From Squalus acanthias (taxonomy: Eukaryota), in assembly GCA_030390025.1 (NCBI GenBank), contig CM059453.1, forward strand, positions 6,572,001 through 6,636,000: a stretch of DNA of 64,000 nucleotides. Reading direction: 5' to 3'. The notes beneath the pieces were generated by a model. That model had not been told where the DNA came from. It made no database searches and was given only the letters and a program-made list of their open reading frames with translations. The translations under genes and the position numbers were made by a program. Positions 1 to 64,000 of this stretch are shown one piece after another (positions within the stretch are counted from its first letter, which is position 1; every line of letters begins with the position of its first letter).

Positions 1-715
1 AAGAATGGGAGGGTTCAGGGAAAGGGAAAGTGTGAAGTGAGGAAGGAAGGGGTTCGCCGGAAGCTGGATGGGTAAAAGTTGGGGCGGCGGAGGAGGGCCT
101 ACAGATTGATTCAAACGCCAATGCCGGTCCTCCAGGGAAGGATGCCGGATACACCTACTCCAGGACCCAGGTGAACAGAGGCGGCGATGGCGCGTCTGCT
201 GTTCCTCAATGCAATCGGCGCCGTCGATCGACAGCTCGGGCCAAGTTGCACTCTGAGTTGAGGTTACTTCTGGGTATTAACAGGATGGCTAGGCAGGGGG
301 GCGGGGCAGCTGGAGGTAATGTCCTTCCAGCTATTAAACAGATTGCGGAGGAGGTGGAGGGGCAACAGGAGGAGAGGTCACTTTTGGTCTTGACATGATG
401 GTGGAGGAGGGGAGAAGGCAGCACCGGCGGCCATTGTTGGCTATCATGTCTGCGCGCTGAGATCTCTTCCTGTGAGCCATAACCCTCTTTTATAAATCTT
501 GCATTCAACAAGACTTTAAAAAACCCTTTCAAACCCCTATTATTAATGCCTTACCATATTTTATTTTCACCCACTTCATGAAACCCTTTTAAATCTACCC
601 TTTTAAATGTCCTTTTTGTATTCCTGTTTAGCTCCATTTTTAATCCAGCTTCTTAAGCGCTCCTACTAAACCCTTATTCAAGCCATTTCAAACCGATTCT
701 TAACTCTCTTTATTC

Positions 716-770
716 AGAGAACACGCAGAGAGACACACAGGGAGGGGGAGAGGGAATGGGAGAGAGAGAC

Positions 771-806
<36 letters not shown>
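716..806. repeat. (GA)n microsatellite
   Basis: Directly visible; a shorter one lies at ~1228-1247. Confidence 0.95.
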
Positions 807-807
<1 letters not shown>

Positions 808-879
808 CAAACAGAATGAGTGAGAGATAATTACATCCATGTATTACGTAGAATTCTATGCCAGTATTTTTATGCTGCA

Positions 880-1200
880 CACACGCTTCCTGCCATGCAG
901 CATCATCTCATCCCATCAGCATAACCTTCGATCCCTTTCTCCCTCATGTGTTTATCTAGCTTCCCCTTAATTGCATCTATGCTAATCACCTCAACTATTC
1001 CATGTGAGTTCCACGTTCAAACCATTCTCTAGGTAAAGCGTTTTATCATGTATTCACTATTGTTGACTACACTATTTTAAAGGCCCTTAGTTTTCCAATC
1101 CCCCACAAATCTAAACATCATCTCTAGCTCTACCCCATCAATCCCATTCATCGTTTTAAAGGCCTCTATTACCTCAGCCCTCCGTCTTCATTTTTCTACA
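880..1200 (-). mobile_element. Old CR1 3' fragment
   Basis: ttatctagcttccccttaa...gcatctat and the downstream motifs match a reverse CR1 3' region. Confidence 0.6.
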
Positions 1201-1369
1201 GAAAGGGAATGAGAGCGAGACTGTGTCAGAGAGAGAGAGAGAGAGAATGAGACGGGTGTGCCCTTAGACCAGGGCCAGATTTGTTTTACCAATTTCCCAA
1301 AATTTGGAGAAATGCGGTCAGATTTAGGACCCAGATGGTTTGGAAGAACGAGATAATGATGGTTTGTAG

Positions 1370-1714
1370 GGGATATGCTGAGAGGTTGTTTCCCCTGGCT
1401 GGTCAGTGTCTGGAACTAGGGGGCACAGTCTGAGGATAAGGGGTAGGCCATTTCACACTGAGATGGGGAGGGATTTCTTCCTTCAGAGGATTGTGAATAT
1501 TTGGAATTCTCTGCCCCAGAGGTCTGTGACTGCTGAGACTTTGAGTATATTCAAGGCTGAGATAGATAGAATTATAGACTCTAGGTATATGGAGATCGGG
1601 CGGGGAAGTGAAGTTGAGGTCGATGATCAGCCATGATCTTCTTGAATGGCGGAGCTGGCTCGAGGGGCCGTATGACTTACTCCTGCTCTTATTTTTTATA
1701 TTCTTATGTTCTTA
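1370..1714 (+). mobile_element. CR1 3' end
   Basis: TRGHSLRIRGRPF...RIVNIWNSLP and a (ttcttatg)n tail. Confidence 0.88.
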
Positions 1715-2280
1715 TTGAGGGTCCAGTTTGGTTTTACAGACTGGTTTACTGACGTGTGTTCAGGTCGAGGTTCCACTTTGTTTTTCACTGAAAGATTAGG
1801 GATTTTGGTACTGATTCAGCCCAATCCTGGTATTTGACTAGTTCATTGATTTATCTGTTTACATCTGTGACCCAGTTTGGATTTAAGACTGTCGGTTCAC
1901 AGGAAGCATCTTCTGTGTCTCGCCCACTGCTCTCTTTCGATGTGCCTGCTCCGAGGTGGTTTTGTTTACCGCTAGTGCCAGTACAGCTCCAGAGCAGAGG
2001 CGTGAGCAGCTCGGTTCTATTTGGAGCCCAATTAGTTGTGGTGACTAAAGGCCATCTATTACGTCCTTGTGTGGAGATGATGTTGGGCAATTGAACGATA
2101 CTGAGATTACTTGTTAGTCAGGCAGCATCCGGTTATAGACTCTCTTGCATTGTGAAAAGACCCTCAGTGTTTCCAGCTGTATGTTTAAACTGTAATGTAA
2201 AGTGAGAGCTCAGATTATCCATATTAATAATATATCCACGTAGTAACTAATACTGGCTAATCATCATCACGCTATTAAGC

Positions 2281-2720
2281 TGTCAGCTGTCGTTCAATTG
2301 GTAGCACTCTCGCCTCTGAGTCGAAAGGTCGTACTCCAGAGACGTGAGCAGAAAAATAAGGCTGGCACTCCCAGTGCAGAACGGAGGGAGAGCTGCACAG
2401 TCGAAGGTCACCTTTTTCAATTGAGACGGTAAAACATGGCCCCGTCTACTCTCTCTGGTGGACCTAACCAATGCGCTGCCTCTATTTAGAAGAAAAGCCA
2501 CAGAGATCTCCCTGGTGTCCTGGGCCAATATTTATCCCTCAATCACTCTCGCCAATAAAATAATATCACGTTGCTGTTTGTCGGAGCTTGCTGTGCTCAA
2601 TTGGGTGCCGCGTTTCCTACATTACAACACTGACTACACATCAAAAGTACTTCCTTCGATGTAAATCGCTTTAGGAGGCCTTGAGGTCGTGAAAGGCCCT
2701 ATAGAAATTCAATTTTTTCT
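2281..2720 (+). mobile_element. SacSINE1/DeuSINE-like tRNA-derived SINE (related copies at ~7550-7950, 12650-13050, 17740-18140, 27490-27740(-), 46790-47170)
   Basis: tRNA-like head (caattggtagcactctcgcctctgagtc), Deu-like core (ggtgtcctgggccaatatttatccctcaa), tail gtgaaaggc.ctata.aaat.caa. Family name is from recall of the consensus. Confidence 0.7.
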
Positions 2721-2756
2721 CTACTGTCTCCTCGAAGATGTTGCTTTGTAGCGTTA

Positions 2757-2900
2757 ATTTTTTTTAACGTATTCGTTCATGGGATGTGGGTGTCGCTAGC
2801 AAGGCCAGCATTTATTGCCCATCCCTATTTGCCCCTTGAGAAGGTGGTGATGAGCCGCCTTCTTGAACCGCTGCAGTCCGTGTGGGGAAGATACTCCCGC
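2757..2900 (-). mobile_element. HER1-type LINE 3' tail fragment
   Basis: tattcgttcatgggatgtgggtgtcgctagcaaggccagcatttattgccc is the reverse of the tail shared by HE1 SINE and HER1 LINE. Confidence 0.7.
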
Positions 2901-3483
2901 AATGACACACCTTTAACGTCTTTATCCCGAATTTATCTACTCCAGTAATTCACAATGGTATAATTTTCTTTGAAATAAACGGAACATAAGCTTGCAATTC
3001 ACTTTCAGATGCTGCTCGACCCGCGGTGTATTTCAACATTATATCTCTTGTTTTAAGAATGGATTGCCTCTGCTGGGATTGTAATATATTTCTTTCAACA
3101 GAGACAAAAGCCATATTTGGTTCCTTTATCAGACACTAAGCATTGCAACCAGACCCACTCCCACACAAAACATATTCCACCAGCCATCTCTAACTGTCAA
3201 CTGCAACCCACTAGGCCATGAGGTCACACATTCCCGCACCCAATGGACAGGACAATACATCAAAACCACCAATGCAGCGCAGTTCTGACTGATTCGCAAA
3301 ATGCTGCAGGGAATGGCTTTAAGATGGTTCGGGTAGCATGTGGAATATGAACGGCATCTCTCACTCCCTGCATCCTCATTGTGTTGAATTTAAAGTTCGT
3401 CACATCAACTCCCACTTTACCTCTATCCTTTCTCAAGATCTCCAATAAGTGAAGCTCTACCGTGTTCCCCCTCCCAATCTAGA

Positions 3484-5600
3484 ATCAAAGAATCATAGAA
3501 TGTGTTACAGCACTGAAGGAGGACATTCGGCCCGTCGAGCCCGTGTCAGCTCTCTGCAAGAGCACTTCAGCTAGACCCACTACCCCCGCCCTTTTCCCCG
3601 TAGCCCTGCAATTCTTTTTTCCTTAAGTTACTCAGACAGTTCCCTTTTGAAAGCCACGACTGAATCTTCCTTCACCACCCTTTCAGGCAGTGCATTGCAG
3701 ATCATAACCACTCGCTGCATATACAAAGTTTTTCTGCATGTCGCCTTTGATTCTTCTGCCAATCACCTTGAAGCTGTGTCTTCTGGTTCTCGACACCTTT
3801 CGCCAATGGGAACAGTTTTTCTCCATCTACTCGGTCTAGAGCCCTCATGATTTTGAACACCTCTATCAAATCTCCTCTCAACCTTCTCTGCTCTAAGGAG
3901 AACAACCCCTGCTTCTCCAGTCTATCCACGTAACTGAAGGCCCCCATCCATGGAAGCCTTCTTCTCATCTTTTCTGCACCCTCTCTAAGTCCTTCACATT
4001 CTTCCTAAAGTGCAGTGCCCAGAATTGGACATAATACCTCAGTTGAGGCCGAACCTGTTTTGTTTAATCTTCAGAATGTCTTCATTGCATTTGAATTCTA
4101 AGACTCTATTTATGAAGCCCAGGATCCCGTAGGCTTTTTAGTTATTTAAATAGGATTTGTATTTAACATGTCCGTGCTGGCTTTCCTTAATTAATCCAAA
4201 CTTGTCTTAGTGACTCTTAATTTTGTTCCTGATTATTGTTTCTAAAAGCTTCCCCACTACCAAGGTTAAACTGACTGGCATGTAGTTGCTGGGTTTATCA
4301 TCACATCCTTTTTTGAACAAGGGTTTAACATTTGCAATTCTCCAGTACTCTGGCACCACCCCCATATCTAAGGAGGATCGAAAGATTATGGACAGTACCT
4401 CCGTGACTTCCACTTTTCGTTCCCTCAGCATCTTAGGATGCATCCCATCCGGTCTTGTTGACTTATCTACTTTAAGTACAGCCAGCCTTTCTAGTACCTC
4501 CTCCTTATCAATTTTAAACCCATCCAGTATCTAATTACTTCCTCTTTTACCACGAATTTGGCAGCATATTCTTCCTTGTAAAAGGCAGATGCAAAGTACT
4601 CATATAGTTCCTCAGCCATGCCCTCTGCCTATTGAGTAGGTTTCCATCTTGTTCCTTAATCGGCCCCACCCCTCCTCTTACTACCCGTTTCCTATTTATA
4701 TGCATATTCAACACTTTTGAATTACCTTTTATGTTAGCTGCCAACCTATTCACATATTCTCTCTTTGCCCCTCTTATTTCCTTTTACACTTCCACTCTGA
4801 ACTTTCAATATTCAGCCTGGTTCTCACTTGTATTCTCAACCTGACATCTGTTATACGTGTCCTTTTTCTGCTACATCTTACTCACTGTCTCTTTCTTCAC
4901 CCAGGGAGCTCTGGCTTTGGTCGGTCTACCTTTCCTCCTCGTAGGAATGTACCTCGACTGTACCCGAACCACCTCCTCTTTAAAGGCAGCCCATTGTTCG
5001 ATTACAGTTTTACTTGCCTAAATATTTAATTCCAATTTACCTGGGCCAGATCCATTCTCAACCCACTGAAATTGGCCTTTTTCGAATTAAGTATTTTTAC
5101 TCTAGATTGCTCCCTGTCATTTTCCATTGCTAATCTAAACATTCTGCTACTGTGAGCACTTTTCCCTAAATGTCCCCCTACTGACACTTGCACTACTTGA
5201 CCCACCTCATTCCCAGAACCAGAACCAGCCATGCGTCCTTCCTCGTTGGGCCAGAAACCTGCGGATCAAGAAAGATTTCCTGAACAGACTATAGAAATTC
5301 TTGCCCCTCTCTGCCCTTTACACTATTACTATCCCAGACTATATTAGGAAAGTTGAATTCCCCATTATCAATACTCTATATTTCTGGCACCTCTCTGTAA
5401 ATTCCCTGCAAAGTTGCTCCTCTATATATTACCCACTAGTTGGTGTCCTATAGAATACACCTAGAAGTGCAAAGGCACCTCTATTATTTCTCAACTCTAA
5501 TCAAATAGATTCTGTCCTTGGCCCCGCCATGATATCCTTTCTCTCCAGCACTGTAATATTCTCCTTGTGCAATTCTGCCACCCACCTCCTTTTTTCCCTT
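3484..5600 (-). mobile_element. CR1 LINE, 5'-truncated and internally deleted (unit 1)
   Basis: 3' tail (ttctatgattc), C-terminal ORF2 (LFSLEQRRLRGDLIEVFK), pre-RT region (WRIANV.PLFKKG) and endonuclease fragments. Confidence 0.9.
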
Positions 5601-5804
5601 CCCTTCCTCTTACACTCTAATGAAATGTAAAGCACTAATCTGTCCAAAAAAACTGATTGAGTTGTCTCAGCTTCATTCCTACTTTTCCCTGCTTCAGCGG
5701 ATTTCTCTCTGCAAACGAAAACTTCTGCTTAGCTACCCCAACTGTAAAATTCCATTTCACAAGCTCATCTATTATTAGCGTAAATTTCTCTATTTTATCT
5801 AAAA

Positions 5805-6597
5805 GGTAATGCATTTGGGGAGCGCTAACAAGGAAAGGGAATATACATTAAATATTAGGACACTGAATAGTGTAGAGGAACAAAGGGACCATGGAGTGCA
5901 TGTCCACAGAACCCTGAAGGAAGCAGGCCAGGTAGATGAGGTGGTTAAGAAGGCATACGGAATGCTTGCCTTTATCAGCCGTGGCATAGAGCACAAGAGC
6001 AGGGGGGTTATGCTTCAACTGTACAAAACACTAGTTAGGCCTCAGCTAGAGTACTGCGTGCAGTTCTGGTCACCACATTATAGGAAAGATGTGATTGCAA
6101 TGGAGAGGTTACAGAGGAGATGTACAAGGATGTTGCCGGGAGTAGAGAATCTTAGCAATGAGGAAAGACTGGAAAGGCTGGGTCTCTTTTCTTTATAACA
6201 GAGGAGGCAGACGGGTGACCTTATAGAGGTGTATAAAATTTTGAGGGGCACAGATAAAGTGGATAGAAAGGACCTATTTCCCTTAGCAGAAGGATCACAA
6301 ACCAGAGGACACAGATTTAAAGTAATTGGTGGAAGGTTTAGAGGGATTTGAGGGGAAATGTCTTCACCCAGAGGGTTGCGGGGGTCTGGAACTCTTTGCC
6401 TGAAAGGGTGGTAGAGGCAGGAACACTAACCACCTTTAAAAAGTACTTGGATGTGCACTTGGAATGCTGTAACCTGCAGGGCTACGGACCAAGAGCTTGG
6501 AAGTGGGATTAGGCTGGATAGCTCTTTGTTGGCCAGCGCGGACACGATGGGCCGAAATGGCCTCCTCCCGTGTTGTAACTTGCTATGATTCTATGAC
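5805..6597 (+). mobile_element. CR1 LINE 3' fragment (unit 1)
   Basis: MHLG...LYKTLVRPQLEYCVQFWSPHYRKD followed by a ctatgattctatga tail. Confidence 0.92.
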
Positions 6598-6599
6598 TC

Positions 6600-7003
6600 T
6601 AAAAAGAAAGACATTGCATTTATATCGCACTTTTCACTACCACCGAACGTCCCAATGTGCTTTACAGCCAGTGAAGTTCTTTTGAACTGTAGCAAATTTG
6701 CAATGTAAGAAACGCGGCATCCAATTAGCACTCAGCAAGTTCCCACAAACGGCAACATGTTGCCTCGGTCCGAAGCTATGGAATTCCCTGCATAATCCTC
6801 GCCGCCTCGCTACCTCACTTTCCTCCATTAAGACATTCCTAAAAACCTACCTCTTTGACCAAGCTTTTGGTCACCTGCTCTAATTAATCCTTATGTGGAA
6901 AGGTGTCAGTTTGTTTGTCTTAAAATACTCCTGTGCAGCGCCTTGGGACGTTTTATGTCGTTAAAGGCGCTCTATCAATACAAGCTGTTGTTATTGTTGT
7001 TGT
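6600..7003. mobile_element. Minus-strand SINE 3' fragment followed by plus-strand L2-like LINE 3' end (also at ~11700-12103 and ~16800-17195)
   Basis: aaagaaagacattgcatttatatcgc is a reverse SINE tail; then LGPKLWNSL...KTFLKTYLF and a (ttg)n tail typical of L2. Confidence 0.7.
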
Positions 7004-8585
7004 TGAATAATTTAGGGAATTTGGTACAGATTCATGCCCCAGTTTGGTTTTAATGACTAGTTTAGGGACATTTTTTCTCACCCAGGTACAAGTTCTGTTT
7101 TTGACTAGTTTAGGGATGTGCGTTTAGTTCTGAGACCCAGTATGTGTTTAATACTGCCGGTTGATATGAAGCATCTTCAGTTTCTCACCCATTGTTCTCT
7201 TCTGATGTGCTGCTCCGCGGTGGGTTTGTTTACGCCTAGTGCATGTACCAGCTCCAGAGCAGAGGCGTGCAGAGCTCGGTTCTCTTTAGAGCCCAAATAG
7301 TTGTGGTGACTGCAGGCCATCTGTGACGTCTTAGGGTATAAATCATTTTGGACAATTGAACCCGAATGAGGTTAATTGTGGTCAGGCAGCATCCGGTTAT
7401 ACATTGTGCTGTATTGTGAAATGACCTATAATGTTTGCAGCTTCATGTTTAAGCTGTAATGTAAAGTGATAGCCCATAGCATCCATGTTAATAATATATG
7501 GCGATAACAAATAATACCTACTGATAATTATCGCGCTATTAATTAATCAGCTGTGACTAAAAGTCCAGAGACTTCAGCTCACATTCTGAGCTAGCACATC
7601 ATTGCAGTGCTGCACTGTCGGAGGTGCTGTCTTTAAGATGAAACGATAAAGCTTGGCCCGTTCCGTCCTCAAGGTCGTCCTAAAAATAAGAGCATGCCAC
7701 TATTTCGAAGAAGAGCAGCAAAGATCTCGGCGGTGTCCTGGGCCAATATTAATCCTTCAAGCAACATAACCAAAACAAATTATCCAGCTATTATCAGATA
7801 GTTGTTTGTGGGAGCTTGCTGTGCTCAAATGGTCTGCCACGTTTCATACATTACAAAAGTGACTACACATCAAAAGTACTTGATTGGCGGTAAAACGTTT
7901 TGGGTCGTCCTGAGGTGATGAAAGACTCCATTTCAATTTAACTACTTTCTTCCATTGTATCTTCCACGTTCTCCACTTAGATATTGCTGCATGTGACGTT
8001 ATTAACAAATCGATAACATCTTTATGCCACAATTACCCCTCTCCAGTACTAATAAAAGTTGCAAATTTATTTGATAAAACGGTTGAAAAACTTTGTCTTC
8101 ACTTTCAGGCGCTGGCCGACCCGCGGTGATTTTCAAATTTTTAATCTATTTTTTAAAGAATGGATTGCCTCTGCTGGGATTGTAATATATTTCTTTCAAA
8201 CAGAGACAAAAGCCATATTTGGTTCCTTTATCAGACACTAAGCATTGCAACCAGACCCACTCCCACACAAAATATATTCCACCAGCCATCTCTAACTGTC
8301 AACTGCAACCCACTAGGCCATGAGGTCACACATTCCCGCAGCCAAAAGACAGGACAATACTTCAAAACCACCAATGCAGCGCAGTTCTGACTGATTCTCA
8401 AAATGCTGCAGGGAATGGCTTTAAGATGGTTCGGGTAGCATGTGGAATATGAACGGCATCTCTCACTCCCTGCATCCTCATTTTGTTTAATTTAAAGTTC
8501 GTCACATCAACTCCCACTTTCCCTCTATCCTTTCTCAAGATCTCCAATCAGTGAAGATCTACCGTATTCCCCCTCCCAACCTAGA

Positions 8586-10700
8586 ATCAAAGAATCATAG
8601 AATGGGTTACAGCACTGAAGGAGTACATTCGGCCCGTCGAGCCCGTGCCAGCTCTCTGCAAGAGCACTTCAGCTAGTCCCACTACCCCCGCCCTTTCCCC
8701 GTAGCCCTGCAATTCTTTTTTCCTAAAGTTACTCTGTCTGTTCCCTTTTGAAAGCCACGATTGAATCTTCCTCCACCACCCTTTCAGGCAGTGCATTGCA
8801 GATCAAAACCACTCGCTGCGTATAAAAAGTTTTCCGCATGTCGCCTTTGATTCTTCTCCCAATCACCTTGAATCTGTGTCTTCTGCTTCTCGACACCTTT
8901 CGCCAATGGGAACAGTTTTTCTCCATCTACTAGGTCTAGACCCCTCATGATTGTGAACACCTCAATCAAATCTCCTCTCAACCTTCTCTGCTCTGAGGAG
9001 AACAATCCCTGCTTCTCCAGTCTATCCACGTAACTGAAGGCCCCCATCCATGGAAGCCTTCTTCTCATCTTTTCTGCACCCGCTCTAAGTCCTTCACATC
9101 CTTCCTAAAGTGCAGTTCCCAGAATTGGACACAATACCTCAGTTGAGGCCCAACCTGTGTTGTTTAAATCTTCAGCATGACTTCCTAGCATTTGAACTCT
9201 AAGACTCTATTTGTGTAGCCGAGGATCCCGTAGGCTTTTCAGTTATTTAAACAGGATTCGCCTTTAACATGCCCGTGTTGGCTTTCCTTAATTATTCCAC
9301 ACTTGTCTTAGTGACTTGTTAATTTTGTTCCAGATTATTGTTTCTAAAAGCTTCCCCACTACCGAGGTTAAACTGACTGGCATGAAGTTGCTGTGTTTAT
9401 CCTCACATTTTTTTTGAACAAGGGTGTAACATTTGCAATTCTCCAATAATCTGGCACCACCCCCGTATCCAAAGAGGATCGAAAGATTATGGACAGTACC
9501 TCCGTGATTTCCACTTTTCCCTCCCTCAGCATCTTAGGATGCATCCCACCGGTCTTGTTGACTTATCTACTTTAAGTACAGCCAGCCATTCTAGTACCTC
9601 CTCCTTATTAATTTTTATCCCATCCAGTAGCTCACTACTTCCTCTTTTACCACGAATTTGGGAGCATCTTCTTCCTTGTTAAAGGCAGATGGAAAGTACT
9701 CATTTAGTTCCTCAGACATGCCCTCTGCCTCCTTGCGTACTTTTCCATATTGGTCCCTAATCAGCCCCACCCCTCCTCTTACTACCCGTTTACTATTTAT
9801 ATGCCTATTCAACACTTTTGAAATACCTTTTATGTTAGCTGCCAACCTATTCACATATTCTCTCTCTTCCCCTCTTATTTCCTTTTAAACTTCCCCTCTG
9901 AATTTTCAATATTCAGCCTGGTTCTCACTTGAATTCTCAACCTGACAGCTGTTATACGTGTCCTTTTTCTATCCATCTTACTCACTGTCTCTTTCGTCAC
10001 CCACGGAGCTCTGGCTTTGGTCGGTCTACCTTTCCCCCTCGTAGGAATGTACCTCGACTGTACCCGAACCACTTCCTCTTTAAAGGCAGCACATTGTTCG
10101 ATTACAGTTCTGCTTGCCAATATTTAATTCCAATTAACCTGGGCCAGATCCATTCTCAACCCACTGAAATTGGCCTTTTTTCCAATTAAGTATTTTTAAT
10201 CTAGATTGCACCCTGTCCATTTCCATTGCTAATCTAAACCTTCTGATACTGTGATCACTTTTCCCTAAATGTCCCCCTACTAACACTTGCTCTACTTGAC
10301 CCACCTCATTCCCCAGAACCAGATCCAGCCATGCGTCCTTCCTCGTTGGGCCAGAAACATCCGGATCAAGAAAGTTTTCCTGAACAGACTATAGAACTTC
10401 TTGCCCCTCTCTGCCACTTACACTATTACTATCCCAGACTATATTAGCAAGTTGAAGTCCCCAATTATCAATACTCTTTATTTCTGGCACCTCTCTGTAA
10501 TTTCCCTGCAAAGTTGCTCCTCTATATATTTCACACTAGTTGATGGCCTATAGAATACACCTAGAAGTGCAATGGCACCTCTATTATTACTCAACTCTAA
10601 TCAAATATATTCTGTCCTTGGCCCCGCCAGGATATCCTTTCTCTCCAGCACTGTAATATTCTCCTTGTGCAATTCTGCCACCCACCGCCTTTTTTTCCTT
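8586..10700 (-). mobile_element. CR1 LINE (unit 2 copy)
   Basis: Collinear copy of 3484-5600. Confidence 0.9.
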
Positions 10701-10905
10701 CCCTTCCTCTTACACTCTAGAGAAATGTAAAGCTCAAATCTGTCCAAATCTAACTGATTTAGTTGTCTCAGCTTCATTCCTACTTTTCCCTGCTTCAGCG
10801 GATTTCTCTCTGAAAACGAAAAGTTCTGCTTAGCTACCCCAACTGTATAATTCCATTTCACAAGCTCATCTATTATTAGCGTTAATTTCTCTATTTTATC
10901 TAAAA

Positions 10906-11697
10906 AGTAATGCATTTGGGGAGCGCTAACAAGGAAAGGGAATATACATTAAATATTAGGACACTGAATAGTGTAGAGGAACAAAGGGAGCTTGGAGTGC
11001 ATGTCCACAGATCCCTGAAGGAAGCAGGCCAGGTAGATAAGGTGGTTAAGAAGGCATACGGAATGCTTGCCTTTATTAGCCGTGGCATCGAGCACAAGAG
11101 CAGGGGGTTATGCTTCAACTGTACAAAACACTAGTTAGGCCTCAGCTAGAGTACTGCGTGCAGTTCTGGTCACCACATTATAGGAAAGATGTGATTGCAC
11201 TAGAGAGGTTACAGAGGAGATGTACAAGGATGTTTCCGGGAGTAGAGAATCTTAGCAATGAGGAAAGACTGGAAAGGCTGGGTCTGTTTTCCTTGTAACT
11301 GAGGAGGCAGACGGGAGACCTTATGGAGGTGTATAAAGTTATGAGGGGCACAGATAAAGTGGATAGAAAGGACCTATTTCCCTTAGCAGAAGGGTCACAA
11401 ACCAGGGGGCACAGATTTAAAGTAATTGGTGGAAGGTTTAGAGGGATTTGGGGGGAAATTTCTTCACCCAGAGGGTTGCGGGGGTCTAGAACTCACTGCC
11501 TGAAAGGTTGGTAGAGGCAGGAACCCTATCCACATTTAAAAAGTACTTGGATGTGCACTTGGAATGCTGTAACCTGCAAGGCTACTGAGCAAGAGCTGGG
11601 AAGTGGGATTAGGCTGGATAGCTCTTTGTTGGCCGGCGCGGACACGATGGGCCGAAATGGCCTCCTCCCGTGCTGTAACATGCTATGATTCTATGAC
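10906..11697 (+). mobile_element. CR1 LINE 3' fragment (unit 2)
   Basis: Copy of 5805-6597. Confidence 0.9.
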
Positions 11698-13684
11698 TGT
11701 CAAAAGAAAGACATTGCATTTATACCGCACTTTTCACGACCGCCGAACGTCCCAATGTGCTTTACAGTCAGTGAAGTTCTTTGGAAGAGTAGCAATTTTG
11801 CAATGTAAGAAACGCGGCATCCAATTATCACTCAGCAAGTTCCCACAAACGGCAACGTGTTGCCTAGGTCCTAAACTCTGGAATTCCCTCCATAATCCTC
11901 GCCTCCTCGCTACCTCACTTTCCTCCATTAAGACATTCCTTAAAACCTACCGATTTGACCAAGCTTTTGGTCAACTGCTCTAATTTATCCTTATGTGGCT
12001 CGGTGTCAGTTTGTTTGTCTTAAAATACTCCTGTGCATCGCCTTGGGATGTTTTATGTCGTTAAAGCGCTATATCAATACAAGTTGTTGCTATTGTTGTT
12101 GTTGAATAATTTAGGGAATTTGGTACAGATTCATGCCCCAGTTTGGTTTTAATGACCAGTTTAGGGACATTTTTTCTCACCCAGGTACTAGTTATGTTTT
12201 TGACTAGTATAGGGATGTGCGTTTAGTTCTGTGACCCAGTTTGGGTTTAATACTGCCGGTTCATATGAAGCATCTTCAGTTTCTCACCCACTGTTCTCTT
12301 CTGATGTGCTGCTCCGCGGTGGGTTTGTTTACTCCTAGTGCGTGTACCAGCTACAGAGCAGAGGCGTGCAGAGCTCTGTTCTATTGAGAGTTCAAATAGT
12401 TGTGGTGACTGCAGGCCATCTGTTACGTCTTAGTGTGTAAATCATTTTGGACAATTGAACCAGAATGAGGTTAATTGTGGTCAGCCAGCATCCGGTTATA
12501 CATTGTGCTGTATTCTGAAATGACCTATAATGTTTGCAGCTTCATGTTTAAGCTGTAATGTAAAGTGAGAGACCATAGCATCCATGTTAATAACATAAGG
12601 AGATAACAAATAATACCTGCTGATAATTATCTCGCTATTAAGTAATCAGCTGTGACTGAAAGTCCAGAGACTTCAGCTCACATTCTAAGCTGGCACATCA
12701 TTGCAGTGCTGCACTGTCGGAGGTGCTGTCTTTAAGTTGAAACGATAAAGCGTGGCCCGTACCGTCCTTAAGGTCGTCCTAAAAATAAAAGCATGCCACT
12801 ATTTCGAAGAAGAGCAGTAAAGATCTCGGCGGTTTCCTGGGCCAATATTAATCCTTCAACCAACATCACCAAAACAAATTATCCGGCTATTATCAGATAG
12901 TTGTTTGTGGGAGCTTGCTGTGCTCAAATGGTCTGCCACGTTTCATACATTACAAAAGTGACTACACATCAAAAGTACTTAATTGGCTGTAAAACGTTTT
13001 GGGTCGTCCTGAGGTGATGAAAGGCTCCATATAAATGTAACTTCTTTCTTCCATTGTATCTTCCACGTTCTCCACTTAGATGTTGCTGCATGTGACGTTA
13101 TTAACAAATCGATAACATCTTTATGCCACAATTACCCCTCTCCAGTACTAATAAAAGGTGCAAATTTATTTGATAAAACGGATGAAAAACTTTGTCTTCA
13201 CTTTCAGGCGCTGGCCGACCCGCGGTGTTTTTAAACATTTTATCTCTTTTTTTTAAGAATGGATTGCCTCTGCTGGGATTGTAATATATTTATTTCAAAC
13301 AGAGACAAAAGCCATATTTGTTTCCTTTATCAGACACTAAGCATTGCAAACAGACCCACTCCCACACAAAACATATTCCACCAGCCATCTCTAACTGTCA
13401 ACTGCAACCCACTTGGCCATGAGGTCACACATTCCCGCAGCCAATGGACAGGACAATACATCAAAACCACCAATGCAGCGCAGTTCTAACTGATTCTCAA
13501 AATGCTGCAGGGAATGGCTTTAAGATGGTTCGGTGGCATGTGGAATATGAACTGCATCTCTCACTCGCTGCATCCTCATTGTGTTGAATTTAAAGTTCGT
13601 CACATCAACTCCCACTTTACCTCTATCCTTTCTCAAGATCTCCAATCAGTGAAGCTCTACCGTATTCCCCCTCCCAACATAGAA

Positions 13685-15800
13685 TGAAAGAATCATAGAA
13701 TGGGTTACAGCACTGAAGGAGGACATTCGGCCCGTCGAGCACGTGGAGCTCTCTGCAAGAGCACTTCAGCTAGTCCCACTGCCCCCGCCCTTTCCCCGTA
13801 GCCCTGCAATTCTTTTTTCCTTAAGTTACTCAGTCAGTTCCCTTTTGAAAGCCACGATTGAATCTTCCTCCACCACCCTTTCAGTCAGTGCATTGCACAT
13901 CATAACCATTCGCTGCGTCTAAAAAGTTTTTCCGCATGTTGCCTTTGATTCTTCTGCCAATCACCTTGAATCTGTGTCTTCTGGTTCTCGACACCTTTCG
14001 TCAATGGGAACAGTTTTTCTCCATCTACTCGGTCTAGACACCTCATGATTTTGAACACCTCTATCAAATCTCCTCTCAACCTTCTCTGCTCTAAGGAGAA
14101 CAACCCCTGCTTCTCCAGTCTATCCAAGTAACTGAAGGCCCCCATCCATGGAAGCCTTCTTCTCATCTTTTCTGCACCCTCTCTAAGTCCTTCACATCCT
14201 TCCTAAAGTGCAGTGCCCAGAATTGGACACAATACCTCAGTTGAGGCCGAACCTGTGTTGTTTAAATCTTCAGCATGACTTCCTAGCATTTGAATTCTAA
14301 GACTCTATTTATGAAGCCCAGGATCCCGTAGGCTTTTTAGTTATTTAAACAGGATTTGCCTTTAACATGCCCGTGCTGGCTTTCCTTAATTATTCCACAC
14401 TTGTCTTAGTGACTGTTAATTTTGTTCCAGATTATTGTTTCTAAAAGCTTCCCCACTACCGAGGTTAAACTGACTGGCATGTAGTTGCTGGGTTTATCCT
14501 CACATTCTTTTTTGAACAAGGGTGTAACATTTGCAATTCTCCAGTACTCTGGCACCACCCCCATATCCAAGGAGGATCGAAAGATTATGGACAGTACCTC
14601 CGCGTTTTCCACTTTTCCTTCCCTCAGCATCTTAGGATGCATCCCATCCGGTCTTGTTGACTTATCTACTTTAAGTACGGACAGCCATTCTAGTACCTCC
14701 GCCTTATCAATTTTTATCCCATCCAGTATCTAATTACTTCCTCTTTTACCACGAATTTGGCAGCATCTTCTTCCTTGTTAAAGGCAGATGCAAAGTACTA
14801 CTTTAGTTCCGCAGAAATGCCCTCTGCCTCCATGCGTACGTTTCCATCTTGGTCCCTAATCGGCCCCACCCCTCCTCTTACTATCCGTTTACTATTTATA
14901 TGCCTATTCAACACTTTTGAAATACCTTTTATGTTAGCTGCCAACCTATTCACATATTCTCTCTCTGCCGCTATTATTTCCTTTTACACTTCCCCTCTGA
15001 ACTTTCAATATTTAGCCTGGTTCTCACTTGTATTCTCAACCTGACACATGTTATAAGTGTCCTTTTTCTGCTCCATCTTACTCACTGTCTCTTTCGTCAC
15101 CCAGGGAGCTCTGGCATTGGTCGGTCTTCCTTTCCCCCTCGTAGGAATGTACCTCGACTGTACCCGAACCACTTCCTCTTTAAAGGCATCCCATTGTTCG
15201 ATTACAGTTCTGCTTGCCAATATTTAATTCCAATTAACCTGGGCCAGATCCATTCTCAACCCACTGAAATTGGCCTTTTTCCAATTAAGTATTTTTACTC
15301 TAGATTGCTCTCTGTCCTTTTCCATTGCTAATCTAAACCTTCTGATACTGTGATCACTTTTCCCTAAATGTCCCCCTACTGACACTTGCTCTACTTGACC
15401 CACCTCATTCCCCAGAACCAGATCCAGCCATGCGTCCTTCCTCGTTGGGCCAGAAACATACGGATCAAGAAAGTTTTCCTGAACAGACTATAGAACTTCT
15501 TGCCCCTCTCTGCCCTTTACACTATTACTATCCCAGACTATATTAGGAAAGTTGAATTCCGCCATTATCAATACTCTATATTTCTGGCACCTCTCTGTAA
15601 TTTCCCTGCAAAGGTGCTCCTCTATATATTTCCCACTAGTTGGTGGCCTATAGAATACACCTAGAAGTGTAATGGCACCTCTATTATTACTCAATTCTAA
15701 TCAAATAGATGCTGTCCTTGGCCCCGCCAGGATATCCTTTCTCTCCAGCACAGTGATATTCTCCTTGTGCAATTCTGCCACCCACCTCCTTTTTCTCCTT
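13685..15800 (-). mobile_element. CR1 LINE (unit 3 copy)
   Basis: Collinear copy of 3484-5600. Confidence 0.9.
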
Positions 15801-16005
15801 CCCTTCCTCTTACACTCTAGAGAAATGTAAAGCTCTAATCTGTCCAAAACTAACTGATTGAGTTGTCTCAGCTTCATTCCTACTTTTCCCTGCTTCAGCG
15901 GATTTCTCCCTGAAAATGTTAACTTCTGCTTAGCTACCTCAACTGTAAAATTCCATTTCACAATCTCATCTATTATTAGCGTTAATTTCTCTATTTTATC
16001 TGAAA

Positions 16006-16797
16006 GGTAATGCATTTGGGGAGCGCTAACAAGGAAAGGGAATATACATTAAATATTAGGACACTGAATAGTGTAGAGGAACAAAGGGACCTTGGAGTGC
16101 ATGTGCACAGATCCCTGAAGGAAGCAGGCCAGGTAGATAAGTTGGTTATGAAGGCATACGGAATGCTTGCTTTTATTAGCCGTGGCATAGAGCACAAGAG
16201 CAGGGGGGTTATGCTTCAACTGTACAAAACAGTAGTTAGGCCTCAGCTAGAGTACTGCGTGCAATTCTGGTCACCACATTATAGGAAAGATGTGACTGCA
16301 CTGGAGAGGTTAAAGAGGAGATGTACAATGATGTTTCCGGGAGTAGGGAATCTTTGCTATGAGGAAAGATTGGAAAGGCTGGGTCTGTTTACTTGTAACA
16401 GAGGAGGCAGACGGGAGACCTTATAGAGGTGTATAAAATTATGTGGGGCACAGATAACGTGGATAGAAAGGACCTATTTCCCTTAGCAGAAGGGTCACAA
16501 ACCAGGAGACACAGATTTAAAGTAATTGGTGGAAGGTTTAGAGGGATTTGAGGGGAAATGTCTTCACCCAGAGGGTTGCGGGGGTCTGGAACTCACTGCC
16601 TGAAAGGGTGGTAGAGGCAGGAACACTAACCATTTTTAAAAAGTACTTGGATGTGCACTTGGAATGCTGTAACCTGCAGGGCTTCGGACGAAGAGCTTGG
16701 AAGTGGGATAAGGCTGGATAGCTCTTTGTGGCCAGCGCGGACACGATGGGCCGAAATGGCCTCCTCCCGTGCTGTAACTTGCTATGATTCTATGACT
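16006..16797 (+). mobile_element. CR1 LINE 3' fragment (unit 3)
   Basis: Copy of 5805-6597. Confidence 0.9.
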
Positions 16798-19700
16798 CTA
16801 AAAAGAAAGACATTGCATATATATATCACTTTTCACGACCACCGAACGTCCCAATGTGCTTTACAGACAGTGAAGTTCTTTTGAAGTGTAGCAATTTTGC
16901 AATGTAAGAAACGCGGCATCCAATTAGCACTCAGCAAGTTCCCACAAACGGCAACGTGTTGCCTCGGTCCTAAGCTCTGGAATCCCTGCATAATCCTCGC
17001 CGCCTCGCTACCTCACTTTCCTCCATTAAGACATTCCTTAAAACCTACCTCTTTGACCAAGCTTTTGGTCACCTGCTCTAATTTATCCTTGTGTGGCTCG
17101 GTGTCAGTTTGTTTGCTTTAAAATACTCCTGTGCAGCGCCTTGTTACGTTTTATGTCGTTAAAGGCACTATATTAATATTGTTATTGTTGTTGTTGAAAA
17201 ATTTAGGGAATTTGGTACAGATTCATGCCCCAGTTTGTTTTTAATGACTAGTTTAGGGACATTTTTTCTCACCCAGGTGCTAGTTATGTTTTTGACTAGT
17301 TTAGGGATGTGCGTTTAGTTCTGAGACCCAGTTTGGGTTTAATACTGCCGGTTCATATGAAGCATCTTCAGTTTCTCACCCATTGTTCTCTTCTGATGTG
17401 CTGCTCCGCGGTGGGTTTGTTTACGCCTAGTGCGTGTACCAGCTACAGAGCAGAGGCGTGCAGAGCTCGGTTCTATTAAGAGCACAAATAGCTGTGGTGA
17501 CTGCAGGCCATCTGTTACGTCTTAGGGTGTAAATCATTTTGGACAATTGAACCAGAATGAGGTTAATTGTGGTCAGGCAGCATCCGGTGATACATTGTGC
17601 TGTATTGTGAAATGACCTATAATGTTTGCAGCTTCATGTTTAAGCTGTAATGTAAAGTGAGAGCCCATAGCATCCATGTTAATAATATATGGAATAACAA
17701 ATAATACCTGCTGATAATTATCTCGCTATTAAGTAATCAGCTGTGACTGAAAGTCCAGAGACTTCAGCTCACATTCTAAGCTAGCACATCATTGCAGTGC
17801 TGCACTGTCGGAGGTGCTGCCTTTAAGATGAAACGATAAAGCGTGGCCCGTTCCGTCCTTAAGGTCGTCCTAAAAATAAAAGCATGCCACTATTTCGAAG
17901 AAGAGCAGCAAAGATCTCGGCGGTGTCCTGGGCCAATATTAATCCTTCAACCAACATAACCAAAACAAATTAACCAGCTATTATCAGATAGTTGTTTGTG
18001 GGAGCTTGCTGTGCTCAAATGGTCTGCCACGTTTCATACGTTACAAAAGTGACTACACATCAAAAGTACTTAATTGGCTGTAAAACGTTTTGGGTCGTCC
18101 TGAGGTGATGAAAGGCTCCATATAAATGTAACTTCTTTCTTCCACGTTCTCCACTTAGATGTTGCTGCATGTGACGTTATTAACAAATCGATAACATCTT
18201 TATGCCACAATTACCCCTCTCCAGTACTAATAAAAGGTGCAAATTTATTTGATAAAACGGATGAAAAACTTTGTCTTCACTTTCAGGCGCTGGCCGACCC
18301 GCAGTGTTTTTCAATATTTTACATATTTTTTTATGAATGTATTGCCTCTTCTGGGATCGTAAATTTGTTTTCAAACAGAGACAAAAGGCATATCTGGTTC
18401 TTTAATCAGATTCTAAATTTTGGAAACTGGACCACTCTCACCCACAACATATTCCACCGCCCACCTCTTAGAGTCAACTGCAACCCATTAGGCAATGAGG
18501 TCAGACATTGCATTTCACTTTGGACTAGGCAAACATTAATAGCAGTAAGGCAGCGTATTTCTGAATAATTTGCACAATGTTGCAGGAAAGGGCGGTTAAG
18601 ATGGCTTGGGTAGAATGTGGAATATTAATGGGTAGTTCTTGCACGCTCATCGTGTTGAATTCAGGGTTCATCACAAAACCACCCACTCCAAACCTCTTCC
18701 ATACGCTCCTCTCCAATCTTCACTTCCACCTACAATCTAGAGATATTTAAAGCCATAGTCAGTCCTAATCAAACTCCTTGAGTTATCTCAACATCATTCC
18801 AACTTCATTGGGTTTCTCTGTGAAAACTAAAACGTTTACTTATCTATCCCCAATGACATCCTTCATTTCGCAAGTTCAATTCTTTCTACCATTACTTTCT
18901 CTATTTGTTTCTTATCTTTTCCTGTTCACTGTGGCTTTTGTTTACTCTCTCTCGCACGCTGTCTTCCTCTCCCTTTCTCTCTCTCTCACTCTCCGTATCT
19001 CTCTCAGTTTAGTAACGATGGCATGGAGTTTGCGCTAGGGGTGCAATCAGGAAAATGCTCCCAGAATGCGCTGGACACTGATGAGGTGAAGTTGCGATCA
19101 AGAGTTCACGATAACTCATTAGCATATGCCCAGGCGTAAACTTCCCCATGAATCAGCGAGCAGCGTAATTGATCAGAATCGATTTGTGTCTGGAACAGGG
19201 ACATTTCTACAGCATCACAAAGCGGTGCAGATTTCCGAGGAAATAAGCCTCTCTGATTGGTCAATGAGGGTGACGTCTCACCAGTCAAATTCAAATGGCC
19301 AAAAGTGCTCCCTTTTTAAAGACGCACGAACAATAAAGTTCAAATTGTCAGTGATTGACAGGAAAAACATTTTTACATTATAATATTACTGGTCGTGTCG
19401 ACTATGCACTTTAGTCCCACCATTTCCCACTGGTCACGGAATGCCTCAAACGTACCTGTGGACACCGCGTGTTCCCTCTTCAATTACACCTGGCTGTGGA
19501 CATAGCTGCGGAGGCAGGCATTCGGACCGAATGATCGCCTCGACCACGTGCTGACTGGACCTCTTAATGGCAATCTTGGTAAGGCCCAGGATCACACCCA
19601 CAGGAGGTCCACCGACCTGCCGGCCCACCACCACACGGTCTGGACAAAGATCAGGACCATGGGAATCAAGTGCAGCCGGAAATTGTCGACCAGATCCTTC

Positions 19701-20547
19701 AAACAGTGGCAGAAAGGCTGCAACATTTCACACTCCAGATTGATGTGAAACACGGACTCATCTATGCCTTGAAAATGCAGGCAACCTGGGAGAACGCGAT
19801 ACTGTTTCGATATCTGTCCAGCTGACTGCTCCGTGCATTACTCTTCACAGAGAGGCCCGATAGAAGAGAGAAGGGCTCCCGCGTAGAGAGTTCTCCACTG
19901 GGGAGCTGGGCTCCCGCCGCATTGCAAAACAAGCCATTGTTCTAACTGATTTTATGCTCTTGCCTTCAATTGACTGCTGGTACATCTTGGTACATAAGAC
20001 CTGTGACCGGCAGTCACTTGGAATCAAACTGGTGTGCCCTGCTCTGTTCTAAGTGAATGAATGTAGATGCATTTAAAGGAATGTATCGTAATAACACCAG
20101 CAGGAGAAAGACAGCAGTGTCCAGCTTCATTGCTTGCTGGTCCTGGCAGATCCAAGTCAATAACGCTGGATTGCTGTGACAACGGGTGCCTGTACGCCGG
20201 AGTTTCTGTGTACAATCTGATGAACATCTCCAAACGGATGCACTCTGCCGAAACAGGCCCAATTTTGTCAGCTGGTCTCCTTCGTTCGAACGGCAAATGG
20301 GGAGGAGGCGATGTTTCTGGAGGAAGGAGAGGGGTGAGAAGTAGTTGATAGGGAGTGGGGGAAGACCACATACAGAATAAGTGACCTACAAAGTGGTCCG
20401 ATGCAGAACAGGAACTAAATACATGGCGGAAGTGAAAATAGTGTAAAACGAAAGAGAAAAGAGCCCCAGCACGTTCAATCTTTCCTGATAGATGTAACCT
20501 TTCGATCTCCCCCCAAATTTTGCTGATATCTGTGCTTTAGTCATGGT

Positions 20548-20800
20548 AAGGGGAGGGCGGGACTGGGGAGGGGAGAAGGGGAAGGGGAGGAATGGGCGGG
20601 AGGTGAGGGAGGTGGGGAAGTGTGTGGACGGGCTTTAAGAGATATGAGTGGGAGGGGAGAAGGTGATGGGGAGTTGGGGTATAGGGAGGAGGGGGAGGAG
20701 GGGAGATTGGGTGGCGGGGAAGGGTGAAAGGGAAAAGGAGGTGGAAAGAGGCGGAGAGGAGAGAATGAGAGGGTGGGGTCGAGGGGAGGGGGATGGATTA
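20548..20800 (+). repeat. G/A-rich polypurine low-complexity tract
   Basis: Dense GGG/GGGG runs and very few pyrimidines. Confidence 0.85.
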
Positions 20801-20836
20801 GGGAAAGACCACATAACGATAAAATGACCTGTGAAG

Positions 20837-21900
20837 TGTAAGGACATTTTTATGGATCAGGGCAGAAAAGCCCTGAGGAAAAATGACTTTGCATGAACCC
20901 CTGCAGTCAATCCAACCAAAGAGCATGAGCCTCAACCAAAACCTCACAAACTCATTCAAAAGTGAATAATCCAAGACCCCTTTTGAAATCCCCAGGCCCA
21001 AACAGGATGCTAGAAGCCTGAATAAAACCGGAAGCCATCAGGACAAGTTTACACCAAGGTAAAATCATTAAACTTAACGAGCCCGTCAAAACCTAAGAGA
21101 ATAGAATGAACAGGCCTCAACTGAAACGTAATTCACTTCAAAACGAAACGGATTTAGTAAAGCGGTTTTGGCGCGAAAAACACAATAAGGCTACTTCAAT
21201 TTATTATAATTGAAGGCCCATCAAACAGTTACAGTTCAAGTTCAACAGAAGGCAGTTCTGCAGTTCAATCAAAAAGCCTTTTTTTCAGCAATATGTCAGG
21301 GCTGGAGTTACAGAGTTCAGGAGAAGCAGGCAGAAGGCAGTTTCCACAGTTCTGCAAGAAGGCAGTTCCACAGCTCGGAAGAAGACAGTTTAAACAGAGG
21401 CAGAGTTACAGCAAGAAGTTCAACAAAGAAGGCCAGCAACTTCAGAAGCAGACCGACACGCAAAAAGAAACCAGAGCAACTGCCTCAGTGACCTTCGGAC
21501 ACCTCGCGGCAACAAGGGCCTTATGAAACCTTTTACTCAAAAGACTCGAAACCCTAACTCCCAACTGTCAAGGATTCGTTTGGTGAGAATTATCCCTGGT
21601 TCTCCAGAGACCACCCTAGCTCGAGAAGTGGGATTGGGAGGTGTGAAGTATTCTTCTAATGTTATTTCCCTCGCCTGTTCCGCGTGTTCTCCAACCTGTG
21701 TATAAGTGTTTAGTGTGTTTTAAGTTTGTTACCTTTTTCTTTTAATAAAGTCAAAATTCTTTCATCAGAACCAGTTGTCTACTGCATCTTTGTTCACAAC
21801 CCCTAAATAAGTCCAAGGTCGAGAACCAGGGGAGTGGGAGCGATTCCATCCACTCACTGAGACAGAGGTGAGGCTGACTCCTACCACTCCACCCCCTACA
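20837..21900 (+). repeat. 5' LTR (~1.06 kb, shortened)
   Basis: Starts TGTA, ends ccccctaCA; AATAAA at ~21744; aligns with 25315-26469. Confidence 0.85.
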
Positions 21901-21903
21901 TAA

Positions 21904-21922
21904 TGCCGAACGTGGCAGGAGT
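21904..21922 (+). promoter_or_regulatory. Primer-binding site, probably tRNA-Arg
   Basis: tgccgaacgtggcaggagt, 3 nt after the LTR; ~15/19 match to the recalled complement of the vertebrate tRNA-Arg(TCG) 3' end (tggcgaccgcggcaggact). Confidence 0.55.
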
Positions 21923-21974
21923 TTGGCAAAAATGTTATGAAGCATTTGACACTGGTTTTGAGGAGAGAACTGTA

Positions 21975-23682
21975 ATGGAATAGAGGTTTTCAGATTATGT
22001 GTTCAGCAAGGTGATTTTGGAAAGAAGTGGGGCACTACTGTTAAAGACTGGGCGCCCGGTAGATGCAGCAGCTGAATAGACAGAAGGTAAGGATCATAAA
22101 AAAATCCTTACAAAAATGCAGTCTGGCTGATGTGCTTCAAGAAACAGATCCAACTTTTGGACAGACTCGTTGAAGCACAGGCAGCCGAGATTCGGGAGTC
22201 AGCCCTGGAAGTCCAAACAAAGGCCCTAGCAGGGGATAAGTTACTGTTAGCATTGCAGGCTCTAAACCAGGAAAGGGTGCAGTTAGTGTGGGAGCATAAT
22301 TCCCGGCAGGAATATTTACAGTGTCACGTCACAGAGGCCAATAATAATGAGCTGAGGTTGCAGGAAAAGAAAGCCCGCCTGGCAAAACAAGTAAGAGAGC
22401 AGGAGGAGACAGTAAAAGGCTTACAGGTAGCCTATAAGGTAATGAGCGCACAGGGGTTTGAGGATGCAGACCATGCCCCCTGCCAGAAGCAGGTAGAGAG
22501 TCTGAACCTTGCTCTAAGTAAGGCAAAAGGCATGGTGTGCCTCATAAACCCGAGTGCAGCCAAGGTCGACTTTATAGGGAACCTGGGGAGAACGGTTCAG
22601 ACAACACAGATAGTGCCAAGGGACGACGCGGTTGAGGAGCAGGAGGGCCCACGACCACCACCAATAGCGCCAAACTTTAGCGACGTCTGGCAAGAAGGTG
22701 GGTGGAGTTAGGGGCAGAAGCTGAGGTGGAAAACCCCCCGCAAGAGAGGCTGGGACCGGGGCCGATGTGCCCGGCCCGGCAGCAAATGATTGGCCCACCC
22801 GCTGACAATGGGGTTGGGGGACCCCTCCAAAATCACTTCATGGCTCCCCACGGTACACAACAGCTTAGGGCTTTGGTAAGTAAACTCACCCAACAGGGGG
22901 ACCCCTCAGTCCATTTCATGGAAGTGGCACAGGCAGCAGGCATCAATGACTGTGATGATGCCTTGTGGCAAAAATGCTCCTGCTCTCACTGGATGGCAAG
23001 TTATTCCAGTCCCTCTCTGCTGAGAGCAAGAGAGGACAGAAAGGGTATGCTGCCGTCAGAGAGGAAGTTTTAGAGGCCACGGAGATGAATGATGGAACTC
23101 CTTTCTCCCGGGTGGATAAAACAGTGCAGCTCGTATGGGAGACCCCACAGGCTTTCGCAGACAGGCTGTGCCCTGTGTACAGGAGTGCTTTTAATGGGGA
23201 TCTCGACCGAGCGAACCTAAACCGGGACGAGCTGGCCCACTGGCTCCGAAGCTTAGTGGTAAACAGCTTGGCACGAATCAAAACCAAGGCTGAGCTTTGG
23301 TTTGACCCGAGGGACCCCCGGTGCACCGAAGAGGCAGTGGTCAGACAACTGACCCTGGCCTACCGGAACAGTAGAGGGGCTGAAGAGCCCCAACACAAAG
23401 GGAAAGTGCATGAAATGAAACCCGCCCAGGGTAGGAAAGGTGGCATCAGTAAGGTAATAACCCTTCCAGCACAAGGCTTAACTTTTCCGGGTGTGGGAAG
23501 AATGGATACTGGAGGAAGGAGTCTAAGAATCCTTGGAAAGAATACAAGGGTAAGAATTCCTCAACCCCATCCCAAAAGGCAGAGACAGGGACGCCATGAG
23601 TACCAAATTGACTGGCCCAGGGAAGGTAGCAGCAACCACCGGTGCTCTGGCACCATCTGCCTAATACAACCCAGACCTATGA
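21975..23682 (+). pseudogene. Frameshifted gag (coiled-coil N-terminus, capsid-like region, degenerate zinc knuckle)
   Basis: Overlapping ORFs 22130-22711, 22702-23073 and 22965-23720; FSGCGKNGYWRKES at ~23483-23524 is a decayed CX2CX4HX4C. Confidence 0.7.
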
Positions 23683-24548
23683 CTAGAACCAGCGCAGCCT
23701 GTCTACCTGTGTCCCCTTGAAAGACACGTAGAGGAAGAGACCTGCTGTAAGGAGGCCAGGTTAAATGAGCAGCCCTTACGGGAGGAGAACGCTCGCTTAA
23801 CGGGTAAAGTAGACGGGCTGCAGGGGCAGCTTAGAGACATAAAGGCAGCCTACAGGCTAGCCAGGAGCAGTGGTTATGAGGATTTAAACCATGGGCCCTG
23901 TAAGGAAAGGATAACAGGTCTGACCCAAGCCCTATCCAAAGCCAGAGGGATGGTTTGCTTAACAACCCCGGGGGAATTCACCAACCCGTAGTTGCAAGCC
24001 ATGGTAGCAGAGTTGCCCAAACAAAAAAAGGATAGAAATCCCCAGCCAGCAGCTGTGGCAGACTCACAGACTGTAGCGGTGAGGACAGGGGCTTGTATCA
24101 CAGAAGGGTATACTCCAACAATCATGTGGGACTCAGGCACCCCTCAGTGGCCAGAGCCCTACGAAAGTCTCCCCGCACACCACAGCCGAAACCACCCTGG
24201 TCTCCAGTGTACCAGTTTAAACTGTCCCACCCAAAGAGGGTTGCAACCCGTAAAGATACGCCCAAGGTCAGGGATCAGTCTGAGTACAGGGATCCCCAGC
24301 CTACAGCCTCCTGCAGAGATAGTCTCACAGAGGCAGCTGTGAGCCAAGAACACAAGAAGGGTCCCCAGCCTGTGGTCTCAGGCTGGGAGGAACCCACAGG
24401 ACAGGACAGGGACTCAGAAGCAGCCACACCAAAGGTGGCAGTGTGCTGTAGATGAAGGACTCTCAGGATCCTGCGGTACAGGCAACCTTACCGGCTGCCC
24501 TGAAGCAGCAAAAGGCAGTGCCCGAACAGGGTTTAGTCTTGCCGCTCG

Positions 24549-24563
24549 GAGACGGGGGGCGAA
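24549..24563 (+). promoter_or_regulatory. Polypurine tract
   Basis: gagacggggggcgaa immediately before the TGTA that starts the 3' LTR. Confidence 0.7.
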
Positions 24564-26469
24564 TGTACAGAGTTTTAATGTATTTTAGTGTTTTACTCTT
24601 TGGTAGTTTTAGGATTTTTAAGAATTAAGGATTTTAGTGAGTAAGTTTGAAAGTTTCTCGAGAATCGATCACCTACCCAGACAGAGAACCTTCTCGGGAC
24701 ATGGCTGTCTGTTTTTTGTGTCCCTGCAGAAAGGAAATCGGCAGGGAAAGGATAAAGTGCTCCGGTCCCGACATGAGAAAGCATGGGATCAGCATTGCAA
24801 TAACGCCTATGACCAAGTTTAGGGCGAGCCTTATTTGTTTTTATTAAAATGAATAAAATTTGTGATCGTGTATCATTTTACTATGTATATACTACAGTTT
24901 TCCAAGGAGTGTATGGGTGTTGGACGCCCTCCGTGCTTGGATGTGTATGAATTATTGATTCTTACCAGTATGTACCTGAAACACCACATTTAAAGTGGAA
25001 TGTATGTTTTGGTTTTCAGTTTAGGTAATACAGGTGAAGGTTGACTTTCAGGGATCAGGAATTTTGTCCAACCAGGACGATACTGTAGTGAAGGAAAAGT
25101 ATCCAAGGGGGCACTGTAAGTTTTCCAAAATTTGCAGATCCGCAAAACCCACGGAAAAAGAACTTTGGAACTACCCCACAGTGATAAAAATGCATTTGGG
25201 CCGAACATAAGGAATTTAAGACCAAAAACCAAGTTTTGGCACTTTAAAATCATGTCTGGGCCTGTAAAGGGAGAAAAGGCTTTGAAGGAATTTGAGGTCA
25301 AAACCTCAGTTTTGGACATTTCTAAGGATCAGGGAAGAAAAGCCCTGAGGAAAAATGACTTTGAATGAAACCCTGCAGTCACAGAAACAATACAGGCTGC
25401 GGGCAGGGGGTGGTGAGGCAGTGGATAGCTTTTGGGTATTGGGGCCCAGTCAAGCAGTCTGGAAGATGTTTGCACTGCAATCCAACCAAGGCGGATGAGC
25501 CTCATCCAAAACCTCAGAAACACATTCAAAAATGAATAATCCAAGACCCCTTTTGCATTCCCCAGGCCCAAACAGGATGCTAGAAGCCTGAAAACAATCG
25601 GAAGCCATCAGGACAAGTTAACACCAAGTTAAAATCATAAAACTTAACGAACACCGCCAAAACCTAAGACAATAGAATGAAAAGGCCTCAACTGAAACCT
25701 AAATCACATCAACACGCAACCGATTTAGTAAAGCGTTTTTTTGCGAAAAACACAATAAGGCCAATTCAATTTAGTATAATTGAAGGCCAATCAAACAGTT
25801 ACAGTTCAAGTTCAACAGAAGGCAGTTCTTCAGTTCAATTAAAAAGCCTGTTTTCAGCAAGAAGTCAAGGCTGGAGTTACAGAGTTAAGGACAAGCAGGC
25901 AGAAGGCAGTTTCCACAGTTCTGCAAGAAGGCAGTTCCACAGCTCGGAAGACGACAGTTTAAACAGAGGCAGAGTTACAGCAACAAGTTCAACAAAAGTG
26001 GCCAACAACTTCACAAGCAGACCGACACGCCAGAAGAAACCAGAGCGACTGCCTCAGCGACCATCGGACACCTCGCGGCAACAAGTGCCTTCCGAAACCT
26101 TTTACTCAAAAGACTCTAAACCCTAACTCTCAACTGTCAAGGATTCGTTTGGTAAGCATTATCCCTAATTCTCCAGAGTCCAACTTAACTAGTGAAGTGG
26201 GATTGGGAGGGGTGAAGTATTCTTCGAATGCTAATCCCCTCGCCTGTACCGCGTGTTCCCCAACCTGTGTTTAAGTGTTAAGTGTGTTTTAAGTTTGTTA
26301 CCTTTTTCTTTTAATAAAGCCAAAATTCTTTCATCAGAGCCTGTTGGCTGCTGCATCTTTGTTCACAAGCCCTAAATAAGTCCAAGGTGTAGAACCAGGG
26401 GCGACGGAGTGATTCGAACCGCTCACTGAGTCAGAGGTGAGGCTGATCCCTACCACAAAACCCCCTACT
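24564..26469 (+). repeat. 3' LTR (~1.9 kb)
   Basis: Starts TGTA after the PPT, ends ccccctac(t); its distal ~1.15 kb matches the 5' LTR. Confidence 0.82.
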
Positions 26470-27894
26470 GAGGTGATTAGGTGGAGAACAGGAGTGGATT
26501 TAATTACAGAATTGATAATAGCGTAAAATGAAAGTAGCAATAATGAGTCCAAAGGGAATCTTCCCTTTAAATGTTCCCTGGGTAAATTTACTTCCTAGAA
26601 AGTGTTTTGAAAGTGGAAGTCGCTGCCACATGGAGTAGTTTAGGTGCATTTCATAGATGAATTTAAGGGGGAGCTAGATAAGCTCAAGAGGGAAAAAAAG
26701 AATATAAGGTTATGCTAATATCGTGAAAAGAAGAGCGGTGGAAGGAGGCTTGTTTGAGCCATGGACCAGTTGGGCAGTGTAGCCTCTTTCGGTGCCGTGA
26801 ACGCAATGTAAATATACACTGTCACTAACACACATAGAGAATCTTCCCACTATAGTAGCACCATCAAGAACACAGAAATCGTGCGCTTAGTATGAAATGA
26901 AATGATATAAACTACACCCGTTGCCAATGACATTGTTGGGTAGGTCAACATGACAACACCCGGGTCCGGTATGACTCTGCCAGTATTGATCAGTGGGACT
27001 GAGTTCAGGTGGTGGAGCGCACTGCCCACAGAATTTCTTTCATTAGCCGGTGGATTTACCCTTTGAACCGAAATGAAAATGACAAACCAATGCACTGGGG
27101 TGTAATCTTCCAGTGCTGGAACTGAAACATTTAGAGCTGCGTCAAGGAACCAGATTGCAAAAATGTTTCATTCAGGCATTACATTTACAAAATGCGGAGA
27201 AAATACAACTTGCCCATTACGCCGATGGATTCCTATCCCTGTCCTCAGTACCTTTGAAACGAGAAAAATTTGCACACCCCCACACGTGCTTTCTGCAGGA
27301 TGCATTCCTAATTCTACCTCTTATCCCTTTCGAATCAATTGTGCACTTTACGAAAAATGCCTACATGTCGCAAAGTCACCTCAGGAAGTGATACCGTCAC
27401 ACAATTTATTAAGTAAATCATCCAAGTTCGCTGGGAAGAGAACTGCTGGGAGCTGGGATTAGACGAACACTTCTCCCAACAACCTCACAACAACAAAGCA
27501 AAAAAAAAAAAATCATGTATCGCCTTTTACGACCTCAAGACATCCCAAATCGCTTTACAGCCAATGAAATACGTTTGAAGTGTGATCACTTTTGTAGTGT
27601 AGAAGCATAGCAATTCATATTGCACGGAGCAAATCCCACATACCAACAGCGTGATAATGTCCAGATAGTCTGTTTAGTGATTTTTGGTTGTGGCAATTAG
27701 GGACGGGCAATATTAACAGGCTACGCCCACCTCCCAGAAACGAATAAACAATAAATTTAAAAAAATATTGACGGTGAGTATTTGTGAGTGGCTGAAAATA
27801 ATTTGGATACAGCGAACAGCTCACCAGAGATTTCTGTTGAATGTTAGTGCTGCATGTTTTTTTCCAATTAGATAGTTGCATTTATGTGTCCTCG

Positions 27895-28582
27895 TACAGG
27901 TAAATCAGAGAGTTAGCAAGCAATTAGGAAGGCAAATGGCATGTTGGCCTTTATTGCAAGGGCTTGGATTACAATGGTAAGGAGGTCTTGCAACAATTGT
28001 GCAGGAATTAGGTGAGACCACATCTGGACTATTGTGCACAGTTTTGGTCTCCCTATCTGAGGAAGGATATACTTACCTTTGAGGCAGTGCAAAGAAGATT
28101 CACTAAATTGATTCCTGGGATGAGAGGGTTGTCCTATGTGGAGAGATTGAGTAGATTGGGCCTATACTTCTGGAATTTAGAAGAATGAGAGATGATCTAA
28201 TTGAAACATATAACGTTTAGAGGGGGATTGACAGGGCAGATGTTGAGAGATTGGACCCCTGACTGGAGAGTCTAGAACTAGGGGGCACAGTCTCAGGATA
28301 AGGGGTCGGCCATTAAAGACTGAGAAAAGGAGACATTTCTTAACTCAGATGACTGAGAATCCTTGGAATTCTCTACTCCAGAGGTCTGTGGATGCTGAAT
28401 CGTTGAATATCTTCAAGGCTGAGATCGATAGAATTTTTAAACTCAAGGGGCATCAAGCGATATGGGGATCAGGCTGTAACATGGAGTTGAGGTCAAAGAT
28501 CAGCCATGGTCTTATTGAATGACAGAGCAGGCTCAAGGGGCCGTATGTCTTACTGCTGCTCTTAATTCTTATGTTCTTATGT
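27895..28582 (+). mobile_element. CR1 3' fragment
   Basis: Degenerate LVRPHLDYCAQFWSP region and a cttatgttcttatg tail. Confidence 0.85.
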
Positions 28583-29339
28583 AATGGAAGTATTTCCTCT
28601 TGTCTCTGTTTTGTAGAGAGTGTAGAAATATTTGGAAAATTCCTTAAAATCTATGTGATGTAAGGGAGCTGCCGATATAGTTGGAAGATTCTCTCTGCAT
28701 TATATTTTGGTGAACAATCTCCTGATCAGCCTTAGTCTTTACACAAATTGCTACACTATTTGGGGCACGTGACTTCTTGTGACTGCAACTTAGTCACCAG
28801 GGCTGCTATTTATTACAGGTGCTATAATTTTCTATGAGGCTTTCATCCTTTTCTATCTCTTCGTTCTATTGACCAATGCTCTTAGCACTCAGTAATCAGA
28901 GCAAAAAGTCATTATTTCCTTTGTCTCACGGAGTAGAATCCAAAGACCAATGAGAACTGCACAAGTTACACTAATTAAATGTGGCCCATTGTCCGCCTAT
29001 CTCTATCATCAATGTTCTTTAATTTTCACAACATTGGCGATTCTTACGGAAGAATGCCAGCCTCATTTATAAAGAGTCATTCAGTTATTAATGGTGAAGA
29101 GGACACAGATAACCCAACACAACTGGTGACTTACAGCATTGACTTCAACTGGCGGCCTACTGAGCGGTCCTGGTGTCCTCTGCAAGAAACAAAACGACGA
29201 AGGGCAGAGGTGGGCACTCGCAGTGGTGATACAGTTGACTAACTCAATAAACTGCCTGATGTTTGTACTGATTATTGGGGTGGAAATTGTTGGAGTCTTC
29301 TCAAGGGCGAAAGCCTCCCAACAGCAAGTAAACTCTGAT

Positions 29340-29741
29340 CTCGCTGTCCTCGGCATCGTACAATGAATCTCAACGTAAGCCCGAGGAAGAGCACCTCATC
29401 ATTCGATTAGGCACTTTACAGCCTTTTGGATTGAACATTGGTTTCAACTGTTTCAGGCTATAAGCCCTGCCACCATTTTGCAGGCTGTTTATGATTCTGC
29501 CATCCCCCTTTGCAATATTTAATCTTTCCTTCCTCCTACCTTAGCACATAATATACATTTAGTTCCTTCCTCCTCTCCCCTCCCCCTTTCCCTGCCTCTG
29601 CACCTGCTTAAAATCTGTTACATGTCTCGCCTCTTCCAGATCTGATGAAAGGTCCCAGACCGGAAACGTTAATACTGTTTCTCTCTCCACGGATGCTGCC
29701 TGGCCTGCTGAGTGCTTCCAGCGTTTTCTGCTGTTATTTCA
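29340..29741 (+). mobile_element. Penelope-like element 3' end
   Basis: RKPEEEHLIIRLGTLQPFGLN (C-terminus of GIY-YIG) plus ctgatgaa...gaaacgttaa...gatgctgcctggcctgctgag terminal motif. Confidence 0.7.
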
Positions 29742-29749
29742 AACTCTGC

Positions 29750-30438
29750 ACCTACCTGGTGCCTCAGCACCTTCGGACTCTTGCGGCCCTGGGCCTGCAG
29801 GCGTACGCCTGCGTAAAGGCCCACCTATCCCAGGAGCGCAGGCGGTTCATAAGCCTCCCTGGGAACAGGTGGGCTAGCCCAAACTTTCAAGATGGTGCTT
29901 TCCCATTATGCTTAAAGAATTCCATTTACGTACAGAATCCCATTAAGCATCTTAGAAATCACATAAAAATCACACTGAAATAAACATAAATCATCTCATG
30001 GTCAAAATTAGTTAAAATACAATTTACTTAAACATTTGAAACAACAATTTATTTTTTGAAAAATAAATTTAAACATTTTCAAGGGCAAAAATAACCTAAC
30101 CTAACTTTAAAGATTTTTGTATAGTTAAATAACTGAAAAACATTTTTTTAAATATATATTTAATCCCTTGCTTGTTAAAGAAAGTGTTACACTTTTTTTT
30201 GCTAGGCGTATGGGTTCCGCGCGGATTCGCTGGGCAGCAGTTGGGCAAATAACATTACACTGTTCAAGCGAATGTTCATTTCCTGCAGATGGGTACGATC
30301 TGAAAAGGACAATTTTGACAGATCGCAAGTTCCGTGTTACAGCCCATGGACATTGCACGCGGAAAATCAGAAATTGCGGGGCCCTTACGGTCGCGTATGC
30401 TGTGTGTATCTAGTCATAAGCCCTGGAATGTCCGGGCC
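29750..30438. mobile_element. MITE-like non-autonomous DNA transposon
   Basis: GC-rich ends with an AT-rich core; shares acagatcgcaagttcc with the copy at ~51357 and a variant at ~54240. Confidence 0.55.
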
Positions 30439-30839
30439 ATTTTATTTGTGTCGCGATTTGAACTAAAGCTTGTGATATTCCAAGGCTAAACCTAGCTAAT
30501 CGTGATAATAGCCGGAGGGAAATTATGGGGGAATCATGTAACGTTTGATCAGGAATGTAGAAAATGTGATATGGATCGGCCGCCTGTTACACGCCTCCAG
30601 GATTGTACCTCACTGATCAGTTTGCAGGACCAGTTGTTTCAATCACCTTAAGCTATTTATTTTCTAGCGCTGTTTGCATTTATGACATAAACCTCACGTC
30701 CGTTTAACACGTCCCAGACCTCATGTCAAAATTTGCAACAAAAAATGTACTGTGCAAATAGAGATGAATTTTGGTTAATTTGGATAATTTAGAGAGCGTG
30801 TCCGTGAATGTAAAGTGTTAATTCAATTGGAAAAAAGAC

Positions 30840-31445
30840 TGTTTACCACAGAGTCAAACGGTTTACTGTGAAACAGCTCCGATCTATGACGTCACAGATG
30901 CATGGTGGAGCGCTTGTTAATGAAGGTGTCGAAACCACACGTCTACAGACTGCAGCAAGCTAACTAACTGAAGTTACACCTCTGCAACATTCATCTCGTA
31001 TTAGCTGCCAGAAAGCTGAATGTGTGTGAAATGTGAGTCAGAGGCGCCTGCAAGCGTGTATGTTGCGAATCTGTCGTAGACTTCAATTATTAATATCATA
31101 AATAACAGTGCATGTGTGTGTTTGTGCGTGAAAGAGTGAGATGTTCTTTCTGTAGTAAGTATTCTTCAGCAACTGTTAGACATGCTATAACATCATATTT
31201 AGTAACAGTCGGTCACATGCAGCCCATGTACATGATGTGCTGGCTGCCGACCTCACCAACGGAGCTGAGGGAGTGAGCACTGTTCCGACAGATCGTTAGG
31301 AACCGAATCGGACTTCCCCGAAATTCTGATGCTGATTAGCAAAGAAATCCAAGATGTGACTGGAAAGAAGAATGCAAAAACCTAAATGGTCTTAATTTTG
31401 AACCAGGTTCCTCATTTTCAGAGTAAAATCGGCAGCTTTTCCAGC
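30840..31445 (+). promoter_or_regulatory. Candidate promoter/5' region of the Siglec-like gene
   Basis: RUNX-like accaca (30845, 30934), CRE tgacgtca (30887), AP-1 tgagtca (31034), PU.1-like acttcccc (~31312). Short motifs only; TSS not defined. Confidence 0.3.
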
Positions 31446-31446
31446 C

Positions 31447-31489
31447 ATGAGCACTTGCATGTTGTTTTCTCTCATGATATTGACCGAAG
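31447..31489 (+). CDS. Coding exon 1: signal peptide MSTCMLFSLMILTE
   Basis: gccATGA context, hydrophobic core, phase-1 donor G|gtacat; joins exon 2 as E-A-F-C-S. Confidence 0.75.
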
Positions 31490-34400
31490 GTACATTTCTT
31501 CCGTTTTTACTAATTTCTAAAACAGCTGATTTATATCTGGTGGGAAAAGAACAGGACAGTACCTAATATAATTGTTTTTAATTGATTCTAGCATTGATGA
31601 GTTGGTATTCCATAAGTGTTTTATTGCATGTGATTGCCTATTCAAACAATATTTAAATATAGGGTTTTTCAAGTTATATTTAAGAAGAATTGTAATGCAC
31701 ATTTAATAGCATGCTAATTCATATTGATTGCGTAATTCAAGGGAGAATCAATAGAAGTGTAAAGTTCATTCTAATTAATGTTAATTTTAATTTATATTTA
31801 ACGAAGATTTTATAGGGCATTCACTTGCTTTTTAGTGGATATGTGTTCGATTTTTAGATGAGTATTAAATATGCATATTATTTGTTCATAAAACTACTAT
31901 CAAATATATATTCCAATGGACATGTCAATAGTTTTTGCGATTGGTATTTAGTCAGTATTCTACTTGATTTTGAATAGTCTTTAACTGATATTTAAATTGC
32001 TAATGTGCTGGGTGGTTTTTAATCAATCAACAAGCAATTTTATGGATGCTTAAGCAATTGCAATGCTTTTTGAATGGATACTTAAAGGCCGTCTAATCTT
32101 TTACTTTCTCAGCCTTTTGTAGTGTTCAATGTTCTGTGGTGATGCCAAAAGTTGTGTCGGCGGTGTTGGGTTCTTGTGCAGAGATCCCGTGTAAATTTGA
32201 TAACATAGGCTACATCGCCAACCTGAACGGGCGGTGGATAAAGAGGGATCCTGGTCCTGGAACACCCAATGACTCCATTATCTATGATTCGAATGATCCA
32301 TTCAGGCAGCATTATAATTTTAGTGGCAGAGCTGAGTTCAAGGGCAACCTTGAAAAAAGACAATGCTCCCTCCTGATAAAGGATATCCGAAAGAGTGATG
32401 AGGGTGCATATCAGTTCATCACAGCCATCAGCTCGGGCAGAAATTCTATAACACATCGCATTGCCCGTTCTGAAGTCTTTCTGTCTGTTTTAGGTGAGTT
32501 TGCCATTTATTGTTCTTGTACATTTTTATTCCATTGTTTTAGTATGAATTAACATAGAGTCATAGAGTTATAACGGCACAGAGGGAGGTTATTCGGCACA
32601 TCGAGTGCGTGCCGGGTCTTTTTAGAGCAATCGAGTCAGTCCCATTTCCCCGTTCTATCCCCGTAGCACTGCAAGTTTATTTCACTCAAGTGCCTATCCA
32701 GTCTCCCCTTGAAAACATTGAGTGTCTCCGCTTCCACCACTTCCGTCGGCAGCAAGTTCCAGGACCTCACCACTCGCTGCGTTAAAACGTTTTTACTCAC
32801 ATTCCCCCTGTATCTCTTGGCCAAAACCTTAATCTCTGTTTCCTGGTCCTTGTACCATCAACTACTGGTAACAGCCTTTCCCCGTCTGGCCTATCTAAAC
32901 CCGTCATAATATTGTACAACTCTATCAAATCACCCCTCAACCTCCTTTGCTCGAATGAAAACTAATCCAGATTCTCTAACCTGTCCTATTAGTTAAGATC
33001 CCCCATCTGCCGGAACCATTCTGGTAAATCTCCTCTTCACGCTCTCCAGGGCCTTCACATCCTATTTGTAAAGTGGGCAATTTTTTTGATTTCTCTGGCC
33101 GAACATTAAGGTTAGTGGAAACATAGCGGGCAGGGGTACTGATAAGAGACGCAAGCATTCATATATTAAACACAGAGGTATATTGAAATTACAGCAGTAA
33201 ATCAAGCCGTTCGGCCCAGACAGCCCGTGTTGCTGTTTGTCCTTCACATGAGCAACACTCCGAATAGCATGTGACTGCTCAGTTCCCACATCCCTTTATT
33301 GCAATTCCCGTCCAACAACTGTCGAGCCTATTCTGAAATGTCCACATGAGGATAGATTTACTAAGTGTTGACTGTACCTAAAGCTGACATTGTTGATCGT
33401 ACTTATAATACATAAACCAGCAGCTCATTAGTTGCAATGAAATGAAAGGTAATGGAACTAGGTTGGTTGCTAGAATGGGTGACTTTTCTGGAATGACAGT
33501 TTTAACCAGGGCGGCCATTTCAAATTCTATCTCAGTCTGCTTCTTTCTCCTCTGTCCCGATGCTTAAAAAGTTTAAGCACTTCTGTCAAATCTTCCCAAA
33601 ATCTGTTTTAGCCTAATAAAATCTGCCTCAATTTTTAAATAATTTCTTGCTAATTGTACTTCATCATACCAGACGGAAACTACGCGAATCAACCCTGTAG
33701 CCTTCCTATAGACTGGCGCCCAATACCCGTATTCTTACTCCAACAGTGAACTAACTACTGTTCTCTTTTGAATCGCCACTAATCTCGAATTTATATTACA
33801 GATCTCCTGCCATTAAACTCAGAGCTCCAGAAACATTTTCATACACTTTTCCACTGGAGGTGCTGCTTTTACTGTCTTATGAACCTGACCCCAAATTCCT
33901 CTGCTCTTCCACATCTCCCAGCTTCCTACGGTCCAAATTAACATCTGACACCTCATATTTTCTGAACTTGAATTATATCTGCCTCTTATGTCCCCATTCT
34001 ACAATATCTCTAGTATCCGTTTGTAACTCCCTTTAGTTCTCTAGTTATTTCCTGGGAGTTGTACTTGCAACTTTGTCATGGTTGTCAAACTGGCGATATT
34101 GGATGCGCCTCTCATTGTACACACTGCCCAATTTTCATTTTGTTGGAATCTAATTAACTCGTAACGGGAAATTTGGATATCAGTCTCTTTAGCGCCTTCT
34201 CCAAATTATTTTCTCCAAAAAAATGTAAAATGTTTAAAGTTTATGGTTTTCCATACAAACTGCAGCATTTGACACATTAGACCCCCTCTAACCCCTCCTC
34301 ATTGTTTCAGTTGAATCTTGCTATGTCTTTGATGTGGTGCCTTCCTGGCTGACCTGATTGTTTCTCTGCCGAGGTGTTGCAAAAGGCAGTCAGGAGCATT

Positions 34401-37400
34401 AAATGTAATCTTCTGACATTGTACGCTACACAAGCATTGTTGTCTATCTATATATGCTTTGTCGATTCGTATTCCTTTACTTCACCTGACGAAGGTGCAG
34501 CAGCTCCGAAAGCTTGTGATTTCAAATAAAACTGCAATGGCTATAACCTGGTGTTGTGCGACTTCTCACCAATGCCCACCCCATTCCAACAACGGCATCT
34601 CCGCATCATGGCAAATTGTTGATGCACACAGTGAGTAAAAGCAATCCCACAGCACAGCTCTGTGGGACACCGTACTCAGATCCAACCATTCTGAGCAACT
34701 GCACTTAACGGCGACTGACTGCATCGTCCCTTCTAAACAGTTTATTTTGCAATTTCGACATTATCCTTAATTCCAAATATCTTAATATATTCTCCAATAA
34801 TCTCCCTGTGTTTACCGTCGACAATGGCTGGCTGATTACATTTCAAGTTACATTTTGCTGAAGCGTCTTTTGACGTCGCCAGGAGTCAAATGGCGCTGAA
34901 TTAATGCAGTCTTTGTTCGTGCCTTTCCCTATCCAGCGCTCATTTACCCCGCTTTTAATAAGATCTTAATTAAAAAGTAGATATTTCAGTAATGTGAAAA
35001 TCAGTTCAAGTTATAATTTATTTGTTCTTTCTAATCCATCGTCAACAAATGATAGTTCTGCTGAAGCCTTCATGAGATTCATACGCGAGGAAACTGCCCT
35101 TTGTCTGGTCTGTCCCTTTCTTGAGCATTGTCGTTCTCCATTGACGTTTATTGGCAACAGAATCGAGATCTCTCTGGGTCTGCATTAGTCACCATCATAT
35201 TGGCAGGTACTCGTGCAGAAGGAATCATAAGAGTGGATGAAATATTCGTGACATTTGAGGAGTTAACGTTGATTCTATGTCCAGCCTGCAAAATCTGTTC
35301 ATTGGAGAATATCCGTGATACATAAAATTTAGGAGACATAACGACTAATGTTTAATTAAGTGGGGCCACATGTTACCTGATGAGGCCTCATACTAAATTA
35401 CAACTGCGAGGAGTAATTCAGAATGGAGAACACACTTGCAACATGTAGCAGAGAAAAATAAAAAAAAAATGATTTTCTTGTTTCTTCTTTCTCAGATTTA
35501 GTTGTAAGCCATCAGTCGCCCGTTTTAACATTGAAATGTACCTAACAAGCTGGTTTTCTCCCATTTTTATAGAAAAGCCAGAGATTTTAGGTTATGGGGA
35601 ATTGACCGCTGGACAAACTGCACGAATGACCTGTTCTGTCACACACAACTGCCCGGATGGCAACCTGAAACTGAAGTGGATTAATTACAATGTGTCCCTT
35701 CCTCCCGCAATGGATACTCAAGATGGAGCAGAAATTAGCAATGAAAGTTCAGGTTCTCGGACAGTTTCATCCGTGATCATCTTCACACCATCATCTGCTA
35801 ATGACGGGAATATTCTGGGATGCACAATTCTAATTGATGGTATCACAACTCCATCAGCACAATATTTTACCTTGGAGATTAAATGTAAGTCATAGAGTCA
35901 TAGAGTTATACAGCACATAAACAGGCTCTCCGGCCTATCGTGTCCACGCCGGCCATCAAGCCTTGTCTATTGTAATCCCATTTTCCAGCACTCGGACCGT
36001 AGCCTTGTATGCTATGGCGTTTCAAGTGCACATCTAAATGCTTCTTGAATTTTGTGAGGGTTCCTGCTTCTACGATCCTTTCAGGCAGTGAGTTCCAGAT
36101 TCCAACCACACTTTGGGTGAAATTTTTTTTCCTCAAATCCGCTCTAAACCTACTGCCCCTTACCTTGAGACTATGCCCCCTGGTTATTGACCCCTCTACT
36201 AAGGGGAAAAGATCCTTTCTATCGACCCTATCTATGACAAACATAATTTTGTACACCTCAATCAGGTCACCACGCAGCCTTCTATTCTCTAGGGAAAACA
36301 ACCCCAGCCTGTCCAGTCTCTCATCATAGCTGAAGCGCTCCAGCCCAGGTAACATCCTGGTGAATCTCCTCTGCACTCTCTCCAATGCAATCACATCCTT
36401 CGTCTAGTGTGGCGACAAGAACTGCTCACAGTATTTCAGCTGTGGCCTAACTAACGTTTTGTTTAGCTCCATCATATCCTCCCTGCTGTTATATTCTATG
36501 CCTCGGCTAATGAAGTCAACATTTCCATATGTCTTTTTAACGACCTTATCTACCTGTCCTGTTGCCATCAGGGATATATATACATGCACACCAAGGTCCC
36601 TCTGATCCTCTGTCCTTCCGAGGGTCTTACCACTCATTGTGTATTCCCTTGCCTTAATAGTCCTCTAAAAATGGATGTCTTGCTGCAGCTGTACAGGGCC
36701 TTGGTGAGGCCACATCTTAAGTACTGTGTGCAGTTTTGGTCGCCTTATCTGAGGAAGGATGTTCTTGCCATGGAGGGAGTGCACCGAAGATTCACCAGGC
36801 TGATACCTGGGATGGCAGGAATCTCGTATGAGGAGAGATTGGGTCGATTGGGCTGAAACTCGCTGGAGTTTAGATGAATGAGAGGGGAACTTATATAAAC
36901 TTCTAAAATTCTAACAGGACTAGACAGACTAGATGCAGGAAGGATGTTCCCGATGGCCGGGGAGTCCAGAACCACGGGTCAGAGTCTAAGGATATGGGGT
37001 GAGCCATTTAGGACTGAGATGAGGAGGAATTTCTTCACCCAGAGAGTGGTGAACCTGTGGAATTCTCTACCACAGAAGGCAGTAGAGGCCAATTCATTAA
37101 ATATATTCAAGAAGGAGTTAGATATATTTCTTCAAGCTAAAGGGATCGAGGTATATGGAGAGAAGGCAGGGACAGGATACTGAATTTGGACGATCAGCCA
37201 TAATCTCATTGAATGGCGAAGCAGGCTCGAGGGGCTGAATGTCCTCCTCCTGCTCCTATCTTCTATGTTTCTATGTTTCTAAATGCATCACCCCACACTT
37301 TTCAGGGTTACATTCCTTTTGCCACTGTTGTGCTCATCTAACCATCCCTTCTATACCGTCCTGTCGCCTGAGGCTTCCCTCCCCGCTCCACCAATTTTCG

Positions 37401-40400
37401 TGTCATCTGCGAACTTTCTGATCATACCTCCTACATTCATATGTAAATCATGAATGTAGACTACAAACAGCAAAGGACCCAGCACCGATCCCTGCGGTAC
37501 ACCAATGGACACAGGCGTCCAGTCACAAAAACAACCTTCGACCATCACCATCTGCCTCCTGCCACTAAGCCAATTTTGAATCTAATGTGCCAAATTTCCC
37601 TGGATCCCATGGGCTCTTATCTTCTTGACCAGTCTCCCATGAGGGACTTTGTCAAAATCCTTACTGAAGTCCATGTAGACTACAGCAACTGCACTACCCT
37701 CATCCGCACACCTAATCACCCCCTCGAAAAATTCAATCAAATTGGTCAGACATGATCTCCCCCTGATACAGCCATGCAGATTATCCTTGATTAATCCTTG
37801 CCTCTTCAAGTGGAGACTAATTCTGTCCCTCAGAATTTTTCCAATAACTTCCCTACCACCGATGTTAGGCTCAATAGCCTATATTTCCCTGGTTCATCCC
37901 TACTAGCCTTCTTGAATAATGGTACTACGTTAGCTTTTCTCCAGTCCTCTGGCACCTCCCCTGTGGCCAGAGAGGTTCTGAAAATTTGTGTCAGTGCCCC
38001 TGCAATCTCTTCCCTTGCCTCACACAGCAGCCTGGGATACATCCCGTCAGGGCCTGGGGAGTTATCCACATGTAAGCCCGCTAAAAACGTTAGTACCTCC
38101 TCCATCTCAATACTAATTTGTTCAAGTATATCCCCCTGCCTGATTGCTATATCTACATCACCCTTCTCCATCGTAAACACTTCTGCAAAATATTCATTTA
38201 AAACCTCACCTACATCTTCCGGCTCTACATTCAGATTGCCACGTTGGTCCCTAATGGGCCCTACTCTTTGCCGCGTTATCCTCCTGCCCTTAATATACTT
38301 AGAAAACATCTTGGGATTTTCCATTATTTTGCCCGCCAGTGTTTTTTCATGCCCCAGCTTCGCTCTCCAAATTTATATTTTTAAGTACCCCCTGCGCATT
38401 ATATACTCCTTTAGGGCTTCCACTGTTTTTAGCCCTTTGTGTCTGCCAAAAGCCTCCCTTTGGACCTAATCCATTCTTGTATGTCCCTTGTCATCCAGGG
38501 TTCCCTCGGCTTTTTGGTCCCACCCTTGACCTTGACGGGAACATGTTGGTGTTGTACTCTCTCTATTTCGTTTCTGAAAGACTCCCACTGCTCTGATGTG
38601 GATGTTCCTGCAAGTAGCTGATCCCAGTCCACTTTGGCCAGATCCTGCCTTAACATATTAAAATCGGCCTTCCCCCAATTTAGAACCTTTATTTCCGGTC
38701 CATCTTTATTCTTTTCCATGACTACCTTAAATCTCACCGAATTATGTTCACTGTCACCAAAATGAACTCCTACTGATATTTCTACCACTTGCCCAGCTGC
38801 ATTCCCCAGAATTAGGTCCAGTACCGCCCCCTCTCTTGTAGGACTTTCTACATGCTGGCTCAAAAAGCTCTCCTGGATGCTCTTTAAGAATTCTGAATCC
38901 CTCTAAGCCTTTCACACTGTGACTATTCCAGTTAATACTCGGGTAGTTGAAATCCCCTACTATTATTACCCTATTATTTCTACACTTCTCTGAGATTTGC
39001 CTACATATCTGTTCCACTTCTCCCCCTGAATGTATGGGGTCCTATAGTACACTCCCAGCAAAGTGCTTGCACCCTTTTTTGTTTTTAAGTTCTACCCATA
39101 TGGCCTCATTAGAGGAACCTGCTCAGATATCATCCAAGTTTACAGCATTAATTGTCTCCTTGAATAATATTGCGGCACCCCCTCCACTTTTACAGCCCCC
39201 TCTCTCTCGCCTGAAGATTATACACCTCGGAATATTGAGCTGCTAGTCCTGCCCCTCCCTCAACCATGTCTCTGTGATAATAACAATATCATACTCCCAT
39301 GCGTTCATCAACACCTTCAATTCATCTGCCTTACTCGCAAGACTCCTTGCATTAAAATAAATGACATCCAGCCTTGCCATACTACCTTGTGCCGTTATAT
39401 ATTTGCTCTGCCTTCCAGGCTGACTTGTTTTTTCCTGTATATTTGGCTGTGCATCACCCCCTACTATAGCTCCACTCCTTATCCCATCCCCCTGCCAAGT
39501 CAGTTTAACGCCCCCCCCCACCACCACCCCAAAAGTACTAGCAAACCTCCCCGCAAGTATGTTGGACCCGTCCTGGTTCAGGTGCAACCCGTCCGAGTTG
39601 TACAGGTCCCACCTTCCCCAGAAGCAGACCCAGTGATCCAGGAAAATATAGCCCTCCCTCCTGCACAAACTCTTTTGCAACGTATTCATCTGCTCCACCC
39701 TCCTATTCCTATACTCACTAGCACGTGGCACCGGGAGTAATCCAGAGATGACAACTTTTGAGGTCCTGCTTTTTAATCTTCTACCGAGCTCCCTAAATTT
39801 TGGTTGCAGGCCCTCATCCCTCTTTCTACCCATGTCGTTGGTACCAATGTGAACCACGACCTCTGACCTTCAGAAGGCCTTCAGTCGTTCAGTGACATCC
39901 TTGACCCTGGCACCAGAGAGGCAACATACGACCCTGGAGTCACGTCTGCGGCCACAGAAACGTCTATCTGTTCCACGTACGTTAGAATCCTCTATCACTA
40001 TTGCTCTCCCACTCTTTTTCCTCCCCTCCTGTGCAGCTGAGCCACGACCAGTGCCACGGACTTGGCTCTTGTTGCATTCCCCTGAGCAACCTTCTCCCCC
40101 ATCAGTATCCAAAATGGAAAATCTGTTGGAGAGGGAGATGTTCCCAGGGGACTCCTGCACTATGTTCCTCGTTCTTTTACTCTGTCTGGTGGTCACCCAT
40201 TTCCTGTCTGCCTGCGCACTCTTTACCTGCGGTGTGACTACCTCGTTAAACGTGCTATCCACGAAGATCTCTGCTTCGCAGATGCTCCACAGCGACTCCA
40301 GCCACAGCTCCAGCTCCGAAACGCAGATTTCGAGTAGCTGCAGCTGGAGACACTTCCTGCACACCTGTTCGCCCTGGACACAGAAAGTGTCCCTGACTCC

Positions 40401-43400
40401 CACAAAACACAGGAGGACCACTCCACGCTGCCGACCTGCCCTGCCATGTCCTACCCGTAATTTACTACATTTACTTCCTTTAATTTAACGAATATTAATT
40501 ACACTAGGGACCTTACTTCCCTTTAAGCACTACTTAATCTAAACTAGAGACCTTACTTTTTCTTTAACAAATGGACTGTAGAAATACTCACCAGCTCCTA
40601 CTTACCAATCAGCTCCTTCCCAGGTTATGACGTCACTTTAGCGGTTTCGCAGTTGTTGTTGTTTGACTGCACCCGCTCTCGGACTCTTTCCTTGGTGTAA
40701 AGTAAGAACCAATTCCCAACTCACAGCACTCTGCTTAAACCGCACTTTTATTTTTCTCCAGATGCGGTTGCGGGATGTCACAGAGCCGAACTCCCGCTGG
40801 TTCTCTGTCCGCTCTTGTGCAGCTTTTTAGCTCCTGCTATCATGGAAGCTGAGAAAGACAGAAAAAGAAAGGAACACCTCCCTCCCCGAACTCCCTCACT
40901 AACCAAACTCGCAGCTTAACACTCTGTTCCGAGCTGCACTACGTGACAAACTGCACTAAGTGTCCGGTCTAAAGTAAACAGGCTTATCCTGTCGGCCAAC
41001 GGGCACAACATTTGCACTTTTGCCACAAGTAATTTATCAGGAATTAGAACTTCATCAAAGAATGCATCATGAAAAGCTCAGCATCTGTAGCAGGGGAGCT
41101 CACTTCGATAATAAATGGTTCGGAATGGCTCTCATCTAATTCGCATCAGTCATATTACATTAGAAACATTCATAACCATGAATCAATGATGGTGCCTCCA
41201 ACAGATTTTTTAAAGTGATTGTTAATCTTTATTCTAAGAACTTCCAGTCAGGTTCTGAGTTTAGTCAGTTATAAATGGAAGCAACAAAGGCCATGCCGAG
41301 TTAGGATCTGAATCTATGGCACCAGGTCTCACCTTTGGTTGGGCTTAATAAGAACTTAAGGATTAGGAAAAGGAGTAGGCAATACGGCCCTTCGAGCCTG
41401 CTCCGCCACTCCGGCAATCATGGCTGATCATGGAACTCAACTCCAATTTCCCGACCGATCCCCATACCCAATATAATGAATTAATTATGAGCTTAATTAT
41501 GCTTATTCGGCAATCACGTTTCTCGTTAACGCCTGTTTTAGATGGACTGGAAATCACAACCGTCAACTCCTCTTTTGCAGCTGTGGAAGGAAGTTCATTG
41601 TTATTATACTGCAGGGCCTGGGGGAAACCCCTGGTCAGTTTAAGGTGGGTGAAAAATGGTGAAGAGACCAGCAGGTCTTCCACTGGTGAACTAAAGCAGA
41701 TATTCCACAACATTCGTTCTGAGGACGACGGTGAATATTGGTGCATAGCTGAAAATGCCCTGGGCACCGCCAACCGCTCCACACAGATTTCAGTACAATG
41801 TAAGTATGTATGAATTTATCAATTAGAGAGTAGCCTTTCATTTCACGAACTCTGGATTAAATTCCAATTTTCTCTTGCCTGCTTGCTGGAGGGCGACCAT
41901 GTGCATGAGTTTGGGATGGTTTCACCTCTTTGCGCGGAAATAGCGGCAAACTACCTCGATGGCTCCAATAATGGAAACTAACCTGCATCTCGCTCAGTAT
42001 GACAGGAGTGGAATATTGCTCAATTTCTCATAAATGCAGCGGGTCTTACATTTATGAGGTTGCGACACAAGCTCATTTCCTGGGACCATTAATCTACAAC
42101 TAATTGTTCATAAATTATACTCGTCGTCTGAAATAATCAATTTTCCAATCTATAGAACTGACATGTAGCAATTTGAGGAGCACAAATTCGCTCAAAAAAA
42201 GTGAGATAAAATGGTGTTATCAAACTACTTTTACTTGTATTAACATTGAGTTAATAGTGCAATGTTCTCGAGACTTGATTCTTTGAATTGTCGCTTGTTA
42301 TCCGGAGGTTTATTGAAGAATCACGTCAGTCCACCACAAACGAAATGTTTAATCCAGTACACAAAGTGAAGAAATTGAAATGAATTGAACTTTTAAAACA
42401 TTGACGGGTGTGACACGTTTGTGTGTATATTATACATAATTAAAACTCTGAGCTAGCTCCGTCTGAGGGTCCCTCACAACATCTGTCAGGAGATGTACTG
42501 AAAGACTGAACACTCGTTGTATTTAATATGGAATTGTTCATAACGAGCTCACCTGTTATAAGTGAAAATATAATAAGCCATGAACTGTTGCAACATTGGC
42601 TGCTTCATCTTAAAATATAACAACCAGAACCATTATGGTTAGTTCAAGTCATTACGTAATTGTAGTTCGACACTGCAACTGTTTACATGATCATTCCCGA
42701 TTGAAGTTTCCATTATTTTTAGATAAACCCACAATTGCAGCAGGCCCGACATGCACCAACTCTGAGAATTGGACGGATTGTAGCTGCCGGATCAGAGCCA
42801 ATCCCCCGGGAAACATCACGTGGTGCCTCAATGGGAGAATTCTCACTGGGGACAGGTCAGATGTGGAAATCATCTCCTGGGCAGTGAATAGTCACCTCAT
42901 GGAGAGCTCCCTGAGACTGACTCACCCAACCGGAACCGGAAACCTGATCTCATGTGTTGCAGCAAACGAGCACGGTGATTCTGTCAGTAAATACCAGCTC
43001 CACTCTAAGGGTACGTGTTGAATCTGCCTGTAATTTAATACTATAAGGGAGTTGGTCCATCATGGTCAGTCACTACCTGAACGGTGTTAGTGTCAGCAAA
43101 TACCAGCTCCATTAATCAGCTCCATACTGAATCTATATCTAATTAGTGTAAGGACCTCTTTCCATCAGTGGTCAATCAGCAACTGAAAGGTGGCGTCGGC
43201 ATCATCCATTTGAACTTTCAGTCTTCTGAAACTTGTTCGGTTCATATTTTCAAGATAAGATGGAATTATCTGAGCACCAGAAGTAGCCAGTGATCTTGGA
43301 AAACAAATTCTTGTGAAATAAGCTATTTTTTTTCGAAAATCCAATTTGCTCTCAATACATGATAGCAAACTGCAATCGACCAGTTTGTAGATACATGCTC

Positions 43401-46400
43401 ATCTCTATCTTCTCCAAACTCATTTGAGTATGTAACGCGGATATATAATAAACTAAGCGAAATTGAATTATCTCCATAGATTATAAATCTTACCGCTGTA
43501 ATTGGTGACCTTGGCGGGCCTGTATTCAGCTTAGATTATGTCCACTGATTTTCCGAGGGTGGGTTGTCGCGTGAAGTTAATTTGTCAATTGAGATTTTGA
43601 CATCAGCGAATTTTCAATTATTAATTCCAATTTACACCAGGATGCAACACAGGAATAAAAGGCTTTTACGCAAGGATCATGAGGTTGAGACATGTGGAGT
43701 ATCTAATTTACCACTAGCTTTGAATCCGAACATAAAGGAAACGTGCTTCTTTACACTCATAAAAGTGCTTCTAAGATTGTTGTTTAAACCCAACTTCGTA
43801 ATGTTCATCAATGTTTTTTCCCCAACATTTTAGGAATATTCTCCACGACAACCGTCCTCATAATAGGAGGAGGAGCCACAGGGTTTGTTATTCTAATTGC
43901 AGTCGTGCTCACGCTGAAGATACAAAGGTATGTGTTATTATAAATTTGATAGAATTGTGTTTTAAAGATGACCCTTTCGGCCAGTGATTGTTTTCACCTC
44001 CGGTGTATTCTGTATAAAGTTTGCAGCATGCTCAAAAATAGGCGGAGAATCCCTGTCAGTTTGTTTCTGCTGCTACTTTTAAGGGGCCCCCTCACACGAG
44101 TCCCCTTGCCATGTCACGCTCTAAGGACAGTACTACACAAGAATGATACTTAAATTCTAACAATCAAGCTAGTCCAGCAAACAGCTAAACAAGAAGCAAA
44201 AAAGTCACGTGAAATATACTTTTACAGTCGTTGTTAAGTTTGTTTGACTCCAGGAGTAGAACATTATATTTCAAAATTGGGTGTGAATGATGTACTAAAG
44301 CATGAAACATGCAATTATTTATGTTGCCCTTGTTATCTTATTCTTTCCGGTCACTTAAGCTACTTGATCTGACTAGCTCTCACTGAAAGCCGTAGACAGA
44401 CTCCCTTCTTTTAAAATGCAGGCTGATAATTATCTTCAGAATTGTGACCGGCTCCCAGTGAATTAAAATAACAACCAGATCGGTTTACAATCTGCTGCCT
44501 ATCAAATTTATCCTTCAACCAATCGGACAGGATGTTTATATTTGACATCTATGACGTTGCTCGTCGGATAGGTGCCGCCCCTCAACAGCTAATGATTCGA
44601 CAAAAAACGAAACAAAATGAACCACAACACTCTTGTGAGTGGTGCTAGCTTTTACAGCTTCATGTACCATGATATATTTAAAGAAGGAAATTCCATGTTT
44701 AATAATATGAACTAATCAATGATCGCAAAATGATTGATGAGGAGTATTGATTTATTCCTGATTTCTAACTCCAATGTGTTGAAGTGTTCTACCTAATAAT
44801 AGAAAGGACTGTGTTGACACATTGAAACACTTGCATCTGCTATTTACCCATTTTGAAATCATTAATAAACCTCCCACAGACCGTTATTTATCACACCCAA
44901 CTTTCACCGAGAGCAATCAGCACCGTGCCGTTAACGTATATTATCGATAAAGTAAAATGTTCCCTTTTGAAATGTTGGTTGGTGGAAATTGAAAAGAATT
45001 GGTTTTCGGATCTGGTCTGCGCTAATCAGGAGAAGTAAAAGCCACAAGGTGCCAAATAAAAGGTTAGAACACAAGATTAGGACTCATGGGGTTGAGGCTA
45101 ATATAGTAGCATAGGTAGGGGGTTCGTTAACCGACAGAAAACAGACAGTAGGTATAAACGGATCTTTTTCAGGTTGGCAGGTTGCAACTAGTGGGGTGTC
45201 GCAAGGATCACTGTTGTAGCCTCAGCAATTTACAATCTGTATTAATGACCTAGATGAAGGGACCGAGTGTAATGTATTCAAGTTTGTTGATACAAAGCTA
45301 GGTGGGACAGTAAGCTGTGAGGACAACACAAAGAGTCTGCAAAGGGATATAGATAGATTAAGTGAGTGGGCAGTAAGATGGCAGATGGAGTATAATGTAG
45401 GGAAACGTGAGGTTATTCTCTTTGGTAGGAAGAATAGAAAAACAGAATATTTTTTAAATGGTAAGAAACTTTTAAATGTTGGTTGTTCAGAGAGATTTGG
45501 CTGTCCTCGTGCAAGAAAGACAGAAAGCTGGCATGCAGTTACAAAAAGCATTAAGGAAGGCAAACGGCATTGTGTCCTTTATTGCAAGTGGTTTGGAGTA
45601 TAAGAGTAAGGAAGTTTTGCTACAATTGTACAGGTAAGAACACACCTGGAGTACTGTGCACAATTTTGGTCTCCTCTAAGGAAAGATATACTTGCCTTCG
45701 TGACAGTGCAACGAAGTTTCATTAGATTGATTCCTGGGATGAAAGGGCTGTCCGATGGTGAGAGTTTGTGTAGAATGGGCCTATACTATCTGGAGTATAG
45801 AAAGATGAGATGATCGAATTGCAACATACAAGATTCTGAAGGGGATTGACAGGTTAGATGCTGAGAGATTGTTTCCCCTGGCTGGAGTGTCTAGAACTCT
45901 GGGGGATAGTCCCAGGATATGGGGTCGTCGATTTAAGACCGAGTTGAGGAGGAATTTCTTCACGCAGTGGGTTGTGAATCTTTGGAATTCCCTGCCCCAG
46001 AGGGCTGTGAATTTAGAGTCTTTGATTATTTTCAAGGCTGAGATAAATACATTTTTGGACTCTACGAGAGTCAAGGTCTACGGACATGGTTTGGGAAAGT
46101 GAAGTTGAGGTCGATGATCAGCCATTATCTTATTGAATGGAGGAGCAGGCTTGCGGGGCTCGAATGGCCTACTCCTGCCTCTATTTCTTATGTTCTTATG
46201 TTCTTAAGTCTTTCGTGACCTACTGACGTCCTTCATCGCGCAAGCGCCGTGTATTTTCACTAAACATTCCAGTTAATTATCAGAAGTGCCTAATTTGCAT
46301 GTTTTATTGTTCAGAAAGAAACACGGAGAAGCTGCACGTGTCTCCGAAACACACGATGATTTGGTGATTTACAGTACGGTGCAGAAGGTACTAAACACTG

Positions 46401-49380
46401 AAGTAAGTGAAGCCAAGCTGGGCTGCAAATTGTAGTATGGTTTTAGTGCTTTCAACCAGCAAGTAACTCATAACTGGCATTACCCAACAGATAAACTGGA
46501 GTGTCAGAAACGTGTTGCCCATTAAGGGAGGATTAACCGCCTCAGGTCGCTAAGAGTGCAACATAGCTACAGACTCTAAGTCTAGTGACCGACTAAATCC
46601 AATTAGGGAGTATTTCTCACCTTGGCGTTCCTTCAAAAACCAAATTCTTAATATAGGAATGCGTTTCCAATGTCATCTTACCCCCTACGAATTAGGTGTC
46701 ATCTGTTAAATGCCCAACAAGCTCACGAAGTGTCAGCGACCCCAGAGGGGATAATCGTTGCCCTTCCTCAGGTTATGTGTAACTCCAATTTGCATCTTGC
46801 TGCCGATGTGGGCCCCATGTTCTCCACCTTTCCGCAAGAAGGCTGTGGCTTCAAGCTTCGCTTCAGCATCTGAACCGATAATCTGGACTGAAACTTCATT
46901 TCAACACTGAAAGGTGTGCAGCATTGCCAGAAGACCCGTCCTTTTGTATTAGATGATAAACGAGGCCCCGGTTGTTTCTTGCTATGGAGGGAATCGATCA
47001 CTTGGTCCTATTGTGGGGACGAATGAGAGTTTTCCCAGGGCCCTTACTAACATTTCTCCTTCAATGAACACCAGCTAACACAGATTAAGTCGCCATTCAT
47101 CCATTTAACTGGTTGCTGCATATTTTCTACAACAGCGGCTGGAATTCAAAATATATTAATTGCATAGCAGTGCTTCGGTCTTAATAATCACAGAATCATA
47201 CAGCCCAGAAGTAGCCATTCAGCCCGCGGTGCCAATGCTGGCTCTTTTAAAGAGCTATCCAATTGGTTACACTATTCTGCTCTTTGACCTTAGCCTTGAT
47301 TTGATTTTTTTTCCATGTTCACGCGTATATCAAATTCCCTTTTGAAAGTCACTGTTGAATATGCTGCCACCGACCTACATGCAGCTCATTCCAGATCACA
47401 AATCGCCTTGCTAAAAAAAAACCTTCTCACCTCCTATTTGGATCTTGTCCCAAATATCTTCAATCTGTGTCCTCTGGTTAGCGATGCTCCTGCCAGTGGA
47501 ATCAGTTTCTCTTTTATTGTGTATTAAAATTCAGCAGTATTTTTATCACCAATATCTAATCTCCCTTTAACATTCTCTACCCTAAGGAGAACAACCCCAG
47601 TTTCCCTGGACTCTTTCTTTAAGTGCAGTCCCTCATTCCTCCTACAATTCTAACAAATTTGTTCTGTACCTTCACTAATGCATTGACGTCCTTTCGACGG
47701 TGTTATGCACAGAACTGAACACAATTCGCCAGCCGAGGCATAACCACTGATGTACAAATGTTCAGCGTATTTTTCTTGTCTTCATAATCTGTAACTCAAT
47801 TTATAAAAACCCGGATCAAGTATGCTATTTCGAAGCATTAGAATCATTTTACAGTACAGGAGGCGAATATTCGGTCCGTTGTACCTGTGCTGGCTCTTTG
47901 AAAGAGGTTTCCAAATTAGTCCCACATCCCAGCCTTATCGATTCGTCCGGATATACAATTGCACGTTCTTTATTTCTTGCATCAAAACTTAACAACGCTC
48001 ATCTCATGAATCAGCACCATTAGAAATCTTAACAGGTGCAGACAGCGCACTGCCATTGCATTCAGGTCCATATTTTTTTTAATTCGTTTATGGGATGTGG
48101 GCCACGCTGGCAAGGCCAGCATTTATTGACCATCCCTAAATGATCTTGAGAATGTGGTGGTGAGCCCCCTTCTTGAAACGCTGCACACCGTGTGGTGAAG
48201 TTAGTCCCACAGTGCTGTTAGGGAGGGAGTTCCAGGATTTTGACCCATCGACGATGAAGGATCAGCGATATACTTCTAAGTGAAATGGGGAACTTGGAGT
48301 TGGTGGTGTTCCCATGCGCCTGCCGCCCTTGTCCTTCTAGGTGGAAGAATTCGCGTGTTTGGGAGGTGCAGCTGAAGAAGCCTTTGTGAATTTCTGCAGT
48401 GCATCTTGTAGATGGTACACACTGCAGCCACGGTGCGCCGCTGGTGGAGGGAGTGAATGTTTAAGGTGGTGCATGTGGTGATGATCAAGCGGGCTGCTTT
48501 GTCCTGGATGGTGTCGAGCTTCTTGAGTATTGTTGGAGCTGCACTCATCCAGGCAAGTGGAGAATATTCCATCACACTCCTTACTTGTACCTTATAGATG
48601 GCGCAAAGGCTTTGGGGAGTCGGGAGGTGAGACAATCGTCGCAAAATACCTAGCCTCTGACCTGCACTTCTTACCACATATTTGCAATAGCTCTGTTGTG
48701 GAGTATTGTAAAACAACACTCGGCACAAGGGTTTAGATCGACAGACAAGTTGTCTTTATTACACCGGTGGAGAGACAGTCTGCTCTGTCCTAGCCAGACG
48801 TTTCCAAATTGTTACAGCAAACACTACATTTTTATACATTACAATACACATGACCATCTCATGCAAAATATATTCCAGCCACCTGATTGGATCTTGGCCC
48901 GCATGCACCTTCACGGATTGGTTACGAATCTTAATATAAGCATGTATAAGCTACCTCTTCGAACAATCACTCAAATTGCTGAATGCTAATTAAAAGATAC
49001 CTTGGAATGCGACCTAGGTAATAAAGTTCTTACGGGTAGTTGAAATGCTGGACATCCTGTCTCCATTTAATTGTTTTATCTCTCTCCAAATGTCAGCTGT
49101 CGTTGACCACATCGTTATAGATGTGGCACTTCATGTTAGCCCTTACCTTTTTACAGTATTCAGGAAAACTGCCAGCAATGTAATTTTAACTCTTTCCCCA
49201 CAGCAGCTCCACATCTAACACAAATGACTTCCGTTACAGAGGGGCCATCAGTGTACAGAGGCTGGTCGTGGCGCCGCTCAATCGACTAAACCAGATCAGC
49301 GTGACGAGATTGTGTACGCGACCGTCAATTTCTCAAACTTCCGCAAACATGATCAATATATTGAAAATGAGGAGAGCTGA
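31447..49380 (+). CDS. Siglec/MAG/CD22-like inhibitory Ig-superfamily receptor; spliced CDS join(31447..31489,32113..32493,35573..35884,41542..41799,42723..43010,43834..43927,46315..46402,49240..49380), 534 aa
   Basis: All introns are GT-AG with compatible phases (1,1,1,1,1,2,0); 1605 nt open from ATG to TGA. Order: signal peptide, Siglec-type V-set, C2 with HxCP, I/C2, MAG-D5-like Cys-rich Ig, TM, tail with VIYSTV and IVYATV ITIMs. Orthology to a named Siglec cannot be assigned by eye. Confidence 0.88.
32113..32493 (+). CDS. Coding exon 2: Siglec-type V-set Ig domain
   Basis: Acceptor tttctcag|, donor G|gtgagt. VVMPKVVSAVLGSCAEIPCKF...FSGRAEFKGNLEKRQCSLLIKDIRKSDEGAYQF shows the Siglec B-E intrasheet Cys pattern, an interdomain Cys and no F-strand Cys. 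Confidence 0.93.
32553..33075 (-). mobile_element. CR1 3' fragment in intron 2
   Basis: (catagagt)n reverse tail; TQRVVRSWNLLP. Confidence 0.85.
35573..35884 (+). CDS. Coding exon 3: C2-set Ig domain (Siglec domain-2 type)
   Basis: tttttatag| acceptor, T|gtaagt donor; KPEI...MTCSVTHNCP...LKW...VSSVIIFTPSSANDGNILGC. Confidence 0.92.
35891..40956 (-). mobile_element. Full-length, inactivated CR1 LINE (5'UTR, ORF1 with Zn finger and SGNH esterase, ORF2 EN-RT, tail)
   Basis: ORF1 fragments (CRKCLQLQ; VHIGTND; DGLHLN), EN (IYFNARSL, ITETWL, VGDFN), RT (YMDFSKDFDKVPH, GVPQGSVLGP, KFADDTK), C-terminus at 35906; TSD taagt at 35886-90 and 40957-61. Confidence 0.93.
36674..37280 (+). mobile_element. 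CR1 3' fragment nested in the full-length CR1
   Basis: Opposite orientation, (tttctatg)n tail, TSD aaatg at 36669-73 and 37281-85. Confidence 0.9.
41348..41470 (-). mobile_element. Short CR1 3'-terminal fragment
   Basis: aggagtaggcaatacggcccttcgagcctgctccgcca motif. Confidence 0.75.
41542..41799 (+). CDS. Coding exon 4: I/C2-set Ig domain
   Basis: ttttag| acceptor, T|gtaagt donor; EGSSLLLYCRAWGKP...LRW...EDDGEYWCIAENALG. Confidence 0.92.
42723..43010 (+). CDS. Coding exon 5: membrane-proximal Cys-rich Ig domain (MAG domain-5-like)
   Basis: tttttag| acceptor, G|gtacgt donor; PTCT...DCSCRIRANPPGNITW...SSLRL...ISCVAANEHG. Confidence 0.9.
43834..43927 (+). CDS. Coding exon 6: transmembrane segment
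   Basis: ttttag| acceptor, AG|gtatgt donor (phase 2); GIFSTTTVLIIGGGATGFVILIAVVLTLKIQR. Not in the ORF track. Confidence 0.88.
45040..46205 (+). mobile_element. CR1 RT-to-3' fragment in intron 6
   Basis: Degenerate GVPQGS-like and WQMEYN motifs; (ttcttatg)n tail. Confidence 0.88.
46315..46402 (+). CDS. Coding exon 7: cytoplasmic exon with ITIM VIYSTV
   Basis: ttgttcag| acceptor in phase 2; (R)KKHGEAARVSETHDDLVIYSTVQKVLNTE|gtaagt. Confidence 0.82.
47189..47940 (-). mobile_element. Old CR1 3' fragments
   Basis: Reverse tails (acagaatcatacag; agaatcattttacag) and ctaaggagaacaaccccag. Confidence 0.7.
48073..48685 (-). mobile_element. HER1-type LINE 3' portion
   Basis: ORF IYKVQVRSVMEYSPLAWMSAAPT..LDTIQDKAARLI plus the HE1/HER1 shared tail. 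Confidence 0.8.
48694..49205 (-). mobile_element. Solo LTR (512 bp)
   Basis: Termini TGTTGTGG...CCACAGCA (7/8 inverted match), 4-bp TSD gctc on both sides, minus-strand AATAAA at ~48755. Confidence 0.75.
49240..49380 (+). CDS. Coding exon 8: terminal cytoplasmic exon with ITIM IVYATV
   Basis: Branch-point-like ctaac at ~49215, then ttccgttacag|; RGHQCTEAG...DEIVYATVNFS...ENEES*. The same acceptor context is conserved in the paralog at ~62461. AATAAA at 49482. Confidence 0.82.
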   Translation, partial: RGHQCTEAGRGAAQSTKPDQRDEIVYATVNFSNFRKHDQYIENEES

Positions 49381-49784
49381 GAATATGCAGCAATGAAACA
49401 TAAGTGAAAGTAAACAGTTGTTAAACTGTTAGCGCGGATGGTCTTGAAACTGACAATAGTTTAAAACACCTGATGACATAAAATAAATCAAACATTGTAT
49501 TGAAATAAGCATTATCAGAATGGCGATCGTTGAGACAATCGGTTGCATGTTTTGATTTAAGTTCTCAAAGTGAAGTTCATTGGAATACAGTTGAGAGTGT
49601 GATTTTTTCATCAATGTAACTTTTCAATTTTTTTAATCTATTCTTTGAAAATAACAATTTTACAAACCATAGCTAGCATCGTCTCTCTCTGTTAATCTAC
49701 TGTAATCGATTGGCCCGCAGTATGAACCCTCACTAACGGGGATAAGGTTGCCAAAAAAGCTTGCAATGAAACACCAGAGACAAT

Positions 49785-50496
49785 GGCCCTGAATTTCCGT
49801 TCGGAGGCTTCCTGCGGGCGGAGGCCTCCGATCGGAAAAAAATCTACGAACTTACCTGCAGGTTCAGTAGATACCGAGGCTTGAGATCCTGGTCCTCTCC
49901 TCTTCGAAATGCGCAGAAGCCCACGTATCCCAGGGGCGCATTCGGTTCCCAAGCGCCCCTGCGATCTCGTGGGCCAGGCGAACCAATGGAAGAAGGGAAT
50001 CCCCCTTCATACCTTTTTGACAGTTGCGTCCGCAATGAACTGTCAAACGTATAAATGGGGATGACTACAAAAATGCGCCAACTCACTGAAATAAATAAAT
50101 AAAAATCATTACATTTATAACATTAATTAAAATGCCGTTTTATTAAATATTTTAAACAGAAATTTAATTTTTTGAAAAATGAAATTAAATGTTTTAAAGC
50201 AGCTAAATAAACCTTACATTATTGCAAATTTTTTTTAATATTTAAATGATTGTAAAAAATCATTGTAATGTTATTTTAAACTCTTAGCTAGTAAAATCAG
50301 GCCTGACGCCTGCTTTTACAAGGCGTAAGAATTCTATCGCCTTTCAGCGGGCGGAGGTTGAGCAAAAAGCGCAACTCTCCAGCCGCGGAGGCCCTTCTCC
50401 AGTGGATGCGGAGGATCCGGTATTAGCGCATGCGCTTCGTATGCCTGAACCCGGCACTTGCGCGGCCACTGCAGGTGCGTCGCCAAATTCGGCCCC
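49785..50496. mobile_element. PIF/Harbinger-like MITE
   Basis: TIR-like ends ggccctgaattt ... aaattcggcccc, AT-rich core, right end followed by taa. Confidence 0.65.
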
Positions 50497-50719
50497 TAAA
50501 CTTTACTTACTGGTGCGCCTAAAATCAGGTGCTTATTTAAAGAGATCCTTAAAGCAAAGTGCCTGTTTACATCATCGTATTGTCATATCTAAGGGTTAAA
50601 TAAAACATTTAAAACAACAAAATTATGTACATACACTGTATTAAATGAGTGTATGCAGACATCGGCCCGATTACAGCTTTAATAATGTATAAAATTATCA
50701 AAAAAATATTTTTTTATTA

Positions 50720-51488
50720 GCCCTGAATTTGCGGTCGGAGGAATACTTCCGGAGTACACCTCTCACCTGCGAAATATTTCCGAACGAAGCCCTTGGCTCC
50801 ACAGCTACGGAGAGTTCGGATGCTGGGATTCCCAGCGTCCGCCTGCTAAAAGCTAAAGGATCCCAGGGATGCAGACGGTCCGGAAACGTCACTGGGATCA
50901 CGTGGGCCGAGACCTCCAATCAGAATGAGGAATTCCATTGCAGTCATTTACGAAGGGAATCCGCAAATGATGTGCAAGTGAAGCCATAAATAATTAGACA
51001 ATTCAGACAAATCTAATAAATATAAATGTTCTGTTTTTCAAATTTATTTAAAAGTCCCTCAATCACACCAAATGCAAGAAAAAAATAATTTTCTGATAAA
51101 TATTTTTAAACATTTTAAGCTGGGCCAAATTTGCATAAACTAATTTTAATTGTTTGTGCAGCATTTTTTATTGTTAAATTTTTAAATCATGATTTATATT
51201 AACCGCTACGCTAGTGAAAGCAGACACTACCCATTCTTAAACAGCCATCAGTGTTTCGTGGGCAATTGTTGTGCAGTAGTTTGGCAAATAGCCCAACTGT
51301 GCGACAGCGAATATGATTTCTCTGTCAGTTCTTTCGAATTCTCAAGGCGTACCTGGACAGATCGCAAGTTCCTGATTTGCGCGCATGCGCAACACATGAG
51401 TAGACCCAAAATTTGCCGGGCCCAAACTGAAGGATTAGGATGGCATAGGCTGAGCGAATGCCGTCAAAGACACCATAAATTCTGGCCC
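50720..51488. mobile_element. PIF/Harbinger-like MITE
   Basis: tta|gccctgaatttgcgg ... cataaattctggccc. Confidence 0.65.
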
Positions 51489-51489
51489 A

Positions 51490-52040
51490 CTGAGTTTGGT
51501 GGAATGAAGGTAATTGTGATTAAAATTCCAATTCTGTTAACTGTATAAGTTTTACATTTCGGCATTCCCTTGCATATCATTAGCGGATTCCCTTCGTAAA
51601 TGACTGCAAAGGAAATCTCCTTTGTCATTGGAGGACCAAGCACATGTGATCCCAGGTAGCTTCCGCACTGCCTGTGCCCTTGGATCTGTGGGCCATTACA
51701 CTGCCCTCCGCCATGTGGCCCGAGACCGCAACTTTTCGCAGCCTGCCCGCCAACAGGTGATTTCGTCATTGTTTGGCGGGTCGGAAGCGCACACTGGAGG
51801 TACACCTCCAGCCTCAATTTCCAGCAAACCATTTATTTCGACGTATTTGGTTTCAGGCTTCATTTTGCATCTTGACAGAAAAAAATCACAGGATTTGGAA
51901 ATCTGTTTTCCGCTCACTCACGACAACAGGTGAGTTTCTGATTTTTTTTGAAGATTTAATTGGCTCCAATCAGCCTCCGCCCACATAGCCCATGCACCGA
52001 GGTGAAATTGCTGGAGGGTGTAATTACAGTTTGATCAGTT
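51490..52040. mobile_element. Inverted partial copy of the same MITE family
   Basis: 51570-51660 is the reverse complement of 50890-50980. Confidence 0.5.
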
Positions 52041-52861
52041 CACACAGACAGGTTCCAATAGAAATTAGGGCACAGGAACTTATCATGGGAAATGTTGACT
52101 GTAATTGCATTAGACGCATTTTTAAAAAAAAAATAGTATTCGATTTTCCCAGTCACTCGACGCGTGGAAGGTCAGAGAGTGCGGTCTCTATTCTGTGTCG
52201 CTGAAGACTACTCATTGCTATTTTGCTCCCTCTATTTCCTCTTTCGCTTCTGTCACTCTCTTGTTCACTCGTTCTCTGATCTCCTGTGCTTCTCACCAAT
52301 TAACTTTTCCCACTTTTGTCTCGCCCCCGACTGATTCTCTATATTTCTGTAACTTTCTTATTTCCTTTCAGTTTAATTCGTATTGCATGCTGCGATGCGG
52401 AAAGGAGTCACCAATGCTTGTATGATGGATTTGTCCTGTCAAATTCAGGGAAAATGCGGCAACGCCAGCTCCCTTCCCACCTGTTCCCCAATCATTTATG
52501 CTTCCCCAATTTCCTCAATCCAGTCCCATCGCCTACCCCGTCAAAGTCCCACTACTCCCTCACGTTTCTATAATTGCCACACGAATAGAATTACCCATTA
52601 CTCTGTCAAATTCCACTTGTTCCTTTGGTAACTGTCCCTTCATTAGAATAGTTTGTCATAAGGGTAAATGTCGGAGCTCCACCTCTTCAGCTTCTTTTCC
52701 GAGTCTCCTTTCCCTCACGTTCCTTTCCTCCTTTCCTCTTTCTTCCCCTCAAAGATGCATTGTTTGTATTCAAAATAAAACTTTTTTCTTATTCAAGGAA
52801 ATTACCTTGCAATATGGATATTAACCAGACAGACAGCAAATGATAGATACATAGGTAGAGG

Positions 52862-53060
52862 NNNNNNNNNNNNNNNNNNNNNNNNNNNNNNNNNNNNNNN
52901 NNNNNNNNNNNNNNNNNNNNNNNNNNNNNNNNNNNNNNNNNNNNNNNNNNNNNNNNNNNNNNNNNNNNNNNNNNNNNNNNNNNNNNNNNNNNNNNNNNNN
53001 NNNNNNNNNNNNNNNNNNNNNNNNNNNNNNNNNNNNNNNNNNNNNNNNNNNNNNNNNNNN
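52862..53060. other. Assembly gap (~200 N)
   Basis: Run of n characters. Confidence 1.
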
Positions 53061-53654
53061 ATATATCATCAAATATACACCGGCACAATAGTGAAGCTGT
53101 GGATTCCGTCTTTATTTGGTTAATATTAATGGACAGTCGAATTACAACGGCCGAGCTCTTGTTAATAATCTACAACGATGTCTTTTCAATGTGCTGTTCA
53201 GAATTCGTACGCTATTCTGACACAGTGACATCTCAACACTACTTTCTACCTTGTACCGTTTCTCAGATTGCCATTTTAAGTTTTGTATGTGTTTAACATT
53301 CGTAAGTTATTATCACACAGTATTAATCTGAGGCTAGTAAATTATTAATGCACAACTATCACACCATGCCATTTAAAATCAGGCCTGTATTTGTACATGG
53401 TCAAACAATATAATTTAAATACTGAAAATTTTCCATTTCTTATCATGCAAACAAAACTCGGTTAACCAACGAGAAGAATTACATCTGTGTCCCTTGAATT
53501 AAACTTTGAGCTCATTGATTCTCATTTTGACTATACATGAATCCCGGGACTGCTGCATGTTGGAAATGCAGAATCGGCAAAAAACTAACGCGGATATTGT
53601 CGATTATTATGAATGTCTTAATTCAGGAAAAGACTTGCTCTAATGTGCAATAAT

Positions 53655-54350
53655 TGCCCTTGGAGCTGTGCCTCCAGAGTACGCCTCCGACGTGTGAAAT
53701 AATTATGCACCTATCTGATGGCGGCGAGGCTGCGAAAACCTGCAGTCTCAGGATGCGAGGCGGAGGGCAGTGCAATGCCCTAAAGATCCCAGGGACGCAG
53801 GCGGTGTGGAAGTTTACCAGGGCTCACGTGGGTTGTTCCTACATTCAAAAAGCAGAATTCGATGTTATTCATTTCCGAATGGAATCTCGTGATGAGATGT
53901 AATAGAATCCCGAAATCTAATTTAATTACAATTTACAGAATTGGAATTTAGATCGTAATTTGCATCATTCCAGCAACCTCACTTAAAATGTAATTTATGA
54001 TAATTTTCAACATCTTTAAAGCTCTAATCTGGGCCAATATTTGTGGAAACTCACTTGATACAGTGTAGGTGTATAATTTACGATGTTAAAATGTTCCAAT
54101 CATGCCAGAAAAATCTTCTTACGCAGATGCAAACAGGCCCTTCACCTATCCGCATCCACCTTAACATTTCTGTGTGCAATTTCTGGCCAGCAATTGCTTT
54201 CTTTTGGTCTGTGCGGCTGGCCTGTCAACAGGTACGCTGACAGACCGCAAGTTCCAGAAAGCGCATGCAGAAATCCTGAACTTGCGGTTGGTTTCAAAGG
54301 AGGAATTGTACCGTACCCTACGCCGCCATACCGACTACAAAAACCGGTCC
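53655..54350. mobile_element. Diverged MITE copy
   Basis: Shares gatcccagggac..ag.cgg and acagaccgcaagttcc..gcgcatgc blocks with the 50720 copy. Confidence 0.5.
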
Positions 54351-54954
54351 AATATAGAATATTGTGGCTAAAGGGAACTGGGAGTGCAAAGTGAGATAAC
54401 GAAGTTCTACATCGCCTAACTTCAACAATTGACAACTAACTCAGTGAAATGCGATTGGATCTCTTTTTGTTGTTAGATATAAGAGTTTGTAATGGAGAGT
54501 TTGAGCAGTGCCATGGATAGGGAATGGTACAAATATCAAAACGGGTCAACTTTAATTCTTCCTTAAACGGACATTAATTCATGGGAGGCTGCAAAGGCAT
54601 TAAACTACTTAAACGTTAAACCTGTGCAGGAGAGCTGTTGAACTGCGACTGTTGAAAGCGTAACTGAGACAAGAGATGCACCGTGTGATGTGTGCAATGA
54701 CACCAGCAATGGTTCCTGAAATTTATCTCTAATTTGTATTCCCATTGAAATCGAAAAGGTTTGAAGACATACCGCATACCAGCCAAGCGTATTCGCTAAT
54801 GTATCCTATCTAGTAGTTTGCATTCATTAAAAACAGGAAAAATTACAGCTAAATGTAGCTGAAATCTAACGAAGAGGTTCGAATAGCTTATGTGTACATT
54901 AACACATACCCAACAATGACTTCGGGATTGGATTTTGATGTATTGTTTTGGGTG

Positions 54955-56887
54955 GTTTATATGTAGAATAACGGATACCCGGGAGTGAATTACAGGCTGG
55001 AATCTAAACAAGGGGTTCAGGGTTGTTATATATAGATTAACAGATACCTGGGAGTGAGTTACAGGCTGTAATCTAATCGAGGAGTTCGGGGCGCGGGTAG
55101 GGGTTATATATAGAGTAACAGATAACTGGGAGTTAATTACAGGCCGGAATATAATCGAGGGGTTTCAGTGTGTTTTGTATATAGAATAACAGATAACCGG
55201 GAGTGAGTTACAGGCTGGAATCAAATCGAGCGGTTCGGGGGAGGCTTTATATAAGAACATAAGAACATAAGAAAAAGGAGCAGGAGTAGGCCAATTGGCC
55301 CCTTGAGCCTGCTCCGCCATTCAATAAGATCATGGCTGATCTGATCCTAACCGCCAATCTACTATCACAGAACCATCTCCTGAACCTAACAGAATTGGAC
55401 ACACGAAATAGGAGCAGGATCAGGCTACACGGCCCCTGGGCCCGCTGCGCTACCCACAGGGCCATGGCCAATCCAAACCTACACTCATGTCCAAATTCCA
55501 GCCCGCTTTCCGTAACCCTTAATTCCCTTTACTTCTATGAAACTGTCTTTTCATGTTTTAAACTTATGTAATGATGTAGCTTCTACAGCTTTTCGGGGCA
55601 GCATATTTCATGGACCTACCACCCTCTGAGTGAAGTAGTTCCTTCTCATCTCAGTTTTGAAAGAGCAGCTCCTTATTCTAAGACTATGCCCCCTAGTTCT
55701 AGTTTCACCCATCATCGGGAACATCCTCCCCGCATCCACCCGATCCAAACCCTTCACAATCTTATATGTTTCAATAAGATCGCCTCTCATTCTTCTGAAC
55801 TCCAATGAGTAGAGTCCCAATCTACCCAACCTCTCCTCATATGTCCACCCCCTCATCCCCGGGATTAACCGAGTGAACCTTCTTTGTACTGACTCGAGAG
55901 CAAGTATGTATTTTCTTAAGTAAGGACACCAAAACTGTATGCAGTATTCCACTTGCGGTCTCACCAATACCTTGTACAACTGAAGCAAATACCTCCCTAT
56001 TTTTATATTCTATCCCCCTAGCAATGAAAGCCAACATTCCTTTGTCCGTCTTAATCACTTGCTGCACCTGCATACTAACCTTTAGAGTTTCGTGCACCAG
56101 GACCCCCAAATACCTTTGTACTTCAGTACTTTCCAATTTCTTGCTATTAATATAATAACTTGCTCTACTATTTTTCCTGCCAAAGTTCATAACCTCACAC
56201 TTTCCAGTATTGTATTCCATCTGCCAAATCTCTGCCCACTTACTTCGCCTGTCTATGTCCCCTTGCAGATTTTTTATGTCCTCCTCACTCACTACTTTCC
56301 CTCCCATCTTAGTTTCATCTGCAAACGTTGATATGTTACAGTCGGTCCCCTCCTCCAAATCGTTAATATAGATTGTAAACAGTTGGGGATCCAGCAATGA
56401 CCCCTGCGGAACACCACTAGTTACTGATTGCCAGTCTGAGAATGAACCATTTATCCCAACTCTCTGCCTTCTGTTAGATAGCCAATCCTCTATCCATGCC
56501 AGAATATTACCCCCAATCCCGTGATGTTTTATCTTAAGCAATAATATATGGAATAACAGATAACTGGGAGTGAGTTACAGACTGAAATCTAATCGAGGAG
56601 TTTCATTTTGGTTTGTATATGGAATAACAGATAGCCGGGAGAAAGTTACAGGCTGGAATCTAATCGAGGGGTTCGGGGGAGTGTTTATATATAAAATTAC
56701 CGATAGTGGGGAATGAGTTACAGACTGGAATATAATGGAGGTGTTTTGGTGGTGTATATACAGAATAACAGAAACCCGGGAGGGAGTTACAGAGTGGAAT
56801 CTAATCGAGGAGTCGGGGTGTATATATAGAATAACGGATACTCGGTGCGTCAGTTACAGGCTGGAATCAAATCGAGGGGTTCGGGTT
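54955..56887. repeat. ~65-75-bp minisatellite (atatagaataacagatacccgggagtgagttacaggctggaatctaatcgagggg) split by a CR1
   Basis: About 4 units at 54955-55250 and about 5 units at 56545-56887. Confidence 0.88.
55251..56544 (-). mobile_element. CR1 RT-to-3' fragment
   Basis: ORFs 55837-56541 (SGVPQGS, FADETK) and 55608-55988; (ataagaac)n reverse tail. Confidence 0.93.
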
Positions 56888-57935
56888 AATTATGTCCTAA
56901 TTGCCTCGCTGGATTATATCAGAGCTAACAAATGCGTTCTGAGGGTGAAGACTGCTCCAGGTTTAAGCTGGTCACATGCTTCAATCGCAGGTCTGTACAA
57001 GGTTGGCAGCTGCCACACTATTAATGGCATCGACGCTAAATGGAATGAAACAGCCAGTGATCCAATTCCTGATCACTTTCGAGTGTACCCTTCCCACCTG
57101 GTCACTGGGCCCGCATCTTGGCTGCGTAAGCCCAGGGTCAGGCACAACTGTGAGCACGGAGCCCACTGGCAGCCAGAGCGCTTGAGTTAATAATGTTACC
57201 ATGTGTTCTTTGTTTATCTGTACCACGTTTTCTTATTGGATCGGTACCACGTGTTCTTGGTGTATCTGTACCACGTTTACATTGTCTACCTGTAACCCGT
57301 TTTATTTCTGTATCTCTACCAAGTGTCCTCTTTTATATGCAGCACGTGTTGTTTCTGTTGCAAAGAGACGAGCGAATATGCAGCTATTAAATTTACATGA
57401 AAAGGACCAGAACATGGAGAGGACGTTTCTCTGAATCTCAAAATTTCAGTTTCATTGTCTAAACGAAAAAATTATAACAACGAAGAGATACGACAATTTT
57501 TTACAATCAAGATATTGGAAACGCTCGTTGTTCTTGCTTGCAGTTTTTGCCCCAATATTCTCCACTTCCAACTTGAACGCTTGCTGGAGTTCGATTTCTC
57601 TAATCTCTCGCTTAAACTGTTTTTTTGCAGATCCCTCCCTTCACTACGAGGTTTGTCCCGAGGCCCAATACCCCGGAGTCTGCTCCTGTCCTCACAGGAT
57701 ATCGAAAAGGCTACTTGCCGCACGGTTCACTGAACAGCGATAAATACTATGGAAGAAATCCCCCTCTCTGACCCGGGGCTCCGAGTCCATTTGGATTCCC
57801 TCACCCAAGATTGATCAATGAGAGACGTGATTACTTTCGGAACTGCATTGCTCAACTGCATCGGTTGAAGCCATTGAGAGCAATTGTGCGATGCAACGCA
57901 CTGCCACCCCCCGGATAACCTAAAGCTGATTATAT

Positions 57936-58696
57936 GGCCCAGAATTTTGACTCGGAGGCTTGCCGCGGGGTTAAGTATCGCGCGCGATCTTACCTACCCC
58001 GCCTGCCGTTGTGTTTCGGGCTCACACGAACTTCGGCTCTTGGGCCTCTCCCTGGTGCCGGCGCGCAGTGTGTGCGTGTCCCAGAGGCGCAGTTAGTTCG
58101 ATGCGACCTCTGGGATCACGTGGGACATGGAGAGCCAATGGCAGCAATCCATCTTTCATTCGTAGTTTTGACAGGAGAACTGTCAAAACTATGAATACAA
58201 ATTGCCCCCAATAGAACAGCAAAACCTCAAATATTTTTTTTCCCAAAAACAACACATTAATAAAATAAATATAGTTAAATAAATTTAGCACTTTAAACAA
58301 AATTTAAAATTTTGAATTTTTTTTAATTCTTTTTAAAAGTTAGAAAAATAAACTTACCTTTCTTTAAAGTCTCTAAAAAAGATAAACCTGTTGAAAAAAA
58401 AATAATACTTAATTAACTACTTACCTTGTTAAAAGAGGGTCTTCCGCCTGCTTTCTTCATGTGTAAAATCTTCCATGCTTACCTTCGCGTTGAAACCAGA
58501 AAAAAACCTAAGTGTGCTGCGTGCGCACAGTCTGTAGTGCGCACGCGGTTCACGTAGGAAACCGCCCCCGCTGCGCCATACCGGAAGTGCCGGTTTCCCG
58601 CGCATGCGCAGTGCATGCATGAAACCGGCACTTCGGGACCTAATACGCGAGAGTACACAGTTCGTACTCTCCCGTATTCAGCCGAATTTTTGGCCC
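57936..58696. mobile_element. PIF/Harbinger-like MITE
   Basis: ggcccagaatttt ... gaatttttggccc termini with an AT-rich core. Confidence 0.65.
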
Positions 58697-59116
58697 ATTA
58701 CCTAAGGAGGAAGCATCCGCGGACGAAGGAATGGGTAGGAACGGGGAACCGTGCACTCTGGTCTCCATAATGCTACATTTCCGAGTGTCCATCTGATAGA
58801 TACAGTTCAAGGGAGATCTGACGAACACTTCACAGCCTCCTCATCAGATTAGACATATTAAACACGCAATACACTGTTGGAAGGTTTGGACCAATCGGTG
58901 CAGTGCAGCCCATGTTGCCGCCTGTGAACACAAAAAAAATTCAAGCTACTGCCTTTGTGTTGACTATTGCCTGTTATTGAATCACTCCGAGCTGCTTCCA
59001 GCCATATTATGCAATGTATTAATAGACTATTAAACAGGAGAGCCAACTGGGTTATTAAAGCGCTTTCACTGTCAGGATGATTAGTAAACATTTTTTGGGC
59101 AAATTGCAGGCCCACA

Positions 59117-59500
59117 TAGTGGTTGTGTTAATGGATTAGTAAACCAGAGGCCTGGACTAATGATCCGGAGACATGAGTTGAAATCCACCACGGCAGCTGG
59201 GGGAATTTAAATTCAGTTAATTAAATAAATCTGGAATAGAAAGCTAGTATCAGTAATGCTGACCATGAAACTACCAGATTGTCGGAAAAACCCAACTCGT
59301 TCACTATTATCCTTCAGGGAAGGAAATCTGCCGTCCTTACCCGGTCTGGCCTACATGTAACTCCCGAAGCAGAGCAATGTTGTTAACTCTTAACTGCACT
59401 CTGAAATGGCCGAGCAAGCCAGTCAGTTAACGGCAATTAGGGTAGGCAATAAATGCTGGCTTTGGAAGCGAAGCCCACATCCCGTGAAAGAATAAACAAA
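59117..59500 (+). mobile_element. HE1-type V-SINE (elasmobranch)
   Basis: tRNA-like head, V-domain-like core (ccttcagggaaggaaatctgccgtccttacccggtctggcctacatg) and HER1-shared tail (ggcaataaatgctggc...cccacatcccgtgaa). Confidence 0.78.
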
Positions 59501-60549
59501 GTGAAGCTGGGGGAGGGCAGTAAATGGTGGCTTTGCCAGCGTCGCTCACACCTGAGAGCTATTTGAAAAAGGCCCCTGCATTTTCCCCAGGGCTAATTTT
59601 CGAATGTTTACCCATTCTGAACATCTTGATTCTTCTTGAAATATGATTCCCGCCGATAGCTCTCAAATGATCAGACCTAAGCTTTCAATCATCAAAGCGA
59701 GTGGCGGCTGGATTTTTAACAGGAGCGGTAGCCCTGACTGAACTTGAAGTGCTGAGCCCAGTTGAGCTAGAGAGCGGACAGACTTATTGCTGAATTGGTC
59801 CTTGGTTTTTCAGACGGTTGGACAATCAAAAATCGCAATTTAAATTGCAGTTTGTTGTAATTTCTCTGATTCCTCCTGAAAGCCGAGCTCTTGCTTGTGC
59901 CATGATCTGTTTGGATGAAGGGTTCGCAATCCAACAGCGCCACAGAATGGCAGGCAGACAGCATTACATAGGCGATTTGTCACTGCATCATCAGACACAT
60001 CTGAGTCCAACAGGGGCTTAAATCCTGCATCTTGCGCAGACAAACTGTTAGTTTACCTCACTCTCCCCAACATAGACTGTTTAAGTATGTACAGGTGCGT
60101 TGACCGATGCAGATGTGGTTGGAGAATGTGCTCTGCTTGAAGAGATGCACTTGCTTCCTTTGTCCATTAGATGTCGTGCGCCGTGATCTGGTCGCTTTGC
60201 GCACATCCTTTCGATGGAAGGAAAAGCGACAAAGGACATTTGAACCACTTTGCAGAGAAAGCACAGGAAGCTTCATTTAGCTGAGTGGAATCTGAACCGG
60301 AAAACGTAGTGACGCTTGCAAAGGTCCCGTTGGAATGCCTGTTCGTATTAGCCACACATCCTGTGTGTATTAGGTTGAATTATATTTAAGGGTGGCGATT
60401 TACCATGGTGACTCTTTGCTTCACTTCATGCTTATTATCTGGTTGCCGTTTGAACAGAGTCATTTTATGGCAATCAGCGTGCTTTGTTAATTTAACTGGG
60501 ACTTTGGAATGTGTTACACTGTGACGGCAAATAAGTTAATGTAAAAAAA

Positions 60550-61090
60550 AATACAAAATCAAATAATTGCGGATCCTGGAAATCTGAAAAAAAAACAGAA
60601 AACACTGGAAATACTCAGCAGCTCAGGCAGCATCCGTGGAGAGAGAAACAGAGTTAACGTTTCAGGTCGGTGAATTTTCATGAGAACTGGAAGAGATTAG
60701 AGATGTAACAGGTTTTAAGCAAGTGCAGAGGCAGGGAAAGGGGGAGGGGAGGAAACAACAAGAGGGAAGTTCTTTGATAGGGTGGAAGGCAGTACAGATT
60801 AAATGACAATAACGATGATGGTGCGAGGTGAAAGTTTGGTATGGGACAAGTAAATAAACAAAAGATGGATTTGGAGGAGATGTAAATGGGAATAGCAGAA
60901 TCATCATCATCAGCTTCCGTCCGAAAAAATGCGGGCAGAGATTATGAACTGAAATTGTGGAACTCAATGTTAAGTCCCGAAGGTTGTAAAGTGCCTAATC
61001 GAAAGATGAGGTACTGTTCCTCGAGCTTCCATTGAGCTTCATTGGAACAATGTAGGATACGGAGGAAAGAGCGGTCAGAGTGGGAATGGG
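60550..61090 (-). mobile_element. Penelope-like element 3' end
   Basis: Reverse of KLEEQYLIFRLGTLQPSGLNIEF and of the terminal motif seen at 29340-29741. Confidence 0.72.
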
Positions 61091-61619
61091 GAGCTGAATT
61101 AAAGTGTGTTTCTTACTTTACAAACCGGTAGGGAATGCAATGAGAGTAATGCAAGGAACAAGAGTTCAAATCCAAACATGGCACTTTGAGTATGTGAATG
61201 CAGGTTTTACAAATCTGCACTTAAAAAATCTGGAACCTCAGAGAGTGACATTGTAGCTGTCGAATGCCACTCAGTCGAATCAAATTCTGTGCGGCCATGG
61301 ATGAGAATGAAATACATCCTTTGCCATCGTACGTCTAGGTAGCGTGTCGAAAAATATTCTAATCATGAAGCTCAAGTTGAATTACTCGCAGACACACCTC
61401 TTCATAATTCCTTCCTTTCAGAAGGATACCGATGGAATCAAAATAAATAGAAAGTTTAGCTGCTGTAGTGAAGGGAACTGGTGGAAGTTGACTGGAACAT
61501 GCAGGTTTATTACACTGGGCTGGGAGAGTGTGCAAATCTAACCCCACAACCGACATAGAGAGGCAACGGTATCCGGCAGGGCTATTTAACAACAAAATAG
61601 GGAGGGGACCCCTCCAGAG

Positions 61620-62356
61620 ACTTGAGCACAAAAATCTAGGCTGACAGTCCAGTGCAGTACTGAGGGAGCGCTGCACTGTCGGAGGGGCAGTACTGAGGGA
61701 CTGCTACACTGTCGGAGGGGCAGTACTGAGGGAGCGCCGCACTGTCGGAGGGGCAGCACTGAGGGAGTGCCGCTATGTCGGAGGGGAAGTACTGAGGAAG
61801 CGCAGCACTATTGGAGGGACACTAATGGGGGAGCGCTGCACTGTGGGAGGGGAAATACTGAGGGAGCGTGGCATTTTCGGAGCACTGTACTGATGGAGCG
61901 CTACACTATTGGAAGGGCATTACTGAGGGGGTGCTGCATTGTCGCAGGTCCAATACTGAGGGAGCGCCGCGCTGTCCGAGGAGCATTACTGAGGGAGCGC
62001 AGCACTGTCGGAGGGGCAGTACTGAGGGAGTGCTGCACTGTCGGAGCTGCCGTCTTTCGGATGAGACGTTAAAGCAAGGCCCTGTCTTCCCTGCAGGTGA
62101 ACGTAAAAGATGCCATTGCCACTATTTCGAAGAAGAGCAGAGAATTTTCCCCGGTGTTATTGAACAATATTTATCACTCAATCAACATAACAAAAACAGA
62201 TGATCGGGTCATTATCAAATTGCTGTTTTTGGGAACTTGCTGTGCACAAATTGGCGGCCACGTTTCCTACATTACGCCAGCGACCACACTTCAAATGTAC
62301 TTCATTGGCTGTAAATCACATTGGGACGTCCTAAAAGGCGCTATAGAAATGCAAGT
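61620..62356 (+). mobile_element. SacSINE1/DeuSINE-like SINE with internal minisatellite expansion
   Basis: SINE core and tail at 62050-62356; 5' part amplified into tandem 33-mers. Confidence 0.8.
61655..62046. repeat. 33-bp minisatellite, ~12 copies (cagtactgagggagcgctgcactgtcggagggg)
   Basis: Unit starts at 61655, 61688, 61721 ... 62017. Confidence 0.92.
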
Positions 62357-62377
62357 GGGATCAGATGATTTGTTTTA

Positions 62378-62460
62378 GCTGCATACAGGTCCTCTTCACT
62401 TTGAGCTGACTGGTTTGATGGAGCCCCTCTCACACCAGTGTTTCTATATTTGTCTTGGCT
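62378..62460 (-). pseudogene. Remnant of terminal cytoplasmic exon, paralog of exon 8
   Basis: Upstream ctccacatctaacgcaataccttctgttacag matches ctccacatctaacacaaatgacttccgttacag at ~49208-49239. The translation aligns without gaps, with Tyr at codon 26 in both (EEDLYAA vs DEIVYAT). Confidence 0.75.
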
Positions 62461-62777
62461 CTGTAACAGAAGGTATTGCGTTAGATGTGGAGGTACTGAA
62501 CCGTGTGAGAGTGCGCTTACTGTACCAGAATAACTCGTTTTATTCCATCACTGCCGCCATTCTAATTATCCTGTTACGCTACTTCTGCCTCCAAAAGGAA
62601 ACCTTGGGCTTCTGCTAGCCCCGAGGACCGGCACGCAAAGAGTTATTGCCCCCTCCTTAACACTTAGCCGACTGATTTAGATAGCGTCGCGAACGTTCTG
62701 AGGAGCGGTACCAAACAACATTTGAGACCGACCAATAATGTCCCTTTATAAATGTATTAGGTTCATTTCCCACTTAC

Positions 62778-63035
62778 ATTGTACAGAAATTTGTGTGGAG
62801 CTGTTTGCGGTACCCAGGTTATTTTCAGCCACGCATCAATACTCCCCCTCATCTTCAGAACTAATGCTGTGAAATATCGGCTTTCGTTCACCGGTGGAAG
62901 ACCTGCTGATCTCTTTATCATCTCGGAGCAATGTTAAACTGACAGGCGGGATCCCCAGGGCCGTTCAGTATAATAATAACGATCTTCCTTCCACTGTTAC
63001 AACAGAGCAATTATCGCTTGGTTTCCACAGTGCAT
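62778..63035 (-). pseudogene. Ig exon paralogous to exon 4, with nonsense mutations
   Basis: Same length as exon 4 (258 nt); ttcag| and |gtaagt intact; VEGRSLLLY*TALG...SEDEGEY*CVAENNLGTANSSTQISVQ. TGA at 62965-67 replaces the B-strand Cys and TGA at 62836-38 replaces Trp. Confidence 0.9.
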
Positions 63036-63844
63036 CTGAAACACGCAAGAACATTGGTGTTACAGGAAAATGTCGGAGCAGAAGTTTAGAAACCAATCCG
63101 GTTGAAAACCAACGAAGAATATTAAAGCAGATCTGGTGTTTATATTGTCAACTGTAAATTGAAAAGCCAGCTTGAGATTGTTGTTGTTCCATCGACAAGC
63201 TTATTTAGATCTGAAGCATGCTTTAACTCAACCTTTCCTCCTCTTCTCTTCAAGGAGTTGTAGTGACTTCCTGGATGTGGTTCTGCTCCACCGATACGTC
63301 AATCAAGCGGCCATTCCTCCCAGAGCAAGAACAGTGGGCTCTCACATCCCTTAAGCAGAGCTGTTGAGGCCAATTGTAGTAACCCGACCATCGCCCCAGC
63401 CAACTCGACACAGACCATCTGTGTCAGGTACTCTCTGGCTGCAACTATATCAGGAATTAGGAGCCTTTGGAATAACATTTGACGTAAAAGACAACGATGG
63501 AGCGACCAATATTACTCTATGGGTCTGTGTCAATGTTAAACAATAGAACTTACAATAAATCTCGGACAGTCAATTTGATTAATTGATTATAGAAACATAC
63601 GCCATTCTGCACTTCGAGTCTGTTCCACGAATCAATTAGATCATGGTTAATCCATATCGTAACTCCTTCTACCCGCCTTTGCTTTATTGTAACCCTTAAT
63701 AGCCTTAACAAATAAAAAATCTATCCATCACAGTTTTGACATTTTCAATTTTCCAGGCCAGCTATCACTCCCCTGAGAATAAGGACAAGTTTGGATCCAA
63801 TCTACCAACAGGATAGCAGAATGAAGGTTACAGCAGTTACTTAC

Positions 63845-64000
63845 AGTCCAGATGTAAGTGTTTCTTGAACGGTAACCACGACACCATCAACAACAAGCTT
63901 ACATCCCATCCTTTTCCCTTTACGGTCCAGTGATGGAGTGAACGTGAATGTTGATGAAACCGTCCAGGAACCATTGACATTTTTCCACTGTGTCTTGAAG
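63845..64000 (-). pseudogene. 3' part of C2-set exon, paralog of exon 3
   Basis: NVNGSWTVSSTFTFTPSLDRKGKRMGCKLVVDG aligns with SSGSRTVSSVIIFTPSSANDGNILGCTILIDG. The gtaagt donor at 63844 is reached in phase 2 rather than 1, implying a frameshift. Confidence 0.8.

Follow-up and report, generated by a model that had tools for sequence, protein, structure and literature searches.

Virtually all Siglecs are described as having the essential arginine of the sialic-acid site (PMC13358205), the mutation of which abolishes sialic-acid binding in most of them (PMC10122656, PMC5150538). Natural losses are described for human Siglec-XII (R122C), which keeps its ITIMs (PMC11343606, PMC6288428), for human Siglec-17 together with great-ape Siglec-5/14 (Arg to His/Tyr; PMC6288428, PMC7379906), and for rat Siglec-H, which has Ser at this position (PMC4986536). 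The loss in SIGLEC12 is presented as recent and the gene as being eliminated (PMC6288428). Among fishes, teleost genomes are described as devoid of CD33-type inhibitory Siglecs and fish MAG as bearing ITIMs (PMC7226832). A WxxW motif marks MAG orthologues, and MAG C421 and C430 are cysteines of its Ig5 (PMC5150538). In the open literature searched we found no account of the elasmobranch cluster described here, nor of any Arg-less Siglec subfamily that is both old and expanded. The accessible portions of the teleost survey (PMC7226832), of the whale shark genome paper (PMC8455134) and of a ligand review (PMC8161119) do not cover either of these; Supplementary file 9 of the whale shark paper lists Siglec families (PMC8455134).

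The window, i.e. the whole stretch of 64,000 nucleotides of Squalus acanthias DNA analysed here, carries a gene for an ITIM-bearing receptor whose V-set domain is of the Siglec type and has Ile at the position of the essential arginine.

Gene organization and the V-set domain

The receptor gene extends from position 31447 to 49380 and its 8 exons, joined at GT-AG sites in phase, encode 534 residues (Table 1). The eight-exon model was built on homology and splice signals. For exon 7 a donor at 46387 was rejected in favour of 46402 after comparison with relatives, and tblastn with 32 relatives detected no further exon inside the gene; the Ig domains are four. The product has C2-type domains, a single transmembrane helix and tyrosine motifs, as expected of a Siglec. 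Its tail carries two motifs of the ITIM form [ILVS]xYxx[ILV] typical of inhibitory receptors, in agreement with the earlier note, which had read the gene as coding for an ITIM receptor. K456, the only basic residue, lies at the cytoplasmic edge of the helix, and a basic residue within the helix, the feature of DAP12-coupled activating Siglecs, is not found. The membrane-proximal domain encoded by exon 5 has an extra Cys366 (42824-42826, + strand), absent from 30 other aligned rows.

Table 1. Features of the receptor gene and of related sequences in the window
Feature	Position	Strand	Description
exon 1	31447..31489	+	ATG, signal peptide; aligns with relatives' N-termini; GT donor, phase 1
exon 2	32113..32493	+	Siglec-type V-set domain without canonical Arg
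Cys21	32130..32132	+	TGT; Trp2 column; without evident partner Cys; Cys in 8/16 Arg-less rows
Arg55	32232..32234	+	C strand; putative cross-strand neighbour of Ile117; R/K in 8/16 Arg-less rows
Ile117 (precursor numbering)	32418..32420	+	ATC; F-strand essential-Arg position
exon 3	35573..35884	+	Siglec domain-2-type C2; interdomain Cys168 (35650-52); best PDB matches Siglec-8, MAG, CD33
exon 4	41542..41799	+	I/C2-type Ig domain, resembles MAG Ig3/Ig4
exon 5	42723..43010	+	MAG Ig5-type membrane-proximal domain (C-x8-C-x-C); C342, C351, C353
exon 6	43834..43927	+	transmembrane helix, no intramembrane basic residue
exon 7	46315..46402	+	tail; ITIM VIYSTV (46364-46381, residue 476)
exon 8	49240..49380	+	tail; ITIM IVYATV (49309-49326, residue 512); ends at TGA 49378-80
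terminal tyrosine motif relic and ancestral stop	49381..49407	+	untranslated; EYAAMKHK-stop, in frame
broken paralogue	62377..63996	-	tail-to-tail with the gene; domain-2 part, domain-3 exon with two stops, tail exon
family Ig exon relic	27770..27841	+	24 codons with stop, E 3e-4; upstream of the gene

Exon 2, flanked by AG and GT in phase 1, matches the Pfam models V-set (2.9e-10) and Ig_CD22 (9.6e-9), both above cut-off, which excludes a chance match. In phmmer its best PDB sequence match is sialoadhesin (1e-11), besides MAG and Siglec-8. The Ile of the DEGAYQFI segment to which the earlier note had drawn attention is indeed Ile117, encoded by ATC, and aligns with the Arg of mouse sialoadhesin, MAG and Siglec-8 in 5/5 of the alignments shown; the column of sialoadhesin Arg97 is thus Ile in the receptor and the essential F-strand Arg is absent. 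This column evolves only moderately slowly, ranking 45 out of 126 by rate. The aromatic residues that flank the site on strands A and G are absent as well, their columns being occupied by Cys21 and Arg130; sialoadhesin W2 and W106 are the residues that we take to be the site aromatics. Across the 55-row V alignment the column of Cys21, whose TGT codon the same note had placed at a Trp position, is Trp in 9/12 other family rows, and that of Arg130 is W/Y/F in 21/27 outgroup rows. The further claim of a G strand devoid of aromatics stands insofar as no W/Y/F is found here; however, His129 is present as the sole ring residue at the start of the strand, accompanied by two further Arg, and the loss need not be group-wide, since a Tyr lies one column upstream of the aromatic site in 6/16 Arg-less rows. 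By strand register R55, R130 and R133 probably lie near the site, and they keep the GFCC' face cationic. Judged from these alignments, the canonical sialic-acid pocket is gone at three positions (Ile, Cys and Arg in the Arg, Trp2 and G-strand aromatic columns), as had been proposed.

The Siglec cysteines, said earlier to be retained, are found: C36, C41 and C99 in the V domain and C168 in domain 2. C41 and C99 are the B-E intrasheet pair (predicted disulfide), Phe116 replacing the usual F-strand Cys, and the interdomain cysteines C36 and C168 align with the pair of MAG. An AlphaFold model of the V domain obtained from a 39-row alignment has a mean pLDDT of 86.4, the single-sequence version reaching only 33.7 and being unusable. 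Its top structural matches are sialoadhesin and MAG (Foldseek, VIA-align; Z 17.4, rmsd 1.8-1.9, 111-114 residues aligned), with V domains outside Siglecs scoring just 1.3-2 Z below them. Prediction of a V-domain homodimer gave a score of 0.02, which was used neither for nor against a dimer.

The TGA at 49378-80 directly precedes a nine-codon remnant of a terminal tyrosine motif, which ends 13/29 family proteins, 6 of these 13 having Cys where the TGA stands. Among the 15 Arg-less relatives, 5 stop behind the second ITIM, 6 keep the terminal motif and 4 have incomplete tails. Read as such a relic, the remnant indicates that a third tyrosine motif has been lost from this copy as well. The earlier statement that the whole frame is intact applies to the 534 open codons, but not to the third, terminal tyrosine motif, which the TGA cuts off. 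Selenocysteine insertion at the TGA was considered and rejected: nothing in the window matches Rfam at the gathering score, and 7/13 relatives have Ser or Asn there. The remnant is well preserved; the TGA may be a recent change, a polymorphism or a sequence error.

Conservation of the receptor gene was evaluated against its family. Of the columns with >=90% conservation across 25 family rows it keeps 52/52 (for 18% neutral change, binomial 3e-5). When neutral substitution was simulated to 18% amino-acid change, the frame stayed free of stops in 1% of 2000 runs, the no-stop probability being 7% at 10% simulated divergence, and the terminal branch of the gene is ordinary (0.19-0.22 vs a median of 0.26). 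The framework of the receptor shows, by these measures, purifying selection, which argues against long neutral decay; a very recent death of the gene would be compatible with the same data.

Over 234 nt, the broken paralogue found tail-to-tail with the gene is 79% identical in nucleotides to exon 4. The broken family relics listed in Table 1 indicate a birth-and-death cluster. The domain-2 piece of the paralogue best matches P0170 and sequences from the branch in which most members bear Arg (P0013, P0104), and its V exon lies beyond the window. Between it and the gene is an assembly gap of 199 N (52862-53060). Elsewhere in the window, two similar stretches of ~600 bases with near-identical ORF translations (21161-21705 and 25668-26274) flank broken coiled-coil ORFs at 22100-24450; from its sequence this region (about 21160-26280) looks like an LTR-type element. 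Introns and flanks presumably carry many LINE reverse-transcriptase fragments. No flanking marker gene was identified in the window for synteny with the SIGLEC cluster.

The elasmobranch family and the arginine column

The relatives returned come from the sharks Heterodontus, Heptranchias, Scyliorhinus, Pristiophorus, Stegostoma, Chiloscyllium, Carcharodon, Cetorhinus and Mustelus and from the rays Narcine, Hypanus and Mobula. The top matches looked up are elasmobranch, with V identities of 43-63% among the relatives and 63% for the best; XP_067874525.1, XP_067883557.1, XP_067831324.1, XP_038668977.1 and XP_069758101.1 are examples of direct RefSeq relatives. They are named automatically 'sialic acid-binding Ig-like lectin 8/12/13/14', 'MAG-like', 'Schwann cell myelin protein-like' or 'nectin-4-like'; the RefSeq names imply sialic-acid binding, whereas the missing Arg and the subfamily are not noted there. 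Neither a holocephalan member nor shark MAG, CD22, Siglec-1 or Siglec-15 was among the matches looked up (word-based searches with 63, 8000 and 8000 candidates scored), which does not imply their absence.

With the Arg column omitted, the tree computed from 55 V-domain rows assembles 28 of them in an elasmobranch family (support 95/90). Within it a 16-row group including the receptor gene (99/94), spanning nine shark genera and two rays, has Arg in 0/16 rows, the column being Ile in 11, Ser in 2 and Phe, Leu or Thr in one each. The sister row of this group has Arg, and the other 12 family rows comprise 7 with Arg, 1 with Lys and 4 with neither, against 22/27 with Arg and 5/27 without it among outgroup V domains. 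XP_067831554.1 and XP_078093182.1 are examples of Arg-bearing sisters. The same 16 rows group in a tree of the non-V domains (30 rows; 92/92), 15 of them including both rays with support of 100/99. The concatenated tree, from which Amia was excluded as a long branch, joins to the 16 rows the Arg-bearing, V-only P0009 in a 17-row group (96/98), P0009 being placed in an unresolved fork. Positions of the rays outside the Arg-less sharks plus P0009 and P0173 (both Arg-bearing Heptranchias genes) are rejected by the AU test (p 7.6e-5); with the V domain alone, the test did not reject rays outside the Arg-less sharks plus P0009 (p 0.336). P0182 of a third ray, the manta Mobula birostris, has Thr and no Arg. 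Excluded from the trees were P0030 (a chimeric model, with Ile), isoform duplicates, P0037, P0045 and P0081.

Since the Arg-less group of the V, non-V and concatenated trees spans galeomorph and squalomorph sharks together with rays, the loss of Arg is, on these phylogenies, certainly older than the split between the two shark lineages. It probably also predates the separation of sharks from rays some 250-300 million years ago. A single event is likely, though less firmly so in view of the placement of P0009 and of the AU test on V alone. Arg was lost separately in other family branches, with 4 changes on the tree, and the site is therefore labile in the family. A species-specific loss like that of SIGLEC12 is ruled out by the V and non-V trees, and the analogy with this gene drawn in the earlier note fits poorly: the shark loss is old and the group expanded afterwards, while SIGLEC12 lost its Arg recently and is being eliminated. 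Its idea of a cartilaginous-fish lineage is borne out, the Arg-less state marking a group across galeomorph and squalomorph sharks and rays, and the framework of the receptor gene showing purifying selection. The phylogeny that it had suggested nests the receptor among mostly Arg-bearing Siglec-type genes, in trees composed without shark MAG, CD22, Siglec-1 and Siglec-15 orthologues and without holocephalans; by descent the gene thus belongs with the Siglecs.

At least four Arg-less copies are present in Heptranchias and three in Heterodontus, and their C, C' and FG segments differ strongly. P0002 and P0003 have no domain 2, Asp at the interdomain Cys site and a new Cys on the G strand; the joint loss of domain 2 and of the interdomain Cys supports that the V/C2 disulfide is real in other members. 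P0001 (XP_067831292.1) is a RefSeq model that seems to fuse two Siglec-like genes and a 7TM fragment (PF00001), which suggests that the cluster of Heptranchias contains a GPCR gene that might serve for synteny. A second Siglec-like family has tandem V domains (P0029, P0126, P0022, P0011 and P0005, with Mustelus and Hemitrygon among the named sources); it is mostly Arg-bearing, has tails with tyrosine motifs and is well separated from the family of the receptor in the V tree.

Putative function and ligand

We favour, giving it an even chance, the hypothesis that the gene codes for an inhibitory receptor which recruits SHP and whose GFCC' face binds a non-sialic ligand, probably a protein. It would be a type I receptor encoded in a tandem cluster of elasmobranch genes that are MAG-like and derived from Siglecs, the ancestor of its subfamily having presumably lost the Arg-carboxylate salt bridge. 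The GFCC' face, with its hydrophobic centre and its variation among paralogues, could have been re-used for a ligand outside the canonical sialic-acid pocket, most likely a host or pathogen protein. By analogy to known Siglecs, ligand-driven clustering would lead to phosphorylation of the ITIM tyrosines, and the phosphorylated ITIMs would recruit SHP-1/SHP-2 to damp leukocyte activation. The Arg-less Siglec-XII is reported to still recruit SHP1/2 (PMC11343606), and Siglec-5 to bind streptococcal beta protein, a sialic-acid-independent protein ligand (PMC2722167). A broader proposal, to which we give somewhat less than an even chance, is that before the shark-ray split a MAG-like Siglec branch dropped its sialic-acid pocket and became a lasting, expanding inhibitory family for other ligands, beside Arg-bearing sisters in the same clusters; this would be the oldest and only family-scale re-purposed Siglec scaffold. 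In half of the members a basic residue may have shifted to the adjacent strand, which, if true, would be a new pocket geometry.

It is rather unlikely, by our estimate, that anionic glycans (sialosides or sulfated ones) are still bound through a rearranged or second site, made up of Arg55 with Arg130/133 or resembling the V/C2 interface of Siglec-6. The C/F strand register follows the usual V-set topology, and the strand limits of the V model (36-43 and 97-106, exon numbering) agree with a 41-101 register, in which R55 would be next to I117. C-strand R/K occurs in 8/16 Arg-less rows vs 2/32 rows with R/K on F; but the other 8/16 have no basic residue at the C-strand site, and the pairing of C-strand R/K with loss of the F-strand Arg amounts to 5 independent pairs on supported branches, for which a sign test is not significant. 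Siglec-6 binds sialylated glycolipids without Arg122, through the V/C2 interface, and needs Arg92 and the interdomain cysteines (PMC10122656). Elements of this type are kept here, namely a D-strand Arg87, matched by motif, and C36/C168. However, a D-strand Arg is found in 55/55 V rows as a general structural residue of V-set domains, the Arg-less P0002 and P0003 are without domain 2 and its interdomain Cys, and Trp2 and the G-strand aromatic are missing too in this receptor. Given Arg55, Arg130/133 and the Siglec-6-type Arg87, anionic glycans might be bound in a non-canonical way.

Improbable to us is a receptor with no specific extracellular ligand, its site lost to escape sialylated pathogens and its inhibition tonic or cis-associated, possibly in a Cys21 disulfide dimer. 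Loss of Arg as pathogen escape is an accepted, published model (PMC13358205), ligand-free signalling is proposed for Siglec-XII (PMC11343606), and the apparently unpaired Cys in the Trp2 column recurs in 8/16 rows, from six named shark genera plus the receptor gene; the Arg-less expansion in Heptranchias and Heterodontus, with diverse C, C' and FG segments, nevertheless fits diversified recognition better. We give quite a small chance to the receptor copy being recently dead or dying within its birth-and-death cluster, regardless of its relatives. In its favour are a nonsense codon near the 3' end, the additional Cys366 and the presence of two broken relics of the family at a distance of less than 20 kb. 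Against it are the 534 open codons, the eight in-phase GT-AG exons, the 52/52 columns kept, a terminal branch that is not long, and the 5/15 Arg-less relatives whose tails likewise stop behind the second ITIM.

Loss of the Arg in itself is already known from other Siglecs; the open literature searched gave no Arg-less subfamily that is ancient, expanded and conserved. The ITIM-bearing shark-ray cluster, with Arg-plus beside Arg-minus branches, offers a natural pair for Siglec function without Arg, a question also pending for Siglec-XII and Siglec-H. The cluster also bears on a possible immune-receptor role of the MAG-like ancestor, and the shark genes that were automatically named 'sialic acid-binding' may be misnamed.

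Comparison with known Siglecs

Among PDB entries, MAG matches the family profile best (1e-65), from V to Ig5. The likeness covers the V domain, a domain 2 with the interdomain Cys, an I-type domain and an Ig5-type domain with the extra disulfide spacing. In contrast to MAG, the receptor has four Ig domains instead of five and no equivalent of R118, and its genes are multi-copy and fast-changing. The WxxW motif is absent from the N-terminus of the receptor, which is not a MAG orthologue because of this absence and of its four Ig domains. The V domain of sialoadhesin (Siglec-1) is the closest by sequence (1e-11) and structure (Z 17.4), but its Trp2, Arg97 and Trp106 columns are Cys, Ile and Arg in the receptor, which has a short ectodomain and an ITIM tail. 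Because the Arg and the aromatics are not found, the receptor is filed, on its residues, as Siglec-derived rather than as a Siglec.

CD33-related Siglecs (e.g. Siglec-5, -8 and -10) are alike in being clustered, fast-changing paralogues with pseudogenes and with an ITIM plus further tyrosine motifs, and domain 2 of the receptor best matches one of them, Siglec-8. The family is not grouped with the four CD33-like rows of the V tree, in which deep branches are open, sampling is small and rows are labelled by motif only. The Arg-mutant Siglecs (Siglec-XII, Siglec-5/14 and Siglec-H) likewise have a Siglec scaffold without the essential Arg, and Siglec-XII and Siglec-5 keep ITIMs. Each of these, however, is a single gene whose change is recent, at the level of the species or polymorphic, whereas the Arg-less state of sharks and rays is common to a multi-gene group.

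What the first reader, a model, noticed from the sequence alone, without database searches (positions are those of the whole stretch)
49372..49407. In-frame TGA cuts off a terminal ITSM-like motif: recent nonsense allele or readthrough switch
Seen: the last exon reads ...ENEES-TGA(49378-80)-EYAAMKHK-TGA(49405-07). Established: Siglec tails usually end with a distal (T/S)EYxx(I/V)K motif a few residues before the stop. Inference: the first TGA is a one-base change (e.g. TCA to TGA) removing the third tyrosine motif while keeping both ITIMs; being in the last exon it would escape NMD and change signalling. Readthrough is possible, but the context (TGA-G) is not the leaky TGA-CTAG type.
Basis: partly seen in the sequence, partly recalled or inferred. 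Interest (0 to 1): 0.7.

Follow-up and report, generated by a model that had tools for sequence, protein, structure and literature searches.

The report
Early stop trims shark immune receptor
One copy of a fast-evolving, multi-copy shark immune-receptor gene has a stop codon that clips off the last nine amino acids and one of three signalling motifs, an ordinary kind of change that relatives in other sharks also show, with no sign of a read-through switch.

Summary
An otherwise intact 8-exon Siglec/MAG-like receptor gene (31447-49407, +) has TGA at codon 535 (49378-80), nine codons before the family's normal stop. The TGA occupies the Y-2 position of the distal motif. The motif is ITIM-like, not a true ITSM. 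Programmed readthrough or selenocysteine is unsupported: the stop is not conserved, the context is UGA-GAAU, and there is no SECIS or 3' structure. The invariant Y+3 Ile (10 of 10) is Met here, a weak hint of decay. Loss of this motif recurs: 4 of 15 database models with the homologous exon end before it, at three other positions. Pseudogene fragments flank the gene. Public contigs could not settle error, allele or fixed change. Best reading: an ordinary nonsense truncation in a birth-and-death receptor family, leaving a two-ITIM inhibitory receptor. The V-set domain lacks the sialic-acid-binding Arg, so Siglec membership fails. Interest is low.

The parts
31447..31489 (+). Exon 1, start codon and signal peptide (phase 1 donor)
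   Evidence: aligns with the N-terminus of P0001
32113..32493 (+). Exon 2, V-set Ig domain of Siglec/MAG type; F strand has Ile where sialoadhesin has the sialic-acid-binding Arg
   Evidence: Pfam V-set 3e-10 and Ig_CD22 9.8e-9; best PDB hits sialoadhesin 1e-11 and MAG 4e-8, alignment
35573..35884 (+). Exon 3, C2-type Ig domain
41542..41799 (+). Exon 4, I-set Ig domain
   Evidence: Pfam I-set 6e-13
42723..43010 (+). Exon 5, membrane-proximal Ig domain
   Evidence: 65-75% identical to the 9 shark proteins found
43834..43927 (+). Exon 6, transmembrane segment without a charged residue (inhibitory type)
   Evidence: sequence
46315..46402 (+). Exon 7, cytoplasmic, ITIM 1 (VIYSTV)
49240..49407 (+). 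Exon 8 coding part: ITIM 2 (IVYATV), premature stop, untranslated relic of the distal motif, ancestral stop
49378..49380 (+). Premature TGA (codon 535) at the Y-2 position of the distal motif; aligned with Cys in the closest relatives; 3' context GAAU
49381..49404 (+). Eight codons EYAAMKHK after the stop; Y+3 is Met where 10 of 10 relatives have Ile
49405..49407 (+). Ancestral stop codon, at the same position as the C-terminus of relatives
49482..49487 (+). First AATAAA, candidate poly(A) signal about 100 nt after the premature stop
   Evidence: its use is not shown
57343..57400 (+). Orphan paralogous tail fragment reading ETSEYAAIKFT*, behind AG dinucleotides and a 24-nt tandem repeat; relic, or untested alternative last exon
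62377..63996 (-). Paralogous pseudogene pieces: part of a C2 exon, an I-set exon with two in-frame stops, and the start of a last exon broken off by a repeat
27770..27883 (+). Further Ig-exon relic with a stop at the conserved Cys

Best explanation
A genuine nonsense change, most likely Cys TGC/TGT to TGA, in the last exon of one copy of an expanded elasmobranch Siglec/MAG-like inhibitory receptor family. Ribosomes stop after Ser534. The mRNA has no exon junction downstream and a short 3' UTR, so it should escape nonsense-mediated decay (inferred). The protein keeps four Ig domains, the transmembrane segment and two canonical ITIMs, so it should still recruit SHP-1/SHP-2 (inferred from mammalian Siglecs). 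It lacks the third, ITIM-like tyrosine. The loss is tolerated or nearly neutral, as in relatives that lost the same motif independently. Shown: gene structure, position of the stop, residue in relatives, recurrence in database models. Inferred: expression, escape from decay, signalling.
For: The gene is open and GT-AG throughout except for this stop. Y-2 is Cys in the four intact models closest to the window: P0001, P0002 and P0007 in its 100/100 clade and P0166; TGC and TGT are one-step neighbours of TGA. 4 of 15 database models with the homologous last exon end before the distal Tyr: P0010 Heterodontus (three accessions with the same sequence), P0012 Heptranchias, P0021 Chiloscyllium and P0039 Stegostoma. 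They end at three positions, all different from the window's. Met replaces an Ile found in 10 of 10 relatives after the stop. Three pseudogene relics lie in the same window, and many 5-15% divergent contigs lay on this exon in three DNA-type runs. Passages of PMC9652399 report that Siglec-6 single-tyrosine mutants still inhibit; passages of PMC7165337 call the membrane-proximal ITIM the important one.
Against: No displayed contig or read confirms the TGA: rows for 49378-80 are not among the 40 shown, with 106 hidden, and every contig laid on 49376 in X4, X5 and X6 has C where the window has G. The truncated relatives are RefSeq predictions whose stops I could not check in DNA. The distal Tyr is kept in 11 of 15 models across sharks, which indicates selection on it in most copies. 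Expression of this copy is not shown. The Ile>Met argument rests on a single substitution.
Confidence: 0.72

Rival explanations
1. Assembly or consensus error, or a chimeric join between near-identical paralogs; the real gene has Cys and a full tail.
For: The exon belongs to a multi-copy family, where polishing errors are likelier. No listed near-identical piece spans the stop, and X4 record 9 and X5 record 20 stop matching exactly at 49381, which points to another base at 49380 in those contigs.
Against: Those contigs differ from the window at 11 of 114 and 10 of 83 letters, so they are paralogs and not this copy. The window copy has further differences nearby (49376, Met at Y+3, six 3' UTR sites), which a single error would not give. 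Depth arithmetic leaves one X4 contig over 49370-49380, and no difference row is shown for it at 49378-80, although the table is cut.
Confidence: 0.12
2. The copy is an early pseudogene or silent, and the stop is the first lesion of decay rather than a trimmed working receptor.
For: Pseudogene relics of the same family lie on both sides. Ile>Met follows the stop. Polymorphic pseudogenisation is common in human SIGLEC clusters (passages of PMC7379906).
Against: 534 codons, all 14 splice sites and both ITIMs are intact, and the end branch of the window is short (0.16, median 0.27).
Confidence: 0.08
3. Alternative splicing restores a distal motif: exon 6 or exon 7 joins the orphan tail at 57343 or 57368, giving a short isoform that ends in SEYAAIKFT.
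For: The fragment is on the same strand, has an intact motif and stop, and follows AG dinucleotides whose phases fit the donors of exon 6 (57343) and exon 7 (57368) (sequence; phases).
Against: It lies 8 kb past a poly(A) signal and beyond an assembly gap. The part upstream of the motif is low-complexity sequence next to a tandem repeat. Exon 8 has no convincing internal donor among its 8 GT sites. The fragment resembles the other clade (P0162) and may be the displaced end of the minus-strand pseudogene.
Confidence: 0.04
4. Programmed readthrough, or selenocysteine insertion at UGA (UGA aligned with Cys), switches the distal motif on and off.
For: UGA is the leakiest stop (passage of PMC4132726). 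The frame stays open to the ancestral stop. UGA aligns with Cys in the closest relatives.
Against: Validated vertebrate cases have a conserved UGA-CUAG (PMC4132726 passages); here the context is UGA-GAAU and none of the 15 models with this exon ends at this position. No SECIS among 8 weak Rfam matches in 49200-52800 and 0 hits in a pattern scan. The 100 nt after the stop fold no better than shuffles (z -0.1). The extension has lost its invariant Ile.
Confidence: 0.03

Closest known systems
Elasmobranch 'Siglec-like / MAG-like / Schwann cell myelin protein-like' RefSeq models (P0002 Pristiophorus japonicus, P0007 and P0166 Heptranchias perlo, P0001 and P0010 Heterodontus francisci)
   Same: Same domain order, 55-60% identity over aligned residues for P0001-P0003, same tail layout ITIM, ITIM, distal [E/Q]YxxI; P0166 has the same four Ig domains. 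P0010, P0012, P0021 and P0039 also lack the distal motif.
   Different: The window copy has a stop at Y-2, a position at which no model examined ends.
Mammalian CD33-related Siglecs (Siglec-6, -7, -9)
   Same: V-set plus C2 Ig domains, ITIM and a C-terminal EYxxI-type motif (TEYSEI in Siglec-9, passage of PMC7165337); clustered genes with frequent pseudogenisation and loss of the essential Arg (PMC7379906 passages).
   Different: The shark protein has two ITIMs ahead of the distal motif, Cys or Ser instead of Thr at Y-2, and no essential Arg. Orthology to CD33-related Siglecs was not tested; its best structural-database hits are sialoadhesin and MAG.
Vertebrate programmed stop-codon readthrough (OPRL1, OPRK1, MAPK10, AQP4; UGA-CUAG)
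   Same: UGA followed by a short in-frame extension.
   Different: No CUAG, the stop is not conserved, no 3' structure; here the extension is the ancestral coding sequence.

Membership tests
[quoted passage not shown] | N-terminal V-set domain related to sialoadhesin, MAG and CD22, followed by C2/I-set domains | tested here: met
[quoted passage not shown] | Essential Arg on the F strand of the V-set domain | tested here: not met
   The sialoadhesin Arg aligns with Ile; Arg in 4 of 14 aligned rows, none among the window's closest relatives. The role of this Arg is stated in PMC7379906 passages; the number Arg97 is recalled and agrees with the alignment.
[quoted passage not shown] | Binds sialylated glycans | not testable with these tools
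   needs a glycan array or cell binding
ITIM-bearing inhibitory receptor | Cytoplasmic [I/V/L/S]-x-Y-x-x-[L/V] motifs ahead of the stop, uncharged transmembrane segment | tested here: met
   VIYSTV and IVYATV; consensus from a passage of PMC7226832
ITSM motif | Thr at Y-2 and Val/Ile at Y+3 (consensus recalled, from no call) | tested here: not met
   Y-2 is the stop here and Thr in 1 of 10 relatives; Y+3 is Met here
Programmed readthrough gene | Stop codon conserved across orthologs with a conserved extension | tested here: not met
   0 of 15 models with the homologous exon end at this position; protein models only, no DNA of relatives seen
Programmed readthrough gene | Stimulatory context (CUAG, CARYYA) or 3' structure | tested here: not met
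   UGA-GAAUAU; fold z -0.1
Programmed readthrough gene | Measured readthrough product | not testable with these tools
   needs ribosome profiling, proteomics or a reporter
Selenoprotein | In-frame UGA aligned with Cys in homologs | tested here: met
Selenoprotein | SECIS element in the 3' UTR | tested here: not met
   none in Rfam scan of 49200-52800 or in a simple pattern scan of 49408-52800

The most novel reading that the evidence does not exclude
Sharks carry an expanded cluster of Siglec-like inhibitory receptors, one branch of which has lost the sialic-acid-binding arginine. In this cluster the distal tyrosine motif is removed again and again by independent stops (at least four positions: this window, Heterodontus, Heptranchias, and a shared one in two carpet sharks). 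This would be selected tuning that yields paired three-motif and two-motif receptors with different phosphatase or adaptor recruitment, rather than neutral decay. An orphan downstream tail might let this locus make both forms.
Probability: 0.12. Interest if true: 0.5.

Novelty: new member of a known kind. Interest (0 to 1): 0.2.

Why it matters
As a single event it matters little: a nine-residue truncation in one copy of a fast-turnover immune receptor family. It is useful as an annotation point (the protein ends at Ser534, and the RefSeq-style name 'Siglec' overstates sialic-acid binding). It is also a natural variant for testing what the distal motif adds to two ITIMs. The family around it, an elasmobranch expansion of largely arginine-less Siglec-like receptors, is the more interesting lead; four literature searches of the held library and one broader one listed no paper devoted to it, but most subscription papers are not held.

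Tried and rejected
No whole genome is held for this window, so the other haplotype and the paralogs could not be read directly. The run search listed 22 runs, none holding half of the words and no RNA holder on record; this says nothing on expression. Laying 4 of those 22 runs (X4, X5, X16, X6; contigs only) did not display the codon at 49378-80. A tail-only protein search with P0002 residues 372-461 returned only P0002 itself among 26 candidates. An alternative acceptor at 49204 or 49207 gives a stop after 3-4 codons and is not the one supported by homology. A candidate exon at about 44573-44635 does not fit the phases of exons 6 and 7 and matched no relative; left out. TCA as the source codon was rejected in favour of TGY. 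SECIS and 3' structure searches were negative. The tree's test of label clustering is uninformative (6 changes, 179 of 500 shuffles as low), and its 'no distal' group mixes models that lack the exon altogether; independence of the losses rests on their different stop positions. Two look-ups of earlier findings returned nothing. No structure or complex was predicted, since neither would bear on a stop codon. Notebook entry 2 miscounts the Arg column (1 of 14); and entry 3 correct it to 4 of 14.
Full report
Observation. The + strand reads ENEES*EYAAMKHK* with TGA at 49378-80 and 49405-07. I built the gene from open frames, splice signals and tblastn with three shark relatives. It has eight exons from 31447 to 49407, all seven introns are GT-AG, and the only stops are codons 535 and 544. 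Of 6337 stops in the six frames of the window, only this one is followed by EYxx[ILVM]K. No whole genome is held.

What the gene is. Exon 2 is a V-set domain (Pfam V-set and Ig_CD22) whose best solved relatives are sialoadhesin and MAG. Three more Ig domains, an uncharged transmembrane segment and a tail with VIYSTV and IVYATV follow; both match the ITIM signature quoted in a passage of PMC7226832. The nearest database proteins come from sharks and are named Siglec-like, MAG-like or Schwann cell myelin protein-like, at 55-60% identity over aligned residues for P0001-P0003. The arginine that binds sialic acid in sialoadhesin aligns with Ile here. It is present in 4 of 14 aligned rows and absent from the window's closest relatives. 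The gene therefore looks and should signal like an inhibitory Siglec, but it fails a defining test of membership.

What the stop replaced. The tail aligns without gaps to P0002, and the second TGA is where the relatives end. The first TGA is at Y-2 of the distal motif. Among 10 relatives with an intact motif this position is Cys 4, Ser 3, Asn 2, Thr 1; the Tyr is invariant and Y+3 is Ile in 10 of 10. The window falls in a 100/100 clade with P0001, P0002, P0007, P0010, P0021 and P0039, as sister to P0002 at 91/93. The intact members of that clade have Cys, as does P0166 (not in the tree). TGC and TGT are one step from TGA, so TGY>TGA is the simplest history, not TCA>TGA. By the recalled consensus (Thr at Y-2) the motif is ITIM-like and not an ITSM. 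After the stop the window has Met at Y+3, one change at an invariant site; this is a weak sign that the post-stop codons are no longer constrained.

How unusual it is. In one search, 25 of 161 proteins passed a filter on the last Ig domain (at least 38% identity). I dropped 6 isoform rows. Of the remaining 19, six lack the homologous last exon, nine have the distal motif and four keep ITIM 2 but end before the distal Tyr. These four are P0010 (Heterodontus, three accessions with one sequence), P0012 (Heptranchias, ending just before the Tyr), and P0021 and P0039 (Chiloscyllium and Stegostoma, sister rows ending right after ITIM 2). One search added two intact tails (P0162, P0166), two models without the exon (P0164, P0165) and a fused model that I did not count (P0163). 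The tally is 4 of 15. Left out for failing the filter: the ray cluster P0064/P0161 (intact) and P0017 and P0027 (ITIM 2 kept, different ends). The stops lie at three positions other than the window's, so the losses are independent, but they are gene predictions that I could not check in DNA. The window also holds three relics of the family: 27770-27883, 57343-57400 and 62377-63996. In human SIGLEC clusters polymorphic pseudogenes and loss of the essential Arg are common (passages of PMC7379906).

Reads. The run search found 22 runs, none with half of the words and no RNA holder on record. I laid four, all contigs. The exon attracts many contigs: summed depth 140-650 in X4 and X5, against 12-20 for near-identical single pieces. 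Depth is not a copy number, but the pieces differ from the window by 1-15%, as paralogs would. A piece with 1 difference in 179 letters (X4, 49098-49276) shows that the same or a very close species holds this copy. No listed near-identical piece spans the stop. The evidence at the codon points both ways. All contigs laid on 49376 in X4, X5 and X6 have C where the window has G, and X4 record 9 and X5 record 20 stop matching at 49381, which suggests another base at 49380 in those paralogs. Against that, depth arithmetic leaves a single X4 contig of depth 90.9 over 49370-49380, and no row is shown for it at 49378-80; if the table were complete there, a multi-copy contig would carry TGA, but 106 rows are hidden. 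Error, allele and fixed change remain undecided. One guessed-RNA contig (X16, 22 differences in 149) is a paralog and says nothing on this copy.

Readthrough and selenocysteine. Passages of PMC4132726 state that the four confirmed mammalian cases have UGA-CUAG conserved through vertebrates and lose readthrough when the motif is deleted. Here the context is UGA-GAAU and no relative ends at this position. The next 100 bases fold like shuffles (z -0.1), and neither Rfam (8 weak matches, none a SECIS) nor a pattern scan (0 hits) finds a SECIS. The first AATAAA is at 49482. Basal leakage may give traces of a longer product, but nothing points to a switch.

Mechanism. Most likely the copy makes a 534-residue precursor with two ITIMs. 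Escape from nonsense-mediated decay follows from the recalled rule that it needs a downstream exon junction or a long 3' UTR. The effect on signalling is probably small: in passages of PMC9652399, Siglec-6 with either tyrosine mutated still inhibited and only the double mutant failed, and a review names the membrane-proximal ITIM as the important one (passages of PMC7165337). These are mammalian data carried over by inference. The motif's retention in 11 of 15 models shows that it usually matters, so a modest change in phosphatase recruitment or trafficking is possible.

Literature seen. Passages only: PMC7165337, PMC9652399, PMC7379906, PMC4132726, PMC7226832, and one passage of PMC8455134 (a single mention of Siglecs). 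All other papers: search listings and abstract starts. No supplements were read; gene-family tables in shark genome papers could list this family. Searches listed no paper on this shark family or on this stop.

Verdict. A real feature of the assembly and probably of the animal; an ordinary C-terminal nonsense change in a birth-and-death immune receptor cluster. Interest 0.2.

Noticed in passing
window 32113-32493 (+): The V-set domain lacks the Siglec essential Arg, as do its closest shark relatives; other family members (P0011, P0015, P0018, P0026) keep it. The family may hold lectin and non-lectin branches.
   Followed up: partly
window 57343-57400 (+): Orphan tail fragment ETSEYAAIKFT* of the other clade's type, behind a 24-nt tandem repeat and AG sites; read from 57343 it starts with a Cys-rich stretch. 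Relic of an inverted pseudogene end, or an alternative last exon.
   Followed up: partly
window 62377-63996 (-): Paralogous pseudogene: I-set exon with two stops lies only about 300 bases from the start of a last exon, so the last Ig, transmembrane and first tail exons seem deleted; the last exon breaks off into a repeat.
   Followed up: partly
window 27770-27883 (+): Short relic of an I-set exon of the same family upstream of the gene.
   Followed up: partly
window 44573-44635 (+): AG...GT-bounded 63-base stretch between exons 6 and 7, open in one frame but out of phase with the gene and without a match in relatives.
   Followed up: partly
window 52862-53060: Assembly gap of 199 N between the gene and the downstream relics.
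   Followed up: no
window 21100-26300: Several long open frames (for example 22100-22708 and 22959-23717, +) and a duplicated stretch near 21400 and 25960 that look like a degraded LTR-type element; by eye only, not searched.
   Followed up: no
window 35900-40500, 45080-46200, 55250-56570 and much of 1-17000: Many LINE-like retrotransposon fragments with reverse-transcriptase-like frames fill the introns and flanks; by eye.
   Followed up: no
window 54900-55250 and 56550-56880; 61650-62050: Low-complexity tandem arrays of roughly 55-60 and about 33 bases, by eye.
   Followed up: no
P0007, P0012, P0162, P0163, P0164, P0166: Six Heptranchias perlo models share a longest-contig length of 15,743,313, which suggests one gene cluster; two are fused models of neighbouring genes.
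   Followed up: no
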